NCBI GenBank assembly: GCA_965246885.1
Contig: OZ251992.1
Location: 1,280,001 to 1,344,000 of the forward strand
Direction: 5' to 3'
Length of the DNA: 64,000 bases
Source: Abditibacterium sp.
Lineage (GTDB): Bacteria; Armatimonadota; Abditibacteriia; Abditibacteriales; Abditibacteriaceae
In this document: piece by piece, positions 1-64,000 of the stretch
Position numbering within the stretch: position 1 is the first letter of the stretch
Layout of the letters: each line of letters begins with the position of its first letter
Position numbers and translations under genes: made by a program
The notes under the pieces: generated by a model
Database searches by the model: none
What the model was told of the DNA's origin: nothing
What the model saw: only the letters and a program-made list of their open reading frames with translations

Positions 1-449
1 GGAGCGACCTCGGCGACGGGTTCCGAGACCGCTTCGGTCGGCGCGGCAACTTCGGCCACCGGCTCGGCCACAACTGGCGCAGCTTCCGCGACGGCGGGTG
101 TGGGCGCGGCGACCTCGGCAGCAGGCGCGTCAACGACGGGGGCGACGGGCTTGGCGGGGTAGGTCTTGGGAGTCACGACTTCGCCGGGTTGGGCGAGTTT
201 GTTATTGACGTTAAGGATTCCCTTCTGGCGCAGCAAGGACGCGGCGGTATCGGAAGGTTGGGCGCCGTTGGAAATCCAGTGGCGCGCGCGCTCTTCGTTG
301 ATTTCCACGACGTGCGGGTTGCGTGTCGGCAGGTAATGGCCGAGGCTCTCGATGAAATCGCCGTCACGCGGCGCGCGCACGTCGGCGACGACGATGCGGT
401 AGGTTGGGTTATTTTTGGCGCCGGTGCGACGCAGACGAATGCGAACCAT
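1..449 (-). CDS. rpsP: 30S ribosomal protein S16 with long Ala/Pro/Glu/Val-rich C-terminal tail; 3' end runs off the window
   Basis: Manual translation from ATG at 449: [39 protein letters not shown]...[11 protein letters not shown], the S16 signature. Not in the ORF track because it is truncated. Confidence 0.95.
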
Positions 450-548
450 GATCTAAATTGTGTTCCATACCGGAATTTCCCGGAAAAGTGGCCACTCTAT
501 TTTGACGTCTTCCGCCGCAACTGGCAACTGACCGCCCGCAATGGCTTG

Positions 549-628
549 TAAAAGCGAATAAATTCGCAGCCATCAAGGTTGTCGGCGAAGGCCGACAACC
601 TTGATGGCTGCGAATTTATTCGCTTTTA
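549..628. repeat. Perfect 38-bp inverted repeat with GAAG loop; REP-like doublet, each arm containing GCGAATAAATTCGC
   Basis: Arms 549-586 and 591-628 are exact reverse complements. The same core recurs at 41992-42013. Confidence 0.9.
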
Positions 629-629
629 A

Positions 630-1799
630 CTATTTCACCGGAGTCGCCACTGCCGCTTTGAGCGCGTCCACCAAACCGTTTGGCGCGTCGAAGCCAAAGG
701 TATAGGCGGCGGCCTGCGAGGGCGTGGCGGCGTAGTCGAGCTTGAGGACGGGTTCATACGCGGCGCGCAGGGCGGCTTCGGGGTCGAGGGTGCCCGCCGC
801 GATTTTCTCTTTATCGGACTCGGTTACTTTCCAACCGCGATAATCGCCCGCGTCGGCGTCGGCGAAGGCGGTGACATCGTCCACTGTTTTTCCCTTCAGG
901 CTCGCGCCGCCGCCTGCAAACGACTTTTGCAGGTTCGCGGCAACGAAGAAGGCGTTGTTCTGCTCGTCCAAGGAGGTGGTGTTGAACGCGGGGACAGCCG
1001 AAGCGCCGGTCATGACGAGGGCGACTTTGAGGGCCGGGTCGTCGTCGCGGCGCGCGACCACATCGCCAGTCAGGGTGTTGAGTTCGCGGAACTGCTCGAA
1101 GAGGGCGGGAGTGTCCTTGGTGTCAACGGCGCGCTTCAGGAGCGAGTCGTGAATGACGAGCACGAAGGGGCGGTCTCCGGCTTCCAAGCGGTCGAGCGCG
1201 GTGGTGGCCAATTCGCTTAGCCCCGCTTCAGTCGCGGGGTCGCGGTCAATGGCGTAGCTGAGTTCGCCCGGTGCTTCCGACACGAGGACGCGGCCTTTGA
1301 GGTCGCCGTCGAGGGCATCGGACGAGGCGACGAAGGTGCCACCGTTAGCGGTGAGTTGCGCGCTCGCGTTGGGCAGGTTAGCCGCGCCGCCGCCCGCCAA
1401 GAAGTCGTAGGGCGCGTCTTTAGCGGTCAAACCGGCGGCGACATCGCCGTCGAGTTTGTAGAAAAGCGGCGCGATTTTGGTCACGTCGCCCGTCGTGATG
1501 AGGCCCGTCGCGTAGCCGTTGTTGCTGGCGGTCTGGAGGAGTCCGCTCATTTGGGCGAGGGCATCGGCGGGAACCGGGGCGGGCTTGGCTTTGTCTTTGA
1601 CTTCGTCAAAGGCGGTGGTAAGTTCGGCGTCCTCGCCCGACTTGCGAAGATAGCCCCGGCCCAGTTCGAGCACTTGGGGCGACAGCCCTTCGGCAATGAC
1701 CACGACGGTGCCAGTCGCGGCATGGGCGGCGAGGGGAGCGGCGGAAAAAGTGGCCGCCGCCAGCGCAATTCCGAGTAGTGAGGTGAATTTGGTTTTCAT
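630..1799 (-). CDS. Secreted alkaline-phosphatase-fold protein with degenerate metal ligands
   Basis: Signal peptide; AP-like motifs TGLITT, DFLAGGG, YAIDRD, LSELATTAL; lies downstream of the phosphate porin. Confidence 0.65.
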   Translation of the reverse strand: MKTKFTSLLGIALAAATFSAAPLAAHAATGTVVVIAEGLSPQVLELGRGYLRKSGEDAELTTAFDEVKDKAKPAPVPADALAQMSGLLQTASNNGYATGLITTGDVTKIAPLFYKLDGDVAAGLTAKDAPYDFLAGGGAANLPNASAQLTANGGTFVASSDALDGDLKGRVLVSEAPGELSYAIDRDPATEAGLSELATTALDRLEAGDRPFVLVIHDSLLKRAVDTKDTPALFEQFRELNTLTGDVVARRDDDPALKVALVMTGASAVPAFNTTSLDEQNNAFFVAANLQKSFAGGGASLKGKTVDDVTAFADADAGDYRGWKVTESDKEKIAAGTLDPEAALRAAYEPVLKLDYAATPSQAAAYTFGFDAPNGLVDALKAAVATPVK

Positions 1800-1830
1800 G
1801 GTGTGAGGTTTCTGATGGGATTTGGGCGGA

Positions 1831-3090
1831 TTAGAACGCGACTTGGAAGTTGGTGCGCAGTTCCGTCCGGCTGTCGCGGAGCGAGGCGGTAGCGCCGCTT
1901 CGGGCGCGGCGGTTAACGAGGTTGGTCTGAATCTTGGCGTTGTTGCCCTTGATGTAATAGTTGAGGCCGAGGATGTAATCGGTCAAGTCGGCGTTGGCGA
2001 CGTTGCGGTTGGTGTTGAAGTAATCGTAGCGCAAGGTCGCCTCGAAGCGGGGCTTGAAGAAGTAGCCGACGTGCCCGTAGTAGCCCTCGATGTTGCGCGT
2101 GAGTTGCGCGCCGGTGGTGTCGGTGACGGTTTGGGCGTCGCCGCGCAGGTATTCGGCGATGAGGGTGAGTTTGTCCTTTTTGTAGGCCGCGAAGGTGTTA
2201 TACAAGCGGCGTTGCGGCTGGTTGACCGCGTTGGTGGTGTCCACGCCGGTTCTGCCGTAGCCGCCCGAAGCGCCGACTTGCAGGCCGGTGTTCTTGAGGC
2301 GAAACGCGAGGCGGCCCAAAATCGCCTTGGTGTCGGACAGGGCTTGGGCGTTCTGGCGGTCGCCGAAGCCGTTGAAAACGCCCAAGCGGTAATCCAACAG
2401 GCCACTCGTGCCGCGCAGTTGGATGCCGGTGTCGCGCACGTCGCCATAGCCCGAATCGGTGAAGGGGTCGCGCTGCGTGAAAATGAGGGCGCGCTCGACG
2501 TTGGGTAGTTCGGCGGTCGGAAGCAAGCTCTCGTAGCCGATGGGGATTTTGTATTGGCCCACGTCAATGATGTCGTTCTGGTGCGCGCTTTTGTCGAGGG
2601 TGTAGGAAATTTGGATTTCCTGCAACAGGTTGTCGCGGGCGCGGATGTTGATGTTGCCCGTTGTGGCGCCCGATGCCAAGCGGCCCGTCGTGGTTTTGGC
2701 GGGGTCGAACATGATGGTGCCGGAAATGCGGTCGGTGATGGAGGGCGCCGTGATGCGGATTTCGCCGCGCCTGAGACGGAAGGTGTCTATGCCGCGCGTG
2801 CCGCCGGGGGCGTTGGTTTCGCTGGGAAAGTTCAAGCTGTGAACTTGCAGCAACCCCGACACGGTGATGGGGAACTTGGCGCGCGCGGGGGGCGCGGCTT
2901 TGTCGGCGTCGGCGGTCTTCTTTTGGGCGTCTTCGAGGGTGTTCAGGCGGTTTTGCAGTTCGGCGATTTGCTGGCGCAAAAGGTCGAGTTCCGATTGCTG
3001 CGCGTGCGCGGGGGCGCCGCAAAACGCGACGCCAAGACCGACTAAAGCCGCGACGACGGGAATCGGGCGGGGTGACAGGTGGAATTTCAT
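1831..3090 (-). CDS. Phosphate-selective porin (OprO/OprP-like)
   Basis: Signal peptide, coiled coil, FRLRRGEI, DVGQYKIPIGYE, beta-strand pattern and C-terminal Phe. Start chosen at MKFHLS. Confidence 0.8.
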   Translation of the reverse strand: MKFHLSPRPIPVVAALVGLGVAFCGAPAHAQQSELDLLRQQIAELQNRLNTLEDAQKKTADADKAAPPARAKFPITVSGLLQVHSLNFPSETNAPGGTRGIDTFRLRRGEIRITAPSITDRISGTIMFDPAKTTTGRLASGATTGNINIRARDNLLQEIQISYTLDKSAHQNDIIDVGQYKIPIGYESLLPTAELPNVERALIFTQRDPFTDSGYGDVRDTGIQLRGTSGLLDYRLGVFNGFGDRQNAQALSDTKAILGRLAFRLKNTGLQVGASGGYGRTGVDTTNAVNQPQRRLYNTFAAYKKDKLTLIAEYLRGDAQTVTDTTGAQLTRNIEGYYGHVGYFFKPRFEATLRYDYFNTNRNVANADLTDYILGLNYYIKGNNAKIQTNLVNRRARSGATASLRDSRTELRTNFQVAF

Positions 3091-3144
3091 GGAAAGCGAA
3101 AATTGTCTAAAACGCGAACGACGGGAGCATTTCACCGCATCCGG

Positions 3145-3161
3145 CTTAAGAGCATGTTAAG
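3145..3161 (-). promoter_or_regulatory. Putative Pho-box-like tandem repeat (YTTAA half-sites, 11-bp spacing)
   Basis: Minus strand CTTAAC-ATGCT-CTTAAG upstream of the porin; similar motif at 7696-7712. Confidence 0.4.
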
Positions 3162-3237
3162 CCTTGGGCGAGAAGAGTTCCCTCGCCCGATAATTTACCG
3201 CGTTCTGCCACCCGCTCGCCGCCGTCTGGCATTGCGT

Positions 3238-3350
3238 CACCGCCGTTTGGGAACCGTTCCCAGACATCCGCCGGTGACTGGCGGACGTCTGTCACCGCAT
3301 GACGGACGTCCGGGAGCGCGTGACAGACGTCTGGGAACCGTTCCCAGACG
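3238..3350. repeat. Degenerate 21-bp-period tandem array (GACAGACGT family), 5-6 units
   Basis: cagac/cggac cores in units starting 3259, 3280, 3301, 3322, 3343. Confidence 0.75.
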
Positions 3351-3367
3351 GCGGCGGGCGCCTCCCG

Positions 3368-4456
3368 TCAGTCGCTTGGCGACTCTGGGGCAGAGCTTTC
3401 CTCGCCAGAAAAGACGCGGATTTGGCGAGGGTAAACCCATACCATGTCGCCGGTGCGCAGATGGAGAGCGGCTTCGCGCTCGTGCGGCAGTTCGACATCG
3501 AGCGGCAACTGTCCGTCCTGCGCGAAGAGGGCGACTTTGACGGTCGAGCCGGTGCGGTTGACGCGCGACACCGCCGCGAGCATGGACTGCGGGCCGTGCG
3601 GCTCGCGGGCGATCTCGACTTCGTGCGGGCGGATATAAGCGGTGAACTGCGCGCCTTCGGCGGTGCCGTTCCCGTTTTGACCGACGGCGGGAACGGCGAG
3701 GGCGCCGATTTGCGCTTGACCGTTCTGCACGCGGCCATGAAAAACGTTGACGCGTCCCAGAAAATCGGTGACGAAGGCGCTCGCAGGGTGGGCAAAGACG
3801 TCATCAGGCGTGCCGATTTGTTCGATGCGCCCCTTGTTCATCACGACAACGAAGTCGGCGACCTCGAAGGCTTCCTCTTGGTCATGGGTCACGAAGATGC
3901 TGGTCATGTGGATTTCGTCGTGCAAGTTCCGAATCCAGCGCCGCAAGTCGGCGCGCACCTTGGCGTCCAAGGCGCCGAAGGGTTCGTCGAGCAACATGAC
4001 GGCGGGCTGCGCCGCCAATGCCCGCGCGAGGGCGACCCGTTGCCGTTGCCCGCCCGACAGTTGCGAGGGGAAACGCTTTTCGACGCCTTCCAACTGAATG
4101 AGGCGCAAAAGCTCCGAAACGCGCGGGCGGATTTGCTCGCTCTTCCACTTGCGCACGCGAAGGCCGAAGGCGATGTTGTCGAAAATGGTCATGTGCCCGA
4201 ACAGCGCGTAGTGCTGGAACACAAAGCCGATGCCCCGCTCGCGCGTCGAGCGGTTGGTCACGTCCGCCTCGCCATAAAAAATGCGCCCCTCATCGGGTGC
4301 TTCCAAGCCCGCGATGATGCGCAAGAGGGTCGTTTTGCCCGACCCCGAAGGGCCAAGCAACGCTACGAGTTGCCCTTGCGGGATGTCGAGCGAAACGCCG
4401 TCGAGCGCGCGAAAAGCGCCGAAGTTCTTGGAAACACCGCGAACGGAAATCTGCAT
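3368..4456 (-). CDS. cysA: Sulfate ABC transporter ATP-binding protein
   Basis: [35 protein letters not shown]-terminal TOBE-like region; operon context. Confidence 0.95.
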
Positions 4457-4471
4457 GAAGAGGAAAGCCCG

Positions 4472-5392
4472 CTAAGTTTGCCCGTCTTTGAGCAGACGCT
4501 CGGCCTTCCATTCGAGCACCGATTTTAAGCCCAGCGTCAGCAAACCCAAAAACGTGAGCAGCGAGGCGAGGACAAACGAGGCCGTGACCTGCGCGCTGGA
4601 GCCGTTGTATAACACCTCAACTTGCAAGGGGATAGTGTTGGTCAAACCTTGGACGCTCCCGGACACAACGGACACCGCGCCAAACTCGCCCATCGCGCGT
4701 GCGTTGCACAAGATGATTCCCGTCAAGAGCGACCATTTGATGTTCGGAATGGTGACGCGCCAGAACGTCTGGAAACCATTGGCCCCCAAAGTCACGGCGG
4801 CTTCCTCTTCCTCGGCGCCTTGCGATTCCATAAACGCGATGAGTTGCCGCGCGACAAAGGGGAAGGTTACGAACAAAGTCGCCAAGATGATGCCGGGTAA
4901 AGCGAAGATAATCTTCAGATTGTGCGCCACCAACCACGCCCCGAAGACGCCCTTACGCCCGAACATCAAGACGAACACCAGACCGGAAATAACCGGCGAG
5001 ACGGCGAAGGGCAGGTCTATGAGGGTGAGCAACATCCCCTTGCCTTTGAAGCGGAAGCGCGTGATGGCCCACGCCGCCGCGATGCCAAACAGGGTGTTCA
5101 CCGGCACCACGATGAGCGCCACCACAAGCGTGAGCCGGATGGCTGCGAGGGTGTCGGGGTCACGCAACGAGTCGCGGTAGAGCTGCAACCCTTGCCCGAA
5201 CGCTTCGGTGAAAACCACGAAAAGCGGCACCACCAAGATGAGTCCGACCAAGCCGAGCGCCGCGATGATGAGCAACCATTGCAACGGGCGCGGCTCACTC
5301 GTGGCGCCGCGCACCGCCGTTTGCACGGCACGGGCTTCTCCGACGCGCGTGGCGGTAAGAGCGGATGGCGAAGTCACGGGGAGAGTTTTCAT
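4472..5392 (-). CDS. cysW: Sulfate ABC transporter permease CysW
   Basis: DLPFAVSPVISG, ARAMGEFGAVSVVSG. Confidence 0.95.
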   Translation of the reverse strand: MKTLPVTSPSALTATRVGEARAVQTAVRGATSEPRPLQWLLIIAALGLVGLILVVPLFVVFTEAFGQGLQLYRDSLRDPDTLAAIRLTLVVALIVVPVNTLFGIAAAWAITRFRFKGKGMLLTLIDLPFAVSPVISGLVFVLMFGRKGVFGAWLVAHNLKIIFALPGIILATLFVTFPFVARQLIAFMESQGAEEEEAAVTLGANGFQTFWRVTIPNIKWSLLTGIILCNARAMGEFGAVSVVSGSVQGLTNTIPLQVEVLYNGSSAQVTASFVLASLLTFLGLLTLGLKSVLEWKAERLLKDGQT

Positions 5393-5401
5393 GATTGGCG
5401 C

Positions 5402-6226
5402 TCAGGCGTTCGCGCGGCGGTTAGTCCAGCGCGTGAGCGTGTTAATGGCCAGCAGCAACACGAACGAGAAAACAAGCATCACGACCGCGAGGGCCGTTGC
5501 GCCCGCATAATCGAACTCGTCCAGTTTCATGGAGATAAGCCAAGGCACGATTTCCGTTTCGCCCGGCTTATTGCCCGCGATGAACACAACCGAGCCGTAC
5601 TCGCCCAAAGCGCGCGCAAAGGCGAGCGTCCAACCGGTGAGAAGCGCAGGCCAGATATAAGGAAAAATCACCCGCCGGAAGGTTTGCGCGCGGCTCGCGC
5701 CCAAGCTGGAAGCGGCCTCTTCCAACTGCGGGTCAAGACCGGCCAACACCGGTTGCACCGTGCGCACCACAAACGGGAGCGAGATGAAAACCAAGGCAAT
5801 GACGATGCCAAGCGGCGTGTACGCGGCCTGAACCCCATGCGCGAGGAGCCACTTGCCCAAAAAGCCGTTGGGGGCGTAAGCCGTCGTGAGGGCGATGCCG
5901 CCAACGGCGGTGGGAAGCGCGAAGGGCAAGTCCACAAGCGCGTCCACAAAGCCGCGCCCCGGAAAACGGTAGCGCACAAGCACCCAAGCGATGAGCATGC
6001 CCGCGAACAGATTGAACGTCGCCGCCAGCAACGAGGCGCCAAACGTGATACGGTAGCTGGCATACGCGCGCTCCGAGAACGCCGCCTCCTTGAAGTGTGC
6101 CCACCCACCCGTCCCCGCGCTCCAAAACAAGAGGGATAAGGGGATAAGCACGAGGAGTGACAGGTAAAGCAGCGTCGTGCCGAGCGACAGGCCAAAGCCC
6201 GGTAGAACGCGATGGGTTCGTTTCAT
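5402..6226 (-). CDS. cysT: Sulfate ABC transporter permease CysT
   Basis: VLPGFGLSLG, DLPFALPTAVGG, FARALGEYGSV. Start at MKRTHR. Confidence 0.95.
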   Translation of the reverse strand: MKRTHRVLPGFGLSLGTTLLYLSLLVLIPLSLLFWSAGTGGWAHFKEAAFSERAYASYRITFGASLLAATFNLFAGMLIAWVLVRYRFPGRGFVDALVDLPFALPTAVGGIALTTAYAPNGFLGKWLLAHGVQAAYTPLGIVIALVFISLPFVVRTVQPVLAGLDPQLEEAASSLGASRAQTFRRVIFPYIWPALLTGWTLAFARALGEYGSVVFIAGNKPGETEIVPWLISMKLDEFDYAGATALAVVMLVFSFVLLLAINTLTRWTNRRANA

Positions 6227-6295
6227 GGCGCGAAGGGCGGGAGATTCGAGATGTTGTGTGAAAAGTCCACAATTAAGCCAAGGAAATAAGAGCTT

Positions 6296-6375
6296 CGTCA
6301 TCCTGAGCCTGCGAAGGATTTATAATGACTGAACCGAAGGCGTTCCTATAGATCCTTCGCAGGCTCAGGATGACG
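6296..6375. repeat. REP-like inverted repeat (CGTCATCCTGAGCCTGCGAAGGAT arms) between sbp and cysT
   Basis: 29-bp near-perfect arms at 6296-6324 and 6347-6375. Confidence 0.85.
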
Positions 6376-6445
6376 GTTTTCTCGACTTTGTAAAGCGCTA
6401 AGACGGAGGCCACTCCTCTTCTTCTTCCCTGCTTCCAACCTCTTT

Positions 6446-7561
6446 CTACTTCGCCGGGTGGATTTGGTCGAAAATGCCGCCGTCGTCAAAGTGCGTCTTT
6501 TGGGCCGTGCGCCAGTCCTTGAACTCGCTCGCCAGCGTCCACAGTTTCAGCTTGGGGAACTGGCTCGCGTATTTGTCGGCGACTTTGGAGTCGCGCGGGC
6601 GGTAGTAGTGTTTGGCGACGATCTCCTGCGCTTCGGGAGTGTAAAGGTAGTCGAGATACGCTTTGGCGATCTTGGCCGTGCCGTGCTTGTCGGCGACCGA
6701 CGACACGACCGCGACGGGCGGCTCGGCGAGGATGGACTCACTCGGCGTCACGATCTCGAACTCGCCTTTGGCCAAGTCTTTGGTCGCCAGAAAGCCTTCG
6801 TTTTCCCACGTGAGCAGGACGTCGCCGATGCCGCGCTTGACGAAGGTGTTGGTCGAGTCGCGCGCGCCTTTGTCCATGACTTTTACGTTGTCGTAGAGCT
6901 TGCCGACGTAGGCTTTGGCGGAAGCGTCGTTGCCGCCGGGTTGGTGTTTGGCCCATCCGTAAGCAGCGAGGTAGTTCCAGCGCGCGCCGCCGCCAGTTTT
7001 GGGGTTGGCGGTGACGACTTCGATGCCCGGCTTAATCAGATCGCCCCAGTCCTTAATGCCCTTGGGGTTGCCTTTGCGCACCAGAAAGACGATGGTGGAA
7101 GTGTAGGGCGAGGCGTTGTCGGGTTCAAGCGTCGCCCAGTTCTGCGGCAAGAGGTTCTCGTCGGCCAGACGGTCTATGTCATAAGCAAGGGCGAGGGTGA
7201 CGACGTCGGCTTCGAGGCCGTTCTGCACCTTTTGGGCTTGTTTGCCCGACCCGCCGTGCGACTGCTCGATGGTTACGTCTTGCCCGGAAGCCTTTTTCCA
7301 GTAGGCAGCGAAAGCCTTATTGTAGTCCTGATAAAGCTCGCGGGTAGGGTCGTAGGAGACGTTGAGCAGCTTGACCGCGCCCCCGTCCGCGCCGGTGGTA
7401 GCGGAGTTCTTACTGGAAATGGCAGTGTTGCCCGGAGCGGCGGAGTTGCCAGTGGTGCCGTTGTCGGAACCACCGGAGTTGGCAGGGCAACCCGCCAAGC
7501 CGATGGAAGCCGCAGAAAGAAAGGCGCCCAAAGCGCCGACGCGAGAAAGTGAAAGTGTCAT
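6446..7561 (-). CDS. sbp: Sulfate ABC transporter substrate-binding lipoprotein
   Basis: [38 protein letters not shown]; lipobox LAGC. Confidence 0.95.
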
Positions 7562-7695
7562 AGTGTTGGGTATTCCGGCCCTTCGCCGCCGTGTGGCGGC
7601 GCCTCCACCGGAACATCTCCGCGTAAGACTACCTTGCGGGTAGAGTTCGCCCCAAGCATTGTAAACCCCTCCGGCCCCGGCGTCAAGGCCAAGGG

Positions 7696-7712
7696 TTTAA
7701 CCTGAACTTAAA
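7696..7712 (+). promoter_or_regulatory. Putative Pho-box-like tandem repeat upstream of the response regulator
   Basis: TTTAAC-CTGAA-CTTAAA, 11-bp spacing. Confidence 0.4.
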
Positions 7713-7768
7713 GAAAAGGGGCGCGGTGGCTTCTACACTACGGCTCTCGTTTGCGCGGCTATTCACCC

Positions 7769-8479
7769 ATGAGCGACATCATCTTAATCGTGGACGACGA
7801 GCGCATCCTCGCCGACACCATCGCCTTCAACCTGCGCAAGGAGGGCTACGAGGTCGTCGTGACGCACGACGGCGAGTCGGCGCTTTCTCTTTCCAAAAGC
7901 CTCGCGCCGCGTTTGGTCATCCTCGACCTCATGCTGCCCAAGGTGTCGGGTTGGGAGGTATGCCGCGCCCTGCGCCAAACGCCCGAATACCAACTCGATT
8001 CGCCGATCTTGATGCTCACGGCGCGCGGCGAGGAAGCCGACAAAGTGCTGGGCCTCGAAATGGGAGCCGACGACTACCTCGTCAAGCCCTTTGGCATGCG
8101 CGAGTTGGTGGCGCGCGTGCGGGCGCTTCTGCGCCGCCAAGCCAAAGTCGCGCCGCCCGACGAGGGTATCCTGCGCGCGGGCCGTGTCGAGATGAATGTC
8201 GCCAAGCACGAAGTGCGCTTGCAATTGGGCGACGGCACCAACCCCGAAGTCAACCTGTCGCTCAAAGAGTTTGAACTGCTACGCGTTCTGCTCGGTTCGG
8301 CGGGCCATGCCGTCCCGCGCGAAGTGCTGCTGGAACGGGTGTGGGGCAGCGAATTCTACGGCGACGAACGCACCCTCGACGTCCACATCCGTTGGCTGCG
8401 CGAAAAGTTAGAACACACTCCCTCGCAGCCCGAATACCTCCAAACCGTGCGCGGCGTCGGGTATAAGTTTCGGGCTTAA
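7769..8479 (+). CDS. OmpR/PhoB-family response regulator (PhoP/RegX3/SphR-like)
   Basis: Receiver domain (VDDE, LDLMLP, GADDYLVKPF) and wHTH (RTLDVHIRWLREKLE, TVRGVGYKF). Confidence 0.9.
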   Translation: MSDIILIVDDERILADTIAFNLRKEGYEVVVTHDGESALSLSKSLAPRLVILDLMLPKVSGWEVCRALRQTPEYQLDSPILMLTARGEEADKVLGLEMGADDYLVKPFGMRELVARVRALLRRQAKVAPPDEGILRAGRVEMNVAKHEVRLQLGDGTNPEVNLSLKEFELLRVLLGSAGHAVPREVLLERVWGSEFYGDERTLDVHIRWLREKLEHTPSQPEYLQTVRGVGYKFRA

Positions 8480-9441
8480 TGCGCGCCGAAGCGGGCGTGG
8501 ATGCGGCGCCAGAACTCGCGCTCCAAGGCGCCTTGGCGGCGCAGCAGGGCGCCGCGCGCGGTCGGCGCGAACCAACTGATGTCCACAAAAGCGCGGTCAA
8601 CGGCGCCGAAGCGGTATTTATAGTCTTCGGCGCCGCGCAGAAAGTCGAACTCCTGCGCGCCCTCGTTGATGGCTTCTTGAAAGGCGCGGGCGAACAGGCA
8701 GGTTCCGACGCTCCACTTTTGCAATTCCGGCTCGAAGCCGCCGATGAAGAACCAGTATTTGCCGCCCCAGAAGTAGGAGAGAAGCACGCACGCCGCGCGC
8801 CCGTCAAGCCGCAGGCGCCACAAACGGAGCCAGTCGCGCGCGAGGAAATCGGCGCACAGTTCGCGGTGGAACCGTTGGCGCGCGGGGAGCACCAACACGC
8901 CCGTTTGCCCGCGCGCGCGCCAGCGTTTGCCGTGCAACGCGAAGAGGTCAGTCAGAAACTCCGTAACCTGAGCGGGCGTGCGCGCCACCTCCGCTTCGAC
9001 GGCAAAGCTCTTTTCCAAGCGTTTGGGGTAGCGCTTGATCTGCTCGCGCATGTTCTTGCCCAGCGACTTGACGTAACTCTCGAACGTGCCGGGGAGCGGG
9101 AGCGTCGGGCACACTTCGGCGGTTTCGACGCTCCATCCGCCGCGTCGCGCCCACTCGACAAGGGGCGAATCGGCGCTGACTTGCTTCAATAAGACGCCGT
9201 CAGACTCGCCCGCGACGCCGCGCAGCAATTGCCAGAGCGCGCGCGCGTTGCCGTCGTCGCACTGCGCGCCGCCACAATCGGCGATGCCCTGCCCCCACAT
9301 TTCCAAGCGCCGCACCGCGCCCCCGCGACTTTGCAGCCACACCCCCGCGCCGTCCGACGTGAGAAGTTCCAAGAACCCCTTGCCGCGCCCAAAGTGGCGG
9401 CGGAAAAGGTCGCGGTAAGCGCGGGATTGGAAAACGGTCAT
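8476..9441 (-). CDS. GNAT-family acetyltransferase (CelD/BcsL-like)
   Basis: C-terminal EFDFLRGAEDYKYRFG and SVGTCLF motifs. Confidence 0.8.
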   Translation of the reverse strand: MTVFQSRAYRDLFRRHFGRGKGFLELLTSDGAGVWLQSRGGAVRRLEMWGQGIADCGGAQCDDGNARALWQLLRGVAGESDGVLLKQVSADSPLVEWARRGGWSVETAEVCPTLPLPGTFESYVKSLGKNMREQIKRYPKRLEKSFAVEAEVARTPAQVTEFLTDLFALHGKRWRARGQTGVLVLPARQRFHRELCADFLARDWLRLWRLRLDGRAACVLLSYFWGGKYWFFIGGFEPELQKWSVGTCLFARAFQEAINEGAQEFDFLRGAEDYKYRFGAVDRAFVDISWFAPTARGALLRRQGALEREFWRRIHARFGAH

Positions 9442-9465
9442 GGGGAGGGCGCGGAGTTTGGTATT

Positions 9466-9771
9466 ATGGAAAGCGCAATGGAATCTTCACGCATGGCGTT
9501 CTTACTGGCCCGCTTTGCGGGCTTGATGGTTTGGGTGAATGGAGTGTTCGAGGCCACCTACGTGCTTGACCGTTTATCCGCGCTCGGAGCCTACCGAAGT
9601 GCTGGGGCACAGCACTACTACGGTGGGTTGCTCATGCTTATGCTTTTCCGCGTGGCTCTCTACGCTATGACGGGCGCCTTACTCTGGCTCAACGCTGACC
9701 GGGTGGGGCGCTGGTTGGAAAGCGGACAAGATGGCGATACGCAGGGCGCGCCCCCGCTTTCCCTGCCCTAA
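9466..9771 (+). CDS. Small membrane protein, two hydrophobic segments
   Basis: Fills the gap between genes; start uncertain (9466 or 9478). Confidence 0.55.
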   Translation: MESAMESSRMAFLLARFAGLMVWVNGVFEATYVLDRLSALGAYRSAGAQHYYGGLLMLMLFRVALYAMTGALLWLNADRVGRWLESGQDGDTQGAPPLSLP

Positions 9772-9776
9772 GCCCG

Positions 9777-11009
9777 TCACGGGTGCGGGCGGTAGAAGTC
9801 GCTGGACAGCTTGACGCGCTGGCCGCCGACGAGTTTGAAGGCTTGCGAGTGCGTGCCGCCCTCGCGCGAGGTGACGAGCGAAACGAGTTCGACCTTGGGC
9901 GCGCGGCGCGGTTTTTGGCCCCACACGCGGGCGTTGAACTTGCCGTTCGCCACGAAGGTTTCGACGCGAATCGGGCCGCCGGACGTGTTGCGGAAGCGGA
10001 AGTCCTTTTGGTGCCACATGAGCGCGGCGTCGCGCGAGGGCGGCACATACGAGACGCGCATCGAGTGGGCGTGGCGCTCGACGATGGGGAAATTGCCCAG
10101 CAGAGCGCAGTTATACAGCGTCGAAGCGGCTTGACAAATCCCGGCGCCCGTGCCCGCGACGACGCGGCCCGACACGAACATCTTCGCTTCGCGCCAGCCG
10201 CTCTCGGCGTTGCGCGGGCCAATGGCGGTGTTGGTCGAAAAGACGCCACCCGGCGGGACGACCGTGCCGTTGATATGATTCGCCGCCATGCGAAGATTCA
10301 CCGTGCGGCCCCGGAGCGAAGCGTCGTACTTGGTCGAGAACGAGGTGAGCAAGTAGGGAAACGCGCCTTTGCCGACGGCGATTTGCGGCGCCTCGTCGGG
10401 CGTGGGCGCTGTCTCGCGCACGGCGACAGTGACCAGCGACTCGCGCGCTTTGGGCGGGCTTTGCTCCAAGGCGACTTCGATTTTGGCGGCGCTCGCTTCG
10501 ATGTTGAGGCCCACGTTGCCAAAGTCCTCGCGCACTTGACCGTCCAGTTCCCGCAGCGCGGCGTCCAACTTGGCGCGGTTGACCGAAAACGAAAGCGCTA
10601 CCGTTTCGCCCCGCCGCGCGCGGGTCAGCATTTCCCGAAGCGGAAGCGTTGCGCCCAGTTCGTCGCGGCCAAAGGTGTATTGATAGGAACCAATCACGGT
10701 GCGAAAGGGCGCCTTGAGTTGCGGTGCGAGCGCGGCGCGCAATTTGGCTATGGCCGCCGCGTCGCTCAGGCGGGCGACGGACACGCCCGCGACAGTGCCC
10801 GACGTTGCGGCGAGCGCGGTGGAGGGCGCCACGACGACACCCTGATGGCGCACCGGGTCGCCGATAACGAGCGGGGAATCGTCCGAGGGCGGCGCATTAA
10901 GCGGGACGTCTCCCCCTTTCGCGGCGGGCGCGGGCAATACTTGCGCGGGGGCGCAGGCGGGCCACAGCAGAAGCAGTGACAGGGCTAACCAAGGTCTACA
11001 AGGGATCAT
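9777..11009 (-). CDS. VanW-family protein
   Basis: RTVNLRMAA..INGTVV.PG, GICQAASTLYN, ERHAHS, YVPPSRDA, DFRFRN. Confidence 0.88.
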   Translation of the reverse strand: MIPCRPWLALSLLLLWPACAPAQVLPAPAAKGGDVPLNAPPSDDSPLVIGDPVRHQGVVVAPSTALAATSGTVAGVSVARLSDAAAIAKLRAALAPQLKAPFRTVIGSYQYTFGRDELGATLPLREMLTRARRGETVALSFSVNRAKLDAALRELDGQVREDFGNVGLNIEASAAKIEVALEQSPPKARESLVTVAVRETAPTPDEAPQIAVGKGAFPYLLTSFSTKYDASLRGRTVNLRMAANHINGTVVPPGGVFSTNTAIGPRNAESGWREAKMFVSGRVVAGTGAGICQAASTLYNCALLGNFPIVERHAHSMRVSYVPPSRDAALMWHQKDFRFRNTSGGPIRVETFVANGKFNARVWGQKPRRAPKVELVSLVTSREGGTHSQAFKLVGGQRVKLSSDFYRPHP

Positions 11010-11060
11010 GCCTTTCAGTTTGACCCCTGCCGCAAAGCGGCGCTCCAAAACGGCGTCCTC

Positions 11061-13007
11061 TTACTTGAACCGCTTCGCCCACGCACCCGTCAACGCGGGC
11101 AGCAGGCTCCCGCCGTCACGCTCGTCACGGGGCAAAGAAGCGCGCACGCCGCACTTTTGAAAGCGGGCGCTCGTGAAGGGGTTGCCCTTCACGCGGGTTT
11201 GCAGCGACAGATTGGAAGGACGCATCCCCGCGAGCAAGAGCGTCTTCTGGCCCTCGTCCGAGCGCAAAAACTGCTGGAAGGCGCTCCGCGCGGGCGCGAC
11301 TTCGACGGGAGCGCCGACGCGCTCGACTTCGCAGAACGGGTGGTCGGCGGCGATGGTGCGCGGCAGATACCACACCTCGACGCTTTGGCCCGCGTTCAGG
11401 GCGCGCAGGGCGTCGCTTTCAAAGCACAAGCCCCACCACACCCGGCTGGCGCCGTCTTGCGAAAGGTCGTTCACCAAGTCGGCGTCGCACGCATACGCCG
11501 AGGGCGAGTTCGCTTCAAAAGTGTTCATCCACGTCCAGAACGCGGCGTCGTTCACTGCAACGCGCGGCGTCTTGCCGTTCGATTCGCTCCACTCGCGCAG
11601 CATCGAGAACCGGACAAGGGCGCCGAGCGCGGTCTTTTGCGGGTCGCAGATTCCAAAATGGCCGACCGCGCCCTTGCCAACGGCAGTGCGCAGAGCGCTC
11701 CACGAGGAGACGCGATGGCCGGGAAAAGCGCGGCGCAATTCACCCGCGTGGTCGGCGCGGGCGAGGAGCACGATGGGCGTGCGGGCGAGCGATTCCCCCG
11801 GCGCAAGAGTAGCGCGACGAAAGCGCGGGGCGAGGGCGTTGAACTGCTCGACCGCCGCGCCCGATGCCGGAACCCACGCATCGGGCGCGCCGTCTCCACC
11901 GCGTAGCGCGCGGTGGAGTCCGGCGCGGCTTTCGACGCCTTGCACCACGACATCGAAAGCCGCGCCGTCGCCAGTCTTTTCCCACGCAATTCCGGCGCTA
12001 CCCAAGGCGGGCGCAATTTCCGGCGCCGCCGCGAGCAGGACGGGCATGCGCCCTGCGCTTGTGGCAACGGCGGGCGTCGCGGCAAAACGCTGAATGGAAA
12101 GGGTGAACAAGACGCCCGTAATGGCGACCATCAGGTTCAGCGCGGTGGGCGACAAGATGCGGCGCGGCCCCGAAGTTTTCCCATCGCCCACAACGACCCG
12201 CGAAGGGGCATTGCGCTTGGTGCTGCGGCGGCCCGTCAGCTTGGCTTGGCCGGAGATGACGTCATGGAGCGCATCAGGCATGTCGGGAGAGTGCGCGTCT
12301 ACGTTCGATTCGCGGCGGCGGCGGATGTCGCGGGCTTGCTCGGTGGTCAGAGTTTTGGCGCGCACCGCGTTCTCTTCCTGTTCGGGCGTGAAATGAACGG
12401 TGGGCTTGGGCTGTGGGAAGAAGACCTTCTCCCCTACGAAGGGCGCGGGCGCCGCGACTTCGACGGGGGGCGCACTGGAGACTTTGGGCGCCCGCGCCAT
12501 GTGGACGGGCTGCGGTTCCGGTTCTGGGTCGGGTGTAAGAGGCGCGGCTTTGGTTTTGATGGCCGCACCGGGCAGCAGGTCGAGGTCACGTCCGGTGCGG
12601 GCACATTCGACAACCTCGCGCGCGGCGCTGATTTCGTCTTGCAAGCCGGGTAGCTGGTCGGCCTTGGTGACGGACGCCATATTGCCGCGCATGGCGGCGA
12701 TGAAGGCGACGAAGGTTTGCGCCGACGGATCGCCGATGGAGTGCAGAATATGTTGGCGGTCGTATTTGGCGCGCCAGCTGGCGTCGAGCAAAATGCGGCG
12801 CGCTTGGGGCAAAACGCGCTCGGTCAGCGACTGAAAGTAGAGCCGCTTTTGCGGGTCGCGGTGCTCGATGTTGGCGGTGGCGTTGGTGTAGACCTTGCCG
12901 ATGCGCCGACGGATGGTTTCTTCGTCGGCGCTCACGGGCACGCCCAACAGAGCGTAGAAATCGAGCCACTCGCCGTCCAGAAATGCGTTCGTCGCGTTCG
13001 TCGTCAT
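11061..13007 (-). CDS. J-domain-like N-terminus, TM helix and solute-binding-protein-like C-terminus
   Basis: DFYALLGV...LLDASWRAKYD; TM LMVAITGVLFTLSI; PDAWVPAS, ARTPIVL, DHPF. Start at MTTNAT after a GAGGT RBS. Confidence 0.7.
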   Translation of the reverse strand: MTTNATNAFLDGEWLDFYALLGVPVSADEETIRRRIGKVYTNATANIEHRDPQKRLYFQSLTERVLPQARRILLDASWRAKYDRQHILHSIGDPSAQTFVAFIAAMRGNMASVTKADQLPGLQDEISAAREVVECARTGRDLDLLPGAAIKTKAAPLTPDPEPEPQPVHMARAPKVSSAPPVEVAAPAPFVGEKVFFPQPKPTVHFTPEQEENAVRAKTLTTEQARDIRRRRESNVDAHSPDMPDALHDVISGQAKLTGRRSTKRNAPSRVVVGDGKTSGPRRILSPTALNLMVAITGVLFTLSIQRFAATPAVATSAGRMPVLLAAAPEIAPALGSAGIAWEKTGDGAAFDVVVQGVESRAGLHRALRGGDGAPDAWVPASGAAVEQFNALAPRFRRATLAPGESLARTPIVLLARADHAGELRRAFPGHRVSSWSALRTAVGKGAVGHFGICDPQKTALGALVRFSMLREWSESNGKTPRVAVNDAAFWTWMNTFEANSPSAYACDADLVNDLSQDGASRVWWGLCFESDALRALNAGQSVEVWYLPRTIAADHPFCEVERVGAPVEVAPARSAFQQFLRSDEGQKTLLLAGMRPSNLSLQTRVKGNPFTSARFQKCGVRASLPRDERDGGSLLPALTGAWAKRFK

Positions 13008-13235
13008 GGATGTTACCTCGCCGCGTGTGCTCCCGGTCGCAGGTTGACCCCGTCGGACGCACACAACTCGTCGTTGGTTCAAAGCACCGAACTGGCCAGC
13101 CGAAATGTCGTGTTCCCAACTTTTTGGCCCCCGGTCTTCTCTTCTCCGGTTTGCCACGACGTACGTGCCCCTTGATGTGAAAAGCGGCCACTTTCCGAAA
13201 TTTATTCTATCGCCGCCGTCTCTCATGTGAAGAGG

Positions 13236-13371
13236 GACGTCTGTCTTTGGGCGGCGCACGTCTGTCGGCGCGTGGCAGACGTCTGTCATCGGATGGCGCA
13301 CATCTGTCGGCGCATGACGCACGTCTGTCGGCGCGTGACGCACGTCTCTTTTTGGGCGACAGACCTCTATC
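13236..13371. repeat. 21-bp-period tandem array (ACGTCTGTC / GACAGACGT family), 7 units
   Basis: Cores at 13237, 13258, 13279, 13300, 13321, 13342, 13363. Confidence 0.85.
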
Positions 13372-15391
13372 CCCGAATGACGGCGCCCAGTGAGCGGGCG
13401 GCCTCGACCACTCGGCCAGATACCGCCTCGATGTCTCCCTCGCCCAGCGTGCGGTCGGGCGCTTGCAAGCGCAACGACAGCGCGAGCGACTTTTGCCCCT
13501 CGCCTAATGGCACTCCTTGGAAGACGTCCACCACGCGCGCCGAAGTCACTAACTCCCCACCCGCGTTCTGGACGGCTTCGAGCAAGCGGAGCGAGGGCAT
13601 GCTTTGCGGCACCACGAACGCGAAGTCGCGCTCGACGGCGGGAAAGTTGGAGAACGCCCGGAATTGACGCACAAGCGACACGTGCCGCACCAAGGCGTCG
13701 AAATCTATCTGCGCGCAGTAGACGCGGTGCGACAATTCCCACTTCGCGGCGACGAGCGGATGCACCTCGCCCATCACGCCAATCTCGGCGCCCGACAGCG
13801 CGATAGTGGCGCAGCGTCCGGGGTGAAAGGCGGGGTGACGAATCGGCTCGAACAACAGGTCGGGCGCGCCGAACTCGCGCAAGACGTTCTGCACGATGGC
13901 TTTGAGCGCGAAGAAGTCCACCGGCACGGGCGCCTTTTGCCAATGCGCCGTCGCGGGCGCATCGCTCAAACACACGCCAAGGGTGCGCCGTTCGTCGGCG
14001 AGCGCATGGGCGGCGCTGGTTTCGTAGGTGCGGCCCAACTCGAACCCGCGCAAGCGGCGCCCTTTGTTGCGCGCGAGGACGTCCAGCATGGAAGGCAACA
14101 GGCTGGTGCGGAGCAGGGTGTAATCTTCCGTCAGGGCGTTGCGAAGCCGCACGGCGCGCTCGACGGAAGCGCCCGCATTTGTGTGCGCGGTTTCATTCGA
14201 GAGGGAAATCGTCGCCACTTCGGTGAGGCCACAACGCAAACACGCCGAGCGCGCGCGGTCTTCTAAACGTCCGGCGAGGGGGCGGCCCGCGCTGGTGTTG
14301 ACGCCTTCGTGAAGCGTGGTGGGCACGCGGTCGTAGCCCCACAAGCGCGCGACTTCCTCCACTAAATCTATCTCGCGCTCGATGTCGCGCCGCCTTGTCG
14401 GGACGTGCGCAGTGATGACGCCGCCTTCGAGGGTGGTCTTGAAGCCCAACCGGTCGAGGGCGGCTTGCATCCACGACGGCTCGATGTTTAACCCCAGTAG
14501 TTCGTTGGCCCGCGCGGGCCGCAGCGACACGGCGCGTGGGGTGGCGGGATGGGGATAAACGTCAACGGCGCCTTGCGCGACGCGCCCGCCCGCGATTTGA
14601 ACGAGCAGTTGTGCCGCGCGGTCGAGTGAGCGCAAACAGCCGTTGGGATCAACCCAGCGCTCGAAGCGTTTGCTCGCTTCGCTGGGCAAGCCGAGCAGTT
14701 GCACGCCGCGCCGCACGCGCGTCGGGGTGAAATGTGCGGACTCCAACAGGACGTTCACGGTTCCATCGGAAACTTCGGTCGCCAATCCGCCCATGATGCC
14801 CGCGACCGCGATGGGGCCGCTTCCGTCCGCGATGACGAGGGTTTCGGGCGCAAGGGCGCGCTCTTGGTCGTCCAAGGTGCGCAGCATCTCGCCCTCGCGC
14901 GCGCGGCGCACGGTGATGTGGCCGCCGCCAAGCGTATCGAAGTCGAAGGCGTGAAGCGGCTGCCCCCATTCGAGCATGACGTAGTTGGTGGCGTCCACGA
15001 CGTTGTTGATGGGCCGCACGCCGCAATCGAGCAGTCGTTGCTGCATCCAGTCGGGCGACTCGCCAACCGTCACGCCTTCGACCAAACGGGCGCAATAACG
15101 CGCGCAGTCGTCGGGGTTCTGGATTGTGATCTCGACGCGGCCTTCGATGGGCGGGCCGTCTTCTTCGACATCGGGCGCGGGCGCGCGGAAGCGGGCGTCG
15201 GTCATGGCGCCAATCTCGCGCGCCAAACCCGTCGCGCATAGCCAGTCGCCGCGATTGCTCGTCACTTCCAGTTCAAAGCGCTCGCCCTCGCGCGCTTCGA
15301 TACCCAATCCCGCGAGCAACAACACGTTCTCTAATTTGTCAACGGGCGGTAGGGCGACATATTCGCGCAGCCATTCAGCAGAGATTCTCAT
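13367..15391 (-). CDS. pheT: Phenylalanine--tRNA ligase beta subunit (short form)
   Basis: VTSNRGD, RPINNVVDATNY, GQPLHAFD, DLVEEVAR and C-terminal FDX-ACB domain. Confidence 0.97.
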   Translation of the reverse strand: MRISAEWLREYVALPPVDKLENVLLLAGLGIEAREGERFELEVTSNRGDWLCATGLAREIGAMTDARFRAPAPDVEEDGPPIEGRVEITIQNPDDCARYCARLVEGVTVGESPDWMQQRLLDCGVRPINNVVDATNYVMLEWGQPLHAFDFDTLGGGHITVRRAREGEMLRTLDDQERALAPETLVIADGSGPIAVAGIMGGLATEVSDGTVNVLLESAHFTPTRVRRGVQLLGLPSEASKRFERWVDPNGCLRSLDRAAQLLVQIAGGRVAQGAVDVYPHPATPRAVSLRPARANELLGLNIEPSWMQAALDRLGFKTTLEGGVITAHVPTRRRDIEREIDLVEEVARLWGYDRVPTTLHEGVNTSAGRPLAGRLEDRARSACLRCGLTEVATISLSNETAHTNAGASVERAVRLRNALTEDYTLLRTSLLPSMLDVLARNKGRRLRGFELGRTYETSAAHALADERRTLGVCLSDAPATAHWQKAPVPVDFFALKAIVQNVLREFGAPDLLFEPIRHPAFHPGRCATIALSGAEIGVMGEVHPLVAAKWELSHRVYCAQIDFDALVRHVSLVRQFRAFSNFPAVERDFAFVVPQSMPSLRLLEAVQNAGGELVTSARVVDVFQGVPLGEGQKSLALSLRLQAPDRTLGEGDIEAVSGRVVEAARSLGAVIRG

Positions 15392-15400
15392 GGTGGGGGT

Positions 15401-16408
15401 TTAGAATTGCTCCAAAAAGCGCAGGTCGTTCTCGTAGAACAAGCGCAGGTCTTCGACGCCGAACTTGATCATCGCCATGCGCTCGATGCCAAAGCCAAAC
15501 GCGAAGCCGCTCACTTCTTCGGGATTGTAACCGACGTTTTCGAGGACTTTGGGATGCACCAAGCCGCAGCCGCCCAATTCCAGCCATTTGCCGTTGAAGA
15601 AAACATCGAACTCGGCGGACGGCTCGGTGAAGGGGAAAAAGTGCGGGCGGAAGCGGCTTTGCACCGCGCCCGCGCCGGGGGCGGCCTCGAAGAGTTGCGA
15701 TAGAAACGTCGAGAGTGTGCCCTTGAGGTCGCCGAATGTAACGCCCTTGGCCACGCACAAACCCTCGACTTGGTTGAACATGGCGAGGTGCGTCCGGTCT
15801 ATGGCTTCGCGGCGATAAACCCGCCCCGGCGCGATGATTTTGACGGGCGGCTGGCGCCCTTCCATCGTGCGGATTTGGACGGACGAGGTTTCGGTTCGCA
15901 ACACCACGTCGTCCGCGACATACAGCGTGTCGCGCTCGAAGCGGGCCGGATGGTCGGGGCCGATGCCAAGGGCGTCGAAGTTGTACCACACGTGTTCGAC
16001 TTCCGGCCCCTCGACAACCGAAAAGCCAAGGTTGGAGAAGATGCGCACGATGTCGTCGAGGGTTTGCGTGAGCGGGTGGCGCCGCCCGAAGGAGATGTCG
16101 GGCGCAGGCAGGGACACATCGAGCGTTTCGGCGCGCAATCGGGCGTCCAATTCGGCACCCGCAAGTTCAGCGCGGCGCGCATCAAACGCCGCTTCGACGC
16201 GCCCTTTCACTTCGTTAATGAGCGCGCCCACACGCGGGCGCTCGTCGGGCGCGAGCTTGCCCAAACCACGCGAAGCGAGCGTTAGCTCGGCGGACTTGCC
16301 AAGATGCTGCACGCGCCACGTCTCAAGTTCGGCACTTGTCGCAAGGGCAGGGAGCGCAGCCAGAAGTTCCCGTTCCAGTTCGGGCAGGCGGCTTTGAAGG
16401 TCGGACAT
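15401..16408 (-). CDS. pheS: Phenylalanine--tRNA ligase alpha subunit
   Basis: HPAR, FPFTEPSAE, WLELGGCG, GFAFGFGIER. Start at MSDLQ. Confidence 0.97.
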   Translation of the reverse strand: MSDLQSRLPELERELLAALPALATSAELETWRVQHLGKSAELTLASRGLGKLAPDERPRVGALINEVKGRVEAAFDARRAELAGAELDARLRAETLDVSLPAPDISFGRRHPLTQTLDDIVRIFSNLGFSVVEGPEVEHVWYNFDALGIGPDHPARFERDTLYVADDVVLRTETSSVQIRTMEGRQPPVKIIAPGRVYRREAIDRTHLAMFNQVEGLCVAKGVTFGDLKGTLSTFLSQLFEAAPGAGAVQSRFRPHFFPFTEPSAEFDVFFNGKWLELGGCGLVHPKVLENVGYNPEEVSGFAFGFGIERMAMIKFGVEDLRLFYENDLRFLEQF

Positions 16409-16467
16409 AAAGGAATTTGCCGCGAAGTGTAGAACGCGCGGGGAAATGGCCTGTGGAGGGGGAGGAA

Positions 16468-16998
16468 TTAGCGGGCTTTCCAACTGTTCCACGAGTAAAG
16501 CGAGAGGGCGTAGAAGCGGGCGAGCTCGGGTTGATTCTTCTTGAGAGACTGCCACTCGGCAACGGCAGCACGCGCGTTTTTGACGAGGTTTTCGGCTTCA
16601 CTCTGGGTGAAGGGACTAGAAAGGTCGTAGTCGGCGCGGTGTCGAGCTTGCTGCAACTCAGCGAACTGGCGGGCAAGCTTCCTCGATGGGATCGAGGACG
16701 ATACACCGTAGAGAGTCCAGAACGGTTTTAGCAAATCTTTGGGCGTGGCTTTGATGAACTCTGCGCTGGCCTCTTTCATCGCCGTATGCGAAAAGCCGCG
16801 CCCAACCAACTGGCGGAGCGGCTTTTGTGTCGGCGAAGCGCCCACGATCATGGTCGTTGCCTCTTCGATCAAGAAGTGGAACAATCCGTAGTAGGCTGAG
16901 GAAACGGCGCGGCGCAAGTTGACTTGTTTGGGGCGGCGCGGATCAGCGCGCAGCAGTTTCTCGGCTTGAACGAGCAAATCTTCCGAGTAGCGACTCAA
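16468..16998 (-). CDS. HEPN-domain protein (putative toxin)
   Basis: RRAVSSAYYGLFH and LQQARHRADY motifs; TTG start overlaps the upstream stop (TTGA). Confidence 0.75.
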   Translation of the reverse strand: MSRYSEDLLVQAEKLLRADPRRPKQVNLRRAVSSAYYGLFHFLIEEATTMIVGASPTQKPLRQLVGRGFSHTAMKEASAEFIKATPKDLLKPFWTLYGVSSSIPSRKLARQFAELQQARHRADYDLSSPFTQSEAENLVKNARAAVAEWQSLKKNQPELARFYALSLYSWNSWKAR

Positions 16999-17276
16999 AG
17001 AGCCACCATCTCTTTCCATTCCCGGACACGGCGGGTGTGGATATAGGGGAAAAGGTCAGGTTCCCAGAGTATCATCTCCTCAAACGCCGTGTCGCGTAGC
17101 GATTCGATGAATTCGTAGTTTAAATCGTCATCCGTGAGCGCGTCATCAAGCAGGAGCCAGACGAAGAGCGCCGGATCGCCCGCCCAATCGGGGCGCCGTT
17201 GGATGACGACTTCGCGTAGCGTTGTGAACCCCTTCTCGTGCATAACCTCTTTGAGGCGATTTTCCATTTTATCCAT
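16995..17276 (-). CDS. Small acidic protein, putative MNT-like antitoxin partner of the HEPN gene
   Basis: DWAGDPALFVWLLLDD; translationally coupled to the HEPN gene. Confidence 0.6.
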   Translation of the reverse strand: MDKMENRLKEVMHEKGFTTLREVVIQRRPDWAGDPALFVWLLLDDALTDDDLNYEFIESLRDTAFEEMILWEPDLFPYIHTRRVREWKEMVAL

Positions 17277-17286
17277 ATCCTTTAAT

Positions 17287-17943
17287 TTACTCCGCTTGGG
17301 CGACCACGCGCGGCGTGATGCCGTCGGGCCAAGAGGTCTCGACGCCGCGCCGGGAGATGGATTTTGAGCCGCCCAAAATCCAGCGCAACGGCCAGTCGGC
17401 GGCGAAGGAAAGGCCGACACGGGTGGTCTGGACAAGCGGGCCGCGACTGTCCAAGAACTCGGCGCGAGCGGGGTTCTGGGCGATGAGCAGGTCGGAATCG
17501 GACAGGTCGGCGCCGTTGAGGTCGAGGCCGATGCCCTGCGCGATGCAGAGCTTGGAGGGGCCGTTGGTCAGTTCGACATCGCGCGCGACGGGGCGATTGG
17601 CACGCATGGTATCGAGGCCAAAGCGCGGCTCGATGGCGCGAACCAGCACAGCTTCGGCCAATCCGGGCGGGCGGCACACGGCGTTGACGCAGCGATAGCC
17701 GCCATAGATGTTGAAAACGTAAGCGCGGCCACAGTCGCCCCACATGGCGCGGTTGCGCGGCGTTTCGCGGCGATAAGCGTGGCAAGCGGGGTCGTCGGTC
17801 AGATACGCTTCGGTTTCGACGATCTCGCCGCCAAGCCACTGCTCCCCGACGCGGCGCAAGAGGAACTGGCCAAGTAGCAAAGGTGCGACGACTTCGGCGC
17901 CGGGAAGATAGGAATCGTGGGGGAGAGGCTGGAACGGCGGCAT
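17287..17943 (-). CDS. mpg: DNA-3-methyladenine glycosylase (MPG/AAG family)
   Basis: GEIVETEAY, DPACHAY, AVLVRAIEP, LTNGPSKLC. Confidence 0.93.
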   Translation of the reverse strand: MPPFQPLPHDSYLPGAEVVAPLLLGQFLLRRVGEQWLGGEIVETEAYLTDDPACHAYRRETPRNRAMWGDCGRAYVFNIYGGYRCVNAVCRPPGLAEAVLVRAIEPRFGLDTMRANRPVARDVELTNGPSKLCIAQGIGLDLNGADLSDSDLLIAQNPARAEFLDSRGPLVQTTRVGLSFAADWPLRWILGGSKSISRRGVETSWPDGITPRVVAQAE

Positions 17944-17954
17944 AGTCAGGAGGG

Positions 17955-19127
17955 CTAATGGCCAGCGATGGCGGCGTGCGGGGCGTCGGGCAGAAAGAAG
18001 AACAGGATGCCCAAGATGGCGTAGACCGCGAGAAGTTGCGCGCCTTCGAGCCAGTTCGATTCGCCGTCGCCCGCAATCTGCGCGCTGATGCCGACGGCCA
18101 CAATCACGGCGGCGATCTCGGCGGTCGAGAACTCCAAGTCGAGCGGTTTGCCAAACAGATAGGACGCGAATACCAAGACGGGCGCCACGAAGAGGGCGAT
18201 TTGCACGCTGGAACCGATGGCGATGCCCAGCGCGAGGTCGGTTTTGTTCTTGAGCGCGCTCATTACCGCCGTCGAGTGCTCCGCCGCGTTGCCGATGATG
18301 GCGACCACAATCACGCCCACGAATACTTCCGTCAGTCCAAGCCGGTGCCGCGCGGCCTCGACGCTTCCCACCAGAAACTCGCTCATCAGCGCAACAAACA
18401 GAGTGGCGACAAGCAGCGTGCCAATCGAGCGCGCGAGCGACCACTCTTCGTGCTCGGTGTCTGGTTTGGCGACGAACTCCCCAACTTCGGCGGCGTTGGC
18501 TTCGGCTTCGGCGTCCGCTTCGCTTTCGCCCGCGAACAATTCGCGGTGTGTGCCAAGCGCAAACAGCAGCGTGGCGATGTAGGTTACGAACAGCACGACG
18601 GCGATGCCCAGCGACAATTGGTGCCCTTTGGCAATGTTCCTCTCGCCCGACAAATGAAAGACCGTCGGCATCACAAGGGCAATCGCCGCAATCAAGAGCG
18701 TCGTCGAGGACGAGCGCGCGACGGTGCGGTTGAAGCGCTGCGTGCGAAACTTCAGCCCCCCGCAAAACAGCGACAGACCCAAAACGAGGAGGACGTTGCC
18801 GATAATCGAGCCGGTAATTGAAGCCTTCACCACACCGAACAACCCCTTCTGCAACGCCACGAGCGCGATGATTAACTCGGCAGCGTTGCCAAACGTCGCG
18901 TTGAGCAGACCGCCCAAGCCCTGTCCAACGCGCTCCGCCAAGTGCTCCGTCGCGCGCCCCATCCACCCCGCGAGCGGGATAACCGCCAAACAGGAGGTAA
19001 TGAAAAGCGCCGTCGCATTGTGGGGCGCGAAGAGACGGATGGCGATGGCGACGGGCACGAACGCCAGCAGCCAATCGAGCGAGGGTTTAAAAGAAACGCG
19101 CGGGCGCGCGGGCAAAGAGGCGGGCAT
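17955..19127 (-). CDS. cax: Calcium/proton exchanger (CaCA family)
   Basis: [40 protein letters not shown]. Confidence 0.92.
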
Positions 19128-19187
19128 GAAAGAAAAGGCAACAAAGAGTGCAAACCCCTCTCCCAAGCCGCGCGTGCGCTCAAGCTC

Positions 19188-19562
19188 CTATCCCGCGAGG
19201 TTCGGCGCGTCGCCGTGCGTGGCGACGATGGTAAAGTCAATGCCGCCGCGAATGTTGAAGTGCCCCGTCACGCGCATCCATTTGGGAGCGCACGCCGCCA
19301 CCATCGCGTTGAGAATGATGTTGGTCACGTCTTCGTGGAAGTTGCCCTCGTCGCGGAAGCTCCACAGGTATTGCTTGAGGCTCTTGGACTCCAAGCACTT
19401 CGCATCCGGGCGGTATTCCACTTTAATTTGCGCGAAGTCCGGCTGCCCCGTGAGCGGGCACAGCGTGGTGAACTCGCTCGTCTCGAACGTGATGGTGTAG
19501 GAGTTGTTGGGGTGCGGGTTGGGAAAAGTCTGGAGTTCTTTGGAAGCAAGAAGCGCGGCCAT
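19188..19562 (-). CDS. queF: NADPH-dependent preQ0 reductase (type I QueF)
   Basis: [31 protein letters not shown]. Confidence 0.96.
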
Positions 19563-19611
19563 AGCGGAATTCCAACGAGTGCGAGCGCGCTCAGGTTGCG
19601 CGCCCGCCGCG

Positions 19612-19917
19612 TTAGTCCAACTCGACGCTCACCATGCCCTCTTCAATCACGACGCGGTAAGTGTCCACGCTGACGCCTGCGACGGTCGAACATTCCCCGG
19701 TGCGGGTGTCGAACTCCCAGCAATGCCAAGGGCACGCGACGGCGTTGCCGTCAGTATAACCCGACGACAAATCGGCGCCCGCGTGCGGGCAGACGTTGTC
19801 AATGGCGCGCACTTCGTCGCCCACGCGAAACAGCGCGACTTGGTGCGGCCCGGAGCGGAATAGGAAGCCCTCTTTTTCGGGCAGTTCGAGGAGCGGTTTA
19901 ACGTCAATAAGAGGCAT
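19612..19917 (-). CDS. Rieske [2Fe-2S] ferredoxin (NirD-like)
   Basis: CPH...CPWH motifs. Confidence 0.9.
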
Positions 19918-19961
19918 GGCAAAGCATTTTACTCATGCGAGGCGTGTGCCGGTGTCGCCCT

Positions 19962-20786
19962 TCACCCGGCACGGGGAAAGTTGAAGGCTATAATGGACTC
20001 TTCGACAACGGTCACGGGGATCCAAAGCGTTCTTCTCCCCACCTTCGCCCGTAGCCATTCCCTGTCGTCAATGGCATCGAACGTCACCAAAGTTCCGCGC
20101 GGGAAAGCAAGAGTCCTCGAATTCCAGTTCGGCGAGCGGTAGAAGCGCGCGTATTTATTCAGTTGAATCGAAATCTTGGAGCCTCCCTCGCCGGAAACCA
20201 TGCTGCGAGAAACAATCGGGCCGAGCGGCCTCTTGACCTTGTGCAGAATGCTGCGCCCGTTGAACCGCCACACATGGGAGAAGGTAATCCACTGATAACC
20301 CCGATGCTCGGTCAAAGTGCCGTCGCGGTTGAATCCGTGAACTTCTTCGAGCGGTGGCGAGACCTGCCGTAACTGCCCGCGTTGCCAGCGATAAATTTTG
20401 GTGAGCCGCAAGGTGGGTTCATATTCACTTTCCGTGTCGACAAACAAAAAGCGCGGCCCCTTGTGATGCTGGGGGATGAAGCTGCAATCAGTTATGCGGT
20501 CATGGTTAAGCCACCGCAATGGCCAGCGTTTGCCGTTAATCGAAAGCACAAACCAGTCGGCCCCCGACTTTAGCGGCCCTTGCCCTTCCTTGAACGTCTG
20601 AAGAGAAACCCACTCACGCTTGCCGTCCCCATCTAAGTCCACGTGCAAAGACCGCCCGTTGGGTTCGACGTGCGGAAACAAATAAACGGGTTGAGCGGCA
20701 GCGCGCCGCCCCAAGAGTGCGCACCACAGCGCCACCCCCGCACCAATCGCGCGATGAAATATCACTCCATTGATGTTATCAAACAA
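19962..20786 (-). CDS. Hypothetical exported protein
   Basis: Signal-like N-terminus, DLDGDG motif, possible C-terminal SH3b-like segment; start uncertain. Confidence 0.6.
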   Translation of the reverse strand: MFDNINGVIFHRAIGAGVALWCALLGRRAAAQPVYLFPHVEPNGRSLHVDLDGDGKREWVSLQTFKEGQGPLKSGADWFVLSINGKRWPLRWLNHDRITDCSFIPQHHKGPRFLFVDTESEYEPTLRLTKIYRWQRGQLRQVSPPLEEVHGFNRDGTLTEHRGYQWITFSHVWRFNGRSILHKVKRPLGPIVSRSMVSGEGGSKISIQLNKYARFYRSPNWNSRTLAFPRGTLVTFDAIDDREWLRAKVGRRTLWIPVTVVEESIIAFNFPRAG

Positions 20787-20792
20787 TTCCCT

Positions 20793-21449
20793 TTACACCA
20801 GGAACTCCCGCAAGGTGGATTCCAATTCGGCGGGCACGAGGATGAGCAACAGGTCGCCCGGTTGGAAGATGGTGTCGCCCGATGGGATGTGGCCCTCGTT
20901 GTCGCGCAGTGTGGCAATCACAAGGCACTGCGCGGGAAAGGTCAGGTCGCCCAAGCGCGCGCCGTTAAGCGGCGAGTGCTCTTCGACGATGATCTCTATC
21001 ACTTCGAGGCTGGAGCGTTCGAGCGCGCCGAGCAAGACGACGGGCGAGCGGGCCATCTTTTGACCGAGCATATTGAGCACCGTCGCCGTCCCGGAAACGC
21101 GCTCGTGAATGCCGAGCTTTTCAAAAAGCGCCTCGTTGTCGGGGTTGTTGACGCGCGCAATGACGCGCGGGCGGGCAAAGCAACCCTGCGCCATTTGCGC
21201 GATAACGAGGTTGTCGGCGTCGTCGCCCGTCGCGGCGAAAAGCAGGTCGGCGCGCTGGATGCCCGCGTTCTTGAGCGTGAGCGGGTCGCAGCCATCGCCG
21301 TTCATCACCACATCGCCCAACTCCGACGCCAAGCGCGCGAAGTGGCCGGGGTGCTTTTCGAGCAAGCAGACCTCGTAGTCGCGGTTAATCAAAGAGCGGG
21401 ACAGGTAGTAGCCAATCTTGCCGCCACCGATAATAATTGCATAAGCCAT
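20793..21449 (-). CDS. TrkA-family potassium uptake regulatory protein (RCK_N + RCK_C)
   Basis: IIGGGKIG, GDGCD, ATGDDADN, IPSGDTIFQPGD. Confidence 0.9.
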   Translation of the reverse strand: MAYAIIIGGGKIGYYLSRSLINRDYEVCLLEKHPGHFARLASELGDVVMNGDGCDPLTLKNAGIQRADLLFAATGDDADNLVIAQMAQGCFARPRVIARVNNPDNEALFEKLGIHERVSGTATVLNMLGQKMARSPVVLLGALERSSLEVIEIIVEEHSPLNGARLGDLTFPAQCLVIATLRDNEGHIPSGDTIFQPGDLLLILVPAELESTLREFLV

Positions 21450-21452
21450 GAT

Positions 21453-21911
21453 TTAAAGCAGGTCGCTGGCGTCTCCTGACACGCTCGCTTCGCCGGGCAG
21501 TTCGGGGAACTCGCCTTTGAGCGCCCATAGTTCGAGCAGGCCCTCGACGACCGTTGTAACGCACAGCGTTTCGATGCCCATCTCCCGATACTTCGCGGCG
21601 CGGATGGGGTCTTTGAGGCGGGCCACCACGCGCTCGCGCCCGAACTGCGTTTTGGCGATTTGCACGATCATCAGGTTACGGTTGTCGCCGCCCGTTGTGG
21701 CCATCACGATGTCGGCAGTTTTGACGCCCGCCTTCTTGAGGGTTTCGGCATCCGTCCCGGAGCCTTGAAACGTCGGGCCGCGAAAGTCGCCGCCCAAGCG
21801 AGCAAACGCGTCGCGCGTGTCGTCCACGACGGCAATGCTGTGGCCGCCGCGTTCCAGCCGAATCGCCAAGCGCGACCCGACGCGGCCACAGCCGATAATA
21901 AGGATGTTCAT
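21453..21911 (-). CDS. TrkA_N (RCK_N) domain protein
   Basis: IIGCGRVG, TGGDNRN. Confidence 0.88.
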   Translation of the reverse strand: MNILIIGCGRVGSRLAIRLERGGHSIAVVDDTRDAFARLGGDFRGPTFQGSGTDAETLKKAGVKTADIVMATTGGDNRNLMIVQIAKTQFGRERVVARLKDPIRAAKYREMGIETLCVTTVVEGLLELWALKGEFPELPGEASVSGDASDLL

Positions 21912-21958
21912 TTGAAAAGGTTAGGCGGGCAGGGCGCTCAGTCTGCCACTCCCGCCGC

Positions 21959-23986
21959 TTACTCCGGCGTTCCGTTGCGCGCCGAAACGTAGGACGCCAA
22001 GTTGCCCGTAGGCTCGCCGCCCACTTGCAGGCCGATATCGTTGCGGGCCGCGACTTCCTCTTTCTCCGACATGAAGCTGACGATGTGATACGGCACGTTG
22101 ACCACCACTACGCCGGGAATGAAATGGAGCCGCACCGCGAGCGCCAAGCCCGCGCGCCCGTGCAAGAGTTTGGGAAACCAGCCGGTCGGCTCGAATTCGG
22201 GGATGACGACGATGACTAAGCTTTGCGGGTCGCGCGTCCGGAGTTGCTGAACGTGGGTCACGATTGGCTCGACCAAGGTGCGGTAGGGAGAGGGCAGAAC
22301 GGTGAGGGGCATGCCGCGCGAATACAGCATCCAGCGTTGCCGCACGCGGGCTTCGCGCGTCGGGTCAATCGAGACGTGCACGGCCCGCGCTTCGCTCGAC
22401 ATGGAGCGGGCCAGTTGCATCGCGGGTATGATGCCCCGGTGGATGTCCGGCACAAGCAGCAACACGTGGTTGCGCACGCCCTGCGTGGGACGGTAGCCGT
22501 CCATCGAAAGCTGGCGCCGCACGCTCCGGTAATGCGCTTGGATGCGCCCAAAGAGCGCAATGAGAAGCGGAATCAGGATGATGACGACATACGCCCCATC
22601 CTTGAACTTCACCATGCCGAACACGATCATCACCACAAAAGTGCAGAACGCGCCAAAGCCGTTGACGCCCGCCCGCATTTGCCAACCGCGCTCTTTGAGG
22701 CGGCGCCAACGCTGCACCATCCCGGCTTGCGAGAGGGTAAAACTCAGGAAGACGCCGATGGCATACAACGGGATAAGCGCATCAACGGAGCCGCGAAACA
22801 CGCCAATCAAGACGATGGAGAAGAGCGCCAGAACGATAATGCCTCGGTCGAAGACTAACTTGTCGCCGATGTTAGCGAACTGGCGGGGCAGGAACCCGTC
22901 GCGCGCCATGAGCGCCGACAAGCGCGGGAAGTCGGCAAACGAGGTGTTGGCCGCCAATACCAGAATCAGCGCCGTCGCTATCTGGAGGATGGAGTAGAAA
23001 ATCTTGCCCGTTGGCGAGTGCGCCGTGTCAAATACTGAGCGACCCACCTGCGAGATTACCGTTTCGCCAAGCGCGTCCTTGGCACCGGGCAACCCGGCAA
23101 TCGAGGGCAGGGCGTTGATATGCGTGGCCAGAAACGACAGCCCCAAGAACACGCTGCCCAGAATCGAGGCCATCCACAGCATCGTCGTCGCGGCGTTTTT
23201 CGAGGCCGGTTCGCGGAACGCGGGTACGCCGTTGGAAATCGCTTCCACACCCGTCAAGGCCGTGCAACCCGACGCGAACGCATGAAGCAACAGGAACAGC
23301 GTAACCGCCTCCCCATTGACCAAATGGTTCTCGCGTAGCGCGCCCGCTTGGGCAAATTCTTGCGCCGTGTGAACGGGAATTAGCGTGCCCGTCACCAGCT
23401 TATAAAAGCCTACGCCCAGCACGACGTACATCATGGAGACAAAGGCGTAGGTCGGCACGGCAAAAACGGCGCCGCTTTCCTTCAGGCCGCGCAGGTTGAG
23501 CACCGCGATGAACAGCACCGCCGCAATGCACATCCACACCACCTCGGTTTGGCTCAGCATATGCCCACTGTTTTGGAGGAGCGAGGCAATGGCCGCCACG
23601 CCCGCCGCCACCGACACCGAAACGGTCAGGATGTAGTCAATGAGTAAGGCCGCGCCCGCCGCCATCGCCGCCAAGTCGCCGAGGTTCTCGTGCGCCACGA
23701 TGTAGGCGCCGCCACCGGACGGGTAGGCCATCACCGTTTGGCGGTAGCTGGTGGTGACAATGGCCAGCAGAATCACGATGCCCAGCGACAGCCAAGGCGT
23801 CAGTCCAAAGTTCGCCGTGCCCGCCACAAGCAGCGCCGCCATGATTTCTTCGCTTGCATACGCGACCGAGGAAAGCGCGTCCGACGCAAAAACAGGCAGG
23901 GCGATGAGCTTGGTTAGCTTTTGGTGGTCAGCGTGTTCGGTGGCAACGGGCCGACCGATTACCATGCGCCGGAGAGAAAAGGCCAT
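21959..23986 (-). CDS. APC-family permease (KimA/YdaO-like potassium transporter)
   Basis: FASDALSSVAYA, YPSGGGAY, GCTALTGVEAISNG, LIPLYAIGVF; co-directional with the two trkA genes. Confidence 0.88.
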   Translation of the reverse strand: MAFSLRRMVIGRPVATEHADHQKLTKLIALPVFASDALSSVAYASEEIMAALLVAGTANFGLTPWLSLGIVILLAIVTTSYRQTVMAYPSGGGAYIVAHENLGDLAAMAAGAALLIDYILTVSVSVAAGVAAIASLLQNSGHMLSQTEVVWMCIAAVLFIAVLNLRGLKESGAVFAVPTYAFVSMMYVVLGVGFYKLVTGTLIPVHTAQEFAQAGALRENHLVNGEAVTLFLLLHAFASGCTALTGVEAISNGVPAFREPASKNAATTMLWMASILGSVFLGLSFLATHINALPSIAGLPGAKDALGETVISQVGRSVFDTAHSPTGKIFYSILQIATALILVLAANTSFADFPRLSALMARDGFLPRQFANIGDKLVFDRGIIVLALFSIVLIGVFRGSVDALIPLYAIGVFLSFTLSQAGMVQRWRRLKERGWQMRAGVNGFGAFCTFVVMIVFGMVKFKDGAYVVIILIPLLIALFGRIQAHYRSVRRQLSMDGYRPTQGVRNHVLLLVPDIHRGIIPAMQLARSMSSEARAVHVSIDPTREARVRQRWMLYSRGMPLTVLPSPYRTLVEPIVTHVQQLRTRDPQSLVIVVIPEFEPTGWFPKLLHGRAGLALAVRLHFIPGVVVVNVPYHIVSFMSEKEEVAARNDIGLQVGGEPTGNLASYVSARNGTPE

Positions 23987-24182
23987 AGAAAGGCGCCCCC
24001 GCAAGGGCGCGAAGAAGAGGGCGCGGCGGGCGAAACATGCTGGAAACCGTTTCGCCCGCTTTTTTGCGCTCCCCCGATATTTTGCAAGGCCGCGCCGTTT
24101 CTGTCCACTGCCTTTTGCCAATGAAAATCCCAAGATATTCCCGCCGCGTCTGCCGAACAGAAATCGCCATCGGCGACGGGAT

Positions 24183-24322
24183 GATAGACCTCTGTCACCG
24201 TTCGACAGACGTGCGTCATCGCTTGGCAGACGTGCGGGAATCACTAACAGACATGCGCCATCGCTCGACAGACGCGTGGGAATCACTGACAGACGTATGG
24301 GAATCGCTGACAGACATCTGTC
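24183..24322. repeat. 21-bp-period tandem array (GACAGACGT family), 7 units
   Basis: Units start at 24183, 24204, 24225, 24246, 24267, 24288, 24309. Confidence 0.85.
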
Positions 24323-24336
24323 GTCGCGCGGCGGAG

Positions 24337-24939
24337 TTACGGTTTTGGGGTGCCGGTGGTGGTCGGTACGGGGGTGGGGGTGGGCGTCGCCGATAGGACG
24401 ATGGGCGCTTTCAGAACTTGGAGCGCAAGTGTTCCTGTTGTGGGCGCCGCGTCAGTCGGCGAGTAGGTGCTGGATAGCGTGAGAGTTTGGCCGACGTTGA
24501 AGGGGCCGGAAATGACGAAAGTGCGTTGCGGCACGAAGGCGCCGCGCAGGTTGACCGTCGGCGTGCCGTTAATCTGCGACAGCGAGGCGGTGCCAGTCAC
24601 TTGATACGTCGCGGGCGCGGGGATGAAAGCGTCGGGCAAGGCACGGGTTTTGACGGTGCCCGTGACGGCGGCGGAAGTCATCGTGCCCGCCATCGGGCCG
24701 AGAATCTCCACGTAGCCGTAGACCGGCTGCGTGGCGAGGGTGTTGGGGTTATAGGTGACGCTCAGATTGCCGCTCGTCACGCTCGTGGCGCCGTCGAGGA
24801 AGTTGAGGCCCGTCTTGTAATAAACGAGACCCGAACCCGATCCGGAACCCCCGCCGCCACAACCGGGAAGCAAAGCCAAGGCGGGCAAAGCCAAAAGCGC
24901 CGCGCCCGCGAGGGGACGCCAGAAAAAGCGAGAGAACAT
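24337..24939 (-). CDS. Hypothetical lipoprotein
   Basis: MFSRFF... lipobox LPGC followed by a GGGGSG linker; PT-rich tail. Confidence 0.7.
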   Translation of the reverse strand: MFSRFFWRPLAGAALLALPALALLPGCGGGGSGSGSGLVYYKTGLNFLDGATSVTSGNLSVTYNPNTLATQPVYGYVEILGPMAGTMTSAAVTGTVKTRALPDAFIPAPATYQVTGTASLSQINGTPTVNLRGAFVPQRTFVISGPFNVGQTLTLSSTYSPTDAAPTTGTLALQVLKAPIVLSATPTPTPVPTTTGTPKP

Positions 24940-25083
24940 GGGAAAGCCGGGCACCACGCGCGCCCGATGCGCCCAGTGTGCCATATCGCCGCTTGCTTTT
25001 GAACGGATTTGGCCGCTCCTTCGCCTCTTTTCCTTTTTCGCAGGCTCTAATCCTTTCGCGCCCCAAGTGGCGCCCTTCGCACT

Positions 25084-25626
25084 ATGAACCGCACCCATCT
25101 CGTCGCGGGCGCCTCGCTCGCCCTGTCTGCTCTCGCTTCTCCGCGCGCCGCGCGCGCCCAAACTACCGGTCTTGTGCCCGTTCGCGTTAAAATCGGCGCG
25201 CTTTTGCCCTCGCAAGCCGGAGCCAAACGGCAGTCCGGCTCCGTCATCCCCTCTGCCGAAGTGGACGTGCGCATCCCCGGCTTTTTGGGCGGCTCGACCG
25301 CATCCATCGGCTACCAAGAGCGCGGCAAAAGCGGCGGCAAACTGCGCGTGGTTCCGCTCACCCTGTCCCGCACCTTTTCGCCGCCCAACCCTGCGGGGCG
25401 CGCGACGGGCAACGTGTATGCGGGCATTGGCGCTGGCCCGTATTTCCTGCAAGGCCGCCAAGCCGGAAGCGCATCCAAATCGGTCACGACGCTCGGCGGC
25501 TTCGCGCAAATCGGCTACCAAACGCCTTCCAAGTTCTTCGTCGAGGCCAAGTATCAAATCACCGCCCAGAAAGTCGCGGGCCTCTCGCCCAACGGCTTGC
25601 TCCTCTTCGTCGGCACGACGTTTTAA
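25084..25626 (+). CDS. Small outer-membrane beta-barrel protein
   Basis: Signal peptide, YAGIGAGPY, FFVEAKY, C-terminal Phe. Confidence 0.75.
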   Translation: MNRTHLVAGASLALSALASPRAARAQTTGLVPVRVKIGALLPSQAGAKRQSGSVIPSAEVDVRIPGFLGGSTASIGYQERGKSGGKLRVVPLTLSRTFSPPNPAGRATGNVYAGIGAGPYFLQGRQAGSASKSVTTLGGFAQIGYQTPSKFFVEAKYQITAQKVAGLSPNGLLLFVGTTF

Positions 25627-25688
25627 AGATACCTGATGCCGCCCGCGCCGCCTTTTGAACGCGCGGGGCGGCGTTTACACTCTCTCGT

Positions 25689-27020
25689 ATGCTGCTCAAA
25701 CCGGGCGAATCGCTGCAAGGGCGCGATGCCTCTTACGAGATCGTCGAGATTCTGGGCCAAGGCTCCTACGGCACGGTCTTTCGCGCCCGCGACGAGAACG
25801 CCAACTTCGTCGTCGTCAAACAGTTCTTCGATACCGGCTCGGCGTCCAAAGAAGACTTCGCCTATCAACGCAAGCTGTTCTGGCGCGAGGCCGAAATCCT
25901 CTCGCAGATCAACAATCCCAAGATCGTCCGCTTCATCGAACGTTTGCCCGACACCGGGGAGATGCCGCTTGACGGCGATCTGTTCTTGGTCATGGAACTT
26001 GTCCAAGGCCAAACGCTCCGCCGCGTCTTTGACGACTACCGCGCCGCCAACAACAACCAACCTCTGCCACCGGAGAACGTCGCTGCCGTTGGCATCGAGC
26101 TTTGCGAGGCGCTCGATTACCTCCATTCCCTGCCGGGGCAAATCATCTACCGCGATCTCAAGCCCGACAACGTGATGTGGGACAGCGTCGGACAGCGTTG
26201 CAAGCTCATTGACTTCGGGACGGCGCGCTTTACCGACCAGTCTAAACGCGCGACGCAGGGCTTGGGCACCGAGGGCTACGCGCCGCCGGAACTTTATTCG
26301 TCGCGCGCCGAACTTGGCTTTTACACCGACACCTACACCATCGGCGCTCTCTTGTATGAACTGTTGACCGGCGACACGCCCGACCCCAAGGCCACCCCTT
26401 CGCATTTTCGCGGCTTCGACGCACTTATTCCCGCCGCCTTGCAGGAGGTCGTTATCCACAGTTTGCAACTCGACCCGCAAGCGCGATACCCAACGGCAGG
26501 CGCCATGCGCGAGGCGTTGGAAAATACTTCACTTGCCCCCGACGAACCGGCGCTTGAAGCCGTCGGCGCCCCGCGCGCCACCAACTTGCACCCGCTCCTT
26601 TCCTGCTTTTGCCCGAACTGCGGCGCCGTTCCCAAGACCGACAAAGCCATCTACTGCGGCAAGTGTCGCGGCCTGATTCACACCGTCATGCTCCGCGTCC
26701 TGCCGCGCAACGCGCCGCCCGCGCTCTTGTATTTGCAAAAGTCCGAGTCGCTCCTTGGCCGCACCGACCCCGACGGCGGCGTCTTTCCCGACGTAGATTT
26801 AAGCCGTTTCGACGCGGGCCGCTTCGTCTCTCGCCGCCATGCCCAAATCAAGCGTGACGGCGTGAGATTCTTTCTCACCGCTTTCAAAACGCTCAACCCC
26901 ACGCGCGTCGGCGGCTTCGCCGTCGCCCAAGATGCCACCGTCCCTCTCGAAAACGAGGTGCGGCTTGAGTTCGCCGACCTCGTTTGTAACTTCGTCGTGC
27001 GCCCCGTCGTGAACCCGTAG
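25689..27020 (+). CDS. Ser/Thr protein kinase with zinc ribbon and C-terminal FHA domain
   Basis: GQGSYG, VVK, YRDLKPDN, DFG, GTEGYAPPE; CPNC..CGKC; LGR...VSRRHA. Confidence 0.92.
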   Translation: MLLKPGESLQGRDASYEIVEILGQGSYGTVFRARDENANFVVVKQFFDTGSASKEDFAYQRKLFWREAEILSQINNPKIVRFIERLPDTGEMPLDGDLFLVMELVQGQTLRRVFDDYRAANNNQPLPPENVAAVGIELCEALDYLHSLPGQIIYRDLKPDNVMWDSVGQRCKLIDFGTARFTDQSKRATQGLGTEGYAPPELYSSRAELGFYTDTYTIGALLYELLTGDTPDPKATPSHFRGFDALIPAALQEVVIHSLQLDPQARYPTAGAMREALENTSLAPDEPALEAVGAPRATNLHPLLSCFCPNCGAVPKTDKAIYCGKCRGLIHTVMLRVLPRNAPPALLYLQKSESLLGRTDPDGGVFPDVDLSRFDAGRFVSRRHAQIKRDGVRFFLTAFKTLNPTRVGGFAVAQDATVPLENEVRLEFADLVCNFVVRPVVNP

Positions 27021-27036
27021 CGCGTCCGATGAAGAG

Positions 27037-27103
27037 GATTGGAAGGAGGCGGTAGCCCCGCTCCCGTTATTGGCGGGAGCGGGGCTACCGCCTCCTTCCA
27101 ATC
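27037..27103. repeat. REP-like hairpin (GATTGGAAGG..CGGTAGCCCCGC family), copy 1
   Basis: 30-bp perfect arms; second copy at 28685-28747. Confidence 0.9.
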
Positions 27104-27137
27104 AATCGCCCCCAAATCGCGCAGCTTACCAAAAATC

Positions 27138-28634
27138 ATGTCTCCTAACTCATCCGAACACCCGCCCGCTACCGTCGCCCCGTCCGACGACACCGCTTCC
27201 ACCCCGCGCGTGGTCAAGCCGCTTGTCGTGGGCGCGTTTTTGAACGGCGAACTGGAAATCGTCGAGGTTCTCGCGCGCGGGCCGGTCAATTTCTACCGCG
27301 CCAACGCGGGCGGGTGGGGCGACAACGAATGGAAATGGGTGTTGGAACGCGCCGCCGTTTCCGAGCAGCCCCTCGCCGCGCCCGCCGATGAGTTTTTCGC
27401 GCCCGCCGAACGCTTCATCGCCGACGAGCGCGAATACGCCGTGTATGACTACGACGTTCGCACGCCGTTTTCCGATTGGCGCGCGCCCGCGAACGACGAC
27501 ACGTTTCTCTCGCTCATTTCGCCCTTGGCGCGTGCCTTGGAATCCTTGGAAAGCGCCGGACTGAGCGCGCACCTTGACCCCGACGCGCTGTGGTTCGAGG
27601 AAGAAGGGTTGCGATTCTTCGGCTTTGTTGACGCGCCCGCCCCGTCCAATGTGGGCGCGCTCGCTTCGCTTGCCGCGCTCAGTTCCACCCTCGCCAAAGC
27701 GCACCTCGCGCCGCGCGCCACGCTGCGCTTGGACGACGTGTGGGCCGCGTTGCCGTTCTCCGTCGAGTTAAAAAGTTGGGCGGGCGCGCTCGAATCGGGC
27801 GCGTTCGCCTCGATTGCCGACGCGCGCGCCGCGCTTGACCGCTTCGCCATGCCCGCGCGGACGGAGATTGCCGTGCAAACCGATGTCGGCTTGGAGCGCG
27901 ACCACAACGAGGACGGCGTTCTCAGTCTGTCGCTCCGACGCGCCGCGCAAAGCGGGGTTTTGGGTGTGGAGCTGCTCGCCGTCGCCGATGGCATGGGCGG
28001 GCACGAGGCGGGCGAAGTCGCGTCCCAAACCGCGCTCGACGCCCTGCAAAGCGCGCTACTTGCGCGGATGGGCACCGACTGGAACGACAACTTCGCGCTC
28101 CTTGGGTTGGGCCGAGACCTCATCGTCGCCGTCAACGCGGCGGTCATTGCCCAAAACGAAGCGCCGCCTTTTGCCGCCATGCGCCAGAAACCGGGCACGA
28201 CTTTGGTGTTCGCGCTTCGCGTCGGGCGCCGCTTATTGGTGGGAAACGTCGGCGACTCCCGCGCTCTCCGATGGAGCGCCGAGCGCGATTTAGAACTGCT
28301 CACGAAAGATCACTCCTACGTCCAAGACCTGTTGGACGCGGGCAAGATTACGCCCGAAGAAGCGTGGGCGCACCCCGACGGCTCCATCATCACCAGTCAC
28401 ATCGGCATGACGCGCGGCCTCTTGTCGGACGTGTTCCTCCATTTAGTCGCGCCGGGCGAGCGCCTGTTCTTGGTTTCCGATGGCGTCGTGGACACCCTGC
28501 GCGACCCGCAAATCGCCGAGGTCGTCCAAACCGCGCCCGACGCCGCGACGCTCTGCCGCTACCTCGTCAACGCCGCGAACGACGCGGGCGGAATCGACAA
28601 TATCTCCGTCGCGGCGCTGTTTTTCGAGGCGTGA
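27138..28634 (+). CDS. PP2C-family Ser/Thr phosphatase with a degenerate kinase-like N-terminal domain
   Basis: TDVGLERDHNED, VADGMGGH, GTT, NVGDSR, DHS, SDG, GGIDNIS. Confidence 0.92.
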   Translation: MSPNSSEHPPATVAPSDDTASTPRVVKPLVVGAFLNGELEIVEVLARGPVNFYRANAGGWGDNEWKWVLERAAVSEQPLAAPADEFFAPAERFIADEREYAVYDYDVRTPFSDWRAPANDDTFLSLISPLARALESLESAGLSAHLDPDALWFEEEGLRFFGFVDAPAPSNVGALASLAALSSTLAKAHLAPRATLRLDDVWAALPFSVELKSWAGALESGAFASIADARAALDRFAMPARTEIAVQTDVGLERDHNEDGVLSLSLRRAAQSGVLGVELLAVADGMGGHEAGEVASQTALDALQSALLARMGTDWNDNFALLGLGRDLIVAVNAAVIAQNEAPPFAAMRQKPGTTLVFALRVGRRLLVGNVGDSRALRWSAERDLELLTKDHSYVQDLLDAGKITPEEAWAHPDGSIITSHIGMTRGLLSDVFLHLVAPGERLFLVSDGVVDTLRDPQIAEVVQTAPDAATLCRYLVNAANDAGGIDNISVAALFFEA

Positions 28635-28684
28635 AGCGACGTTGCGCCACCAATAGGCAAGGAGTTTCCTGCTTCGAGGAAGCC

Positions 28685-28747
28685 GATTGGAAGGGTGCGG
28701 TAGCCCCGCCAATTTGGTCGAAGCGGGGCTACCGCACCCTTCCAATC
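28685..28747. repeat. REP-like hairpin (GATTGGAAGG family), copy 2
   Basis: 25-bp perfect arms with compensatory changes relative to copy 1. Confidence 0.9.
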
Positions 28748-28860
28748 AAATGCACATCTCGCCGGGACTGTGCGTGACGACTTTTCGCCCCACGCGAGGA
28801 GGCCAATCGCCGCATGGCCCGTCAGTTTCACATCCTTTCTTGGAGGGAGTAACACCAAGT

Positions 28861-28967
28861 CCGGTAGTGGGGTGTTCGTTTGGAGTGCGCCCGTGAGGGC
28901 GTGCCGTTTGCGGCTGTGCCCATTCACGCCCTCACGGGCGCACTCCAAACGAATGCCCTACGACCGG
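28861..28967. repeat. REP-like inverted repeat (TTGGAGTGCGCCCGTGAGGGCGTG)
   Basis: Perfect 29-bp arms at 28875-28903 and 28925-28953, with an imperfect outer extension. Confidence 0.85.
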
Positions 28968-28981
28968 ACAGTGAGTAACAA

Positions 28982-29239
28982 ATGAACAAACACCTCGGAA
29001 CAACACCCCTGCACGACGACGCTCCCGAAGATTGGGAGCGTATCCTTAAACGCGCCGCTATCGTGCAACACTTGCGCGCGTTGGATGCATCGGGCGCAAG
29101 CGCATCTCCCGGCGCGACGCCGCTTCGCAATCCAACGCTCGAAGACAGGGCGTGAATGCTCAAACGCGCCGCCATCGTTCAACGCACGCGCGCATTGGAA
29201 GAAGCGCTGGCCGCTTCCTCCACTCCCACCCCTGCTTGA
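28982..29239 (+). pseudogene. Possible small internally duplicated gene interrupted by an in-frame TGA
   Basis: EDWERILKRAAIVQHLRALD and EDRA*MLKRAAIVQRTRALE lie in the same frame. Confidence 0.35.
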
Positions 29240-29407
29240 CGCGCAAGAGGCCTTCGACCAATACAACGCGGCGGGCGGGGAAAGTTGGGTCAGGCGGGAC
29301 GTTTTCGAGGGTTTGTGACCAAAAGAAGCGAAGACCCTATGGCCAAATAGGAGCCGCGCCCCAAAGTCGCGGACGACGGCGACGGTTTAGTGCGCGCTCC
29401 TCTGTGA

Positions 29408-29544
29408 ACCCGGCGAATCCATTCACCCCCAGAGAAAGGTCTGCCCTGATTCCATCGGGCGCCCAGCCTTCGCGGACACAGAGGCAGTTCGTCGCGGCAA
29501 CGAAGGTTGACGCTTTTCTCTGACCGCGAATGGATTCGCCGGGG
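29408..29544. repeat. Long imperfect hairpin; REP doublet of the GCGAATnnATTC family
   Basis: CCCGGCGAATCCATTC pairs with GAATGGATTCGCCGGG; inner pairs CAGAGAAAG/CTTTTCTCTG and CAGCCTTCG/CGAAGGTTG. Confidence 0.7.
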
Positions 29545-29754
29545 TAGTGCAGGCTTGCAGCGCGCCCGTTGCTCTTGTGAATGTGACTGCCGTGCCATTT
29601 CGTGCGCCTTTTACGCTGTTTCGCGCGCCCTTTATGCCGTTCAGAAAGCCCGAAATGCACTTTAGAGAGGATTTTCCGCTTTTTAGCGTGCCCATCGGAG
29701 CATTTGTCGCGGCACTCGACCCTTTTATCGTCACTGATAGCCGCCGAGGGAGGA

Positions 29755-29990
29755 AAACAAAAGGCCGGGGTCAAAAACAATACGCCGGGGGCAAGAAACA
29801 AGAGGTCGTGGGAAAGAAAAAATACGCCGGGGGAGCAAAACAAAGGGCCGGGGACATGCTACAAGGCGCCGGGGACGTGCTAAACGGGGCCGGGGGAGCA
29901 AAACAAGGCGCCGGGGACGTGCTAAACGGAGCCGGGGACGTGCTAAACGAGGCCGGGGGAGCAAAACAAAGGGCCGGGGACATACTGCAA
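29755..29990. repeat. 21-bp-period tandem array (GCCGGGG core), about 11 units
   Basis: Cores at 29764, 29784, 29805, 29826, 29847, 29868, 29889, 29910, 29931, 29952, 29973. Confidence 0.85.
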
Positions 29991-30096
29991 ACCTCCGATG
30001 CTCGTTTGAGAATGGGAAAAGTCGTGCGAAAAAGCGGCTCGCCCGTCCGCAAAGCGCGCGCGGAACGAAAACTGCGAACGCGCCACACTACTATCA

Positions 30097-31359
30097 ATGC
30101 CAGATTTAGCCCTACGCACATCGCTGGACAAAGAGTTTCGCCCGACGCGCGGCGAATTTCTGCAAACCCTCCTCATCGAACTCTCGCCCGGTCGCGGACT
30201 GCGGACATTGCCGCTCAACTTGGGCATCCTGCTCGACAACTCCGGCTCGATGGAAGGCGAAAAGTTGGAGCGCGCCAAACGCGCTTGCACGCTCATTCTC
30301 GACCAACTGTCGCCCGAAGACCGCGCGACAGTCGCCGTCTTTTCGAGTGGCGCGCGCGTTGTGGTTCCGTCCGCGCCTTTCGCCGAAGGCGCGGGGTTTC
30401 GCGCGCGGCAAAGCGTGATGGACGTGCGCGTCGAAGGCGCGACCGAACTGCTCGCGGGGCTGAACACCATTTATAAGGAAATCGAGCCGCACAAAACGCC
30501 CGCCAACACGACGTTTGTCATCGTGCTTTCGGACGGTCAGCCGACGGACTCGCAAGGCTTCGTTGACCGCGACCTGCCGAAGTTCTTGGAGCGCGCCAAG
30601 TCCGAGTTCGAGCGCGGCGGCGTGTCGTTATCCACGATTGGACTTGGGAAGGCCGAGGATTACGACGCGACTTTCTTGCGCGATTTGGCCGACAAAGGAA
30701 GCGGGAAGTTCCTCATGGCGCAGACGCCCGAAGAATTGGCGGGCGTCTTTCAGGATGAGTTCGGGCGCATCTCCTCGACCGTGCTGAGCGACGTGACCAT
30801 TGAAGTCTCCCGCTTGAACGGGCGCGCGCGGCGTTTGTGGCGCGTGGTGCCCGACAAGAAAATCTTCGACCCGCCGCAAGTCGTCAGCAACTCTTTCCGC
30901 GTTCCCGTCGGCAGCGTGCAGAACGACCAGCCGCAAGCGTATTTGCTCGACGTTGTAACGAGCGCGCCCGATGGCGCGAAGTCGCGCGACTTGCTGTGCC
31001 AAATCGCGGCGTGGAGCAGCGCCAATCCCGCACAAAAGGCCGAAGTCAACGTCTTAACAGGCTACTCGGACAACGAAGTCGAACTCGCGCAGCGCAACGG
31101 CGAAGTCGTGAGGCTGCTCGAAGAAGCCAACGATTTCAAACTGCAAGTGGACTTGGAAGCCGCCGTCAAAGCGGGCGACAAGCGCAAAATGACGCAAGTC
31201 TTGGAGCGCAAAAAGAAAATGACGCAGCGTTTGGGGAAAAGCGCGGCGACCAAAGTCTTGGAGGAAATGGAAGAAACGCTCGGCAAAGGCGGCGACATTT
31301 CCGCCGAAACCCTCGCCGTGTCGTCGGCGGAAACAAAGAAGACTAAACGCCTTGCGTAA
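30097..31359 (+). CDS. von Willebrand factor A domain protein
   Basis: MIDAS motif DNSGSM, GAT, LSDG, TIGLG. Confidence 0.9.
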   Translation: MPDLALRTSLDKEFRPTRGEFLQTLLIELSPGRGLRTLPLNLGILLDNSGSMEGEKLERAKRACTLILDQLSPEDRATVAVFSSGARVVVPSAPFAEGAGFRARQSVMDVRVEGATELLAGLNTIYKEIEPHKTPANTTFVIVLSDGQPTDSQGFVDRDLPKFLERAKSEFERGGVSLSTIGLGKAEDYDATFLRDLADKGSGKFLMAQTPEELAGVFQDEFGRISSTVLSDVTIEVSRLNGRARRLWRVVPDKKIFDPPQVVSNSFRVPVGSVQNDQPQAYLLDVVTSAPDGAKSRDLLCQIAAWSSANPAQKAEVNVLTGYSDNEVELAQRNGEVVRLLEEANDFKLQVDLEAAVKAGDKRKMTQVLERKKKMTQRLGKSAATKVLEEMEETLGKGGDISAETLAVSSAETKKTKRLA

Positions 31360-31367
31360 ACAATTAA

Positions 31368-31452
31368 AGCCACAGATGGACACAGAAGACACGGATGTTT
31401 TGGAGGATTTATCCTTTGCTTGTATCCGTGTTTCCCGTGTCCATCTGTGGCT
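31368..31452. repeat. REP-like inverted repeat (GCCACAGATGGACAC family)
   Basis: AGCCACAGATGGACAC pairs with GTGTCCATCTGTGGCT. Confidence 0.8.
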
Positions 31453-31461
31453 AATTCAAAC

Positions 31462-32097
31462 ATGATCACCTGTCCAGCTTGCAACCATTCCAACGTGGAT
31501 GGCACCCAGTTCTGCGAAATGTGCGGCGAGGAATTGCCGCACAACAGCGCGACGGCGTCCGCTCCGACGGGCAACGAAGTCAAATGCCCGAACTGCGGCC
31601 ATCTCAATCCGCCCGAAAACCTCGCGTGCGAAGCGTGCGGCACGAACTTAAAACCCGCCGCCGCGCCGGTTTCCATTCCCGCGCCGCTTGTGCCGCCCGT
31701 TTTGGAAACAACTCCCTTCGATGCCGCGCCCGTCGCGGCGACGGACACGTCCATCGCGGGCGATTTGAAGCCGGGATTGGTGAAATTGGTCGTCGAGCAG
31801 GGCCAAAGCGTGGGCGCACAGTTCATCCTCAACGACAACGCAATCGAAGTCGGGCGCGAAGACGAGGACGAAGCGATTTACCCCGACATAGACCTGTCCG
31901 ACCAAGACGCGGGCTACGTTCATCGCCGCCACGCCACGCTCAAATTCGAGAACGGACACTTGCTTGTCACGCACTTGGGCGGCGCCAACAAGACGCGCGT
32001 CAACAACAAACCCGTCGCCGACAACACCCCGACGCCCGTCAAACTCGGCGATAAAGTCGCGTTTGGGAAAGTCGTGCTGCGCTTGATGCCGGTGTAA
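31462..32097 (+). CDS. Double zinc-ribbon and FHA domain protein
   Basis: CPAC..CEMC, CPNC..CEAC; VGR...VHRRHA..NKTRVN. Confidence 0.9.
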   Translation: MITCPACNHSNVDGTQFCEMCGEELPHNSATASAPTGNEVKCPNCGHLNPPENLACEACGTNLKPAAAPVSIPAPLVPPVLETTPFDAAPVAATDTSIAGDLKPGLVKLVVEQGQSVGAQFILNDNAIEVGREDEDEAIYPDIDLSDQDAGYVHRRHATLKFENGHLLVTHLGGANKTRVNNKPVADNTPTPVKLGDKVAFGKVVLRLMPV

Positions 32098-32102
32098 TTC
32101 GT

Positions 32103-32339
32103 ATGAATCACGACGAAGCCGAAGCGTTGTGGGGCGAGGAGCGCGTCGCGTGGTTCCGCCTCGCGCCGATGGAACGCATGGCGTTCTCCGCGAAGTTGTG
32201 GCGCTTCTACGCCAAAGCAGGAGGTTCACTTGATTCCCGACCCGATTTTCAAAGTTCTAACGACGATGGGCAAGAGCGGCGTGCGCGCGCTACTCATGGG
32301 CGGTCAAGCCTGCGTTTTCTACGGCGGGGCGGAATTTAG
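32103..32339 (+). CDS. Small hypothetical protein, partner of the downstream nucleotidyltransferase
   Basis: 78-aa ORF (WFRLAPMER...W) overlapping the next gene. Confidence 0.55.
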   Translation: MNHDEAEALWGEERVAWFRLAPMERMAFSAKLWRFYAKAGGSLDSRPDFQSSNDDGQERRARATHGRSSLRFLRRGGI

Positions 32340-32988
32340 CATTGATTCCGACTTCGCCCTCGCCGCCGACGAGGACAATCTGGGGCGCTTGCAAAGCGCG
32401 CTCGATGAACTGAACGCCAAACCCATCGCCGTCCCTCCGTTCCGGCGCGAGTTCTTGGAGCGCGGTCACGCCGTCCACTTCCGTTGTCAGCACCCCGACT
32501 GCGAAGGGTTGCGCGTGGATGTGATGGCGAAAATGCGCGGCGTGGACGACTTCGAGGCGTTATGGGAACGCCGCACGACGGCATTTGACCCCGACACGGA
32601 CATCGAATTCGAGCTAATGGCGCTCCCCGACTTGGTGCGCGCCAAGAAAACCCAGCGCGACAAGGATTGGCCCATGCTCCGCGCTCTCGTGGACGCCCAT
32701 TTTGTGCAGTTCGGCGACGAACCGACGCCCGCCCGCGTCCAATTTTGGCTGGAGGAAGCCCGAACTCCCGCCATTTTACGCATTGTTGCGGCGAAATTCC
32801 CGGAAATCACGGTCACGCGCGAAGCCGCAATTTTAGCCAAAGGCGAAGCCAATGACGCCGCCATCGAAGCGGCTTTAAAGGCGGAAGAGGAACGCGAACG
32901 CGCCGCCGACCGAATCTATTGGGCGCCGTTGCGAGCGGAGTTGGAAGAGTTGCGGCGGATGCGGGCGAATGGCCGGAACACGCCTTGA
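32230..32988 (+). CDS. Pol-beta-superfamily nucleotidyltransferase (TA-type)
   Basis: LMGGQAC..YG...SIDSD (GG plus DxD), RVDVM, LVRAKKTQRDKD. Confidence 0.75.
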   Translation: MIPDPIFKVLTTMGKSGVRALLMGGQACVFYGGAEFSIDSDFALAADEDNLGRLQSALDELNAKPIAVPPFRREFLERGHAVHFRCQHPDCEGLRVDVMAKMRGVDDFEALWERRTTAFDPDTDIEFELMALPDLVRAKKTQRDKDWPMLRALVDAHFVQFGDEPTPARVQFWLEEARTPAILRIVAAKFPEITVTREAAILAKGEANDAAIEAALKAEEERERAADRIYWAPLRAELEELRRMRANGRNTP

Positions 32989-33015
32989 TGACCCCTGAAT
33001 TTCCCGCGCGCCGGA

Positions 33016-33142
33016 AGCGCGTCCGGTAGGACGCTTGGGCGCGGGCGCCCGGATGCCGGGGATTTTATATCCCCGTTCATGAGTTGGGTCGGGGATATGA
33101 AATCCCCGGCATCCGGCTTCGCCAAGTGTCCTGCCGGACACG
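33016..33142. repeat. REP doublet (REPIN) of the CCGGATGCCGGGGATTTTATATCCCCG family
   Basis: Two inverted units; same family as the tnpA flanks and 60396-60524. Confidence 0.9.
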
Positions 33143-33164
33143 ACGCCAAGCCTTGCCGCGCCTT

Positions 33165-34604
33165 TCAAGGCACCGCCGTCAGCCACCCATGTTTCGCCTG
33201 CAACTTCGCGGCGACGGCGGGCGAAACCATGTGGATGAACGCCAGATAGCCGCGCGCGTAGGGGAGGGCGGGTTTGCCCATTTGCTCGGAAACCGCGCCC
33301 TCGCCGCGCGTTTCGATGGCGTGCAGGACGGCGCGGAAGCGGCGCAGGTCGCGGCGCGACAGGCGCGGCTCGCCGTCGCCGTTGACGACCAAACCCGTCA
33401 CGCTTTGCCGCGCGCCGCGCCGCAGGAGCGCGATTTTGTCGGGGTTGAGCGCGAACTGCTCGGCTTCCAACACGGTCAACACGCCGCGTTGCAAGGAGAT
33501 GGGCCGCGCGTCGGGCGCGGGCGACGAAAACACGAGGTCGTCGGCGTAGCGCGAATAGGTGAATCCGTAGTGCGCCGCCATGCCCTGAAGCCGCGCGTCC
33601 AAGCGGCGGCAGAGCAAATTCGTCAGCGCGGGCGAAGTCGGGGCGCCTTGCGGCACGAAGCGTTCGCCAAGAGCGACGTAGGATTTCTGGCCGTCGAAAG
33701 TGGCCGCAACGCGCGGCGATTCGGTGCAAATCAGCGCGAGCAGGGTGGCGATACCGCGATTGTAACCGAGCGAGCCGAACACCCCGGCAACGCGCGCGAA
33801 GGTGATGGACGGGAAGAAATCCTTCAAGTCCACGCGCAAGAGGGCGCTCGGCCCGCCCGATTCGGTGTGCGCGTGTCGGGCCGCGTTGTCGGCGATGTTG
33901 AGAGCGGGCAAGAACGCGGCGGCGGCAGCGTGAACCGGAACGGGGCGTAGCACGGCCTCCAGAATCTTGCTTTGCGCCGCTTTCAGATACGGGCGGGGCG
34001 CGGAAATGGCGCGACTGCCGCCGCTTCGTTTGGGAATGGAAAAGTGCGAGTAGTGATCGGTCGGCGCGGCTTCGCGGTGGTAGCACAACCACGCGAGTTG
34101 GCCGACGTTCATCTCCAGAAAGCCCGCCAAATCGCGCGGCTCGTTCCACACGGGCAGGCCAAAGCGCGCCAGTTTTTCGGCGTCGGACGGGATGGAAAAG
34201 TCGAGGCGGCGCGATACGCCGCGTCCCAAATGCGGTAACTGCTCGGAGCGCCACCGGGCGTCGTCGGCCAAGCGCAACTCGCGTTCGCGGGCGCGGCGTT
34301 CCTTTCGTTCGGCGCGCGCGGCTTTGACGCGCTCGATGCGGGCGCGGCGCACTTCGGCCAGCTTTGCTTCGATGTCTCCGGCGCTTGAAAGTTCGCGCTC
34401 CACGTCGCTCAGGCGGGCGCGCAAAGGGCGCGCATCCTCGGCAACGGCGCGCAGTTCGTCGTTGAGCGGCGCTAATTTGGCGCGTAGTTCCTCGGCAGTG
34501 GCGGGCGCGTCGCCGTTGGCGGGCGGCCAAAAACCAAGCCGTTCTATCTCGCGGCGCTCAAATTCGCGCTTCCCCAACTGCTTGATGTCGTCGCGCCAAC
34601 TCAT
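33165..34604 (-). CDS. Retron reverse transcriptase (Mx162-like, long N-terminal coiled-coil extension), 479 aa
   Basis: IPKRSGGSRAISAP, region X DNAARH, DLKDFFPSI, PQGAPTSP, YSRYADD, region Y QSVTGLVVN. ATG overlaps the SWIM stop (ATGA). Confidence 0.92.
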   Translation of the reverse strand: MSWRDDIKQLGKREFERREIERLGFWPPANGDAPATAEELRAKLAPLNDELRAVAEDARPLRARLSDVERELSSAGDIEAKLAEVRRARIERVKAARAERKERRARERELRLADDARWRSEQLPHLGRGVSRRLDFSIPSDAEKLARFGLPVWNEPRDLAGFLEMNVGQLAWLCYHREAAPTDHYSHFSIPKRSGGSRAISAPRPYLKAAQSKILEAVLRPVPVHAAAAAFLPALNIADNAARHAHTESGGPSALLRVDLKDFFPSITFARVAGVFGSLGYNRGIATLLALICTESPRVAATFDGQKSYVALGERFVPQGAPTSPALTNLLCRRLDARLQGMAAHYGFTYSRYADDLVFSSPAPDARPISLQRGVLTVLEAEQFALNPDKIALLRRGARQSVTGLVVNGDGEPRLSRRDLRRFRAVLHAIETRGEGAVSEQMGKPALPYARGYLAFIHMVSPAVAAKLQAKHGWLTAVP

Positions 34605-36313
34605 CTCGCGCTCTCCTTTTCGGCTTGCGCCAAGCCCGCGAGCAAATGCGCGCACGGGCCGCCGCGTCCCTTGTCGCGGCGAAACTCGCCGCAGGTGCAT
34701 TGCCAGAACCGCACGCGCCCGTCCAAGTCGCGCGCCCACAAAGGCCTGAAAACTCCGCCTTCAGTTGCAACGACCGCTTGGAAAAAGGCGACATCGGGCG
34801 CGTTGTATCTCTGAAAAAATTCGTCCTCATCAATCTCGTCTGTGGGAATCGCTATCAAGATGACCAGTTGTTTCTCGACCCAGCGCCGCGCCGATTTCGT
34901 TTTGGCATCCTCCTCAGATTCGGGCGCCGGGAACGCGAGCAGTTGCCGCCAGCGATAGGCGCCGATCTTGGCATCGAAGAGCGCGCGGCCTTCCCGACAC
35001 AACTTTTGCAGAGCCGCGCCCGCTTCCTCGCGTGGCCAACTCGCAAACGCTGCCAACGCCTCGACTGAAAGCACGCGCTTCCACTCCAACTCCTTCGCGG
35101 CGATTTGCAGGCTCGAATCAGAGATTTCCCGCCCCGCCGCAAGCGCATCAAAGCGGGCTGAGGCGCTCCAATCGTTCTGCGTCCAGCCGGACAGCCCCAA
35201 CTCGAAGCGGTGCCCCTCCAACTCCAAAGCCCAAAACGACGGCAAACCGTCGCCCAGTAGCCGCACTTCGACCGATTGCGCGTGCGGCAACAACTCCGAC
35301 AACACGGACAAGCGCCGCCGTCCCCAAATACGGACGGTGCGCGCCGCCCCTTCGTAGGAGATGTTCGGCTCGCGCACGGTTTCTCCCCAAGGTTCGATTT
35401 CAATCGTGGGCAACTCGCCCGGCGCGAGCGAAAACTTGAGCGAACGCGGCCCGCTCGTTTCGCGGCGCGCGGCCAGAAGTCGCAATATCTCGGCAACGGT
35501 CGTCGCGCTCAAGCGCAAAGTCGTCGTCGCCAACGCCGAGGCGCTCCCCACCTGCAAAAACCCGCGCACCCACGACGGCGGCAGGTCTATCTTCTTTTCG
35601 ACCCGCGTGCCCGCAGAGGTTTGCACGCTCACGCCGCCGCTTCCCACGCTCAGAAACGCACCCCGATAGTCGCGCACCCGCGCCAATTCGTCGGCCAGAC
35701 TCTGCGAAAAGTCCACGTTCGTCGTGCCGTACGCTACCTCGCCGAGCGCGTCGAGGTTCTCGGACGGCACGCGCACGCACGCATAGCTGGATTCGTCGAG
35801 CGAGAACACCTCGAACAGCACCGCGTCGGGATGCACCGACACGACCGGATCAAGCACGATCCACATCTGCCGGTCGTGCGTGTAGAGGAACTGCCAGAAT
35901 TTGTATTGCGCGTCGCGGTAGCTTTTCGCGTCACCGCGCGATAGTTTTTGCACCTCTTGCAGTAGCTCCTTCGCGCGCCCATCGAGCGTCGCCAAGCGCG
36001 TTTGGAGTTCTTCCGATTCGCTCTGCAACTGCGGCAAGCGCCCGCGCAGCGCCGCCAAGTAGGGCGCCAAGTCCTTGAGGTATTCGCCCTGCACCCACGC
36101 CTGATAGTCCGTGTGGTCGCGCCCGACGAAGCGCGCTTCTTGCGACACGACGCGGTGCAACGCGCCCATCACGCGGCCATAGGCGCGCGAGTGCAACACC
36201 AACGCTTCCAACCGCACGCCGGGCCGGGCGGCTTCTGTGGGCAAAGAGAAGTCAAGGCCGTCGCCGCGCGGCTGGGCCGACGAGGGAAAGGGGTAAGATT
36301 GGGTAATTTGCAT
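34601..36313 (-). CDS. SWIM zinc-finger protein (retron-associated type), 570 aa
   Basis: C-terminal CTCGEF...GPCAH; LDPVVSVHPD..FEVFSLDESSY, GTTNVDF, EKKIDLPPSWVRGFLQV, LSGWTQNDW. Confidence 0.85.
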   Translation of the reverse strand: MQITQSYPFPSSAQPRGDGLDFSLPTEAARPGVRLEALVLHSRAYGRVMGALHRVVSQEARFVGRDHTDYQAWVQGEYLKDLAPYLAALRGRLPQLQSESEELQTRLATLDGRAKELLQEVQKLSRGDAKSYRDAQYKFWQFLYTHDRQMWIVLDPVVSVHPDAVLFEVFSLDESSYACVRVPSENLDALGEVAYGTTNVDFSQSLADELARVRDYRGAFLSVGSGGVSVQTSAGTRVEKKIDLPPSWVRGFLQVGSASALATTTLRLSATTVAEILRLLAARRETSGPRSLKFSLAPGELPTIEIEPWGETVREPNISYEGAARTVRIWGRRRLSVLSELLPHAQSVEVRLLGDGLPSFWALELEGHRFELGLSGWTQNDWSASARFDALAAGREISDSSLQIAAKELEWKRVLSVEALAAFASWPREEAGAALQKLCREGRALFDAKIGAYRWRQLLAFPAPESEEDAKTKSARRWVEKQLVILIAIPTDEIDEDEFFQRYNAPDVAFFQAVVATEGGVFRPLWARDLDGRVRFWQCTCGEFRRDKGRGGPCAHLLAGLAQAEKESAR

Positions 36314-36340
36314 GATGGTCTTCCTGCCTTTGTGCTGGCG

Positions 36341-36410
36341 GGCGGGCAACCACATGGGTTGCCCCTACGGAGAGGGTGAGTGGTAGGGGCAACCGTATGG
36401 GTTGCCCGCC
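36341..36410. repeat. GTAG-type REP doublet (GTAGGGGCAACC...GGTTGCCC)
   Basis: Two inverted palindromic units, each with a GTAG end, inside the operon. Confidence 0.85.
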
Positions 36411-36424
36411 GTGCTGCGCTCTGG

Positions 36425-39400
36425 TTAAGGCGAAACCCGCAACCCCTCCACTTCCACGCCGCTCAACCGCAACCGCACGAGTTGCGCTAAGGCCCATTCG
36501 CGGTCGCGCCCCGCGCCGGTGCGCGCGGCGTCGAGCAGGGTGGCGACATCGGTCGTCTGCGCGTGACGGAGGCGGAGTTGCACGAGGTTTTTGGCGCGGC
36601 GCGAACTCCCGCGCGTGTTCAAGATGGAAGTGTCGAAGGCGGCTATGGGCGCCGTTGCGGGCGCGGTTTGGAGTTGCGCGGCCACAAAAGCGCGCACGCG
36701 GGGCGCGTCGTGTTGCGCGAGTTGTTCCAAGAGCGCGGGCGTCCAACGCGCGGGAAAACGCGCGAGCAAGTCGAGTCCGGCGTGTTGCGTTTCGCTTTTG
36801 GGCGAGTCGCACAGCGCCAACACGCGGGCGGGCCATTCGTCATTCTCGGCTTCAAAGAATGGGCGCGCGAGCGCGAGGCCTTCGGGCAAGCCGCTTTCCA
36901 TCAATCGCAGCCCCGCGCGCAGATTAAGCGGCGTTTGGCGCAAGCGGGCCAAAGCTGGGGCGCGGAACTCCTCATTCAAGGAAGTCGCGGCGGCGAATAG
37001 GAGCGGTTCGTCGCCCGCCATCGTGGGCAAGTGCGCGGCAAACCACGCTTCCAAGAGGGAGTCCAAACCGCCCTTGTTCGCTTCCATGAGCGGCAACACG
37101 GCATGCGCGGGCAATTCCGCGAACGCATTGTTTGCCCGCGCGCGTCCGATGCGCTCCAACCACGCGGCGCCTTGGGGGGCGTCGAGTTCGCTTAGAAACG
37201 CCCACAACGCGCCCGTGAGGGGCAAGGCCGTGAGGTTGTCGGCGAAGGTTTGGCTCGGCAGAGCCGCTAATTTGCGCCACGTCGCAACGGAAAGGTTGGG
37301 GGCCAGCGCCGCGAAAAAGTGTGCGCGGCCAAGCGGAGGGAGAAGTGCGGCGAAGTCGAAATCTTCGGCGCTCGCGGCGGCTTCGATGCGCGCGGCGAAC
37401 GCTTCGGCAAAGCGCGCTTCGCCGCCCAACTGCCAGAACTGCGCGCGCAACGCGGGCTGATTCCACAACCACTCCGCGACGGCGGGCGCCATCTTCATCG
37501 CCATCAAAGCGGGCGCGAGAGGTTCGAGCAACTCCTGCGCGGCGACGGTTCCCCACTCCGCGAGCGTCAATCCGTCGGGCCGCGCGCCAGTCAGCGCCGC
37601 GCAAAAGACGGCGCGGAGCGTCGGCAGGAGTTGCTTCGCCAGCGCGAATTGCGCGGCCCGCGCGCGCGCTTCGACAAGCGGCGTCGCCCACGCCACAACT
37701 TCCGGCTCGTCGGCTTCGGGCGCGTCGAGGGCGCGCAGAACCCATCCCTCGCTCGGCTCAATTTGCCTAAAGCGCGCGAACAAGAGGAGCAGTTCGCCGC
37801 GCACCGGAAGGAAGCGCGCCTCTTGCAACTGGCGCGCGAGCGGTTTCCAATCGGCGTTCGGGTTGGCCGACAAAGCCGCGCGCACGACGGCGAGCGCGAG
37901 TTGCGGCGCCGCGCTTGTGGCGAAGCGGAGCGCGTGTTCGGGTGTGGCGGCGGGAGTCTCGCCGCGCCGCGTCAGCCACTCCCACGCCCACGCCAGAATC
38001 GGGATGGGGAGGGCGTCGTCGCTCCACAACGCGCGCACCAAGTCGGGCCGCGCGGCGAAGACGGTGTCTTGGAGGCCCAAGCGAAAGGCGAGGGTGCGCG
38101 CGATATCGCCGCTTTGCGCGCGTTGCAGCGACCCCAAAACGAGCGGAGCGAGCAGGGCGCGGCGCTCCGGCGCGAGTTCGGTTTGTTCCGCTAAGAAGCG
38201 CAGCAACCGCTCGGCGCGGCGGGTGAGGTAAGCGACCGTCGCGCGCGTTGGCCCGCCGTTCGGCAGGCGTTTCGGGTCGCCGCGCCGCGCCGTCTCGGAG
38301 TCGAGGCGCCCAATCAGCACACCCAACAAGAGCGCCTCGCGCTCGGTGGCGAGGGGCGCGTCGGGCGGCAAGTCGCTCTCGGTTTTCTTCCAACGCGCGC
38401 GGGTTTGGAGTGGCCAAACCCGCGTTTCCAACGCTTTCCACGCGCGCTTGAAGTCGGGCCAAGTGGCGCCATCGAGCGGCGCACCGCGCAACTCGCGGCG
38501 CAACTTCTCGAAGTCGGCGCCCTCCGCGCCAAGCGCCATGTTCTGCGGCGGCAGGACGGCGTGCTTCGTCGGGTCAAATGGCAAACGCAGACTCAGGCGA
38601 AGCGATTTCGGGCGCGTCGAGGCGGGCTTAGGCAGCGACGAAAGTAGCAGCGTCGGCACCGTCTCGAAGTGATTGTCCGCGAAGAAGCGCGCCTTCGCGT
38701 CGTCGGACGCGAACGTCAGCACATACGCGCGGCCCACACCCGGATTCGCCGCCATATAAGGAAGCAACCGCGTCGGACTCCCCGTCTTGGTGCCCAAGTC
38801 GTTGATGAACACAACGGCGTCCTCTTGGGCAGTGAGCGGAGTATCTTGAGTGCGGAGCCGCGTTCCGAAGGGCGTGCGCGAGGTGGCGCGGACGGTGACT
38901 TGAGCGCGGTCAAACGAGTTGAACCAGTCATTCTGGATGGCGATGCCACTCCATTCGAGCGGGCGCCCCGCGCTTCGCAGCACGCGCGGTAGGTAGTCGC
39001 CCATCTCGCCCGTCAGTTGCGCGAAGCGGATTTTGGCTTCCCAGATGTTGGGCGCGGACGCGATACGTTCACGGAGCAGGGGCGCCAACTCGCGTTCGAG
39101 ACGCACGACTGCGGCGGCCAATCTGTCTTGAGTCGCGCCAGAGAAAATCAGCGCTTCACCTGTTTCGCTGACTTCCAACTTGTCCGGCGCAAACGCAAGC
39201 TCGACGCCGAGAGAAGTTCGCATTCCGCCCAGATTGCGGCTAAGCAGAAGCCCAGTAGAAACGGGGAAACCGACGTCATCCACCACTGCGAAGGATGAGC
39301 CGCCGCGTGTGACCTTCCATCTGTCGCCCTCGAATAGAACCTCGCCGCGTTGAGAGCCGCCCAAAGCCCCACCCCGAACGCGCGGCGGGACGCGGAAGAA

Positions 39401-40183
39401 GTCGAAAACGCGCGCGGCTTCGTGCCCGACGTGATTCGCTCTGAGTAACGAAGCGCCGATAGGGACTTCCACTTCCACGCCATCCCCCTGATTCGTCGGC
39501 ACTTCGCCGTCTTTGGTGACGGTGCCGATGCCCGCCATGTCGAGGGCGCATCGGAAGGTTTTGGCCCTCCCGCCTTGGAAGGTCGAGACGCGGAACTCGT
39601 CAGCGTAAGCGTAGGCGGCGCGCGCGCCGAAGTCGGAAGTGACGGCGGGCGAGAGGGCGTAGCGCGCGAGAACTTCGGCTTCGGTTGGGACGGCGCCATA
39701 CGAGCGGACGCGGAAGCGGGGGTCTTGGGCGGTCGGAAGCCAAACATCGAAGGGCGTGTCGCCGATGCCCGCCGCGTCGTGGAAAGCGCGCGCTTCGAGG
39801 GCGATTTCGCGGATGAGCGCGGCGATGGGGTTCGAGTAGCGCAGCGCGACGGGCAAAGCCGCGCGGTTGACGCCGATGACGGCGGGCGCACTTTGAATCG
39901 GCGCGGGCGAAGTGTTGGCGGGTGTCGCGGCGCGGGGCGCGTAGCGAAATGGGGGCGTCGCGGCCTTGACCGAAGCGTCGGGCGCGCGGTCGTAACCGGG
40001 CATCTGCCCACCCGAAAACATCGTTTGCACCACGCCGTTGACAAGGGGGTGCGGCACTTCGACGCCCGCTCCCAAGCGGCGCCGCACCTCCAGCGTTATC
40101 TCGTAGGCTGTGAACGAGGCGCCCGCCACGACTTGATCCAAAACGGTCTGGCGCGCTTCTAATTCGATTTGGGGGTTAGTCAT
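36425..40183 (-). CDS. 1252-aa protein: small N-terminal domain, degenerate RIIA-like GHKL region, C-terminal HEAT/ARM repeats
   Basis: YSNPIAALIREI...PRFRVRSYG...AYADEFRVST...GVEVEVPI; C-terminal helical repeats LRLMESGLP, LALCDSP, RDREWALAQL. Confidence 0.75.
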   Translation of the reverse strand: MTNPQIELEARQTVLDQVVAGASFTAYEITLEVRRRLGAGVEVPHPLVNGVVQTMFSGGQMPGYDRAPDASVKAATPPFRYAPRAATPANTSPAPIQSAPAVIGVNRAALPVALRYSNPIAALIREIALEARAFHDAAGIGDTPFDVWLPTAQDPRFRVRSYGAVPTEAEVLARYALSPAVTSDFGARAAYAYADEFRVSTFQGGRAKTFRCALDMAGIGTVTKDGEVPTNQGDGVEVEVPIGASLLRANHVGHEAARVFDFFRVPPRVRGGALGGSQRGEVLFEGDRWKVTRGGSSFAVVDDVGFPVSTGLLLSRNLGGMRTSLGVELAFAPDKLEVSETGEALIFSGATQDRLAAAVVRLERELAPLLRERIASAPNIWEAKIRFAQLTGEMGDYLPRVLRSAGRPLEWSGIAIQNDWFNSFDRAQVTVRATSRTPFGTRLRTQDTPLTAQEDAVVFINDLGTKTGSPTRLLPYMAANPGVGRAYVLTFASDDAKARFFADNHFETVPTLLLSSLPKPASTRPKSLRLSLRLPFDPTKHAVLPPQNMALGAEGADFEKLRRELRGAPLDGATWPDFKRAWKALETRVWPLQTRARWKKTESDLPPDAPLATEREALLLGVLIGRLDSETARRGDPKRLPNGGPTRATVAYLTRRAERLLRFLAEQTELAPERRALLAPLVLGSLQRAQSGDIARTLAFRLGLQDTVFAARPDLVRALWSDDALPIPILAWAWEWLTRRGETPAATPEHALRFATSAAPQLALAVVRAALSANPNADWKPLARQLQEARFLPVRGELLLLFARFRQIEPSEGWVLRALDAPEADEPEVVAWATPLVEARARAAQFALAKQLLPTLRAVFCAALTGARPDGLTLAEWGTVAAQELLEPLAPALMAMKMAPAVAEWLWNQPALRAQFWQLGGEARFAEAFAARIEAAASAEDFDFAALLPPLGRAHFFAALAPNLSVATWRKLAALPSQTFADNLTALPLTGALWAFLSELDAPQGAAWLERIGRARANNAFAELPAHAVLPLMEANKGGLDSLLEAWFAAHLPTMAGDEPLLFAAATSLNEEFRAPALARLRQTPLNLRAGLRLMESGLPEGLALARPFFEAENDEWPARVLALCDSPKSETQHAGLDLLARFPARWTPALLEQLAQHDAPRVRAFVAAQLQTAPATAPIAAFDTSILNTRGSSRRAKNLVQLRLRHAQTTDVATLLDAARTGAGRDREWALAQLVRLRLSGVEVEGLRVSP

Positions 40184-40191
40184 AATCTTTA

Positions 40192-40250
40192 TCGCGCAGA
40201 GGCGCAAAGGCGCGGATGTAAAAAACCTTGGCGTCTTCGCGCCTTTGAGA
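40192..40250. repeat. REP-like inverted repeat (CGCGCAGAGGCGCAAAGGCGC family)
   Basis: CAAAGGCGCG pairs with CGCGCCTTTG. Confidence 0.6.
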
Positions 40251-40267
40251 GAGGCTTCTCACGCGCC

Positions 40268-41563
40268 TCACTCAAACTCCAGCAAATACACGGGGTTAGC
40301 TTGGGCGGTGTCGAAGATGATGACTTCGTCGTTGATGAGCCAGCCGGACTTTCCGGCGCGCGCCCAGTAGGAGTCGTAACCGGCGGGCGGGTTCTTGCTG
40401 GTCGTGGTCTTTGGCTCGAAATCGCGGCCAACGGCGACCTCGTTGAGGAACATATAAATTTTGCGCGTGCCCTTGCCGCCCCAAAAGCCGTTGGCGTATT
40501 GCAGCGATTTGGTCGAGGCGGGCGCGAAGTAGAGGCCGTTGCCAAAGGCTTTTCCGGCGATGTGGGCGGTCGAGGGCGGCGTCATCATAAAGCCGGACTT
40601 GAGGATGGACAAGACATTGGCGCTGGAAGTGCCGTGCCACAAGCGGTGGATGTTGCCTTTGGCGCGTCCGCGCTCCTCGAAGTTGCGCTTCATGCCCGCG
40701 ATTTCGACGGTGTAGACGTTGGCGAGATTTAGGTGCTTGATGGTGACGTGTTCGGTTTTGGCGGAGGTCTCGAAGTGGTGCTTGATGGCGTTAAACTCCG
40801 CGTCGTCGCGGAGTAGTTCAAGCGCGGTATCGAAGAGTTGCGGGACAGGTTCCGGCTCCTTGCCTTCTTCTTTGGGCGCAGTAAGCGCGGTCGTGAGACT
40901 CGCTTCAAGCGAGTCGAGGATGCCCAATTGTTTCTGGATTTCGGCATCGTCGGGGAAAAGCGACTTGGGATCGGGGCGGGTGCGGCCAAAGTCGCGCGGC
41001 ACGATGGTGAGGAACTGATTGACGAAATCAAGGTAGTCCTTGTCGTCCCAGATGCCCGCGTCCACTTTGTCCTTGATCTTCGAGAGCAGCAAACGCCCGT
41101 CCAAGATGCCGCCCTGCGTGATTAGCCCCGACGCGGTGGAGAACAACCCCGTCGCCGCGTTGTATTTGATGGCCGAGTTCGCGGTGATGTTGTGGATGTT
41201 TTGCGCGCACAGGAACGAAATGAGCGCCTTGACTTCGAGCGATTGGGTGCGGATTTGTTCGAGGGCGATCTGCTCCAATCCGGCGTTTTTGGCGCCCGCT
41301 CCAGTGGGAATGTTGGCGTCGAGAACGGGTTGCGGCTTGTAGCCCTTGGCGGTCTTTTCGCGCAGCTTGGAGTTGAAAAGCCGCTCGCCGCCCGCTTGGG
41401 TGGTGTCGGACTGCGTTTGCAGTTCGCCGCCGGAGTTCTCGATGTAGCGACCGTAGCGGATGCGGACGGTGTCGTCCTCGTGGAGGTCGAGATAGTAGAA
41501 CTTGTTGTTGTTGGTGCCTACCGACACGAAAATGAGCCGTGCGCTTTGGGTAACTTTCGACAT
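40268..41563 (-). CDS. Poly(ADP-ribose) polymerase-like protein: WGR, PARP regulatory and PARP catalytic domains
   Basis: NNNKFY...RYGR...KTAKGY (WGR); NQFLTIVPRDFG (regulatory); LWHGT, FGNGLYFA, KSLQY, NDEVIIF (H-Y-E triad); GGAG RBS. Confidence 0.9.
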   Translation of the reverse strand: MSKVTQSARLIFVSVGTNNNKFYYLDLHEDDTVRIRYGRYIENSGGELQTQSDTTQAGGERLFNSKLREKTAKGYKPQPVLDANIPTGAGAKNAGLEQIALEQIRTQSLEVKALISFLCAQNIHNITANSAIKYNAATGLFSTASGLITQGGILDGRLLLSKIKDKVDAGIWDDKDYLDFVNQFLTIVPRDFGRTRPDPKSLFPDDAEIQKQLGILDSLEASLTTALTAPKEEGKEPEPVPQLFDTALELLRDDAEFNAIKHHFETSAKTEHVTIKHLNLANVYTVEIAGMKRNFEERGRAKGNIHRLWHGTSSANVLSILKSGFMMTPPSTAHIAGKAFGNGLYFAPASTKSLQYANGFWGGKGTRKIYMFLNEVAVGRDFEPKTTTSKNPPAGYDSYWARAGKSGWLINDEVIIFDTAQANPVYLLEFE

Positions 41564-41639
41564 GGTGATTCTCCCGACGCGGCAAAGGCGTTGGATAAAG
41601 GGTTCTCGCGGAAGAGAATTGGGTTGTCAAAACAAAGAA

Positions 41640-41910
41640 ACAAAGTGGGGCGGCACGCAGCTTTACCAACCGAGACGGGCGCCAGTCGCTGTAACCCGGT
41701 TTGCGGGGCGCGCGCCATATGTCGCACCGGTTGTGTCGTAGCCCCGTAGGGAAGCTACCGTGCGACACAACCGGTGCGACATATGGCGCGCGCCCCGCAA
41801 ACCGGGTGAAAACACACCGGCGACCCGTGCTGCAAGCGCAGCGAAAAGGGAAGTCATTGCTCGTCCGGCGAAACACCGGACACATTGCCAACGCCCCGCT
41901 CCACCATGTT
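41640..41910 (-). ncRNA. Candidate retron msr-msd ncRNA
   Basis: Perfect 45-bp hairpin (41694-41738 / 41763-41807), two small 5' hairpins (41829-41842, 41863-41881), terminal complementary segments (about 41642-41655 / 41886-41902); lies between a promoter and the RT operon. Confidence 0.7.
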
Positions 41911-41917
41911 GACGGAG

Positions 41918-41946
41918 AATTTATCGCACTTCTCAGTCCAGCGCAA
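41918..41946 (-). promoter_or_regulatory. Putative sigma70 promoter for the ncRNA-PARP-RT operon
   Basis: Minus strand TTGCGC-N17-TAAATT. Confidence 0.5.
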
Positions 41947-41991
41947 GGGGGAAAAGCGAGTTTTTTTTGAATCGGATGAAAGCGCTCGGAA

Positions 41992-42013
41992 GAAAGCGAA
42001 TAAATTCGCTTTC
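41992..42013. repeat. Single REP-like palindrome GAAAGCGAATAAATTCGCTTTC
   Basis: Same core as 549-628. Confidence 0.7.
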
Positions 42014-42051
42014 CTCTATTGCACCGCTCCCGTCTAAACTGCGCCCTTCAT

Positions 42052-43107
42052 ATGAGCAACCCTTTAAAAGTGGGCGTTATCGGCGTGGGCGGCATCGCCG
42101 CCACGCATTTTCCCGGCTGGAAAGCCTCCGAAAACTCCGAACTCGTTGGCTTCGCCGACCCGGTCGCGCCCGTTTTGGCGCGCGTCGCCAAAGAGCACGG
42201 CATCACCAAAACCTACGAGAAGCCCGAAGACCTGATCAACGACCCGGACATTGACTTGATTGACATTTGCACCCCCTCGGCGTATCACGCGCCGCTCGCT
42301 ATTGCGGCGCTGAACGCGGGCAAGCACGTCATTTGCGAAAAGCCGCTCGCGCCCACGCCCAAAGACATCGAGGACATGATCGCCGCGCGCGACAAGTCGG
42401 GCAAATACCTGATGACCGCGCAGCACTTCCGCTTCCAAACCGATACGCAAGCCCTCAAGCGCGAAATCGAGGACGGTATCTTGGGCGACGTGTATCACGC
42501 CCGCTCGTGGATGCTGCGCCGCAACGCCCTTCCGACCGGACGCGGGTTCATCCTCAAGAAGAACTCCGGCGGCGGGCCGTGCATTGACATCGGCGTCCAC
42601 ATTCTCGACCTGACGCTGTGGATGATGGGGCACCCCAAACCCGTGTCCGTTTCGGGCGTCACGCAGGACAAGCTGTCGCGCATCCCCGGCGCGTTTTCGT
42701 CGTGGGGCGGAGATGTGCCGCAAGAGATGGACGTCGAAGAGTTCGCCTCGGCCTTTGTGCGCTTCGACAACGGCGCGACGCTCATCTTGGAAGTCTCTTG
42801 GATGCTGCATCACCCCACGTCGGGCGAGGATATGCAAATGTGGTTGTATGGCACCCAAAGCGGCTCGCATTGGCCCTCGCAGCGCATCGTCACCTCAAAC
42901 AACACCACCAAGCGCAAGTCGGACATCCAACTGTCACACGTGGACGAGGGCATGGAGCCGCATGCCGCCGAGTGCGTCGCCTTTGCCAAAGCCATCACCG
43001 AGGGCGCCCCCTCGCCCGTGCCCGCCGAGCAATCGCGCGACGTGCAACTCATTCTCAATGGCCTCTACGAGTCCGCCGCGACCGGCGCCGAAGTGCGGCT
43101 GGCGTAG
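42052..43107 (+). CDS. Gfo/Idh/MocA-family oxidoreductase
   Basis: GVIGVGGIA, GKHVICEKP, GGGPCIDIGVH. Confidence 0.93.
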   Translation: MSNPLKVGVIGVGGIAATHFPGWKASENSELVGFADPVAPVLARVAKEHGITKTYEKPEDLINDPDIDLIDICTPSAYHAPLAIAALNAGKHVICEKPLAPTPKDIEDMIAARDKSGKYLMTAQHFRFQTDTQALKREIEDGILGDVYHARSWMLRRNALPTGRGFILKKNSGGGPCIDIGVHILDLTLWMMGHPKPVSVSGVTQDKLSRIPGAFSSWGGDVPQEMDVEEFASAFVRFDNGATLILEVSWMLHHPTSGEDMQMWLYGTQSGSHWPSQRIVTSNNTTKRKSDIQLSHVDEGMEPHAAECVAFAKAITEGAPSPVPAEQSRDVQLILNGLYESAATGAEVRLA

Positions 43108-43114
43108 ACCGTGC

Positions 43115-43387
43115 TGGGTCAAGCGTTGGCCCACATGGGTCAAGCGTTGGCCCACATGGGTCAAGCGTTGGCCCACATGGGTCAAGCGTTGGCCCACATG
43201 GGTCAAGCGTTGGCCCACATGGGTCAAGCGTTGGCCCACATGGGTCAAGCGTTGGCCCACATGGGTCAAGCGTTGGCCCACATGGGTCAAGCGTTGGCCC
43301 ACATGGGTCAAGCGTTGGCCCACATGGGTCAAGCGTTGGCCCACATGGGTCAAGCGTTGGCCCACATGGGTCAAGCGTTGGCCCGCA
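43115..43387. repeat. Tandem repeat TGGGTCAAGCGTTGGCCCACA x13 (21 bp, no spacers)
   Basis: 12 identical copies plus one with a single mismatch; degenerate continuation to about 43490. Confidence 0.97.
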
Positions 43388-43687
43388 TTGGCGACGTGTC
43401 CGCCCATGTTCGGGGCGTTCGCCCCATGCCGGGCAACGCTTGACCCAGCCCGGCGAGGCGTTGCCCCGTGCGGGGGATTCGCACCCCGGAGCCGTTCACC
43501 CGCCGCGAGCCGTTGCTCGCGGCGGGTTTTGTTTGGGCGGGGGTGTCTCCAAGCCCGGCGACCAGAGCGCCGGGGGCGGCGGGGCGCGGAAAAATAATTT
43601 TTGCCCTTTCGCCGGAAAAGTGTTAGACGGCGGGGCGAAGTGGGTATATTGAAGGAAGCCTGTCCTGATTGTGGGCGATTATCTCCG

Positions 43688-44821
43688 ATGGCCACCCGTG
43701 CAAAGACCGATGTGAAACGCGAGCAACTCAAAGAGGCGCTACGCTCTCGGTGCCGTACCGGAGAATGGGAGGCGCACAAGCCGGTGCCTCCGGTGCGCGA
43801 TTTGGCGGGCGAGTTCGGTTTGTCCAAAGATGTCGTCGTGGGCACCCTACGCCAGTTGGTGGATGAGGGCTTGCTGTACACCCTGCCGCGCGTTGGAACG
43901 TTTGTAGGCGCACAGAAAAGCGCGGCGGGGCGCGTTTTTCTGATGACCGAGGGTAGCGCCAAGGAAAGAGTCGAGGGGTTTCACGGCGTGCGTGCCGGTT
44001 GGGAAGCAACCCTTGCCGATGCGGGTGGCTCGACGCTCGTTATGGAAGCGAGCGAGGCTTTGGCCCACGAGCGCGCGGGCGAGTTGCCGCCGCTCGCGGG
44101 CGTTCTCGATTTGGCCTATGAACCGGACGGTTTCGCGTGGAAGCGCGAAGCGGCCACCGCCACGCCTTGCGTTCGGTTTCACGTCGAGCGCGACGACGGG
44201 CTGGGCTACGACGAAGTCGGCTTTGACGACGTGGCGGGCGGGCGCGAAGCCGCCTTGTATTTGCGGGCGCGCGGGCACGAGCGCATCGGCTTTCTGGGAG
44301 TTCACTCCTTGCGGGGCGGGGCGGCCTCGTTGTTATGGTCGAAAGAGCGCGAAGCGGGTTGGCGGAGTGTGGTCGGTGCTTTGGCCCCGTCATGGCATCC
44401 GACGCGGGTCGCCAAAGTTAGGACAAGTGCCGTGTCCTTTGAGTTGGGGCGCGAAGGTGCGTCGTTTTGGGCGGAGCAAAACGTGTCGGCTTTGGTGGTC
44501 GCCAACAGCGCGGCGGCGCGCGGTTTGTTGGCGGGCTTGCGTTCGCTGGGCATCGCGCCCGACGGTTGGCCTTCGCTTGTGGCCTTTGATGACGACGAAG
44601 CGGCGGGGCCGCAACTGTTGTCGGCGCTGCGCTTGCCTTGGGACGAACTGGGCCGCGCCGCCGCCAATCTACTGCTTGCGCGAAGTGAGGGGCGCTTGAC
44701 GGGCGCGCCCTCGCTTCGCCGCGTGGAAATGAAGCTCATTCCCCGCCTGACGTGCCGTCCCAACGACGGCCAAACCGGAGCACACGGCGCGCTGTGGCAT
44801 CGAGCCGCCCTCGCCGTCTAA
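43688..44821 (+). CDS. GntR-HTH / LacI-type sugar-binding-domain transcriptional regulator
   Basis: PPVRDLAGEFGLS...LVDEGLL...GTFV; GHERIGFL, SLVAFDD. Confidence 0.88.
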   Translation: MATRAKTDVKREQLKEALRSRCRTGEWEAHKPVPPVRDLAGEFGLSKDVVVGTLRQLVDEGLLYTLPRVGTFVGAQKSAAGRVFLMTEGSAKERVEGFHGVRAGWEATLADAGGSTLVMEASEALAHERAGELPPLAGVLDLAYEPDGFAWKREAATATPCVRFHVERDDGLGYDEVGFDDVAGGREAALYLRARGHERIGFLGVHSLRGGAASLLWSKEREAGWRSVVGALAPSWHPTRVAKVRTSAVSFELGREGASFWAEQNVSALVVANSAAARGLLAGLRSLGIAPDGWPSLVAFDDDEAAGPQLLSALRLPWDELGRAAANLLLARSEGRLTGAPSLRRVEMKLIPRLTCRPNDGQTGAHGALWHRAALAV

Positions 44822-44848
44822 CCGGAACCCATCGGAAACCTAACCATC

Positions 44849-45676
44849 ATGTATACCGTTCCCAGACGCCGCGACGTGCGGCTCGCTTTCACGCTCATAG
44901 AATTGCTCGTAGTTATCGCTATCATCGCAATTCTCGCGGCCATTTTGTTCCCCGCCTTCGCCCGCGCCCGCGAAAACGCCCGCAAGGCTTCTTGTATGTC
45001 CAACATGAAGCAGTTGGGCTTGGGCTTCATTCAATACACACAGGACTACGACGAGAAGCTTCCCATCCAAGACGACGGCCCCAACTGCTGTGGCGGCCAA
45101 CAACGGCGCGGGCGCGGTTGGGCCGGACGCATGTATCCCTACGTCAAAAGCCGCCAGCTGTTCCGTTGCCCCAGCGACAGTTCGGGGGCGCAGTATCAAA
45201 CCTCCTACTCCATGAACAACAACCTCAGCAACTGGAGCGGTTATGGCGGCATCGAAGGCAAAATCTCGGCGATGGCCGCGCCCGCCAAGACCGTCATGGC
45301 TTTTGAGATCAGCAACGGTATGCCTTACCACGACATCACCGACCCCAACGAGCAAGTGTCTCCTTCCTCGAACGGCACCAAACTCGTCAATAACGCTTTT
45401 GACGGTCTTGACAGCGACGGCACTCCAGCCACCCACGCGACGGGTTATATGGGCGGGCGCGGCAACGCCAACTCGCAGTTCCCCACGCCCAATGGTCGTC
45501 ACCTCGACGGCTCGAACTTCCTCTTGGCCGATGGGCATGTGAAATGGCTGCGCGGCGATGCCGTTTCGAGCGGCGATGTGGCTACCAACGAAACCGACGC
45601 CCAGATCAGCAATCAAGCCGAAGGCACCGCCTACTCTGGTACAGGCGGACATAGCGTGACTTTCTCCACGAAATAA
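44849..45676 (+). CDS. DUF1559 / prepilin-type N-terminal cleavage-methylation protein with H-X9-DG motif
   Basis: [58 protein letters not shown]. Confidence 0.92.
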
Positions 45677-45730
45677 GTGGCCCCAACCCCGGCGCGCGAA
45701 CCGGGAGGTTCGCGCGCCGTTTTGCGTCCC

Positions 45731-47839
45731 ATGAAATCTCTCTCTCTTCTTCTTGTAGCCCTTTCTGCTGCTCCCGCCTCCGCCCAACCCGCGCTTCATT
45801 GGCGCCCCGTGAACGAGCCGGGTGTTGGCGGAGCTATCGTTGCGATGGCGGTTTCGCCCTTTGACTCCAAGCGCGTTCTGCTCAGTGGCGATATGCTTGG
45901 CGCGACCGTTTCCACCGATGGCGGCGATTCGTGGGGGCCGACCTTTGGCTTCAAGGGCTGGGAGATGGGCGACTTCACGTTTTCGCCCGCCAACGCCAAG
46001 GAAGTTTGGGTGGGCAGTATGAGCGGGCCGTACAAGTCGCCCGATGGCGGCGTGCATTGGGCCGAAAAGCGCGGCGGCTTCCCCGCATATGACCACTTCT
46101 CGGCGCCCGTCCAAAAGGTGCTCTACGATCCGCGCACGCCCGGTCGCTTGCTCGCGTTTGGCGGTAATCACCGCGGGTTCTCCTCGCTCGCCGATACCGC
46201 CAAGTGGGGCGCCGTGTGGGAGTCCAAGGACGACGGCGATACTTGGGCGCTCCTGACCACGCTGGGCGCGGGCGCCAAAGGCTCCGGCTGGAACATCTTC
46301 CAAGCCGCTTACGCCGCCGATGGCAAAACCCTCTTCGTCGCGTGCAAAGAGCACGGTGTGTGGAAGTCGGGCGACGGCGGCAAAACGTGGACGGAAGCGA
46401 ACGCAGGTCTGCCCAACCAGAACGTTGGCTTCTTGGCGGTTCACCCCCGAAACGCCGCCGTGTTGTGGTGCGTCTTGGACGCCGAAGGCGTCTACAAGTC
46501 CGTTGACGGCGGCGCGACATGGAAGCCCTCGAACACCGGCATGGACGCGGGCGGCGGCTACCAGTCGCTTGTTGTCGCGCCCTCCAACCCCGACATCCTT
46601 TTCGCGGGCGCTTACGGCAAGCAGAAAGTGTGGAAGTCCGTTGACGGCGGCGCGCACTGGGCTGTTGTCCAAGACGGCGCCAACACCCCGCTTTCCGTCA
46701 CGCCCTTCGCCCCGCAACCGTCGTGGCTGGCCGTTGACCCGCGCAATGCCAACACTATTTGGTCTATGAACTGGGTGTCGCCCTTCCGTTCGCGCGACGG
46801 CGGCAAAACGTGGCACAACACCGGCGACGCCGAAGTCGCGGGCGGCAAATGGCGCGGGCGCGGCTTTTCGGGCTACGTTTCGACCGATGTCGAGTGGAAC
46901 CCTTACAACCCCAAACAAGCGTTCTTGACCGCGATGGACGACGGCAAGTTTCTTCAGTCGAGCGATGATTTGAACAGTTGGCAATGGGGCGGCGCGGGCC
47001 TCAAACGCTTTGGCGGCGCGTCCGATGTCGCGTTTGGCGCCGATGGCAAAACCATCTTCGGCGCGGTCGGGCAGTTTGGCGCCACGTGGCTCGATGTCGG
47101 CATCGCCCGCTCCGTTGATGGCGGCGCCAATTGGGATTACCTGCCCAAACCTGCGGGCGTGGACGGTGGCGCGGTCACGTCGCGCGTTGTCGTAGACCCC
47201 GCCAACACTCGCCGCGTATGGACGGTATGGGGCGACAGGGTCTACTACACGGCTGATGCGGGCGCGAACTGGCGCGAAATCACTGTCAACGGCGCCGATG
47301 GCAAGCCGGACGCCCTGCTTGACCTTGCGCAGAACCCGCGCGACGCGAACGACTTGTGGCTCGCCGGACGCGGCGGCGTGTATCGCGCCAAGGACGGCGC
47401 CACCTTTTTCCCCGTCGCGGGCGGCCCGACCAACTGGCAATGGGGCACGACGGCCCTCACGGTTGACCCCACAAACGCCGAGCGCATCTACGCTTGCAAC
47501 TGGAACGCCCTCGACGGCAAGGGCGCGTGGAAGTGGGAAGCGGGCGCGTGGACGAAACTGGCAGGCGACTACTTCGGCGCCGACATCCGCTTGATCCGCA
47601 AACTCGCCGTTTGCCCCAACAACCCGCAACTGCTGGCAATGTGCACCAACGACGATCCTTGGCAGGACGTATCGGGCGCGAGCGGCGTGTACCTGTCGCG
47701 CGATGGCGGCGCACATTGGGCCGCGCAAAACGACGGCTTGCCGATGCTGCGCGCCAAAACCCTCGCTTTCTCACCCGACGGCAAAACCCTCGTCGTCGGC
47801 CTCAACGGGCGCGGCTTCTATCGGGCGGACGTGCCTTAA
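45731..47839 (+). CDS. Secreted BNR/Asp-box beta-propeller protein (GH74/sialidase-like)
   Basis: Signal peptide; many SxDGGxxW repeats. Confidence 0.85.
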
Positions 47840-49029
47840 GCGGGCACAACGCGCACGCGGGCGGCACATTCTCGCGCTCGCCCGCGTGCGGTTTCAACGG
47901 AGTCGGCAGTGGCGAGGGCGACGCCCATGCGCCGCTTGGGGAACGCGACCGGCTTGCCAAACAAGCGCAGGTCGGAGCCGGGAACGCGCAGCGCCGTGTC
48001 CACGTTCTCAAAGGCGACGGCCCCTTCGAGTCCGCCGTAAATAACGGCGGACGCGCCAATCTCGCGCTGGGTCGTGTCAACGGGCAAGCCCAAGATGGCG
48101 CGGGCGTGCAAGTCGAACTCACTTTGTCTTTGCGTGCACAGGGTGACGAGTCCGGTGTCGTGCGGGCGCGGCGAAACTTCCGAAAACCACACGGCATCGC
48201 CGCGTACAAACAGTTCCACGCCAAAGATGCCGCGCCCGCCGAGTGCGTTCGTGACTTTGGCGGCGATGCCCTGCGCGGCACGGAGGGCGGCTTCGCTCAT
48301 CGGTTGGGGTTGCCACGATTCCACGTAATCGCCCGCTTCTTGGCGGTGGCCAATGGGCGCGCAAAAGTGGGTTTCGACCGCGCCGCTTTCCCCAGCGCGC
48401 ACGGTCAAGAGGGTGATCTCGAAGTCGAACTCGACGGCGCCTTCGACGATGACGCGGCCCGAATTCACGCGCCCGCCGCTCGAAGCATAAGCCCATGCCT
48501 TCTCAAGGTCGCTCGCATCGGTGACGCGCGACTGCCCTTTGCCGCTCGAACTCATGGTGGGCTTCACGAAGCAGGGGAAGCCGATAGCTTGCGCGGCGGC
48601 TTGCAACTCCTCCAAAGAAGAAGCGAAAGCGTAGGGCGAGCAGGGCAATTCCAACTCCCTCGCGGCAAGGGTGCGGATGCCTTCGCGGTTCATGGTCAGG
48701 CGCGCGGCGCGTGCGGTGGGAATGACTTCGCAGATGCCCTCGGCTTCGAGTTTCTCCAATTCGAGCGTGGCGATGGCCTCTATTTCGGGCACGACCAAAT
48801 CGGGCCGCTCGCGTTCGATGAGGGCGCGCAGTTGGGCCGCGTCGGTCATGTCGAGGGTGTAAGCGCGGTGGGCGACCTGATGTCCGGGCGCGTCGGCGTA
48901 GCGGTCAACGGCGATGGTTTCCACGCCCAACCGTTGCAAGGCGAGGATGACTTCTTTGCCAAGTTCCCCGGCGCCAAGGAGCATCACTTTGAAGGCGGAG
49001 CCGGACAACGGCGTGCCGATGCGTGTCAT
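47836..49029 (-). CDS. purT: Formate-dependent phosphoribosylglycinamide formyltransferase
   Basis: [38 protein letters not shown]. Confidence 0.97.
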
Positions 49030-49079
49030 AGGGGGAGCAGTTTCCCGTTTCGGCGCGCAACTGGCGACGCGGGGCGGCT

Positions 49080-50048
49080 ATGGAACATCTGCAATTGCCG
49101 CGCACCGATTTGCGCGTGTCGGCGCTTTGTTTGGGCACCGCCGAATACGGCGCCGGAATTGACGAGGCGACTTCGTTCGCCTTGCTCGACGCTTTCGCCG
49201 AAGCGGGCGGCAATTTCTTCGACACCGCCGCCGTTTACGCCGCTTGGACGGGGGCCGGAAAGGGTTCCAGCGAGCGGCTCATCGGGCGCTGGCTCGCGTC
49301 GCGTCGCCCGCAGAACGTCGTGATTGCCACTAAGGGCGCGCACCCGGAGCTTCATTCGATGGGCGTTGGTCGCCTGACGCGCTCCGACATAGCTTCCGAC
49401 ATCGAAGCGAGTTTGAAGAACTTGAAAGCCGAGGCGCTGGACGTGTGGTATCTGCACCGCGACGATCCGTTTGTCCCCGCCGGGGAAGTGCTAACTTTGT
49501 TGGAAGAGTTCCGACGCGCCGGGAAACTGCGCTTCTACGCGTGCTCCAACTGGCGCGCGAGCCGCATCAAAGAAGCGCAAGCGGCGGCAGGGGAGATGGG
49601 CGTGGCGGGCTTCTTGGCGAATCAGCCGCTTTGGAGTTTGGCTGTGCCGGACATGACCGGGGGTGACGCGACCCTCGCGCCGATGGACGCGGAGATGATG
49701 GCGCTCCACGAGGCGACGAACTTAGCCGCCATTCCCTATGCCTCGCAAGCCAACGGCTACTTCCAGAAGATCGCGGAAGGGAAGACGCTCCCCGCGTCGG
49801 TTGAAACGACGTATGATACGGACTTGGTGCGCCCGACGAACCGCGCCCGCTTGGGGCGGCTCGAAACTCTGAGCGCGGCGACGGGGCACTCGCTCACTGG
49901 GTTGGTGTTGGGCTTTTTGCGAGGGCATCCGTTTCCCGTCGTGCCCATCATCGGCCCGCGCACCCTCGCGCAGGGGCGCGACAGTTTAACGGCGGGAGAT
50001 GTGCGGCTAACGGCAGAGCAAGTGACGGCGTTGGCGGCGCCCAGTTGA
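49080..50048 (+). CDS. Aldo/keto reductase
   Basis: GGNFFDTAAVY, SERLIG, ATKG, YLHRDD, SNW. Confidence 0.92.
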   Translation: MEHLQLPRTDLRVSALCLGTAEYGAGIDEATSFALLDAFAEAGGNFFDTAAVYAAWTGAGKGSSERLIGRWLASRRPQNVVIATKGAHPELHSMGVGRLTRSDIASDIEASLKNLKAEALDVWYLHRDDPFVPAGEVLTLLEEFRRAGKLRFYACSNWRASRIKEAQAAAGEMGVAGFLANQPLWSLAVPDMTGGDATLAPMDAEMMALHEATNLAAIPYASQANGYFQKIAEGKTLPASVETTYDTDLVRPTNRARLGRLETLSAATGHSLTGLVLGFLRGHPFPVVPIIGPRTLAQGRDSLTAGDVRLTAEQVTALAAPS

Positions 50049-50057
50049 GGGGGAGAA

Positions 50058-51218
50058 TTATTTCTCTTCTAACTTCGCTTGCAAAAGCGCGACGGCTTTT
50101 TCAAGGCGGCGCAACTGGCGTGTCATTTCGGGGAGTTTGCGGCTGGCGGCGTTGGTTTTCATGTAATCGCGGTTGGGAACGGCGGGAGTGCCCGCGACGA
50201 ACTCGCCGGGGCCAACATCGGCCATGATGCCCGCTTTGGCGCCCAAAATGGCGCCCTTGCCGATTTTGACGTGATCGCGCAACCCCGCTTGGCCCGCCAT
50301 CATCACGTTGTCCTCGACGATGACGGAGCCGCTCAGCCCGACTTGGCCGCACAGGATGCAGTTCTTGCCGATTTGCACGTTGTGGGCGATTTGGACGAGG
50401 TTGTCTATCTTGGTTCCCTCGCCGATGCGCGTCGCGCCCATCGTCGCGCGGTCAATGCACACGTTGCAGCCGATTTCCACGTCGTCTTCAATAATGACCG
50501 TGCCGACTTGGGGGACTTTGAAGTGCTTTTGGCCGTCGAACACGTAACCGAAGCCGTCGCCGCCGACGACGCTGGATGCGTGAACGCGGACGCGGCGGCC
50601 CAACTGGACGTGGTGGCCGCACACGACGTTGGGGTAGAGCACCGATTCCTCGCCGATTTGGGCGCCGTCGCCGACGTACACGTGCGGGTAAAGGATGGCG
50701 CCGTCGCCGATGCGCGCGGCGTGGCCGACGTAGCAGAACTCGCGGATGGTGACGCCCTCGCCGATGATGGCCGAGTCCTCGATGACGGCGCTGGAATGAA
50801 CGCCGCGTTCGGGCACGCTGGCGGGTTGCATCCATTCGATGAGCTTGGCGAACGCGAGGCGCGGGTTGCCCGTCAGCACGACCGGCTTGAGTTTGGGCCG
50901 CGCGCGCTTAGTGCTTTTTTGAAGCGTTTCCAACTCTTCGCGCAGCGATTCGGGCGCGATGATGGCCGAAGCGCTCCCGGCGAAGGCGTTCTCGATCATC
51001 CGTTCGTTCTCGATGAAGGAGATGGTGCCCGCCGACGCGGTGTCCAGACCGGCGACGCCGGTGATGAGGATGCGCGAGTCGCCCAGAATTTGCGCGTTGA
51101 GCAGGCGAGCGATTTCGCCCACCGTCGCACTGCGCGGCATACCCGCCGGGGAACCCGGTGGGGCGCTACGATGATGTCCGTTTCCGTTTGAAGTGATGGG
51201 TGACGAGGCGTTCGCCAT
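50058..51218 (-). CDS. lpxD: UDP-3-O-(3-hydroxymyristoyl)glucosamine N-acyltransferase
   Basis: Hexapeptide repeats, DGFGY, PQVGTV, KIDNLVQIAHN; start uncertain. Confidence 0.95.
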   Translation of the reverse strand: MANASSPITSNGNGHHRSAPPGSPAGMPRSATVGEIARLLNAQILGDSRILITGVAGLDTASAGTISFIENERMIENAFAGSASAIIAPESLREELETLQKSTKRARPKLKPVVLTGNPRLAFAKLIEWMQPASVPERGVHSSAVIEDSAIIGEGVTIREFCYVGHAARIGDGAILYPHVYVGDGAQIGEESVLYPNVVCGHHVQLGRRVRVHASSVVGGDGFGYVFDGQKHFKVPQVGTVIIEDDVEIGCNVCIDRATMGATRIGEGTKIDNLVQIAHNVQIGKNCILCGQVGLSGSVIVEDNVMMAGQAGLRDHVKIGKGAILGAKAGIMADVGPGEFVAGTPAVPNRDYMKTNAASRKLPEMTRQLRRLEKAVALLQAKLEEK

Positions 51219-51434
51219 AGAATTGGTTCTCCCGAAGGTGACGGTGTGACGATGAAAAACTGCGGCTGTTCTCACAAGTCGGGTGGCCTATGCGCGGTTT
51301 GCGGGCCGCGCCCTGCGCAATCTTTGCAAGATTGTCCACTCTTTGACGCATCATCCGCTCAAGTGAGGCGCGTAATTTTACGGGAAGGGGCGGGCGTTTA
51401 CGCGAAAGAGGGGCGCGTTTTGACAATAAGTGTT

Positions 51435-52601
51435 TTAGCGCACTGCCAGCCGCCAGACGCTTGCCTCGTGTTCGGATGCGGTGAGCGCCGCGCCGTTGGA
51501 CGGAATTTGGCCGCGCCGCGCGAGGGTGTTGGGCGGGAGGGCAAACAGTGGCCACACGGCACCCCGTTTCACATCGCCGCCCTCTGTCATCATTTCCCGC
51601 GCGAGTGCCGCGACATCGGGCACTTCCGTTGGCGGTTGAAAAATTGCGGGCGCGACTGGCGGGCGCGACGTTGTGGAAGCGCGCAGAAAGCCTGCGAGGT
51701 TGCGTTGCACTCCCGCGAGGCGCGCGCCCGTGCGCTCGGCGTCGGCGCGTGCGATTTGAAGCAACGCGACTTCGCCTTCTTGCCGCACTTGCGCGGGCAT
51801 TTCCACCGTTGACTGAAACAAAAGGGCGTTTTGGCGGGCGGTCTCGGCGCTCCAGATTTCGCGCAGGCGCGCTTCGATGCGCGCGATTTCGCTTTGTGCT
51901 CCGGCGCGGCGCGCGGGCGTGGCCGCCAAGAGAGGCAGCAGTTGCAAGCGCAAGTTCGAAAGTTCCAGTTGTGTCGCGGGTGACACGCCCGACAAGGGTA
52001 CCGTCGGGGGCGCCGTGCGTGCCAAAAGCGCGACGCGGTCTTGCAACGCGCGGCGCTCCAGCAACCCCTCATCGGCCCGCCGCAAACTTTCGCGCGCTTG
52101 CCAACCTCGGAAAAAGGCGCGCGCCGCTCGTTCATCGGCCCCGCTCGGCAAAAGAGTTACGCCGCTCACCCGTCGCGCGGGCAAGATGAGCGCTCCACCG
52201 GGCCGCGCCGTTGGTCGCCGTGACCCGGTGAAAGGTTCCGGTAGCCAATTCGGAAGCGGAGTTAGTTGCGGCGGCGACGGAATGAGGCCGCTTTGCACTC
52301 CCGCCGCCAACGCGCGCGCCGGATCGGTGCTCCACTTCGCCGGTTGCAAGACGGCGCGGCGCGGCGGCAGGGGCGCCCGTTTGTCGCCGCTCAGCCACGC
52401 CCCAATTTGCGCGAGGCTCAGCTTTGAGAGCGCCCCGGACAGCGACGTGCTGCCTTGCACCGCCCGTGCGCGTGCCAACTCGCGCGGCGCGGGCGGCGCG
52501 GGTGTCGGCATTTCAAACGCCGTGCGCACCCCCGACACCACGCCGCATCCACCCAAGAGGGGGGCGAGCAGAAGCGAGAGGGCGAGGGGAGGGCGGGACA
52601 T
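51435..52601 (-). CDS. Hypothetical lipoprotein
   Basis: Lipobox LGGC, coiled-coil segments; between skp-like gene and lpxD. Confidence 0.6.
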   Translation of the reverse strand: MSRPPLALSLLLAPLLGGCGVVSGVRTAFEMPTPAPPAPRELARARAVQGSTSLSGALSKLSLAQIGAWLSGDKRAPLPPRRAVLQPAKWSTDPARALAAGVQSGLIPSPPQLTPLPNWLPEPFTGSRRPTARPGGALILPARRVSGVTLLPSGADERAARAFFRGWQARESLRRADEGLLERRALQDRVALLARTAPPTVPLSGVSPATQLELSNLRLQLLPLLAATPARRAGAQSEIARIEARLREIWSAETARQNALLFQSTVEMPAQVRQEGEVALLQIARADAERTGARLAGVQRNLAGFLRASTTSRPPVAPAIFQPPTEVPDVAALAREMMTEGGDVKRGAVWPLFALPPNTLARRGQIPSNGAALTASEHEASVWRLAVR

Positions 52602-52605
52602 AGCT

Positions 52606-53265
52606 CTACCTGTTCAGCAGGTTCAGCACGTCGGCGGTAACGTCTACGGAATCGGAGGAGTAGATGAGCGCCTTTTTGCGGATGATCATGGACAGCTTGC
52701 GGTTTTGGGCCACCTGCGCGACGACGGAGTTCGCTTGGTTGGTGTAGAACTTGTCGGTGTCGTCCTGTTGCCCGCGCACCAGTTGGAGCAGTTGGTCGGA
52801 CAGGGCGCTCAGAGCGGCGCGGTTTGCCGTGGCGTAGGTTTGCAAAATGGTCATGCGCGCTTGGTCGGCGTCATTGCGATTGGCTCGTCCGACCAGCCCC
52901 TGATACTCGGCGCGGCGGTCGAGACCCGTTTTGACAAGCGCGGCGAGCGCGGGGTTGGCGGGCGCCGTCGGCTCGATGCTTTTGGTGATGCCCGCGTCGA
53001 AGGTTTTCGCCTCGCTGTCGGTCAAAAACTCGCGCGCCGGGATTTTGTCGTCCAACTCCTTGGCGCGCCGGTCAATGGCGGCGACGGCGTCGGCGTATTT
53101 CTTGAAGTTCTCGGCCAGTTTGTCTTCGTCCACCACGCCAATAGTCATGGCCTGAGCGTGGGCAGGGGTCGGGCGGGCAACGGCGAGGGTGCCAAAAAGG
53201 GACACGGCGAGCAGAGCGCGGGTGAGCGGGGCGCGAAAGCGGTTGAAAGCGAGAAGCGAATTCAT
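52606..53265 (-). CDS. OmpH/Skp-family periplasmic chaperone
   Basis: IGVVD...VAQVAQNRKLSMII...VDVTADVLNLLN. Confidence 0.8.
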   Translation of the reverse strand: MNSLLAFNRFRAPLTRALLAVSLFGTLAVARPTPAHAQAMTIGVVDEDKLAENFKKYADAVAAIDRRAKELDDKIPAREFLTDSEAKTFDAGITKSIEPTAPANPALAALVKTGLDRRAEYQGLVGRANRNDADQARMTILQTYATANRAALSALSDQLLQLVRGQQDDTDKFYTNQANSVVAQVAQNRKLSMIIRKKALIYSSDSVDVTADVLNLLNR

Positions 53266-53321
53266 TTTACAGAGCCTTCGACAAAGGCGAGCGCAAAACG
53301 ACGCGCGGGAATTGCCCTCGT

Positions 53322-54284
53322 TCACTCCGAAGTTAAGAACCCTTCACTCCGCATCCACGCGACGAACGCCCGCAGCCCTTCTTCCAACCCGACGCGCGGC
53401 GCCCAACCGAGCAAGCGCGCCGCTTTTTGGATGTCGGCCCACGTCGCGGGCGGCTCCGAAGTCGGGGCGGGAGCCGTTTCGATGAGGGCGCGGCGCCCGA
53501 TACACACTTCGAGTATCGCCACAAAGCGCGCGTTTTCGACCGGAGCGCCGCCGCCGAGGTTGAGAATCTCCCACTCGAACGGCGTATCCAATGCCGCGAC
53601 GAAGCCGCGCACGATGTTGTCAATATACGTCCAGTCGCGCCGCAACGTGCCGCCGTCGTAGAGCGTGATTGGCTCGCCGCGCGCTATCTTTTGTGCCCAC
53701 TGCCAAGGCATCATGTCGGGGCGACCGTGCGGGCCATAAACATTAAAGAAGCGCAGAATCGTCGTTGGCAGCCCGTAGGAGTGCGCGAACGCGAAGGCAA
53801 ACAGTTCCATCGCCCGCTTGCTCGCCGGGTAGGGCGCGAGTGGGCGGACGGCGGGCGCGTCCTCGTGAAAGGGCAGGGGAGTATCGCTCCCGTAGACCGA
53901 ACCCGTCGAAGCCAACACGCAGCGCGGGCGCGAAGTCTGCCGCGCCGCGTCGAGAATGTGCGCCGTCCCCTGCACGTTCACACTGCCATAAAGGAGCGGG
54001 TTCGCAACGGAGTAGCGCACCGCCGCCATCGCCGCGACGTGCGCGACGGCCTCGAACTCGTTAGCCGCGAACAACGCCAAAACCCCATCCGCGTCGCGCA
54101 TATCCATCTCGACCAAGCGGAAGTTCGGGTGATGCAAGAGGTCGCGCAAGTGCAACTCCTTGAGCGACCGCGCGTAATAGGGGTCGAACGAATCCAGCCC
54201 CACGACGGAATCGCCGCGCTCCAATAGCGCCCGCGCCAGCCGCGACCCGATAAACCCGGCAGCGCCGGTGACTAAAACTTGCAC
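53322..54284 (-). CDS. NAD-dependent epimerase (UDP-glucuronate 4-epimerase-like)
   Basis: TGAAGFIG, AGV-like AAVRYS, YPASK, RFFNVYGPHGRPDM. Confidence 0.9.
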   Translation of the reverse strand: MQVLVTGAAGFIGSRLARALLERGDSVVGLDSFDPYYARSLKELHLRDLLHHPNFRLVEMDMRDADGVLALFAANEFEAVAHVAAMAAVRYSVANPLLYGSVNVQGTAHILDAARQTSRPRCVLASTGSVYGSDTPLPFHEDAPAVRPLAPYPASKRAMELFAFAFAHSYGLPTTILRFFNVYGPHGRPDMMPWQWAQKIARGEPITLYDGGTLRRDWTYIDNIVRGFVAALDTPFEWEILNLGGGAPVENARFVAILEVCIGRRALIETAPAPTSEPPATWADIQKAARLLGWAPRVGLEEGLRAFVAWMRSEGFLTSE

Positions 54285-54371
54285 GACCTTAATTTACGCG
54301 GCGGCGCCGTGAACCCGCATCGGCCCCCCATTGGCACACTGTCCCCCGCGCCCACGCGCCCTAAAACCATC

Positions 54372-54878
54372 ATGGCCACAGTCACTTTACACGGCAATCC
54401 GCTCGAAACGGTCGGCAACCTTCCTTCCGTCGGCGACCAAGCGCCCGCTTTTGAACTCGTCGCAAACGATATGTCGGTCGTTCATTTGTCCGACTCCAAC
54501 GGCAAAATCCGCATTCTGTCGGTCGTGCCTTCCATTGACACGCCCGTCTGTTCCATTCAAACCGCGCGCTTTAACCGCGACCTCGACACTCTCCCCGATT
54601 CCGTCGTCGGCTACACCATTTCCGTAGACACCCCGATGGCCCAAGCCCGCTATTGCGGGACGGAGGGCGTCGAGAAAATGAAGCTGCTTTCCGACTACAA
54701 AGGCAACACCTTCGGCCACGACTACGGCCTCTATCTCCAAGGCCCCGGCCTCCTCGCCCGCTCCGTCTTCATCGTGGACAAGGACGGCAAAATCGCCTAC
54801 TCCCAACTCGTCCCCGAAATCGCCCAAGAGCCCAACTACGAGGAAGTGCTGGCCAAGGCGCGCGAATTGGCGGGGTGA
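54372..54878 (+). CDS. tpx: Thiol peroxidase
   Basis: VPSIDTPVC, ISVDTPMAQARYCG, LLARSVF, EPNY. Confidence 0.95.
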   Translation: MATVTLHGNPLETVGNLPSVGDQAPAFELVANDMSVVHLSDSNGKIRILSVVPSIDTPVCSIQTARFNRDLDTLPDSVVGYTISVDTPMAQARYCGTEGVEKMKLLSDYKGNTFGHDYGLYLQGPGLLARSVFIVDKDGKIAYSQLVPEIAQEPNYEEVLAKARELAG

Positions 54879-54909
54879 TGGTAATCGGAGATAGAGGATG
54901 TGTTCTGGG

Positions 54910-55786
54910 GTGTTCGGGGATATAAAATCCCCGGCATCCGGCTTCGCCAAGCGTTCTCCGAACGCGGGGTACAGGTGAGGCCTACTATGCAGCGCGTCCT
55001 GCCGGACGCTTGGCGAAGCCGGATGCCGGGGATTTTATATCCCCGAACACATTCCCTCCAACCTATCCTTGAACACATCCCCCAACCTCCCCTAAAACGG
55101 CGCCTCATCCGGTGCATCGGGATAGATAAACGGCGAGTTCGGATTCTCGAAGTCCAAATCCTCGACCGAAGGCCACAATTTCCCCGCCGCGTGTCGCGCC
55201 TTTTGCTTTTTGATGTAGTGCGTCACCGTTTGCAAGTCGCTTCGGCTCACGCTGAAGGCGGCGTAGTTGTTTTGCCAGCCGTCGGCATTGCCGTTCGTGA
55301 GGTCGCGCGCAAGAGTGGAGGACGTGCCTTTGACGGCCTTCATCAACTCCGCGAGAGTGGTCGTCGCATTGAAACGCACCAAAGCGTGAACATGGTCTTC
55401 CAAGCCGTTGACGGCCCACAAGCGGCAGCCGAATCGCGAAACTTCCTGTCCGACGCAGCGATAAATGGGTTCTTCCAGCGCAGGCGAAAGCCAAAGTTGG
55501 CGCTTGTTCGTCGCCCAGACGAAGTGGATGAACACATCAATGCGACTACGCGACCGCGACGACGAGGAAGGGAGCATGGGGGGAGTTTGCTCGTTCTTTT
55601 TGGGTTGGGGAATGAGGTTGGGGAGTGTGTTCGGGGATTGGCCATCGGGGATATAAAATCCCCGGCATCCGGGCGCAAGCGCCCAAGCGTCCTACCGGAC
55701 GCGCTGCATAGTGGCGCGTCACTTGGCACCGCGTTCGGAGAACGCTTGGTGAAGCCGGTTGCCGGGGATTTTATATCCCCGAACAC
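54910..55786. mobile_element. IS200/RAYT-like element: HUH transposase flanked by mutually inverted REP doublets of about 140 bp
   Basis: 54910-55050 and 55645-55786 each hold two CGGGGAT-N5-ATCCCCG units and are largely reverse complements of each other. Confidence 0.8.
55092..55577 (-). CDS. tnpA: IS200/IS605-family Y1 HUH transposase (REP-associated type)
   Basis: IHFVWAT, EDHVH (HUH), KGTSS, WQNNY.AFSVS, YIKKQ. Confidence 0.9.
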   Translation of the reverse strand: MLPSSSSRSRSRIDVFIHFVWATNKRQLWLSPALEEPIYRCVGQEVSRFGCRLWAVNGLEDHVHALVRFNATTTLAELMKAVKGTSSTLARDLTNGNADGWQNNYAAFSVSRSDLQTVTHYIKKQKARHAAGKLWPSVEDLDFENPNSPFIYPDAPDEAPF

Positions 55787-55828
55787 AGTCCCAGAAGCCC
55801 CAATGATAAATCCAGAAATCTCCACTCC

Positions 55829-56473
55829 TCACGGCACCGACAGGTAAATCGGGTCGCTCCAGGCGCCCAGGTTGTCTTTTCCGGCGCCGACGGCGGCGAC
55901 TCGCACCCAGACGCGCTGCATTGAGGGCAGGTTTTGGAGTTCGGTTTTGGAAGCGGTGGCGGGCATGGCGTAGTTCCACATGGCGTCCACTGCGGGCTGC
56001 GTCATGCCCACGAAGAATTGCACAACATACGAGTTGCGTCCGACGACGGGCGTCCAGTGGGCGTCTACGGCGCCGGGATGGTCGCCGGGAGAGAGTTGCA
56101 AACCCAGAACTTGCGGCATTTTGATGACGGCGTGCGAGGTCGAGGCGAGTTCAAAGCCAATGGCCGTCGCCGCCGTGCCGCCATCGGTAGGCATTTTGGC
56201 TTGGATGTAGTCGGCAGACGCGGCAATCTCGGCGTCGAACCCCGCTTTGGCTTGGTCGCGCGCAATGGTCAGCCCCGGTATCGAGTTCATCGCGGTATCG
56301 AGCGCCGCCTGTTTCGTGCCCAACGCCATCGTCGCCGCTTGAATGGCCTGCACCTGCGCGGTGTTGCCCGCCACAGTCGAAGCCGTCCACCCCGACATGA
56401 GCTTCGCCCCCATTTGCAAGCGTTGGGCGATTGTCGCATTTCCTAAAGCAAGTTTGATTTTGTAGTTGGCCAT
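55829..56473 (-). CDS. Helical N-terminus plus C-terminal fibronectin type III domain protein
   Basis: HWTPV..SYVV...LQNLPS..WVRVAAV...GAWSD; GGAG RBS. Confidence 0.75.
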   Translation of the reverse strand: MANYKIKLALGNATIAQRLQMGAKLMSGWTASTVAGNTAQVQAIQAATMALGTKQAALDTAMNSIPGLTIARDQAKAGFDAEIAASADYIQAKMPTDGGTAATAIGFELASTSHAVIKMPQVLGLQLSPGDHPGAVDAHWTPVVGRNSYVVQFFVGMTQPAVDAMWNYAMPATASKTELQNLPSMQRVWVRVAAVGAGKDNLGAWSDPIYLSVP

Positions 56474-56554
56474 AATTGTCTCTTTGCTCCTTGCGCCGCC
56501 CCTTTTTGGAGTCCAAGCGAGCCGCTTGTATTTTAACAAGACCCTCGCGTGGAA

Positions 56555-56745
56555 CAAGAATCGGCGGTCATTGACCAAGAACCGCCGATTCTCTTTCAAG
56601 GAGAGGGTCTTCTCGATAAAGGAGTGCCAATCCTTGTTTGACAAGAGCCAATTCTTGGTTCATAATCGCCGATTATAAACCAAGAATCGCCGATTCTCGA
56701 CCAAGGCGAGCCAATTCTCTTTGGAGGAAAGGGGCTTCTCGGCCA
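56555..56745. repeat. Degenerate 21-bp-period array (CAAGAATCGCCGATTCTCGAC-like), about 8 units
   Basis: Units at 56555, 56576, 56597, 56618, 56639, 56660, 56681, 56702. Confidence 0.7.
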
Positions 56746-56798
56746 AATCCACGCTCATTTCCCCGCCGCCCGCCCAAAATCATGCTCGCCAGACGAGG

Positions 56799-56831
56799 AA
56801 AAACCCCGGCTTCGCGGGAAGTCGGGGTTTT
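56799..56831. terminator. Bidirectional intrinsic terminator-like hairpin
   Basis: AAAAACCCCGGCTT...AAGTCGGGGTTTT. Confidence 0.65.
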
Positions 56832-56844
56832 GAACGGGAGACAC

Positions 56845-56889
56845 GAGCGAAACGGCGGCGCTGTAGGCAGTAGGGTGTAGCGCCACTTG
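56845..56889 (-). mobile_element. Truncated, degenerate attC site
   Basis: Minus GGCGCTACACCCTACTGCCTACAGC matches the first half of the attC at 57424-57510 and follows the stop codon directly. Confidence 0.6.
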
Positions 56890-57381
56890 CTACCGGCTCA
56901 TCATAAGGTCATCTATTCGCCTTTGCTTGGCTGCTATGTCGTTGCTGAAGTGTTCCACGTTATCACGAGCGAACATTTCTGCCGTTTCATCATGACCAAC
57001 GCCATCAGTTCGCTCCCGTGCCTGTCGCTCACTTTTGAGCCGTTCGTAACGCTCCTGTGCGTCGCTCTTCTTGCTTTCCAACTCCCGAATTTCGGAGCGA
57101 AGTTCCGCTACTTGAGATTGACGCCTTGATGTATCAGCCGCTTGTTCTTGCTCGTTGCGTCCTCCCTGAGAGGGCGGCTTAACAACAGGCGAAGAGCTAT
57201 CCGGCGTTTGAGATGCCTGCGGGGAGGGTGCTTGGAGAACAGGGGCCGCAACTGTTGCCACAACTTGAGGTTGAGCGGTGTTAGTCGGCAGCACTACTGC
57301 GGTTGTTGCGGGGGTTGTGTCAGGACTCGAAGAACAGCCACCCAAGCATAACGCACCCGCGACAAGCCATATTGTTTTCAT
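56890..57381 (-). CDS. Hypothetical lipoprotein (integron cassette 2)
   Basis: MKTIWLVAGALCLGGC lipobox; coiled-coil C-terminus. Confidence 0.75.
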   Translation of the reverse strand: MKTIWLVAGALCLGGCSSSPDTTPATTAVVLPTNTAQPQVVATVAAPVLQAPSPQASQTPDSSSPVVKPPSQGGRNEQEQAADTSRRQSQVAELRSEIRELESKKSDAQERYERLKSERQARERTDGVGHDETAEMFARDNVEHFSNDIAAKQRRIDDLMMSR

Positions 57382-57423
57382 GTGTGTTCCCATTATAGCA
57401 CGCGACTCAAGCCGCGCGCGACT

Positions 57424-57510
57424 GCACAACGACTAAGCGCACCCGCCGCCGGAAGCGGAAGCGAGGAATGAGCGAAGCTGTAGGCGGTCGGGCGCAGCGC
57501 CTTGTTCTGT
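57424..57510 (-). mobile_element. Integron attC site (87 bp)
   Basis: Minus: ACAGAAC (R'') AAGGC GCTGCGCCCGACCGCC...GGCGGCGGGTGCGC TTAGTC GTTGTGC (R'), immediately after a stop codon. Confidence 0.8.
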
Positions 57511-57522
57511 CGCTGTTGGGAC

Positions 57523-58212
57523 TTACGGAGCGAAGAAATTCTCCAAAGTTTGGCTACACATTTCGTTGTAAAGCTTTAAGCATTTACAACTGTCTCTACA
57601 AACTCTCGCTTCAATATGCGCGTCAGCCAATCCAGCAACCCGCGCAGATGCTCGCAAAGCGCCAACTGCTTGGCTGTAAGCATCAACACCACGAATGGTT
57701 TGACTAGGATTATCAATGATGATTTTCCGGAGAAACGGCTGAAGACGCAGCAAACCGCCTACGTGCCTTAGAACAAACGTTTTGTCAAAGTTGCCTTTTT
57801 GGTAGTTCGTGCTGAACTCATCAACAGTAGCGAACCAACGGTCGGCAGCCTTATCTTCATCCTTCCAGTTTTGCGGATTGCTCTTTGTAACCCATAACGA
57901 TGGTAGCCAATCCTGCGACAGCAACCCAATATCAAACTCAAAAAGAACTGGGCCATAATAATTTCTGCGTCGCGCCCGGTTGTGAATGTCAACCCCGTCC
58001 AAAAACAAGTCATACCAAATACCGTATCTTTTATCCAAATCATCCGTTTGCTGAGGAGTTTGAGCCAAGCCACGCTCATCCACAATCCCTCGTGCCATTA
58101 GATGCCCATGATGCAAAAAAGCACAGGCAGTTCGAACCGTATTGGCATGATACAGAGTATCCACGCCCTTTGCTCTCAAAACTTGGAGGAAAGCCTTTGC
58201 ATTAAGTTCCAT
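57523..58212 (-). CDS. Hypothetical protein, possible ADP-ribosyltransferase-like fold (integron cassette 1)
   Basis: AT-richer than its flanks; LYHANT..., YYGPVLFEFD; GAGG RBS. Confidence 0.7.
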   Translation of the reverse strand: MELNAKAFLQVLRAKGVDTLYHANTVRTACAFLHHGHLMARGIVDERGLAQTPQQTDDLDKRYGIWYDLFLDGVDIHNRARRRNYYGPVLFEFDIGLLSQDWLPSLWVTKSNPQNWKDEDKAADRWFATVDEFSTNYQKGNFDKTFVLRHVGGLLRLQPFLRKIIIDNPSQTIRGVDAYSQAVGALRASARVAGLADAHIEARVCRDSCKCLKLYNEMCSQTLENFFAP

Positions 58213-58266
58213 CGTAAACCTCTCAACGACAACTATAACACACTGTGCTCACGACAACGCCGCGCG

Positions 58267-58325
58267 CAGCGACAGAACAATGGTCTTATGCCCCAAATCA
58301 AGCCGCTTTTGCGGTATAAGACCGA
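58267..58325 (-). mobile_element. attI-like (or degenerate attC) cassette junction
   Basis: Minus GGGGCATAAGACCATT-G/TTCTGTCGCTG; the 12 bp from the G are the exact reverse complement of CAGCGACAGAAC at the start of the downstream attC. Confidence 0.6.
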
Positions 58326-58438
58326 ACTACGATCAGGATTTTACCGCAGATTATCTGCATTGACAAAGCGCGGTGAAACTCCGAGAATCATGGCTTTTTA
58401 CCGCTCTGTTCAAACATAAGACGGTGGGCATTCGCCTC

Positions 58439-60382
58439 TCACTCCCCCAAACGCTCCAGATTCTCCCGCACCATTTGGCGCAGTCTTTCGGGGTCGAAGG
58501 GTTTGGACAGAACGGGGCGGGCGGCGCGTTGGAGGAACTCTTGGGTGGATTGGCTCATGGTGTCGCCGGTGACGAAGAGGACTTTGATGAGCAGGTCGGG
58601 GCGCGTGGTTTGGAGGATCTCGAAAAAGGTTGGGCCGCCGACTGCGGGCATGCGGACATCGGACAAAATCAGGTCGTAATCGCCCGCGCTCAGGAGGGCG
58701 AGGGCTTCGGCGCCGTTGAAGGCGGGCGTGACGCGGTGGCCGTCGAGCGCGAGGATTTCGGTCATCAGCGTGATTACGGGTTCTTCGTCGTCCACGACGA
58801 GGATGTGCGCGGAGGATGCGTGTTCGCCTTCTTCAAAGCGGGCGAGGTCTTGGCCGTCGGCGCCAAGGGTGCCTTCGCCCGCGCCGCCGGGGAGTTCGAT
58901 CACAAAGCGCGCGCCGTGCCCCAAACGGCTTTCGGCCCACAGGAGGCCGTCGTGGTTCGAGATGATGCGAAGCGAAATGCTCATGCCAAGGCCGGTGCCT
59001 TCGCCGGTCGGTTTGGTGGTGAAGAACGGGTCGAAGACGCGGCGCAGATGTTCGGGCGCGATGCCGGGGCCGTTGTCCTCGATTGAAATGCGCGCCGCGA
59101 CTTGGCCTTGCATTGTCGTGGCGCGCGTTTGGATGCGGATTTCGCCCGAACCGCGCCACGAGTGAATCGCTTGCGCCGCGTTGTTGAGGACGTTCAGCAC
59201 GACCTGTTGCAATTGCAAGGCGTCACCCCAAATCGGCGGCAGGTCGGGCGCGAGGTCTAAGAGGAGGCGCACATCGTCGGTTTGCAGTTGGTAGCGGCGC
59301 ATTTCGAGCGCGGCTTCGACGACTTCGTTGACGACGACGAACTGCTTTTCAGGGCTGGAGCGGCGCGCATACGAGAGCAGATTCGAGACGATGTTCGAGG
59401 CGCGCGTCGCTTCGGAATGGATGGTGGTGACTTTGCGCCGCACGCCCTCGGACAGCGTTTTGTCCATGCCCAATAGTTCGGCGTAGCCCACGACGGTGGC
59501 GAGCGGGTTGTTCAGTTCGTGCGCGACGCCGGATGTTAATTCGCCCAGCGCCGCCAGCTTTTCGGATTGCAGCAGTTGCTCTTGCAAGCGGCGCGACTCG
59601 GTGACATCGTGGAGGACGCACAAGCGGCGCCCGCCGTCGCCGCGCGCGCGGTCGAGCAGGGGGTTGCCGATGTTGACGCCCGTCGCGTGAAGCTCGAAGG
59701 CCATCTCGACAAACACGCGGTCGGGTTGCCCGCACCGGAACTCGGTGGTTTGCGGCGACAAATGAAGCGGCCCGATGTCGAGCGGTTGCCAAGCGCGCAG
59801 CACGTTGTATTCGGGCAGAAGTGCCCACAGGTCGTCGCGGCGGCGGCCCAGCACATCGGCGATTTCGTGGCCGAGCATCGAAGCCAAAGCGCGGTTGGCG
59901 CGAAGGATAACGCCGTTTTCGTCGCAGACATACACGCCGTCTATCATGCCGTCGAGCATGGCTTGCCACTCGCGCTTGATGTATTGCAGTTGCTCGAACA
60001 AGCGCGTTTTGGCGGCACTGGCGGCGATCTGCTCGCAAAAAGCGTCCATCTGGGCGCGCAAGTCGGCGTCCATCGGCGCGTTTTGCGGCCACAAGAGGGA
60101 CAACTGCCCCAAGTCGTTTCCGTCGCGCCGGAGCGCCCAGTGTTTCCACTGCGACCCGTTCGCCCCACTCTCTCCCTCTTCCGCCGTCAACGACAACGGC
60201 GCGGGCGCGCTTTGTGTCGTCGAAGCGGGCGAATCGAATTCATCTGCCGTGAGCGAGAGCGTGCCCGCGACCGCGCCCGACAACGCGAGCGCGCCGCGTA
60301 GCGCCACCTCTTGCAAACGAGCGAGCGTGGGCGCCGCCACGACTTCGAGCGTGAGGCGAGTCCAGAGGGGGAAATTGAACAT
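58439..60382 (-). CDS. Hybrid sensor histidine kinase (GAF-like, PAS, HisKA, HATPase, REC)
   Basis: GVAHELNNPL, DNGPG, FFTTK..GTGLG; receiver VVDDE, SDVRMP, KPF. Confidence 0.93.
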   Translation of the reverse strand: MFNFPLWTRLTLEVVAAPTLARLQEVALRGALALSGAVAGTLSLTADEFDSPASTTQSAPAPLSLTAEEGESGANGSQWKHWALRRDGNDLGQLSLLWPQNAPMDADLRAQMDAFCEQIAASAAKTRLFEQLQYIKREWQAMLDGMIDGVYVCDENGVILRANRALASMLGHEIADVLGRRRDDLWALLPEYNVLRAWQPLDIGPLHLSPQTTEFRCGQPDRVFVEMAFELHATGVNIGNPLLDRARGDGGRRLCVLHDVTESRRLQEQLLQSEKLAALGELTSGVAHELNNPLATVVGYAELLGMDKTLSEGVRRKVTTIHSEATRASNIVSNLLSYARRSSPEKQFVVVNEVVEAALEMRRYQLQTDDVRLLLDLAPDLPPIWGDALQLQQVVLNVLNNAAQAIHSWRGSGEIRIQTRATTMQGQVAARISIEDNGPGIAPEHLRRVFDPFFTTKPTGEGTGLGMSISLRIISNHDGLLWAESRLGHGARFVIELPGGAGEGTLGADGQDLARFEEGEHASSAHILVVDDEEPVITLMTEILALDGHRVTPAFNGAEALALLSAGDYDLILSDVRMPAVGGPTFFEILQTTRPDLLIKVLFVTGDTMSQSTQEFLQRAARPVLSKPFDPERLRQMVRENLERLGE

Positions 60383-60395
60383 GGGTTACGACGGC

Positions 60396-60524
60396 AGCGC
60401 GTCCGGCAGGACGCTTGGGCGCTTGCGCCCGGATGCCGGTGATTTTATATCACCGTTGGTGGGCATCATCGGGGGTATAAAACCCCCGGCATCCGGCTTC
60501 GCCAAGCGTCCTGCCGGACGCGCT
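60396..60524. repeat. REP doublet (REPIN) of the CCGGATGCCGG.GATTTTATATC.CCG family
   Basis: Near-identical architecture to 33016-33142, with compensatory stem changes. Confidence 0.9.
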
Positions 60525-60574
60525 ACTCTGAATCCTTCGACAAGTGCAACGATTTCGCGTTTGGCCGCGCGCCG

Positions 60575-61576
60575 TCAGGAAGCGCGAGGCGGCGCCCACT
60601 CCAGCACCAAGCGGACGAACTCTTCGGGTGCGTCGAGTTGCGGGATCTGCAGGGCGTTTTCCACCACGCGCAGCGACACGTCGGGGCGGAGCGCGCCCCA
60701 TTCGCTCGCTTTGTCGAAGCCGCGCGCGTGGCGGCCCCATATCAGGAGGGCGGGCACGCTGGAAGCGCGCCACAGTTCGCGCCAAGGCAGGGCGAAGCGG
60801 CCTTCGAGCAAGGCGATTTGCGCGCGGTGCGCGCCGGGTTGGTGGGCCGTCGTGTGCCACAAGCGCGCTTCCGACTCGACGCGCCCTTTGTCCCACAGCG
60901 CAAACTCGCGCGCTTCGCGCTCGAAGTGGGCGCGGGAGCGCCACCAGTTCAACACGGCCTTCCCGACAACAGGCAGCGCGAGCAAGCGCGAGTTCAGTTC
61001 GCGGTGCGCCAAAAACTCGGCGCGCTCGGTGTGGCGCGGCTCGTCGGGCGCGCTGGCGTCGGGGCAGACCAAAACCAGTCCGGCGATGCCGCCGTCTTTC
61101 GTCGCTTCAAGGGCCAAAGGCGCCGCGCCGCCGTGCGCGACGACGACAGCGCCCTCGCCCACGATGTCGCGCAGGAAGTCGCGTAGTTGCGCGCCGAACT
61201 CGCGGGCGTTCAAGCCTTCCGGGTTCGGGTCGGACAAGCCGAAGCCTTGCCAATCGAGAGCGTAGACCGTGAAATGGTCGGCGAAACGGTCGAAGACCGC
61301 GCGCCACGACGCGCTGGACTGGCCGGGATCAAGCGAATGAACCAAAACAAGTGGCGGCCCATCGCCCGCGACGACATACGCCAAATCGCCAAAGCGCGCC
61401 GGATAGCGCCCGAACAGCCCGTTAAGGCGCGGCCCCAACGGAGGAGTGCGCGCTTCGATGAGCGCATTGACGGCAGCAACCGCGCCGACCGAAAGCGCGG
61501 CGGCGCCCACCAACCACCGCAGCACGGTCAGGATGGGAGCAAGGGACGAGTTATGTTGGGAAGGCGATTGCGACAT
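60575..61576 (-). CDS. Alpha/beta hydrolase-fold protein
   Basis: GPPLVLVH, YALDWQGFGLSD, LLIWG; the nucleophile motif looks degenerate (VAHGG). Confidence 0.8.
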   Translation of the reverse strand: MSQSPSQHNSSLAPILTVLRWLVGAAALSVGAVAAVNALIEARTPPLGPRLNGLFGRYPARFGDLAYVVAGDGPPLVLVHSLDPGQSSASWRAVFDRFADHFTVYALDWQGFGLSDPNPEGLNAREFGAQLRDFLRDIVGEGAVVVAHGGAAPLALEATKDGGIAGLVLVCPDASAPDEPRHTERAEFLAHRELNSRLLALPVVGKAVLNWWRSRAHFEREAREFALWDKGRVESEARLWHTTAHQPGAHRAQIALLEGRFALPWRELWRASSVPALLIWGRHARGFDKASEWGALRPDVSLRVVENALQIPQLDAPEEFVRLVLEWAPPRAS

Positions 61577-61690
61577 GGAAGTGAACTCACTTTACCAACT
61601 CGCGCGGGAAGGCGTCGGACATCCAAGGGGAACCCCTGCGACAACGGGCACCCGCTTTGCGATAACATGGTATGTCGTTTCACGCAGCAA

Positions 61691-62197
61691 ATGAAAATCA
61701 CACACCGTTTCAACACCAACTCCGCCCTTCGCGGCGGCAACTACTTCGTGCTGGCCTCCCTGCTCGTGCCCCTCGCCGGTTGCGGTGGCAAGGGCGCCGA
61801 CAGCGCTCCGCCACCCTCTTCCAGCATGCCCTCCGGCCCACCGCCGGGCGCGATGCAACCCGCCGCCAACAAGCCCAGCTTGGGCCTTTCGACCAAGCAA
61901 AAGGTCGTGTTGCTCGCCGGAGCCGCCGCGCTTTACTACTACTACCAGAAGTCCAAGAAGGAGACGGCTGCCAAGTACGCGGGGCAGAACATCCAGTACT
62001 ATTTGTCCAAGAACGGTGGCATCTACTACCGCGACCCGCAGTCCCATCAGGCCATCTTCGTCACGGCCCCGACCAAGACCGTCGAAGTTCCCCCTGCCGA
62101 AGCGCAACAATACGCGCAGATTCAGGGCTACAACAACCAAACGACCGGCAACGGCCTCGACTACTACTTCAAGCCCGCCCCCGGTGGCGGCGCGTAA
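61691..62197 (+). CDS. Hypothetical lipoprotein
   Basis: Lipobox LAGC; LAGAAALYYYY, YYLSKNG.IYYRD. Confidence 0.75.
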   Translation: MKITHRFNTNSALRGGNYFVLASLLVPLAGCGGKGADSAPPPSSSMPSGPPPGAMQPAANKPSLGLSTKQKVVLLAGAAALYYYYQKSKKETAAKYAGQNIQYYLSKNGGIYYRDPQSHQAIFVTAPTKTVEVPPAEAQQYAQIQGYNNQTTGNGLDYYFKPAPGGGA

Positions 62198-62215
62198 GGC
62201 GCAAGGAACTTTACT

Positions 62216-62650
62216 ATGAATCCACTCGATCTTCTTTTTGGCCAAGTCGCTGGCGCCGTCCAGCAGCACGCCGACCCCAACACCCCCGGCCCCGCTTACG
62301 ACTCTAATCCCGTCTTGGGTGCTCTGTCAAACATCTTCCAAAGCCACGCCCAGCAAAGTGGGCAACAGTTTTCCGGCTACCAACAGGGCCAGCAATACGA
62401 GAATCATGGCCCCAACATCGGCTCCATGCTTGGCGGTCTGCTTGGCGGCGGCGCCCTTGGTGCTCTCGCGGGCGGTTTGCTCGGCGGGCATGGTGGCGGC
62501 GGCGGGCAACAGGGCGGCTACGGCAACGTGCAAGACGCTTCTCAAGACCCCTACGGCGACCCCGCCAGCCAAGGTGCGGGCGGCGGCTCGTTCGGCAACG
62601 TTTTGGACGCCTCCCGCGACCCCTACGGCGACCCCGCCGACCAACGCTAA
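62216..62650 (+). CDS. Gly-rich hypothetical protein with duplicated DAS.DPYGDPA motif
   Basis: AAGGA RBS; followed by a terminator. Confidence 0.75.
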   Translation: MNPLDLLFGQVAGAVQQHADPNTPGPAYDSNPVLGALSNIFQSHAQQSGQQFSGYQQGQQYENHGPNIGSMLGGLLGGGALGALAGGLLGGHGGGGGQQGGYGNVQDASQDPYGDPASQGAGGGSFGNVLDASRDPYGDPADQR

Positions 62651-62666
62651 AAACAGAGCAAAACAC

Positions 62667-62697
62667 AAAAGCCCCCCGCCGGAAGCGGAGGGCTTTT
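62667..62697. terminator. Bidirectional intrinsic terminator
   Basis: AAAAGCCC...GGGCTTTT between convergent genes. Confidence 0.75.
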
Positions 62698-62715
62698 CTC
62701 CTAAATCCAAGGGAA

Positions 62716-62880
62716 TTAGGTGGTTGTGTTCATGGCGTTGGCCGAGGTGTTGAAGGTGTTCTTGATCTTGGCGCCCAAGAGAGTCAAGACGCCGATGACG
62801 ACGAGGGCGATGAGCGAGATGAGCAGGCCATACTCGACGAGGGTCTGGCCCTCTTCTTCTTGCAAAAACTGTTTGATCAT
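62716..62880 (-). CDS. Flp/Fap type IVb pilin (54 aa)
   Basis: Manual translation: MIKQFLQEEEG-QTLVEYGLLISLIALVVIGVL...; Flp G/xxxxEY motif; AAGGA RBS; below the ORF-track cutoff. Confidence 0.9.
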   Translation of the reverse strand: MIKQFLQEEEGQTLVEYGLLISLIALVVIGVLTLLGAKIKNTFNTSANAMNTTT

Positions 62881-62996
62881 GTGGGTGGTTGTCCTTGCCC
62901 CGAAGGGCGCAAATTTTCGCTTTGAGCGGGCTGGGGTCGCTGCCCCGTGCCTCCGCCTCGGCTACACCTGATGTAGAACCGTTTTGGCCACTGGAT

Positions 62997-63032
62997 AAAA
63001 GAGCGCGCCCGAATTATCGGGCGCGCTCTTTT
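62997..63032. terminator. Intrinsic terminator downstream of moeB
   Basis: AAAAGAGCGCGCCCGA-ATTA-TCGGGCGCGCTCTTTT. Confidence 0.85.
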
Positions 63033-63048
63033 GTTGCGTTGCCGTTGC

Positions 63049-64000
63049 CTAATAACGCGGTATGGAATCATCTACCGTGTTCGACCACGAGTCAATGCCC
63101 CCTGCCATGTTCTTGAGCTTCGTGAAGCCGAGCTTTTGCAGACCGGCGATGGCTTTTTGGCTACGCGTTCCGTGATGGCAATACACGACGGTGTTGTCCG
63201 CCGTATCCAGTTCGTTGACGCGCGTGAGCAGGTCATCGAGCGGGATGTGCTTGGCCCCGGCGAGGTGCGTTATCTGCCACTCTTCGGGACTTCGCACGTC
63301 GAGCAGCGTTATCTTCTCGCCGGAGTCCATCAGCGCCTTCACGCCCCGCGCCGACAGTTGCTCGATAGCGCTCGACGGCGTTTCCTGCGCCTCCTCGCTC
63401 GTGCCGTAGCCGCACAAGAAGCGGTACTCCTCGGCGGGGAGCAGCGATTTTATCGTCGCCTGCGGGCCGCAGATGGGACATTCCGGGTCTTTGCGTATCT
63501 TGAACGTCTTGAACGTCATCGCCAAGGCGTCGTACGTTAACAGCCGCCCGATGAGCGGGTTGCCGCGCCCCATAACCAGCTTAATTGCCTCGGTTGCTTG
63601 GATGGTGCCGACGACGCCCGGCAAAATCCCTAAGACCCCCCCTTCAGCGCACGAGGGCACCATCCCCGGCGGCGGCGGCGTCGGATACATGCACCGGTAG
63701 CACGGCCCATCCGGGTCGCAAAACACGGTCGCTTGCCCGTCGAAGCGGAAAATGGAGCCATACACGTTCATCTTCTTGTTGAGCACGCAAGCATCGTTGA
63801 CGATGTAACGCGTCTCGAAGTTGTCCGTCCCGTCCACGACTAAATCGTGCGAAGCCACTAACTCCATCACGTTCTCCGTCGAGACTGCATCTTGAATGGC
63901 GTTGATCTTGACGAAGGGATTGACCTCGTTCATGCGCTTTTTGGCGGACTCGACCTTGGGCACGCCCACGCTGGAGGTGTCATGCAGGATTTGGCGCTGC
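63049..64000 (-). CDS. moeB: MoeB/MoeZ adenylyltransferase with rhodanese domain; 5' end outside the window
   Basis: DGTDNF, GPCYRC, PSCAEGGVLG, CPIC, LLDVR, YCHHGTRS. Confidence 0.93.
   Translation of the reverse strand, partial: QRQILHDTSSVGVPKVESAKKRMNEVNPFVKINAIQDAVSTENVMELVASHDLVVDGTDNFETRYIVNDACVLNKKMNVYGSIFRFDGQATVFCDPDGPCYRCMYPTPPPPGMVPSCAEGGVLGILPGVVGTIQATEAIKLVMGRGNPLIGRLLTYDALAMTFKTFKIRKDPECPICGPQATIKSLLPAEEYRFLCGYGTSEEAQETPSSAIEQLSARGVKALMDSGEKITLLDVRSPEEWQITHLAGAKHIPLDDLLTRVNELDTADNTVVYCHHGTRSQKAIAGLQKLGFTKLKNMAGGIDSWSNTVDDSIPRY

Follow-up and report, generated by a model that had tools for sequence, protein, structure and literature searches.

What does a complete PARP do inside the operon of a retron? 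The question is raised by a locus of Abditibacterium sp. (GCA_965246885.1) that lies in a 64,000-nt stretch of contig OZ251992.1, the window, to which all coordinates refer. There, on the minus strand from 41946 to 33165, a conserved ncRNA is followed in order by the genes for a PARP, a 1252-aa scaffold protein, a SWIM protein and a retron reverse transcriptase (RT). The preliminary description knew of no characterised retron with a PARP, and none was described in the literature searched, which included Mestre et al. 2020 and a 2026 SPIRE survey apart from their supplements. The finding of a complete PARP-type enzyme and a phage-like module in a type XIII retron operon, in one soil-bacterial genus, gives a first genomic clue to the function of either, and a retron with a PARP permits one experiment on both: does the msDNA turn the PARP on or off? 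The reading that we put forward, to which we give an even chance, is that a type XIII retron took up a whole DNA-break-sensing PARP in the ancestor of one Abditibacteria genus, that its partners and template RNA were remodelled, and that the enzyme is gated by msDNA in the way proposed below.

Every part was found on the minus strand at the position assigned to it in the preliminary description. The RT gene (33165..34604, minus strand, 479 aa) starts at ATG 34604 and overlaps the TGA of the SWIM gene (34603-34601) as the ATGA that had been noted. The gap of 84 bp between the PARP and scaffold genes is reproduced when the scaffold gene (36425..40183, minus strand) is counted from its first ATG, at 40183, which yields the 1252 aa; the longer ORF opens at TTG 40207. 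In the same way, the gap of 111 bp between the scaffold and SWIM genes holds with the internal SWIM start at ATG 36313 (570 aa), the whole SWIM ORF (34601..36355, minus strand, 584 aa) opening at ATG 36355. The claim that the unit is led by a promoter fared less well. A promoter-like site is present at 41918..41946 on the minus strand (-35 TTGCGC at 41946-41941, a 17-nt spacer and -10 TAAATT at 41923-41918), but it fits the consensus at 7 of 12 positions and was not called in the window by a consensus scan. The corresponding site of orthologous loci reads TTGCGC or TTGCAC-17-TAAATT in L002 and L003, and TTGACA-17-TAAAAT in L005 and L006. The scan for terminator-like sites placed none between the ncRNA and the PARP gene; its total of 14 was no excess over the 15.1 of shuffled sequences.

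The class of the element was read from its RT and SWIM protein. The RT matched the PADLOC model RT_XIII at 1.1e-139, its best matches being all retron RT models, as well as Pfam RVT_1 (9.9e-20), and the motifs NAxxH, YADD and VTG that had been reported for it are present in the translation as NAARH, YADD and VTG. The SWIM protein matched PADLOC SWIM_XIII at 1.9e-150 and Pfam SWIM at 2.7e-4, and its translation contains CxCx12CxH. In the available part of Mestre et al. 2020, the type XIII retron is described with a SWIM protein of the cluster 114_1 type, and its members include Retron-Mxa1/Mx162, Mxa2/Mx65, Sau1/Sa163 and Nex2/Ne144. Judged by the sequences of its proteins, the element is thus a type XIII retron, and the Mx162-like assignment made earlier agrees with the PADLOC models and with Table 1 of that work. 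It shares with the type the RT_XIII-type RT, the SWIM CxCx12CxH, the HEAT/ARM scaffold, a long-hairpin ncRNA that precedes the operon and a vertical-looking inheritance; the last was noted for type XIII in the same available part of Mestre et al. 2020, and our RT tree agrees with it.

The leader upstream of the PARP gene, described from the start as structured and non-coding, is a real ncRNA. Its folding energy is -212 kcal/mol (z = -10.3), a value equalled by none of 100 shuffles, and contains a perfect 45-bp inverted repeat. The retron ncRNA (msr-msd) was placed at 41641..41905 on the minus strand, with approximate ends, from its fold, its conserved flanks and its a1/a2 arms. The a1-like arm lies at about 41900-41892 and the a2-like arm at about 41652-41644; their core is 9 nt long and 89% complementary in the window, an imperfect pairing that is clearer in L005, and the two arms covary across orthologues. 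The msd hairpin (41695..41806, minus strand) measures exactly 112 nt in 6/6 orthologues, though its arms are only 22-60% identical among them, and 40 of the 46 pairs of its stem show compensatory changes; 95.3% of the cells are paired, and none of 500 shuffles reached this. The arrangement is that generally expected of a retron, with an ncRNA beside the RT operon and an msd hairpin flanked by the inverted repeats a1/a2. Rfam returned for the leader chance matches to miRNA-type hairpins alone, all below the gathering scores. The ncRNA was compared with PARP-less type XIII loci of the same phylum, rather than with the covariance model of Mestre for the type. Its flanks are conserved in L002-L006 and homologous to ncRNAs that lie upstream of 11 such PARP-less loci, where a hairpin of 85-87 nt occupies the same place. 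A move of the ncRNA from the gap between the SWIM and RT genes to the start of the operon was considered and rejected, because in the PARP-less loci, too, the homologous ncRNA precedes the scaffold gene; the hairpins found in the SWIM-RT gap of L011, L014, L022 and L030 are unlike the ncRNA in sequence and length.

The PARP (40268..41563, minus strand, 431 aa) had been called a complete WGR-regulatory-catalytic enzyme; Pfam upholds this for the WGR and catalytic domains, and Pfam and modelling together make the regulatory domain probable. Its WGR domain (residues 8-78) matched at 2.3e-8 with 34.5 bits (cut-off 22), its ART catalytic domain (residues 255-431) at 7.4e-25, and PARP_reg, which corresponds to the helical regulatory domain at about 110-221, at 2.1e-5 with 25.1 bits, just below the cut-off of 26.8 bits. 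The AlphaFold model (pLDDT 85.8) has helices at 96-227 and matches the WGR-to-catalytic (WGR-HD-ART) chains of PARP2 and PARP1 on DNA with an E value of 3e-24, and the protein aligns with human PARP2 over residues 15-381. The WGR motif itself reads YGR. A WGR-helical-ART build, with the helical part probable, and the H-Y-E triad are shared with HaPARP of Herpetosiphon, CdPARP of C. difficile and human PARP2/PARP1; the known bacterial PARPs are, in the available parts of PMC8120803 and PMC5966428, stand-alone genes of unknown physiological role, and the one studied here lies inside a retron operon. The Herpetosiphon enzyme requires DNA for its activity, according to the same part of PMC8120803, and so sets a precedent for the reading that we prefer.

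Could the protein be a simple DNA-binding subunit, contributing its WGR and catalytically silent? In other phyla, the type XIII scaffold (cluster 216_1) includes a WGR-like domain and no enzyme, as listed in Table 1 of Mestre et al. 2020, and the WGR of our PARP gives a weak match to PADLOC WGR_XIII (2.9e-4), as would suit such a role. However, H310, Y345 and E413 do not vary across 34 sequences, nor do the motifs around them, and the orthologues show strong conservation of the catalytic domain, so we consider a silent subunit very improbable. No PADLOC model matched the catalytic domain at E 0.01.

The scaffold protein is made of a small helical or winged N-domain (residues 1-85), an RIIA/Hsp90-like module (about 87-540) and a type XIII HEAT/ARM region (about 555-1252). 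The label RIIA-like, given to it beforehand, stands: the protein matched PHROG RIIA (phrog_612) at 1.1e-21, phrog_30832 at 5.7e-11 and RIIB at 6.8e-10, the region from 87 to 540 accounting for the RIIA/RIIB matches. Residues 79-537, some 450 residues, are 24-25% identical to phage rIIA (T4 rII family), and tblastn reached phage rIIA loci at 2e-24; by sequence, the module belongs to the RIIA family. In contrast to phage RIIA, the module is here bacterial, fused to the HEAT/ARM scaffold of a retron and without an rIIB partner. A model of residues 1-620 (pLDDT 83) had TRAP1/Hsp90 as its top match, at 5e-12, and the Asn that motif I of GHKL proteins usually has was not evident by eye in this GHKL-like fold. 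A complex prediction of scaffold residues 1-560 with the PARP gave a score of 0.00 and is uninformative about binding either way.

The remainder of the scaffold ties it to the type, with a match to PADLOC HEAT-ARM_XIII at 9e-7 and a hit of 1e-58, collinear over 555-1251, from an HMM built on the scaffolds of 14 PARP-less loci in the phylum. Neither Pfam nor PADLOC found a WGR on it; here the WGR sits on the PARP, whereas the type XIII retrons listed by Mestre et al. 2020 in the part available have it on the scaffold. Pfam WGR was also absent from all 14 PARP-less scaffolds tested, so a WGR on the scaffold is not universal for type XIII. This absence, and the grouping of the PARP with foreign PARPs, disagree with the preliminary view of the enzyme as the usual WGR partner of the type that here carries an enzymatic domain.

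The locus was then compared with 18 PARP-less type XIII loci of the same phylum. In the retron-PARP unit an inserted PARP gene separates the ncRNA from the scaffold gene; the scaffold has the RIIA/Hsp90-like N-terminal module, present in 0/14 PARP-less scaffolds, and lacks a beta-propeller segment, positions 74-388 of the PARP-less HMM having no counterpart in it; the SWIM protein is without the BRCT tail, found in 18/18 PARP-less loci and 0/7 of the PARP type; and the msd hairpin is about 26 nt (about 13 bp) longer, 112 against 85-87 nt. These differences show that the partner proteins and the template RNA of the retron were remodelled in coordination, in the same clade that gained the PARP. 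The loss of a BRCT tail, the gain of a WGR-PARP and a hairpin about 13 bp longer make a clean swap, which suggests that the type works, at its core, by recognising DNA ends.

The preliminary description had proposed RT phylogeny and synteny as checks, and the co-conservation of the PARP with homologous RTs that it called for was found. The PARP variant forms one RT clade (support 100/100), present in 7/13 genomes of one genus; all seven RTs have a PARP upstream, and the order PARP-scaffold-SWIM-RT is kept in 7/7 loci. Since the gain happened once, in one clade of one genus, the conserved synteny does not count as independent replication. Sixteen genomes from other families contain a PARP as well as a strong RT_XIII match, but on separate contigs or 0.6-3.8 Mb from each other. 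L005 and L006, the two most distant orthologues, differ in their flanks, and their DNA resembles the window only over the stretch that begins in the ncRNA (41880) and reaches the end of the RT gene (about 33190). By this comparison, the five parts are inherited as one unit.

The single origin also suits a different account, namely that a normal type XIII retron was joined once by an independent repair or stress PARP, paired with a distant PARG, which landed there and was kept by inertia. The WGR-PARPs of eight other loci stand alone among ordinary, non-retron neighbours, and in L005 an unrelated thioredoxin-like ORF with a 55-bp hairpin lies between the PARP and scaffold genes, so this junction tolerates insertions. 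A DUF2263-type bacterial PARG was found 1.07 Mb from the locus, which suits a retron role and an ordinary PARP/PARG pair equally; surveyed among kin genomes as a marker of coupling, PARG occurs in 6/6 with a Pfam-found PARP, yet also in 8/21 without one, although in one of these eight, G179, the PARP is cut by the contig end. Against a passenger stand the position of the PARP inside the unit, within the only DNA that L005 and L006 share with the window, and its conservation, the highest of the unit (72-83% identity among orthologues, compared with 64-76% for the RT, 67-77% for the SWIM protein and 37-57% for the scaffold). Moreover, four other changes of retron parts arose in the same clade, and the PARP is the sole one in its genome, outside the resident PARP lineages of the phylum. 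Its nearest relatives, one of which lies on a phage-like contig, are not the stand-alone PARPs of the phylum, and it groups with foreign, partly phage-borne PARPs. The collection scan used an alignment of 13 closer sequences, a broader one being too diverse; longer, fused PARP forms were not found by the search, which is weak evidence. We regard a passenger as rather unlikely.

Under the reading we prefer, the uptake of a PARP gated by msDNA, the RT would copy the msd of the leader RNA into multicopy ssDNA, which would take the form of a fixed-length hairpin of about 50 bp. This msDNA may join the RT, the HEAT/ARM scaffold and the SWIM protein in a standing complex, and the PARP would sense the state of the msDNA through its WGR, which would act on the helical regulatory domain in the manner of PARP1-3. 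Phage proteins, or a DNA insult of another kind, might alter, cut or displace the msDNA; the PARP would then switch on, consume NAD+ and ADP-ribosylate its targets, among them perhaps the scaffold, the PARP itself, further proteins or the ends of DNA, and growth would be stopped or damage signalled. The more specific idea that the msDNA of the retron is itself the DNA ligand of a PARP1-like enzyme, a fixed-length hairpin keeping the WGR-PARP poised and its disturbance firing ADP-ribosylation, is offered tentatively. Were this gating true, bacterial PARPs would get a first physiological role, the 40-year-old Mx162-type retrons would get a readable output (Mx162, of type XIII, being presumably the first retron found), and prokaryotic PARP-based nucleic-acid sensing would be seen to be built from phage-type parts, the PARP and the RIIA-like module.

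The proposed logic is by analogy that of Retron-Eco1 (Ec86), in which the RT and msDNA hold or gate a toxic effector. The effector of Retron-Eco1 is NAD+-directed; here its fold differs, being a PARP/ARTD with a DNA sensor of its own, in the multi-protein build of type XIII. ADP-ribosylation as an anti-phage weapon is known from DarTG-type defence (PMC11825919, in the part available), but DarT, a toxin-antitoxin ART, acts on DNA and lacks the WGR/HD sensor, RT and ncRNA of the retron-PARP unit.

PARP and retron could also be coupled to another end, as a domesticated device by which the cell senses stress or damage to its own DNA, with msDNA as a built-in ligand and PARP/PARG as a reversible signal. 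Inheritance looks vertical, the chromosomal site is stable in 4/6 orthologous loci, and Mestre et al. 2020, in the part available, suggests that type XIII may be domesticated; no function or experimental anti-phage data for type XIII retrons were found in the literature searched. The neighbouring genes inspected are housekeeping and signalling ones (oxidoreductase, GntR, PurT, LpxD and an FHA/VWA/PP2C/kinase cluster) and form neither a defence island nor a mobile-element setting. The domains of the type, WGR, BRCT and PARP, belong to the vocabulary of the DNA-damage response, and Macro genes are present in the genome besides PARG. On the other hand, the characterised retrons so far serve phage defence, to judge from the available parts of the literature, and we hold the stress sensor to be unlikely. 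Should the unit be anti-phage, it would represent a defence effector family absent from PADLOC 2.0. Both acquired modules have relatives in phages, for the PARP in 16 phage records as well as 8 viral contigs and for the scaffold module in the RIIA family, and these relatives point towards a host-virus conflict.

The unit occupies the minus strand of the window. A weak sigma-70-like site (TTGCGC-17-TAAATT, 41946-41918) stands at its head and is followed by a structured leader (about 41905-41641), a PARP gene encoding 431 aa (41563-40268), the gene for a large protein or scaffold of 1252 aa (ATG at 40183 to 36425), a gene for a SWIM protein showing CxCx12CxH in its translation (start at 36355 or 36313, end at 34601) and a reverse transcriptase (RT) gene (ATG at 34604 to 33165) with NAARH, YADD and VTG in its translation. 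The RT ATG (34604) and the SWIM stop share an ATGA overlap, and the intergenic gaps of 84 bp and 111 bp claimed in the preliminary description were reproduced when the scaffold ATG at 40183 and the SWIM ATG at 36313 were used. With the PADLOC models, which place the unit among type XIII retrons, RT_XIII matched the RT at 1.1e-139 and SWIM_XIII the SWIM protein at 1.9e-150, the match of HEAT-ARM_XIII to the large protein being short (9e-7) and that of WGR_XIII to PARP residues 1-104 weak (2.9e-4).

The PARP was analyzed with Pfam, which gave 34.5 bits for the WGR domain, 88 bits for the catalytic domain and 25.1 bits for PARP_reg, slightly below the 26.8-bit cut-off. H310, G311, Y345 and E413 are invariant across 34 aligned homologues, and the WGR motif reads YGR in the retron-PARP clade. 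Human PARP2 aligns with residues 15-381 (3.6e-20), from the WGR into the catalytic domain, and the best matches of the predicted structure (pLDDT 85.8) were DNA-break-bound PARP2 and PARP1 WGR-to-catalytic chains (3e-24, TM 0.55-0.67). This is the sole PARP of the genome, which also carries a DUF2263-type PARG 1.07 Mb from the unit and two Macro-domain genes elsewhere.

On sequence grounds, the leader is identified as the retron ncRNA. Its fold (-212 kcal/mol, z -10.3) has at its core a perfect 45-bp inverted repeat, and in five orthologous loci (L002-L006), 5' of PARP, the flanks are near-invariant whereas the hairpin sequence is almost unrelated, with arms only 22-60% identical. The hairpin is nevertheless exactly 112 nt long in all six cases, window included. 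Over the six hairpins, 95.3% of cells are paired, against 58% in shuffles, and 40 of 46 pairs have changed on both sides; neither the 500 shuffles nor the six slid registers approached this pairing. No Rfam family matched the leader. The stretch from the ncRNA to the PARP start also contains a short hairpin motif, TTCTC-N6-GAGAA (41618-41603, minus strand), kept as TTCTCAACCGCGAGAAC in L002-L004.

Eleven PARP-less type XIII loci from the window's phylum have a shorter hairpin, of 85-87 nt, at a distance of 28-527 nt 5' of the scaffold gene; three of them have two tandem copies, giving 14 hairpins in total. The flanks of these hairpins are clearly homologous to those of the window (GCGGCGTTTCGCCGC-type stem-loop, CACCGG...TTTC, hairpin, TACAGTGAC.GGCGCCCGTC), so that the ncRNA stands at the operon head in both forms; in the PARP-type form, the PARP gene separates the ncRNA from the scaffold gene. 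The tandem copies, placed 5' of the scaffold gene in L014 (2627-2712 and 2934-3019, oriented locus coordinates), L017 (3604-3689 and 4115-4200) and L022 (2522-2606 and 2870-2954), differ in hairpin sequence and have equal spans (85-86 nt). Long perfect hairpins with stems of 23-61 bp are numerous between genes of Abditibacteria loci (L011, L013, L014); they resemble REP/MITE-type elements and might be confused with msd hairpins.

The SWIM proteins of the two forms also differ. Those of PARP-less loci have around 660 aa and a C-terminal BRCT domain (Pfam BRCT 2.5e-7 on L012), and tblastn with this tail as query detected it in all 18 PARP-less loci (L011-L022, L029, L030, L045, L046, L049 and L050) and in none of the seven PARP-type loci. 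The tails of the 18 proteins resemble that of NAD+-dependent ligases. The available portions of Mestre 2020 do not mention a BRCT tail in the SWIM protein.

When 14 PARP-less scaffolds were combined into an HMM, it aligned collinearly with residues 555-1251 of the large protein, in which HMM positions 74-388 have no counterpart. LVIVD/beta-propeller matches fall in that HMM region in 8 of the 14 scaffolds; none of the 14 showed a RIIA or a Pfam WGR match. In the large protein, PHROG RIIA (1.1e-21; 5.7e-11) and RIIB (6.8e-10) matches cover residues 87-411. The missing HMM segment, the collinearity and the lack of RIIA in PARP-less scaffolds thus indicate that the large protein combines a new N-terminal module (1 to about 550) with a type XIII scaffold that has lost the propeller segment. 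A model of residues 1-620 (pLDDT 83, 20 sequences) had as best match the N-terminal and middle domains of TRAP1/Hsp90 (5e-12), at a TM of only 0.33 for a query with several domains. Only 18 word-based relatives of the large protein were found, 16 of them aligning across the full 620-residue query (38-57% identical, 1260-1354 aa) and the other two in part; among the named relatives, two are labelled Abditibacteriota or plain 'bacterium'. The only metagenome relatives found were on four contigs of low GC, with 24-25% identity across residues 79-537. Three of the contigs encode a protein of ~780 aa at the match, in two cases with a protein of 340-360 aa following it; we read these as candidate phage rIIA/rIIB pairs.

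In the RT tree, all seven PARP-linked RTs fall into a single clade (100/100) with a long stem (0.54), which joins PARP-less retrons of other genera of the same family (97/97), and the second retron copies of the window's genus cluster with other families. The SWIM tree gives the same picture. The simplest reading of these trees would be a single remodelling of a retron that the family had inherited vertically. In a FastTree of 61 PARPs with midpoint root, whose groupings stand without support values, the retron PARPs appear beside the PARP sequence P0025 and then P0027/L035, the phylum's stand-alone PARPs being placed elsewhere. L035 is a 221-kb IMG/VR contig with a PARP 50% identical, near an ATP-dependent ligase and a homing endonuclease. 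Of 16 phage records with a match, 7 encode a full-length WGR-PARP (30-35% identity), and on the viral contig L037 rIIB and rIIA lie 2.4-4 kb downstream of the PARP. These phage PARPs and the PARP-rIIB-rIIA arrangement make a phage source possible for both the PARP and the RIIA-like modules. On L037 (181 kb), the WGR-PARP, two ORFs, rIIB and rIIA lie on one strand at 6390-14466; this is the only one of eight viral PARP loci with rII genes near the PARP.

A scan for PARPs, using one genome per species and an alignment of close PARPs, returned nine loci. PARP-scaffold-SWIM-RT was present in the six Abditibacteria loci, and the three distant ones (35-40% identity) have a PARP alone; for one of the three, the contig spans just 3.4 kb. 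Of 401 sampled genomes of the phylum, 123 gave an RT_XIII match, about 60 of them a strong one, and 35 gave a PF00644 match. Across this sample and the close-PARP scan, only six genomes, all from the window's genus, had a PARP at most about 7 kb away from the RT; in a seventh, G179, a contig end cuts the PARP. Counting G179, the PARP-type retron is present in seven of the genus's 13 genomes. Three of the seven have a second, PARP-less type XIII retron as well, and another two genomes of this genus have the PARP-less one only. Sixteen genomes from other families contain both genes, with RT and PARP on separate contigs or at a distance of 0.6-3.8 Mb; the stand-alone PARPs of other families adjoin SecA, PilT-like ATPases, photolyase and similar genes.

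The window's flanking genes are Gfo/Idh/MocA on one side and a 252-aa ORF, FHA and VWA on the other. They recur partly beside all four closer orthologues: both flanks in L002-L004 (L002 without the 252-aa ORF), and in L008, whose contig ends inside PARP, the downstream flank alone is visible. None of them was found beside the most distant orthologues, L005 and L006, whose nucleotide similarity to the window extends from inside the ncRNA (41880) to the RT terminus (33186-33237). The inherited block is thus exactly ncRNA through RT, PARP included. Against a tight operon count the inserts at the PARP-scaffold junction of these two loci: in L005, a secreted thioredoxin-like ORF with a WCGWC motif and a 55-bp near-perfect hairpin (11388-11945, 11991-12126), and in L006 a 36-bp hairpin (11410-11493).

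In PARP1-3, DNA binding by the WGR domain releases the helical domain and leads to activation; a retron would supply cell-made DNA of fixed shape. Five changes occur jointly in the PARP-type form: a DNA-end sensor-enzyme gained, BRCT lost, a new scaffold head, the propeller lost and a stem 13 bp longer. We describe BRCT as another DNA-end-type domain, lost as the PARP was gained. This pattern would be expected if a protein-msDNA complex had been rebuilt around PARP, which favours coupling; we hold functional coupling of the PARP to the retron with about even confidence. That the PARP is a passenger, inherited within the block and uncoupled from the retron, appears rather unlikely. For the retron-PARP, we would regard a role in defence as likelier than one in housekeeping.

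Among the openly accessible papers listed by the literature searches, screened largely by title or abstract, none described a retron with a PARP architecture. The word PARP is absent from the main text of Mestre et al., and PARP, WGR and ADP-ribos from the main text of the 2026 SPIRE retron survey (PMC13712802), where type XIII remodelling is mentioned, in the portions available, only as SWIM_2/DUF6849 in Bacillota. Likewise, 'retron' and 'reverse transcriptase' are absent from the available portions of the bacterial-PARP papers PMC8120803 and PMC5966428.

The genes next to the unit in the window serve housekeeping and signalling and do not form a defence island. Downstream of the retron there is a Ser/Thr kinase-FHA, PP2C phosphatase, VWA and zinc-ribbon-FHA cluster (25689-32097, plus strand), with the FHA and VWA position kept in L002-L004; the L008 stretch extends to FHA only. 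The 252-aa ORF (32230-32988, plus strand), which runs convergently to the RT gene, gave no match in Pfam and is 62-68% identical in L003, L004 and L008, being absent from L002, L005 and L006. A 962-aa ORF (44840-47728, minus strand) matched no Pfam family at 1e-4, and its C-terminal 99 residues have a weak match to a stretch in the PARP-less locus L012.

Follow-up and report, generated by a model that had tools for sequence, protein, structure and literature searches.

The question raised by this locus is whether an intergenic element in a 64,000-nucleotide stretch of Abditibacterium sp. DNA (hereafter the window) could provide the RNA of a retron whose reverse transcriptase (RT) is encoded some 7 kb away. 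A first-pass annotation, made from the letters of the sequence, had put the element forward as the candidate msr-msd of that RT, about 7 kb and three genes upstream of it. The genes concerned are as follows (throughout, L-numbers are locus labels and G-numbers genome labels of the present analysis).

40268..41563, minus strand: WGR-PARP_reg-PARP protein, 431 aa, with H310-Y345/Y356-E413 kept.
36425..40207, minus strand: 1260-aa protein with a small N-terminal domain, an rIIA-like region and a C-terminal ARM/HEAT part.
34601..36355, minus strand: type XIII SWIM protein, without the ~90-aa BRCT tail of sister lineages.
33165..34604, minus strand: type XIII retron RT, 479 aa, with NAARH at 240, YADD at 353 and VTG at 402.

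PADLOC assigned the RT to RT_XIII with an E value of 1.1e-139 (6.8e-85 for the next model) and its neighbor to SWIM_XIII (1.9e-150), with matches to HEAT-ARM_XIII (9e-7, over a short stretch) and WGR_XIII (3e-4). The SWIM motif, CxCx12CxH, lies at residue 553, and the C-terminal 200-300 aa of the 1260-aa protein are homologous to the ARM proteins of sister loci. The RT is the sole RVT_1 match in a genome that is 92.7% complete, and its nearest relatives, 64-76% identical, belong to Abditibacterium or Abditibacteriota. Between the stem of the element and the RT start lie 7,089 nt and three genes (PARP, ARM and SWIM), in agreement with the distance first proposed; the SWIM stop overlaps the RT start, leaving no space for an ncRNA beside the RT. 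The operon is flanked by genes for a Gfo/Idh/MocA oxidoreductase and PurT and by kinase/PP2C/vWA/FHA genes; those tested are not defense genes, which argues against a defense role. On the plus strand at 25689-32097, a cluster encoding Ser/Thr kinase-FHA, PP2C, vWA and zinc-ribbon-FHA proteins converges on the retron operon.

The element itself can be described by the following features.

41941..41946, minus strand: predicted -35 box, TTGCGC (TTGACA at the same place in L003 and L113).
41918..41923, minus strand: predicted -10 box, TAAATT, 17 nt from the -35 box.
41889..41905, minus strand: 5' arm of the terminal helix (a2); two-sided changes at 11 of its 17 pairs across six orthologues.
41888, minus strand: predicted branching guanosine in a TGGCA context, invariant in 6 of 6, facing the unpaired G 41661.
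41863..41881, minus strand: msr stem-loop 1, 8 bp, with the CGGTG-TTT-CGCCG core common to type XIII retrons.
41829..41842, minus strand: msr stem-loop 2, GCTGC-GCTT-GCAGC, present in the PARP clade only.
41675..41828, minus strand: msd, with a 12-bp outer stem (41828-41816 with 41686-41675), an internal loop and a 114-nt inner hairpin.
41694..41807, strand not assigned: 114-nt inner hairpin with a perfect 45-bp stem; length invariant, sequence free.
41644..41660, minus strand: 3' arm of the terminal helix (a1), with the unpaired G 41661 in front.
41662..41833, plus strand: predicted msDNA, 172 nt (177 nt under the other a1/a2 register).

All of the features first picked out by eye, namely the promoter boxes, the two msr hairpins, the 45-bp stem and the outer stem, are present. 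The 45-bp stem is a perfect inverted repeat with arms at 41694-41738 and 41763-41807. Folding of the minus-strand RNA, suggested at the outset as a check, gave -186.1 kcal/mol (z -12.2), a value equaled by none of 200 shuffles. No Rfam family matched the 64-kb window. The proposed TTGCGC-N17-TAAATT promoter stands with respect to its letters and spacer but not its consensus strength: the boxes match 7 of 12 consensus positions and were not listed by a consensus promoter scanner. The candidate is credited because the 17-nt spacer is kept in seven of seven orthologues, not because of its consensus score. By homology, transcription would start at ~41910.

A rival reading is that the hairpin, lying in the PARP promoter region, is a palindrome that arose by chance or came in with a REP-like or MITE-like insertion. 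Genome-wide, 67 perfect hairpins of at least 35 bp were found, 26 at least as long as that of the window among the top 40 matches listed; stem length by itself is therefore unremarkable here, and such repeats sit between operon genes in related loci. Other copies exist for 61 of the 67. The window hairpin is among the six for which they do not, and no second copy was found in the 3.56-Mb genome, at odds with the many copies expected of a REP or MITE. The signature of msr hairpin, stem and TACAG occurs once among 28 msr-like hairpins genome-wide. The first-pass annotation had warned that a hairpin recurring in unrelated intergenic regions would be just another REP; across the genome, the hairpin proved to be single-copy and a member of no REP family. 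Several REP-like families do form perfect 40-73 bp hairpins (e.g. G000:C1:1953517-1953643), the largest with ~70 copies, and five further long hairpins of the genome are also single-copy.

Homologous upstream regions, whose inspection had likewise been recommended, carry the same element with its fold kept: in five of five other genomes with the same operon and enough upstream DNA, it lies before the PARP gene. A six-way alignment was made of the window with L002, L003, L111, L112 and L113, with the structure taken from the window; for the long element of the orthologues, the comparison relied on counts of pairs and on a shorter model built from other loci. In this alignment, 96.0% of 522 cells were paired, and 52 of 87 pairs showed two-sided changes, comprising 40 of 45 in the long stem and 11 of 17 in the terminal helix, where 89% of cells were paired over the 17 positions. 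Slid controls were 36-41% paired and 0 of 500 shuffles scored as high, a count that is no probability given that the sequences are related and the structure was derived from one of them. The branch G, the opposite G and the msr hairpin were invariant among the six orthologues.

All six PARP-clade copies measured have an inner hairpin with a span of exactly 114 nt, and their hairpin arms are identical at 8-24 of 40 letters (mean 35%). A seventh copy, L177, on another contig of the genome of L001, has an assembly gap inside its 5' arm; its 47-nt 3' arm and 20-nt loop are consistent with 114. A search with the msd-base pattern gave three matches in metagenome contigs, all with 86-nt spans, and none in viral contigs. 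Contig depth over the palindrome was approximately doubled in run X1, as the shared words of the two hairpin arms would produce, and showed a hole in run X2; neither bears on msDNA. The repeat reading is largely refuted given the single copy, the conserved length in orthologues and the covariation, and is now barely credible: position, anchors and exact length are kept while sequence is exchanged, which is the opposite of the behavior of a repeat family, and the terminal helix and msr hairpin covary along with the inner hairpin. Selection would appear to act on the length of the duplex and not on its sequence, as for a scaffold read by its backbone. A 45-47 bp stem that tolerates any sequence would be a natural candidate carrier of editing donors.

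To place the distant RNA in context, 80 loci identified via the RT were combined with 40 regions around 40 of 75 SWIM matches from a search of 401 genomes of the phylum and with three Myxococcota loci; nine regions (duplicates or without an RT) were dropped, and 114 RTs were arranged in a FastTree tree, unrooted and with no outgroup. A clade of 45 rows (support 99) comprises Armatimonadota/Abditibacteriota together with L010 and L012. The RNA lies at the operon head in 38 of these rows; six of the seven rows without RNA end at a contig end, and L022, a complete locus, shows none. No RNA was found beside the RT in the 45-row clade, in which the SWIM-RT gap is at most 100 nt in 36 rows. The distance from RNA to RT is 5.1-6.2 kb in the 30 loci without PARP and 7.1-8.4 kb in the six with it. 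The distant RNA position is a clade trait and is not peculiar to the window genome. Such retrons would be called RNA-less by any search that covers just a few hundred bases 5' of the RT or that relies on current RT-adjacent models. Among the other 69 rows, 28 have a hairpin and stem at most 1.3 kb upstream of the RT match, nine more have an msr hairpin in that interval, one (L020) has it downstream, and in 31 none was verified; L018 and L064, labeled RT-adjacent by hand without a match, were left uncounted.

Several further arrangements were observed. On a Nannocystis/Polyangia branch of 27 loci (L017, L019, L026, L027, L031, L032, L035, L038, L040, L041, L045, L049, L054, L056, L057, L060-L062, L065, L067, L071, L072, L074, L075, L077, L079 and L080), no msr-msd was detected within 10 kb, two loci being also negative 18 kb further upstream. 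These loci encode ~2,100-2,300-aa ARM proteins and a SWIM protein abutting the RT, and may use a divergent or trans-encoded RNA; another member of the branch, L020, carries an msr-msd downstream of the RT (L020:6120-6400). Natural tandem arrays of two to four msr-msd copies per type XIII operon, with stems that differ in sequence and are equal in length, occur at L148:4849-5900, L005:3366-4120, L006:3441-4250, L004, L120, L122, L123 and L144, and further at L023, L029, L043, L046 and L076. A literature search on retron arrays found engineered retron arrays and UG27 arrays alone (accessible part of 10.64898/2026.09.22.753630). At L007:2299-3963, a TROVE/Ro60 gene lies directly 5' of the operon-head msr-msd.

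With the exception of gene contiguity, the sequence features of retrons are found in the window: inverted repeats for a1/a2 pairing, an unpaired G that closes the 5' arm as the branching position (G41888, 6 of 6), one to three short msr hairpins with one long msd stem-loop, and an RT with region X, YADD and region Y (NAARH, YADD and VTG). The RNA gene is not contiguous with the RT gene (7,089 nt, three genes), which is taken as a variant and not an exclusion given that exceptions are in print (Ec73, St85 and Vc81). The features particular to type XIII, a clade 10 RT, a SWIM protein and a HEAT/ARM accessory protein, are all present, and the unrooted RT tree, with no outgroup, groups the window RT with Mx162-like and Ne144-like RTs. 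A surrogate covariance model of the msr, trained on 18 RT-adjacent msr from other phyla, gave the window element as its top match in the 64 kb (12.8 bits, E 0.068); the match was weak genome-wide (rank 6 of 7, E 3.8), and none of the six other PARP-clade copies was detected. With this model, 37 of 38 matches to Armatimonadota fell on operon-head elements (best E 4e-7). Given that a model of RT-adjacent RNAs finds the head elements, the two form one family; given that it is weak on or blind to the PARP clade, the tie of this clade to canonical type XIII RNAs runs via sister lineages, and sister loci of the same family share the anchors around the hairpin with it.

Taken together, the type XIII RT and SWIM proteins, the sole RT match, the single copy, the covariation and the operon-head position throughout the clade bear out the original proposal, and the element is very probably the cognate msr-msd of the downstream type XIII retron (a PARP-ARM-SWIM-RT operon). 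A different outcome would be that a retron-derived RNA survives here only as a structured leader of PARP, an attenuator or translational switch that is no longer reverse transcribed. The RNA does lie within the leader of PARP, where 134 nt separate the end of the stem from the ATG, with a U-rich tract after a1 and a small conserved element before the start codon; the window element scores weakly against the canonical msr model, and the ncRNA of type VI retrons is reported to control translation (10.1101/2025.10.22.683967). This is nonetheless improbable, since the RT motifs are intact and the RT is 64-76% identical across the clade, the branch G, opposite G and msr hairpin are invariant, and a perfect 45-47 bp stem of fixed length exceeds the needs of a leader. 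Leader control and msDNA synthesis could coexist. The small element is a TCTC-N6-GAGAA hairpin; in the PARP clade, this conserved hairpin and a GCCGCG motif precede the ribosome-binding site of PARP (minus strand, 41600-41617 and 41563-41585), and they are possibly involved in processing or translation control.

Returning to the element as a cognate msr-msd, its predicted product depends on how the terminal helix is drawn, and two registers of a1 and a2 are possible. In register A, 41905-41889 pairs with 41660-41644; it is favored by 9.9 kcal/mol over register B, with pair probabilities of 0.57-1.0 at 13 of 17 positions as against 0.00. Register B places the DNA start within one base of that given by the first-pass annotation and was also picked by an automatic script, whose branch points were implausible in several rows including the window and from which only the spans were used. 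In register A, the opposite G lies 32 nt past the stem, as in L002, L111 and L112 (34 nt in L003 and L113), and the branch G lies 29 nt past the -10 box (29-30 nt in 6 of 6 measurable relatives). The two pairs beside the branch G are predicted to be open in the window copy (probabilities 0.01 and 0.00). Given the energy, the ensemble and the spacings shared with orthologues, 41888 is the likely branch G and 41662 the likely start of the DNA. The a1/a2-like pairing noted earlier is thus upheld as a helix but not in its implied register.

The predicted msDNA folds as DNA with -81.6 kcal/mol, and reverse transcription is predicted to end at ~41833, in the region of msr stem-loop 2. The earlier estimate (~41658-41830, ~170 nt) was correct in approximate size, but its ends are displaced from the likely 41662-41833 (172 nt). 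The likeness of CAGCTTTACC to the 5' end of myxobacterial msDNA, on which the earlier proposal had partly drawn, was rejected on the grounds of register energy, position and non-conservation: the DNA would start at 41662 with TTTACC, and the starts of the orthologues are unrelated. Given that the orthologues begin with different letters, the resemblance of CAGCTTTACC is probably due to chance; the real tie to Mx162-like RNAs lies in the msr hairpin and overall layout. Homologous anchors in the Myxococcales loci L159 and L160 yield 162 and 163 nt, and both show a CAGC branch context, which is that of Mx162 and Sa163 in passages of PMC6868368, where the Mx162 msd is stated to be 162 nt; the labels Mx162/Sa163-like and Ne144-like for L159, L160 and L151 go back to branch context, computed length or genus and not to an alignment with the named retrons. 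The window context, TGGC, differs from the TAGC and CAGC contexts listed in that source.

The seven PARP rows of the RT tree form one clade (support 100), and this branch is marked by several changes. The inner hairpin spans 114 nt in its six measured copies versus 84-91 nt in all 42 copies from 31 sister loci, and the CGCTGA motif at the hairpin tip, present in 36 of the 42 sister copies, occurs in none of the six. Its SWIM proteins are without 83-100 C-terminal residues that are present in 36 of 38 other clade rows and constitute a BRCT domain in the two tested. The ARM protein has an rIIA-like front in three of three PARP-clade proteins tested, which is absent in the one sister tested. PARP orthologues that are 38-42% identical (~40%) occur in 18 other genomes of the phylum; upstream of the stand-alone ones, the RNA was absent at nine of nine loci examined. 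The gene following the stand-alone PARP resembles, at two loci, the first 100 residues of the window ARM protein (at one by tblastn, at the other by eye), so that the small N-terminal domain of the 1260-aa protein is common to both.

The simplest history suggested by these sequences is that a PARP cassette entered the operon between RNA and ARM gene. By the tree, the ancestor of Armatimonadota would already have had its RNA heading the operon at 5.1-6.2 kb from the RT, a distance that the insertion would have extended to 7.1-8.4 kb; on the same branch, the stem would have gained 14 bp, the tip motif changed and the SWIM protein lost its BRCT tail. The coincidence of stem length and PARP lies beyond statistics, being a single evolutionary event. 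The surprising part is that a fixed 114-nt, sequence-free stem coincides with PARP capture.

Related loci provide some additional observations. L010 (2767-5320) and L016 (1937-3403) are type XIII loci with a distant WGR-PARP (23-27% identity) upstream and ordinary spans of 85 and 78 nt; L010 also encodes a separate WGR protein and a SWIM protein without the BRCT tail. These are possibly independent PARP associations. Three genomes carry both a PARP-type (114-nt) and a BRCT-type (86-nt) retron, namely G084 (L002 and L121), G125 (L113 and L122) and G072 (L003 and L123), some with a third, more distant SWIM homologue. Inner hairpin spans fall into classes of ~57-59, 72-74, 84-91 and 114 nt, in steps of ~14 nt (7 bp); outside Armatimonadota the classes are rough, only the perfect stem being measured, and some spans are 77-80 nt.

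A minimal mechanism for the retron can be drawn from homology and from established retron biology. Here, a2 would pair with a1, and the RT would bind msr stem-loop 1, its likely recognition site. The 2'-OH of G41888 would prime synthesis at 41662, and synthesis would stop at ~41833, leaving a short RNA-DNA hybrid. The RT, made from the far end of the operon, would in this way copy the leader RNA into a 172-nt branched hairpin DNA and would stay bound to it with the partner proteins, for which the msDNA is likely, from its fixed length, to be a duplex scaffold. The distance between the RNA and RT genes is immaterial in this scheme, since the RT, once translated, has in any case to locate its RNA; according to passages of PMC10849725, the majority of 98 retrons tested function with the ncRNA moved behind the RT, and clade 10 ranks with the best producers of that panel.

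Granted the retron reading, what the scaffold serves can be read in two ways, each of which we hold tentatively. In the first, more speculative in its steps, the PARP is released by breaks. Intact branched msDNA, presenting no free break, would hold the complex quiet; once cut or displaced, for instance by a phage nuclease or a DNA-binding protein, it would present exposed ends that switch on the WGR-PARP, which would consume NAD+ and ADP-ribosylate targets. Bacterial WGR-PARPs are DNA-dependent (passages of PMC5966428), and the catalytic triad is kept in the window protein. Against a link to the PARP stand its stand-alone orthologues, the ordinary spans at L010 and L016 and the single evolutionary event. 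In the second, the msr-msd is cognate and the PARP a passenger or independent: the ARM and SWIM proteins would use the msDNA for a housekeeping function that is inherited vertically, e.g. a checkpoint for DNA damage or replication stress, and the length of 114 nt would follow the rebuilt ARM protein, not the PARP. Consistent with this, the SWIM gene occurs in 20 of 26 other genomes of the family, type XIII is reported in part of PMC7736814 as vertically inherited, correlating with 16S, two retron clades (not named in the source passages of 10.1101/2020.06.21.156273) are rarely near defense genes, the ARM protein too is altered on the PARP branch (rIIA-like front), and PARPs standing alone exist. 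By contrast, the PARP gene lies between RNA and ARM in five of five complete orthologous loci and is more conserved there (72-83% identical) than the ARM protein (36-57%), the small companion domain of the PARP is fused to the ARM protein, and loss of the BRCT tail coincides with gain of the WGR-PARP. We regard a housekeeping role free of PARP control and the PARP-control reading as about equally likely.

A more specific version of PARP control, which appears doubtful, treats the msDNA as a DNA ruler of calibrated length, with the 14-bp extension selected because it accommodates the break-sensing PARP. If true, the retron itself would supply the DNA ligand that restrains a PARP1/2/3-like enzyme and lets it go on damage; type XIII retrons would monitor DNA for breaks, as complexes assembled from components of the PARP toolkit (WGR, BRCT and, in the window, PARP itself), and their hairpin lengths (~58, 73, 86 and 114 nt, in ~7-bp units) would match their protein partners. 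Irrespective of this, the locus offers type XIII an easily assayed enzyme (NAD+ use, ADP-ribosylation) and a natural experiment, in which hairpin length is fixed to the base with sequence free and shifts by 14 bp on the PARP-gaining branch. Mx162-type retrons, the earliest to be discovered, still have no settled function in the searchable literature.

The consulted part of PMC7736814 (Mestre et al. 2020) defines type XIII and presents retrons as contiguous RNA-RT cassettes. Our literature search, with subscription journals mostly outside it, found no paper that describes type XIII RNAs at the operon head, a retron linked to a PARP or an msd of fixed length. The supplements of PMC13712802 include one row for a type XIII retron of Abditibacteriaceae, and PARP is absent from the text and supplements of that source as far as they were available. 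The 114-nt length fixed with free sequence and the 14-bp gain on the branch of PARP capture are new. Ec73, St85 and Vc81 (in passages of PMC6868368) share with the window an RNA gene that is not contiguous with the RT gene, but they have one accessory ORF between the two where the window has three large genes, and their RT clade and partners are unrelated. The WGR-PARP_reg-PARP enzymes of H. aurantiacus and C. difficile CD160 have the same domain order and catalytic triad as the window protein; for them DNA-dependent activity is reported, whereas the window protein is known from sequence, and the available portion of PMC5966428 mentions no retron link.

A further close comparison is with the sister loci (e.g. 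L004-L009 and L114-L147), which share the operon-head RNA, the anchors around the inner hairpin (identical ACCC/GGGT-TACAG in those of the same family) and, in most, a distance of 31-34 nt from stem to opposite G; they differ from the window in a SWIM protein with a BRCT tail, in having no PARP and often in two to four tandem RNA copies. With type XIII as described in part in PMC7736814 (clade 10; Mx162, Sa163, Mx65 and Ne144), the window shares an RT with a long N terminus, the SWIM and HEAT/ARM proteins, the msr hairpin core, a terminal helix with G facing G, the outer stem, a pyrimidine internal loop and a long inner hairpin. In type XIII the RNA adjoins the RT, whereas in the window it heads the operon, three genes and 7 kb away; the inner hairpin is 114 nt as compared with ~86 nt in Mx162-like loci, and to the type XIII plan the window adds a second msr hairpin, a changed tip motif, a PARP gene and an rIIA-like front on the ARM protein.
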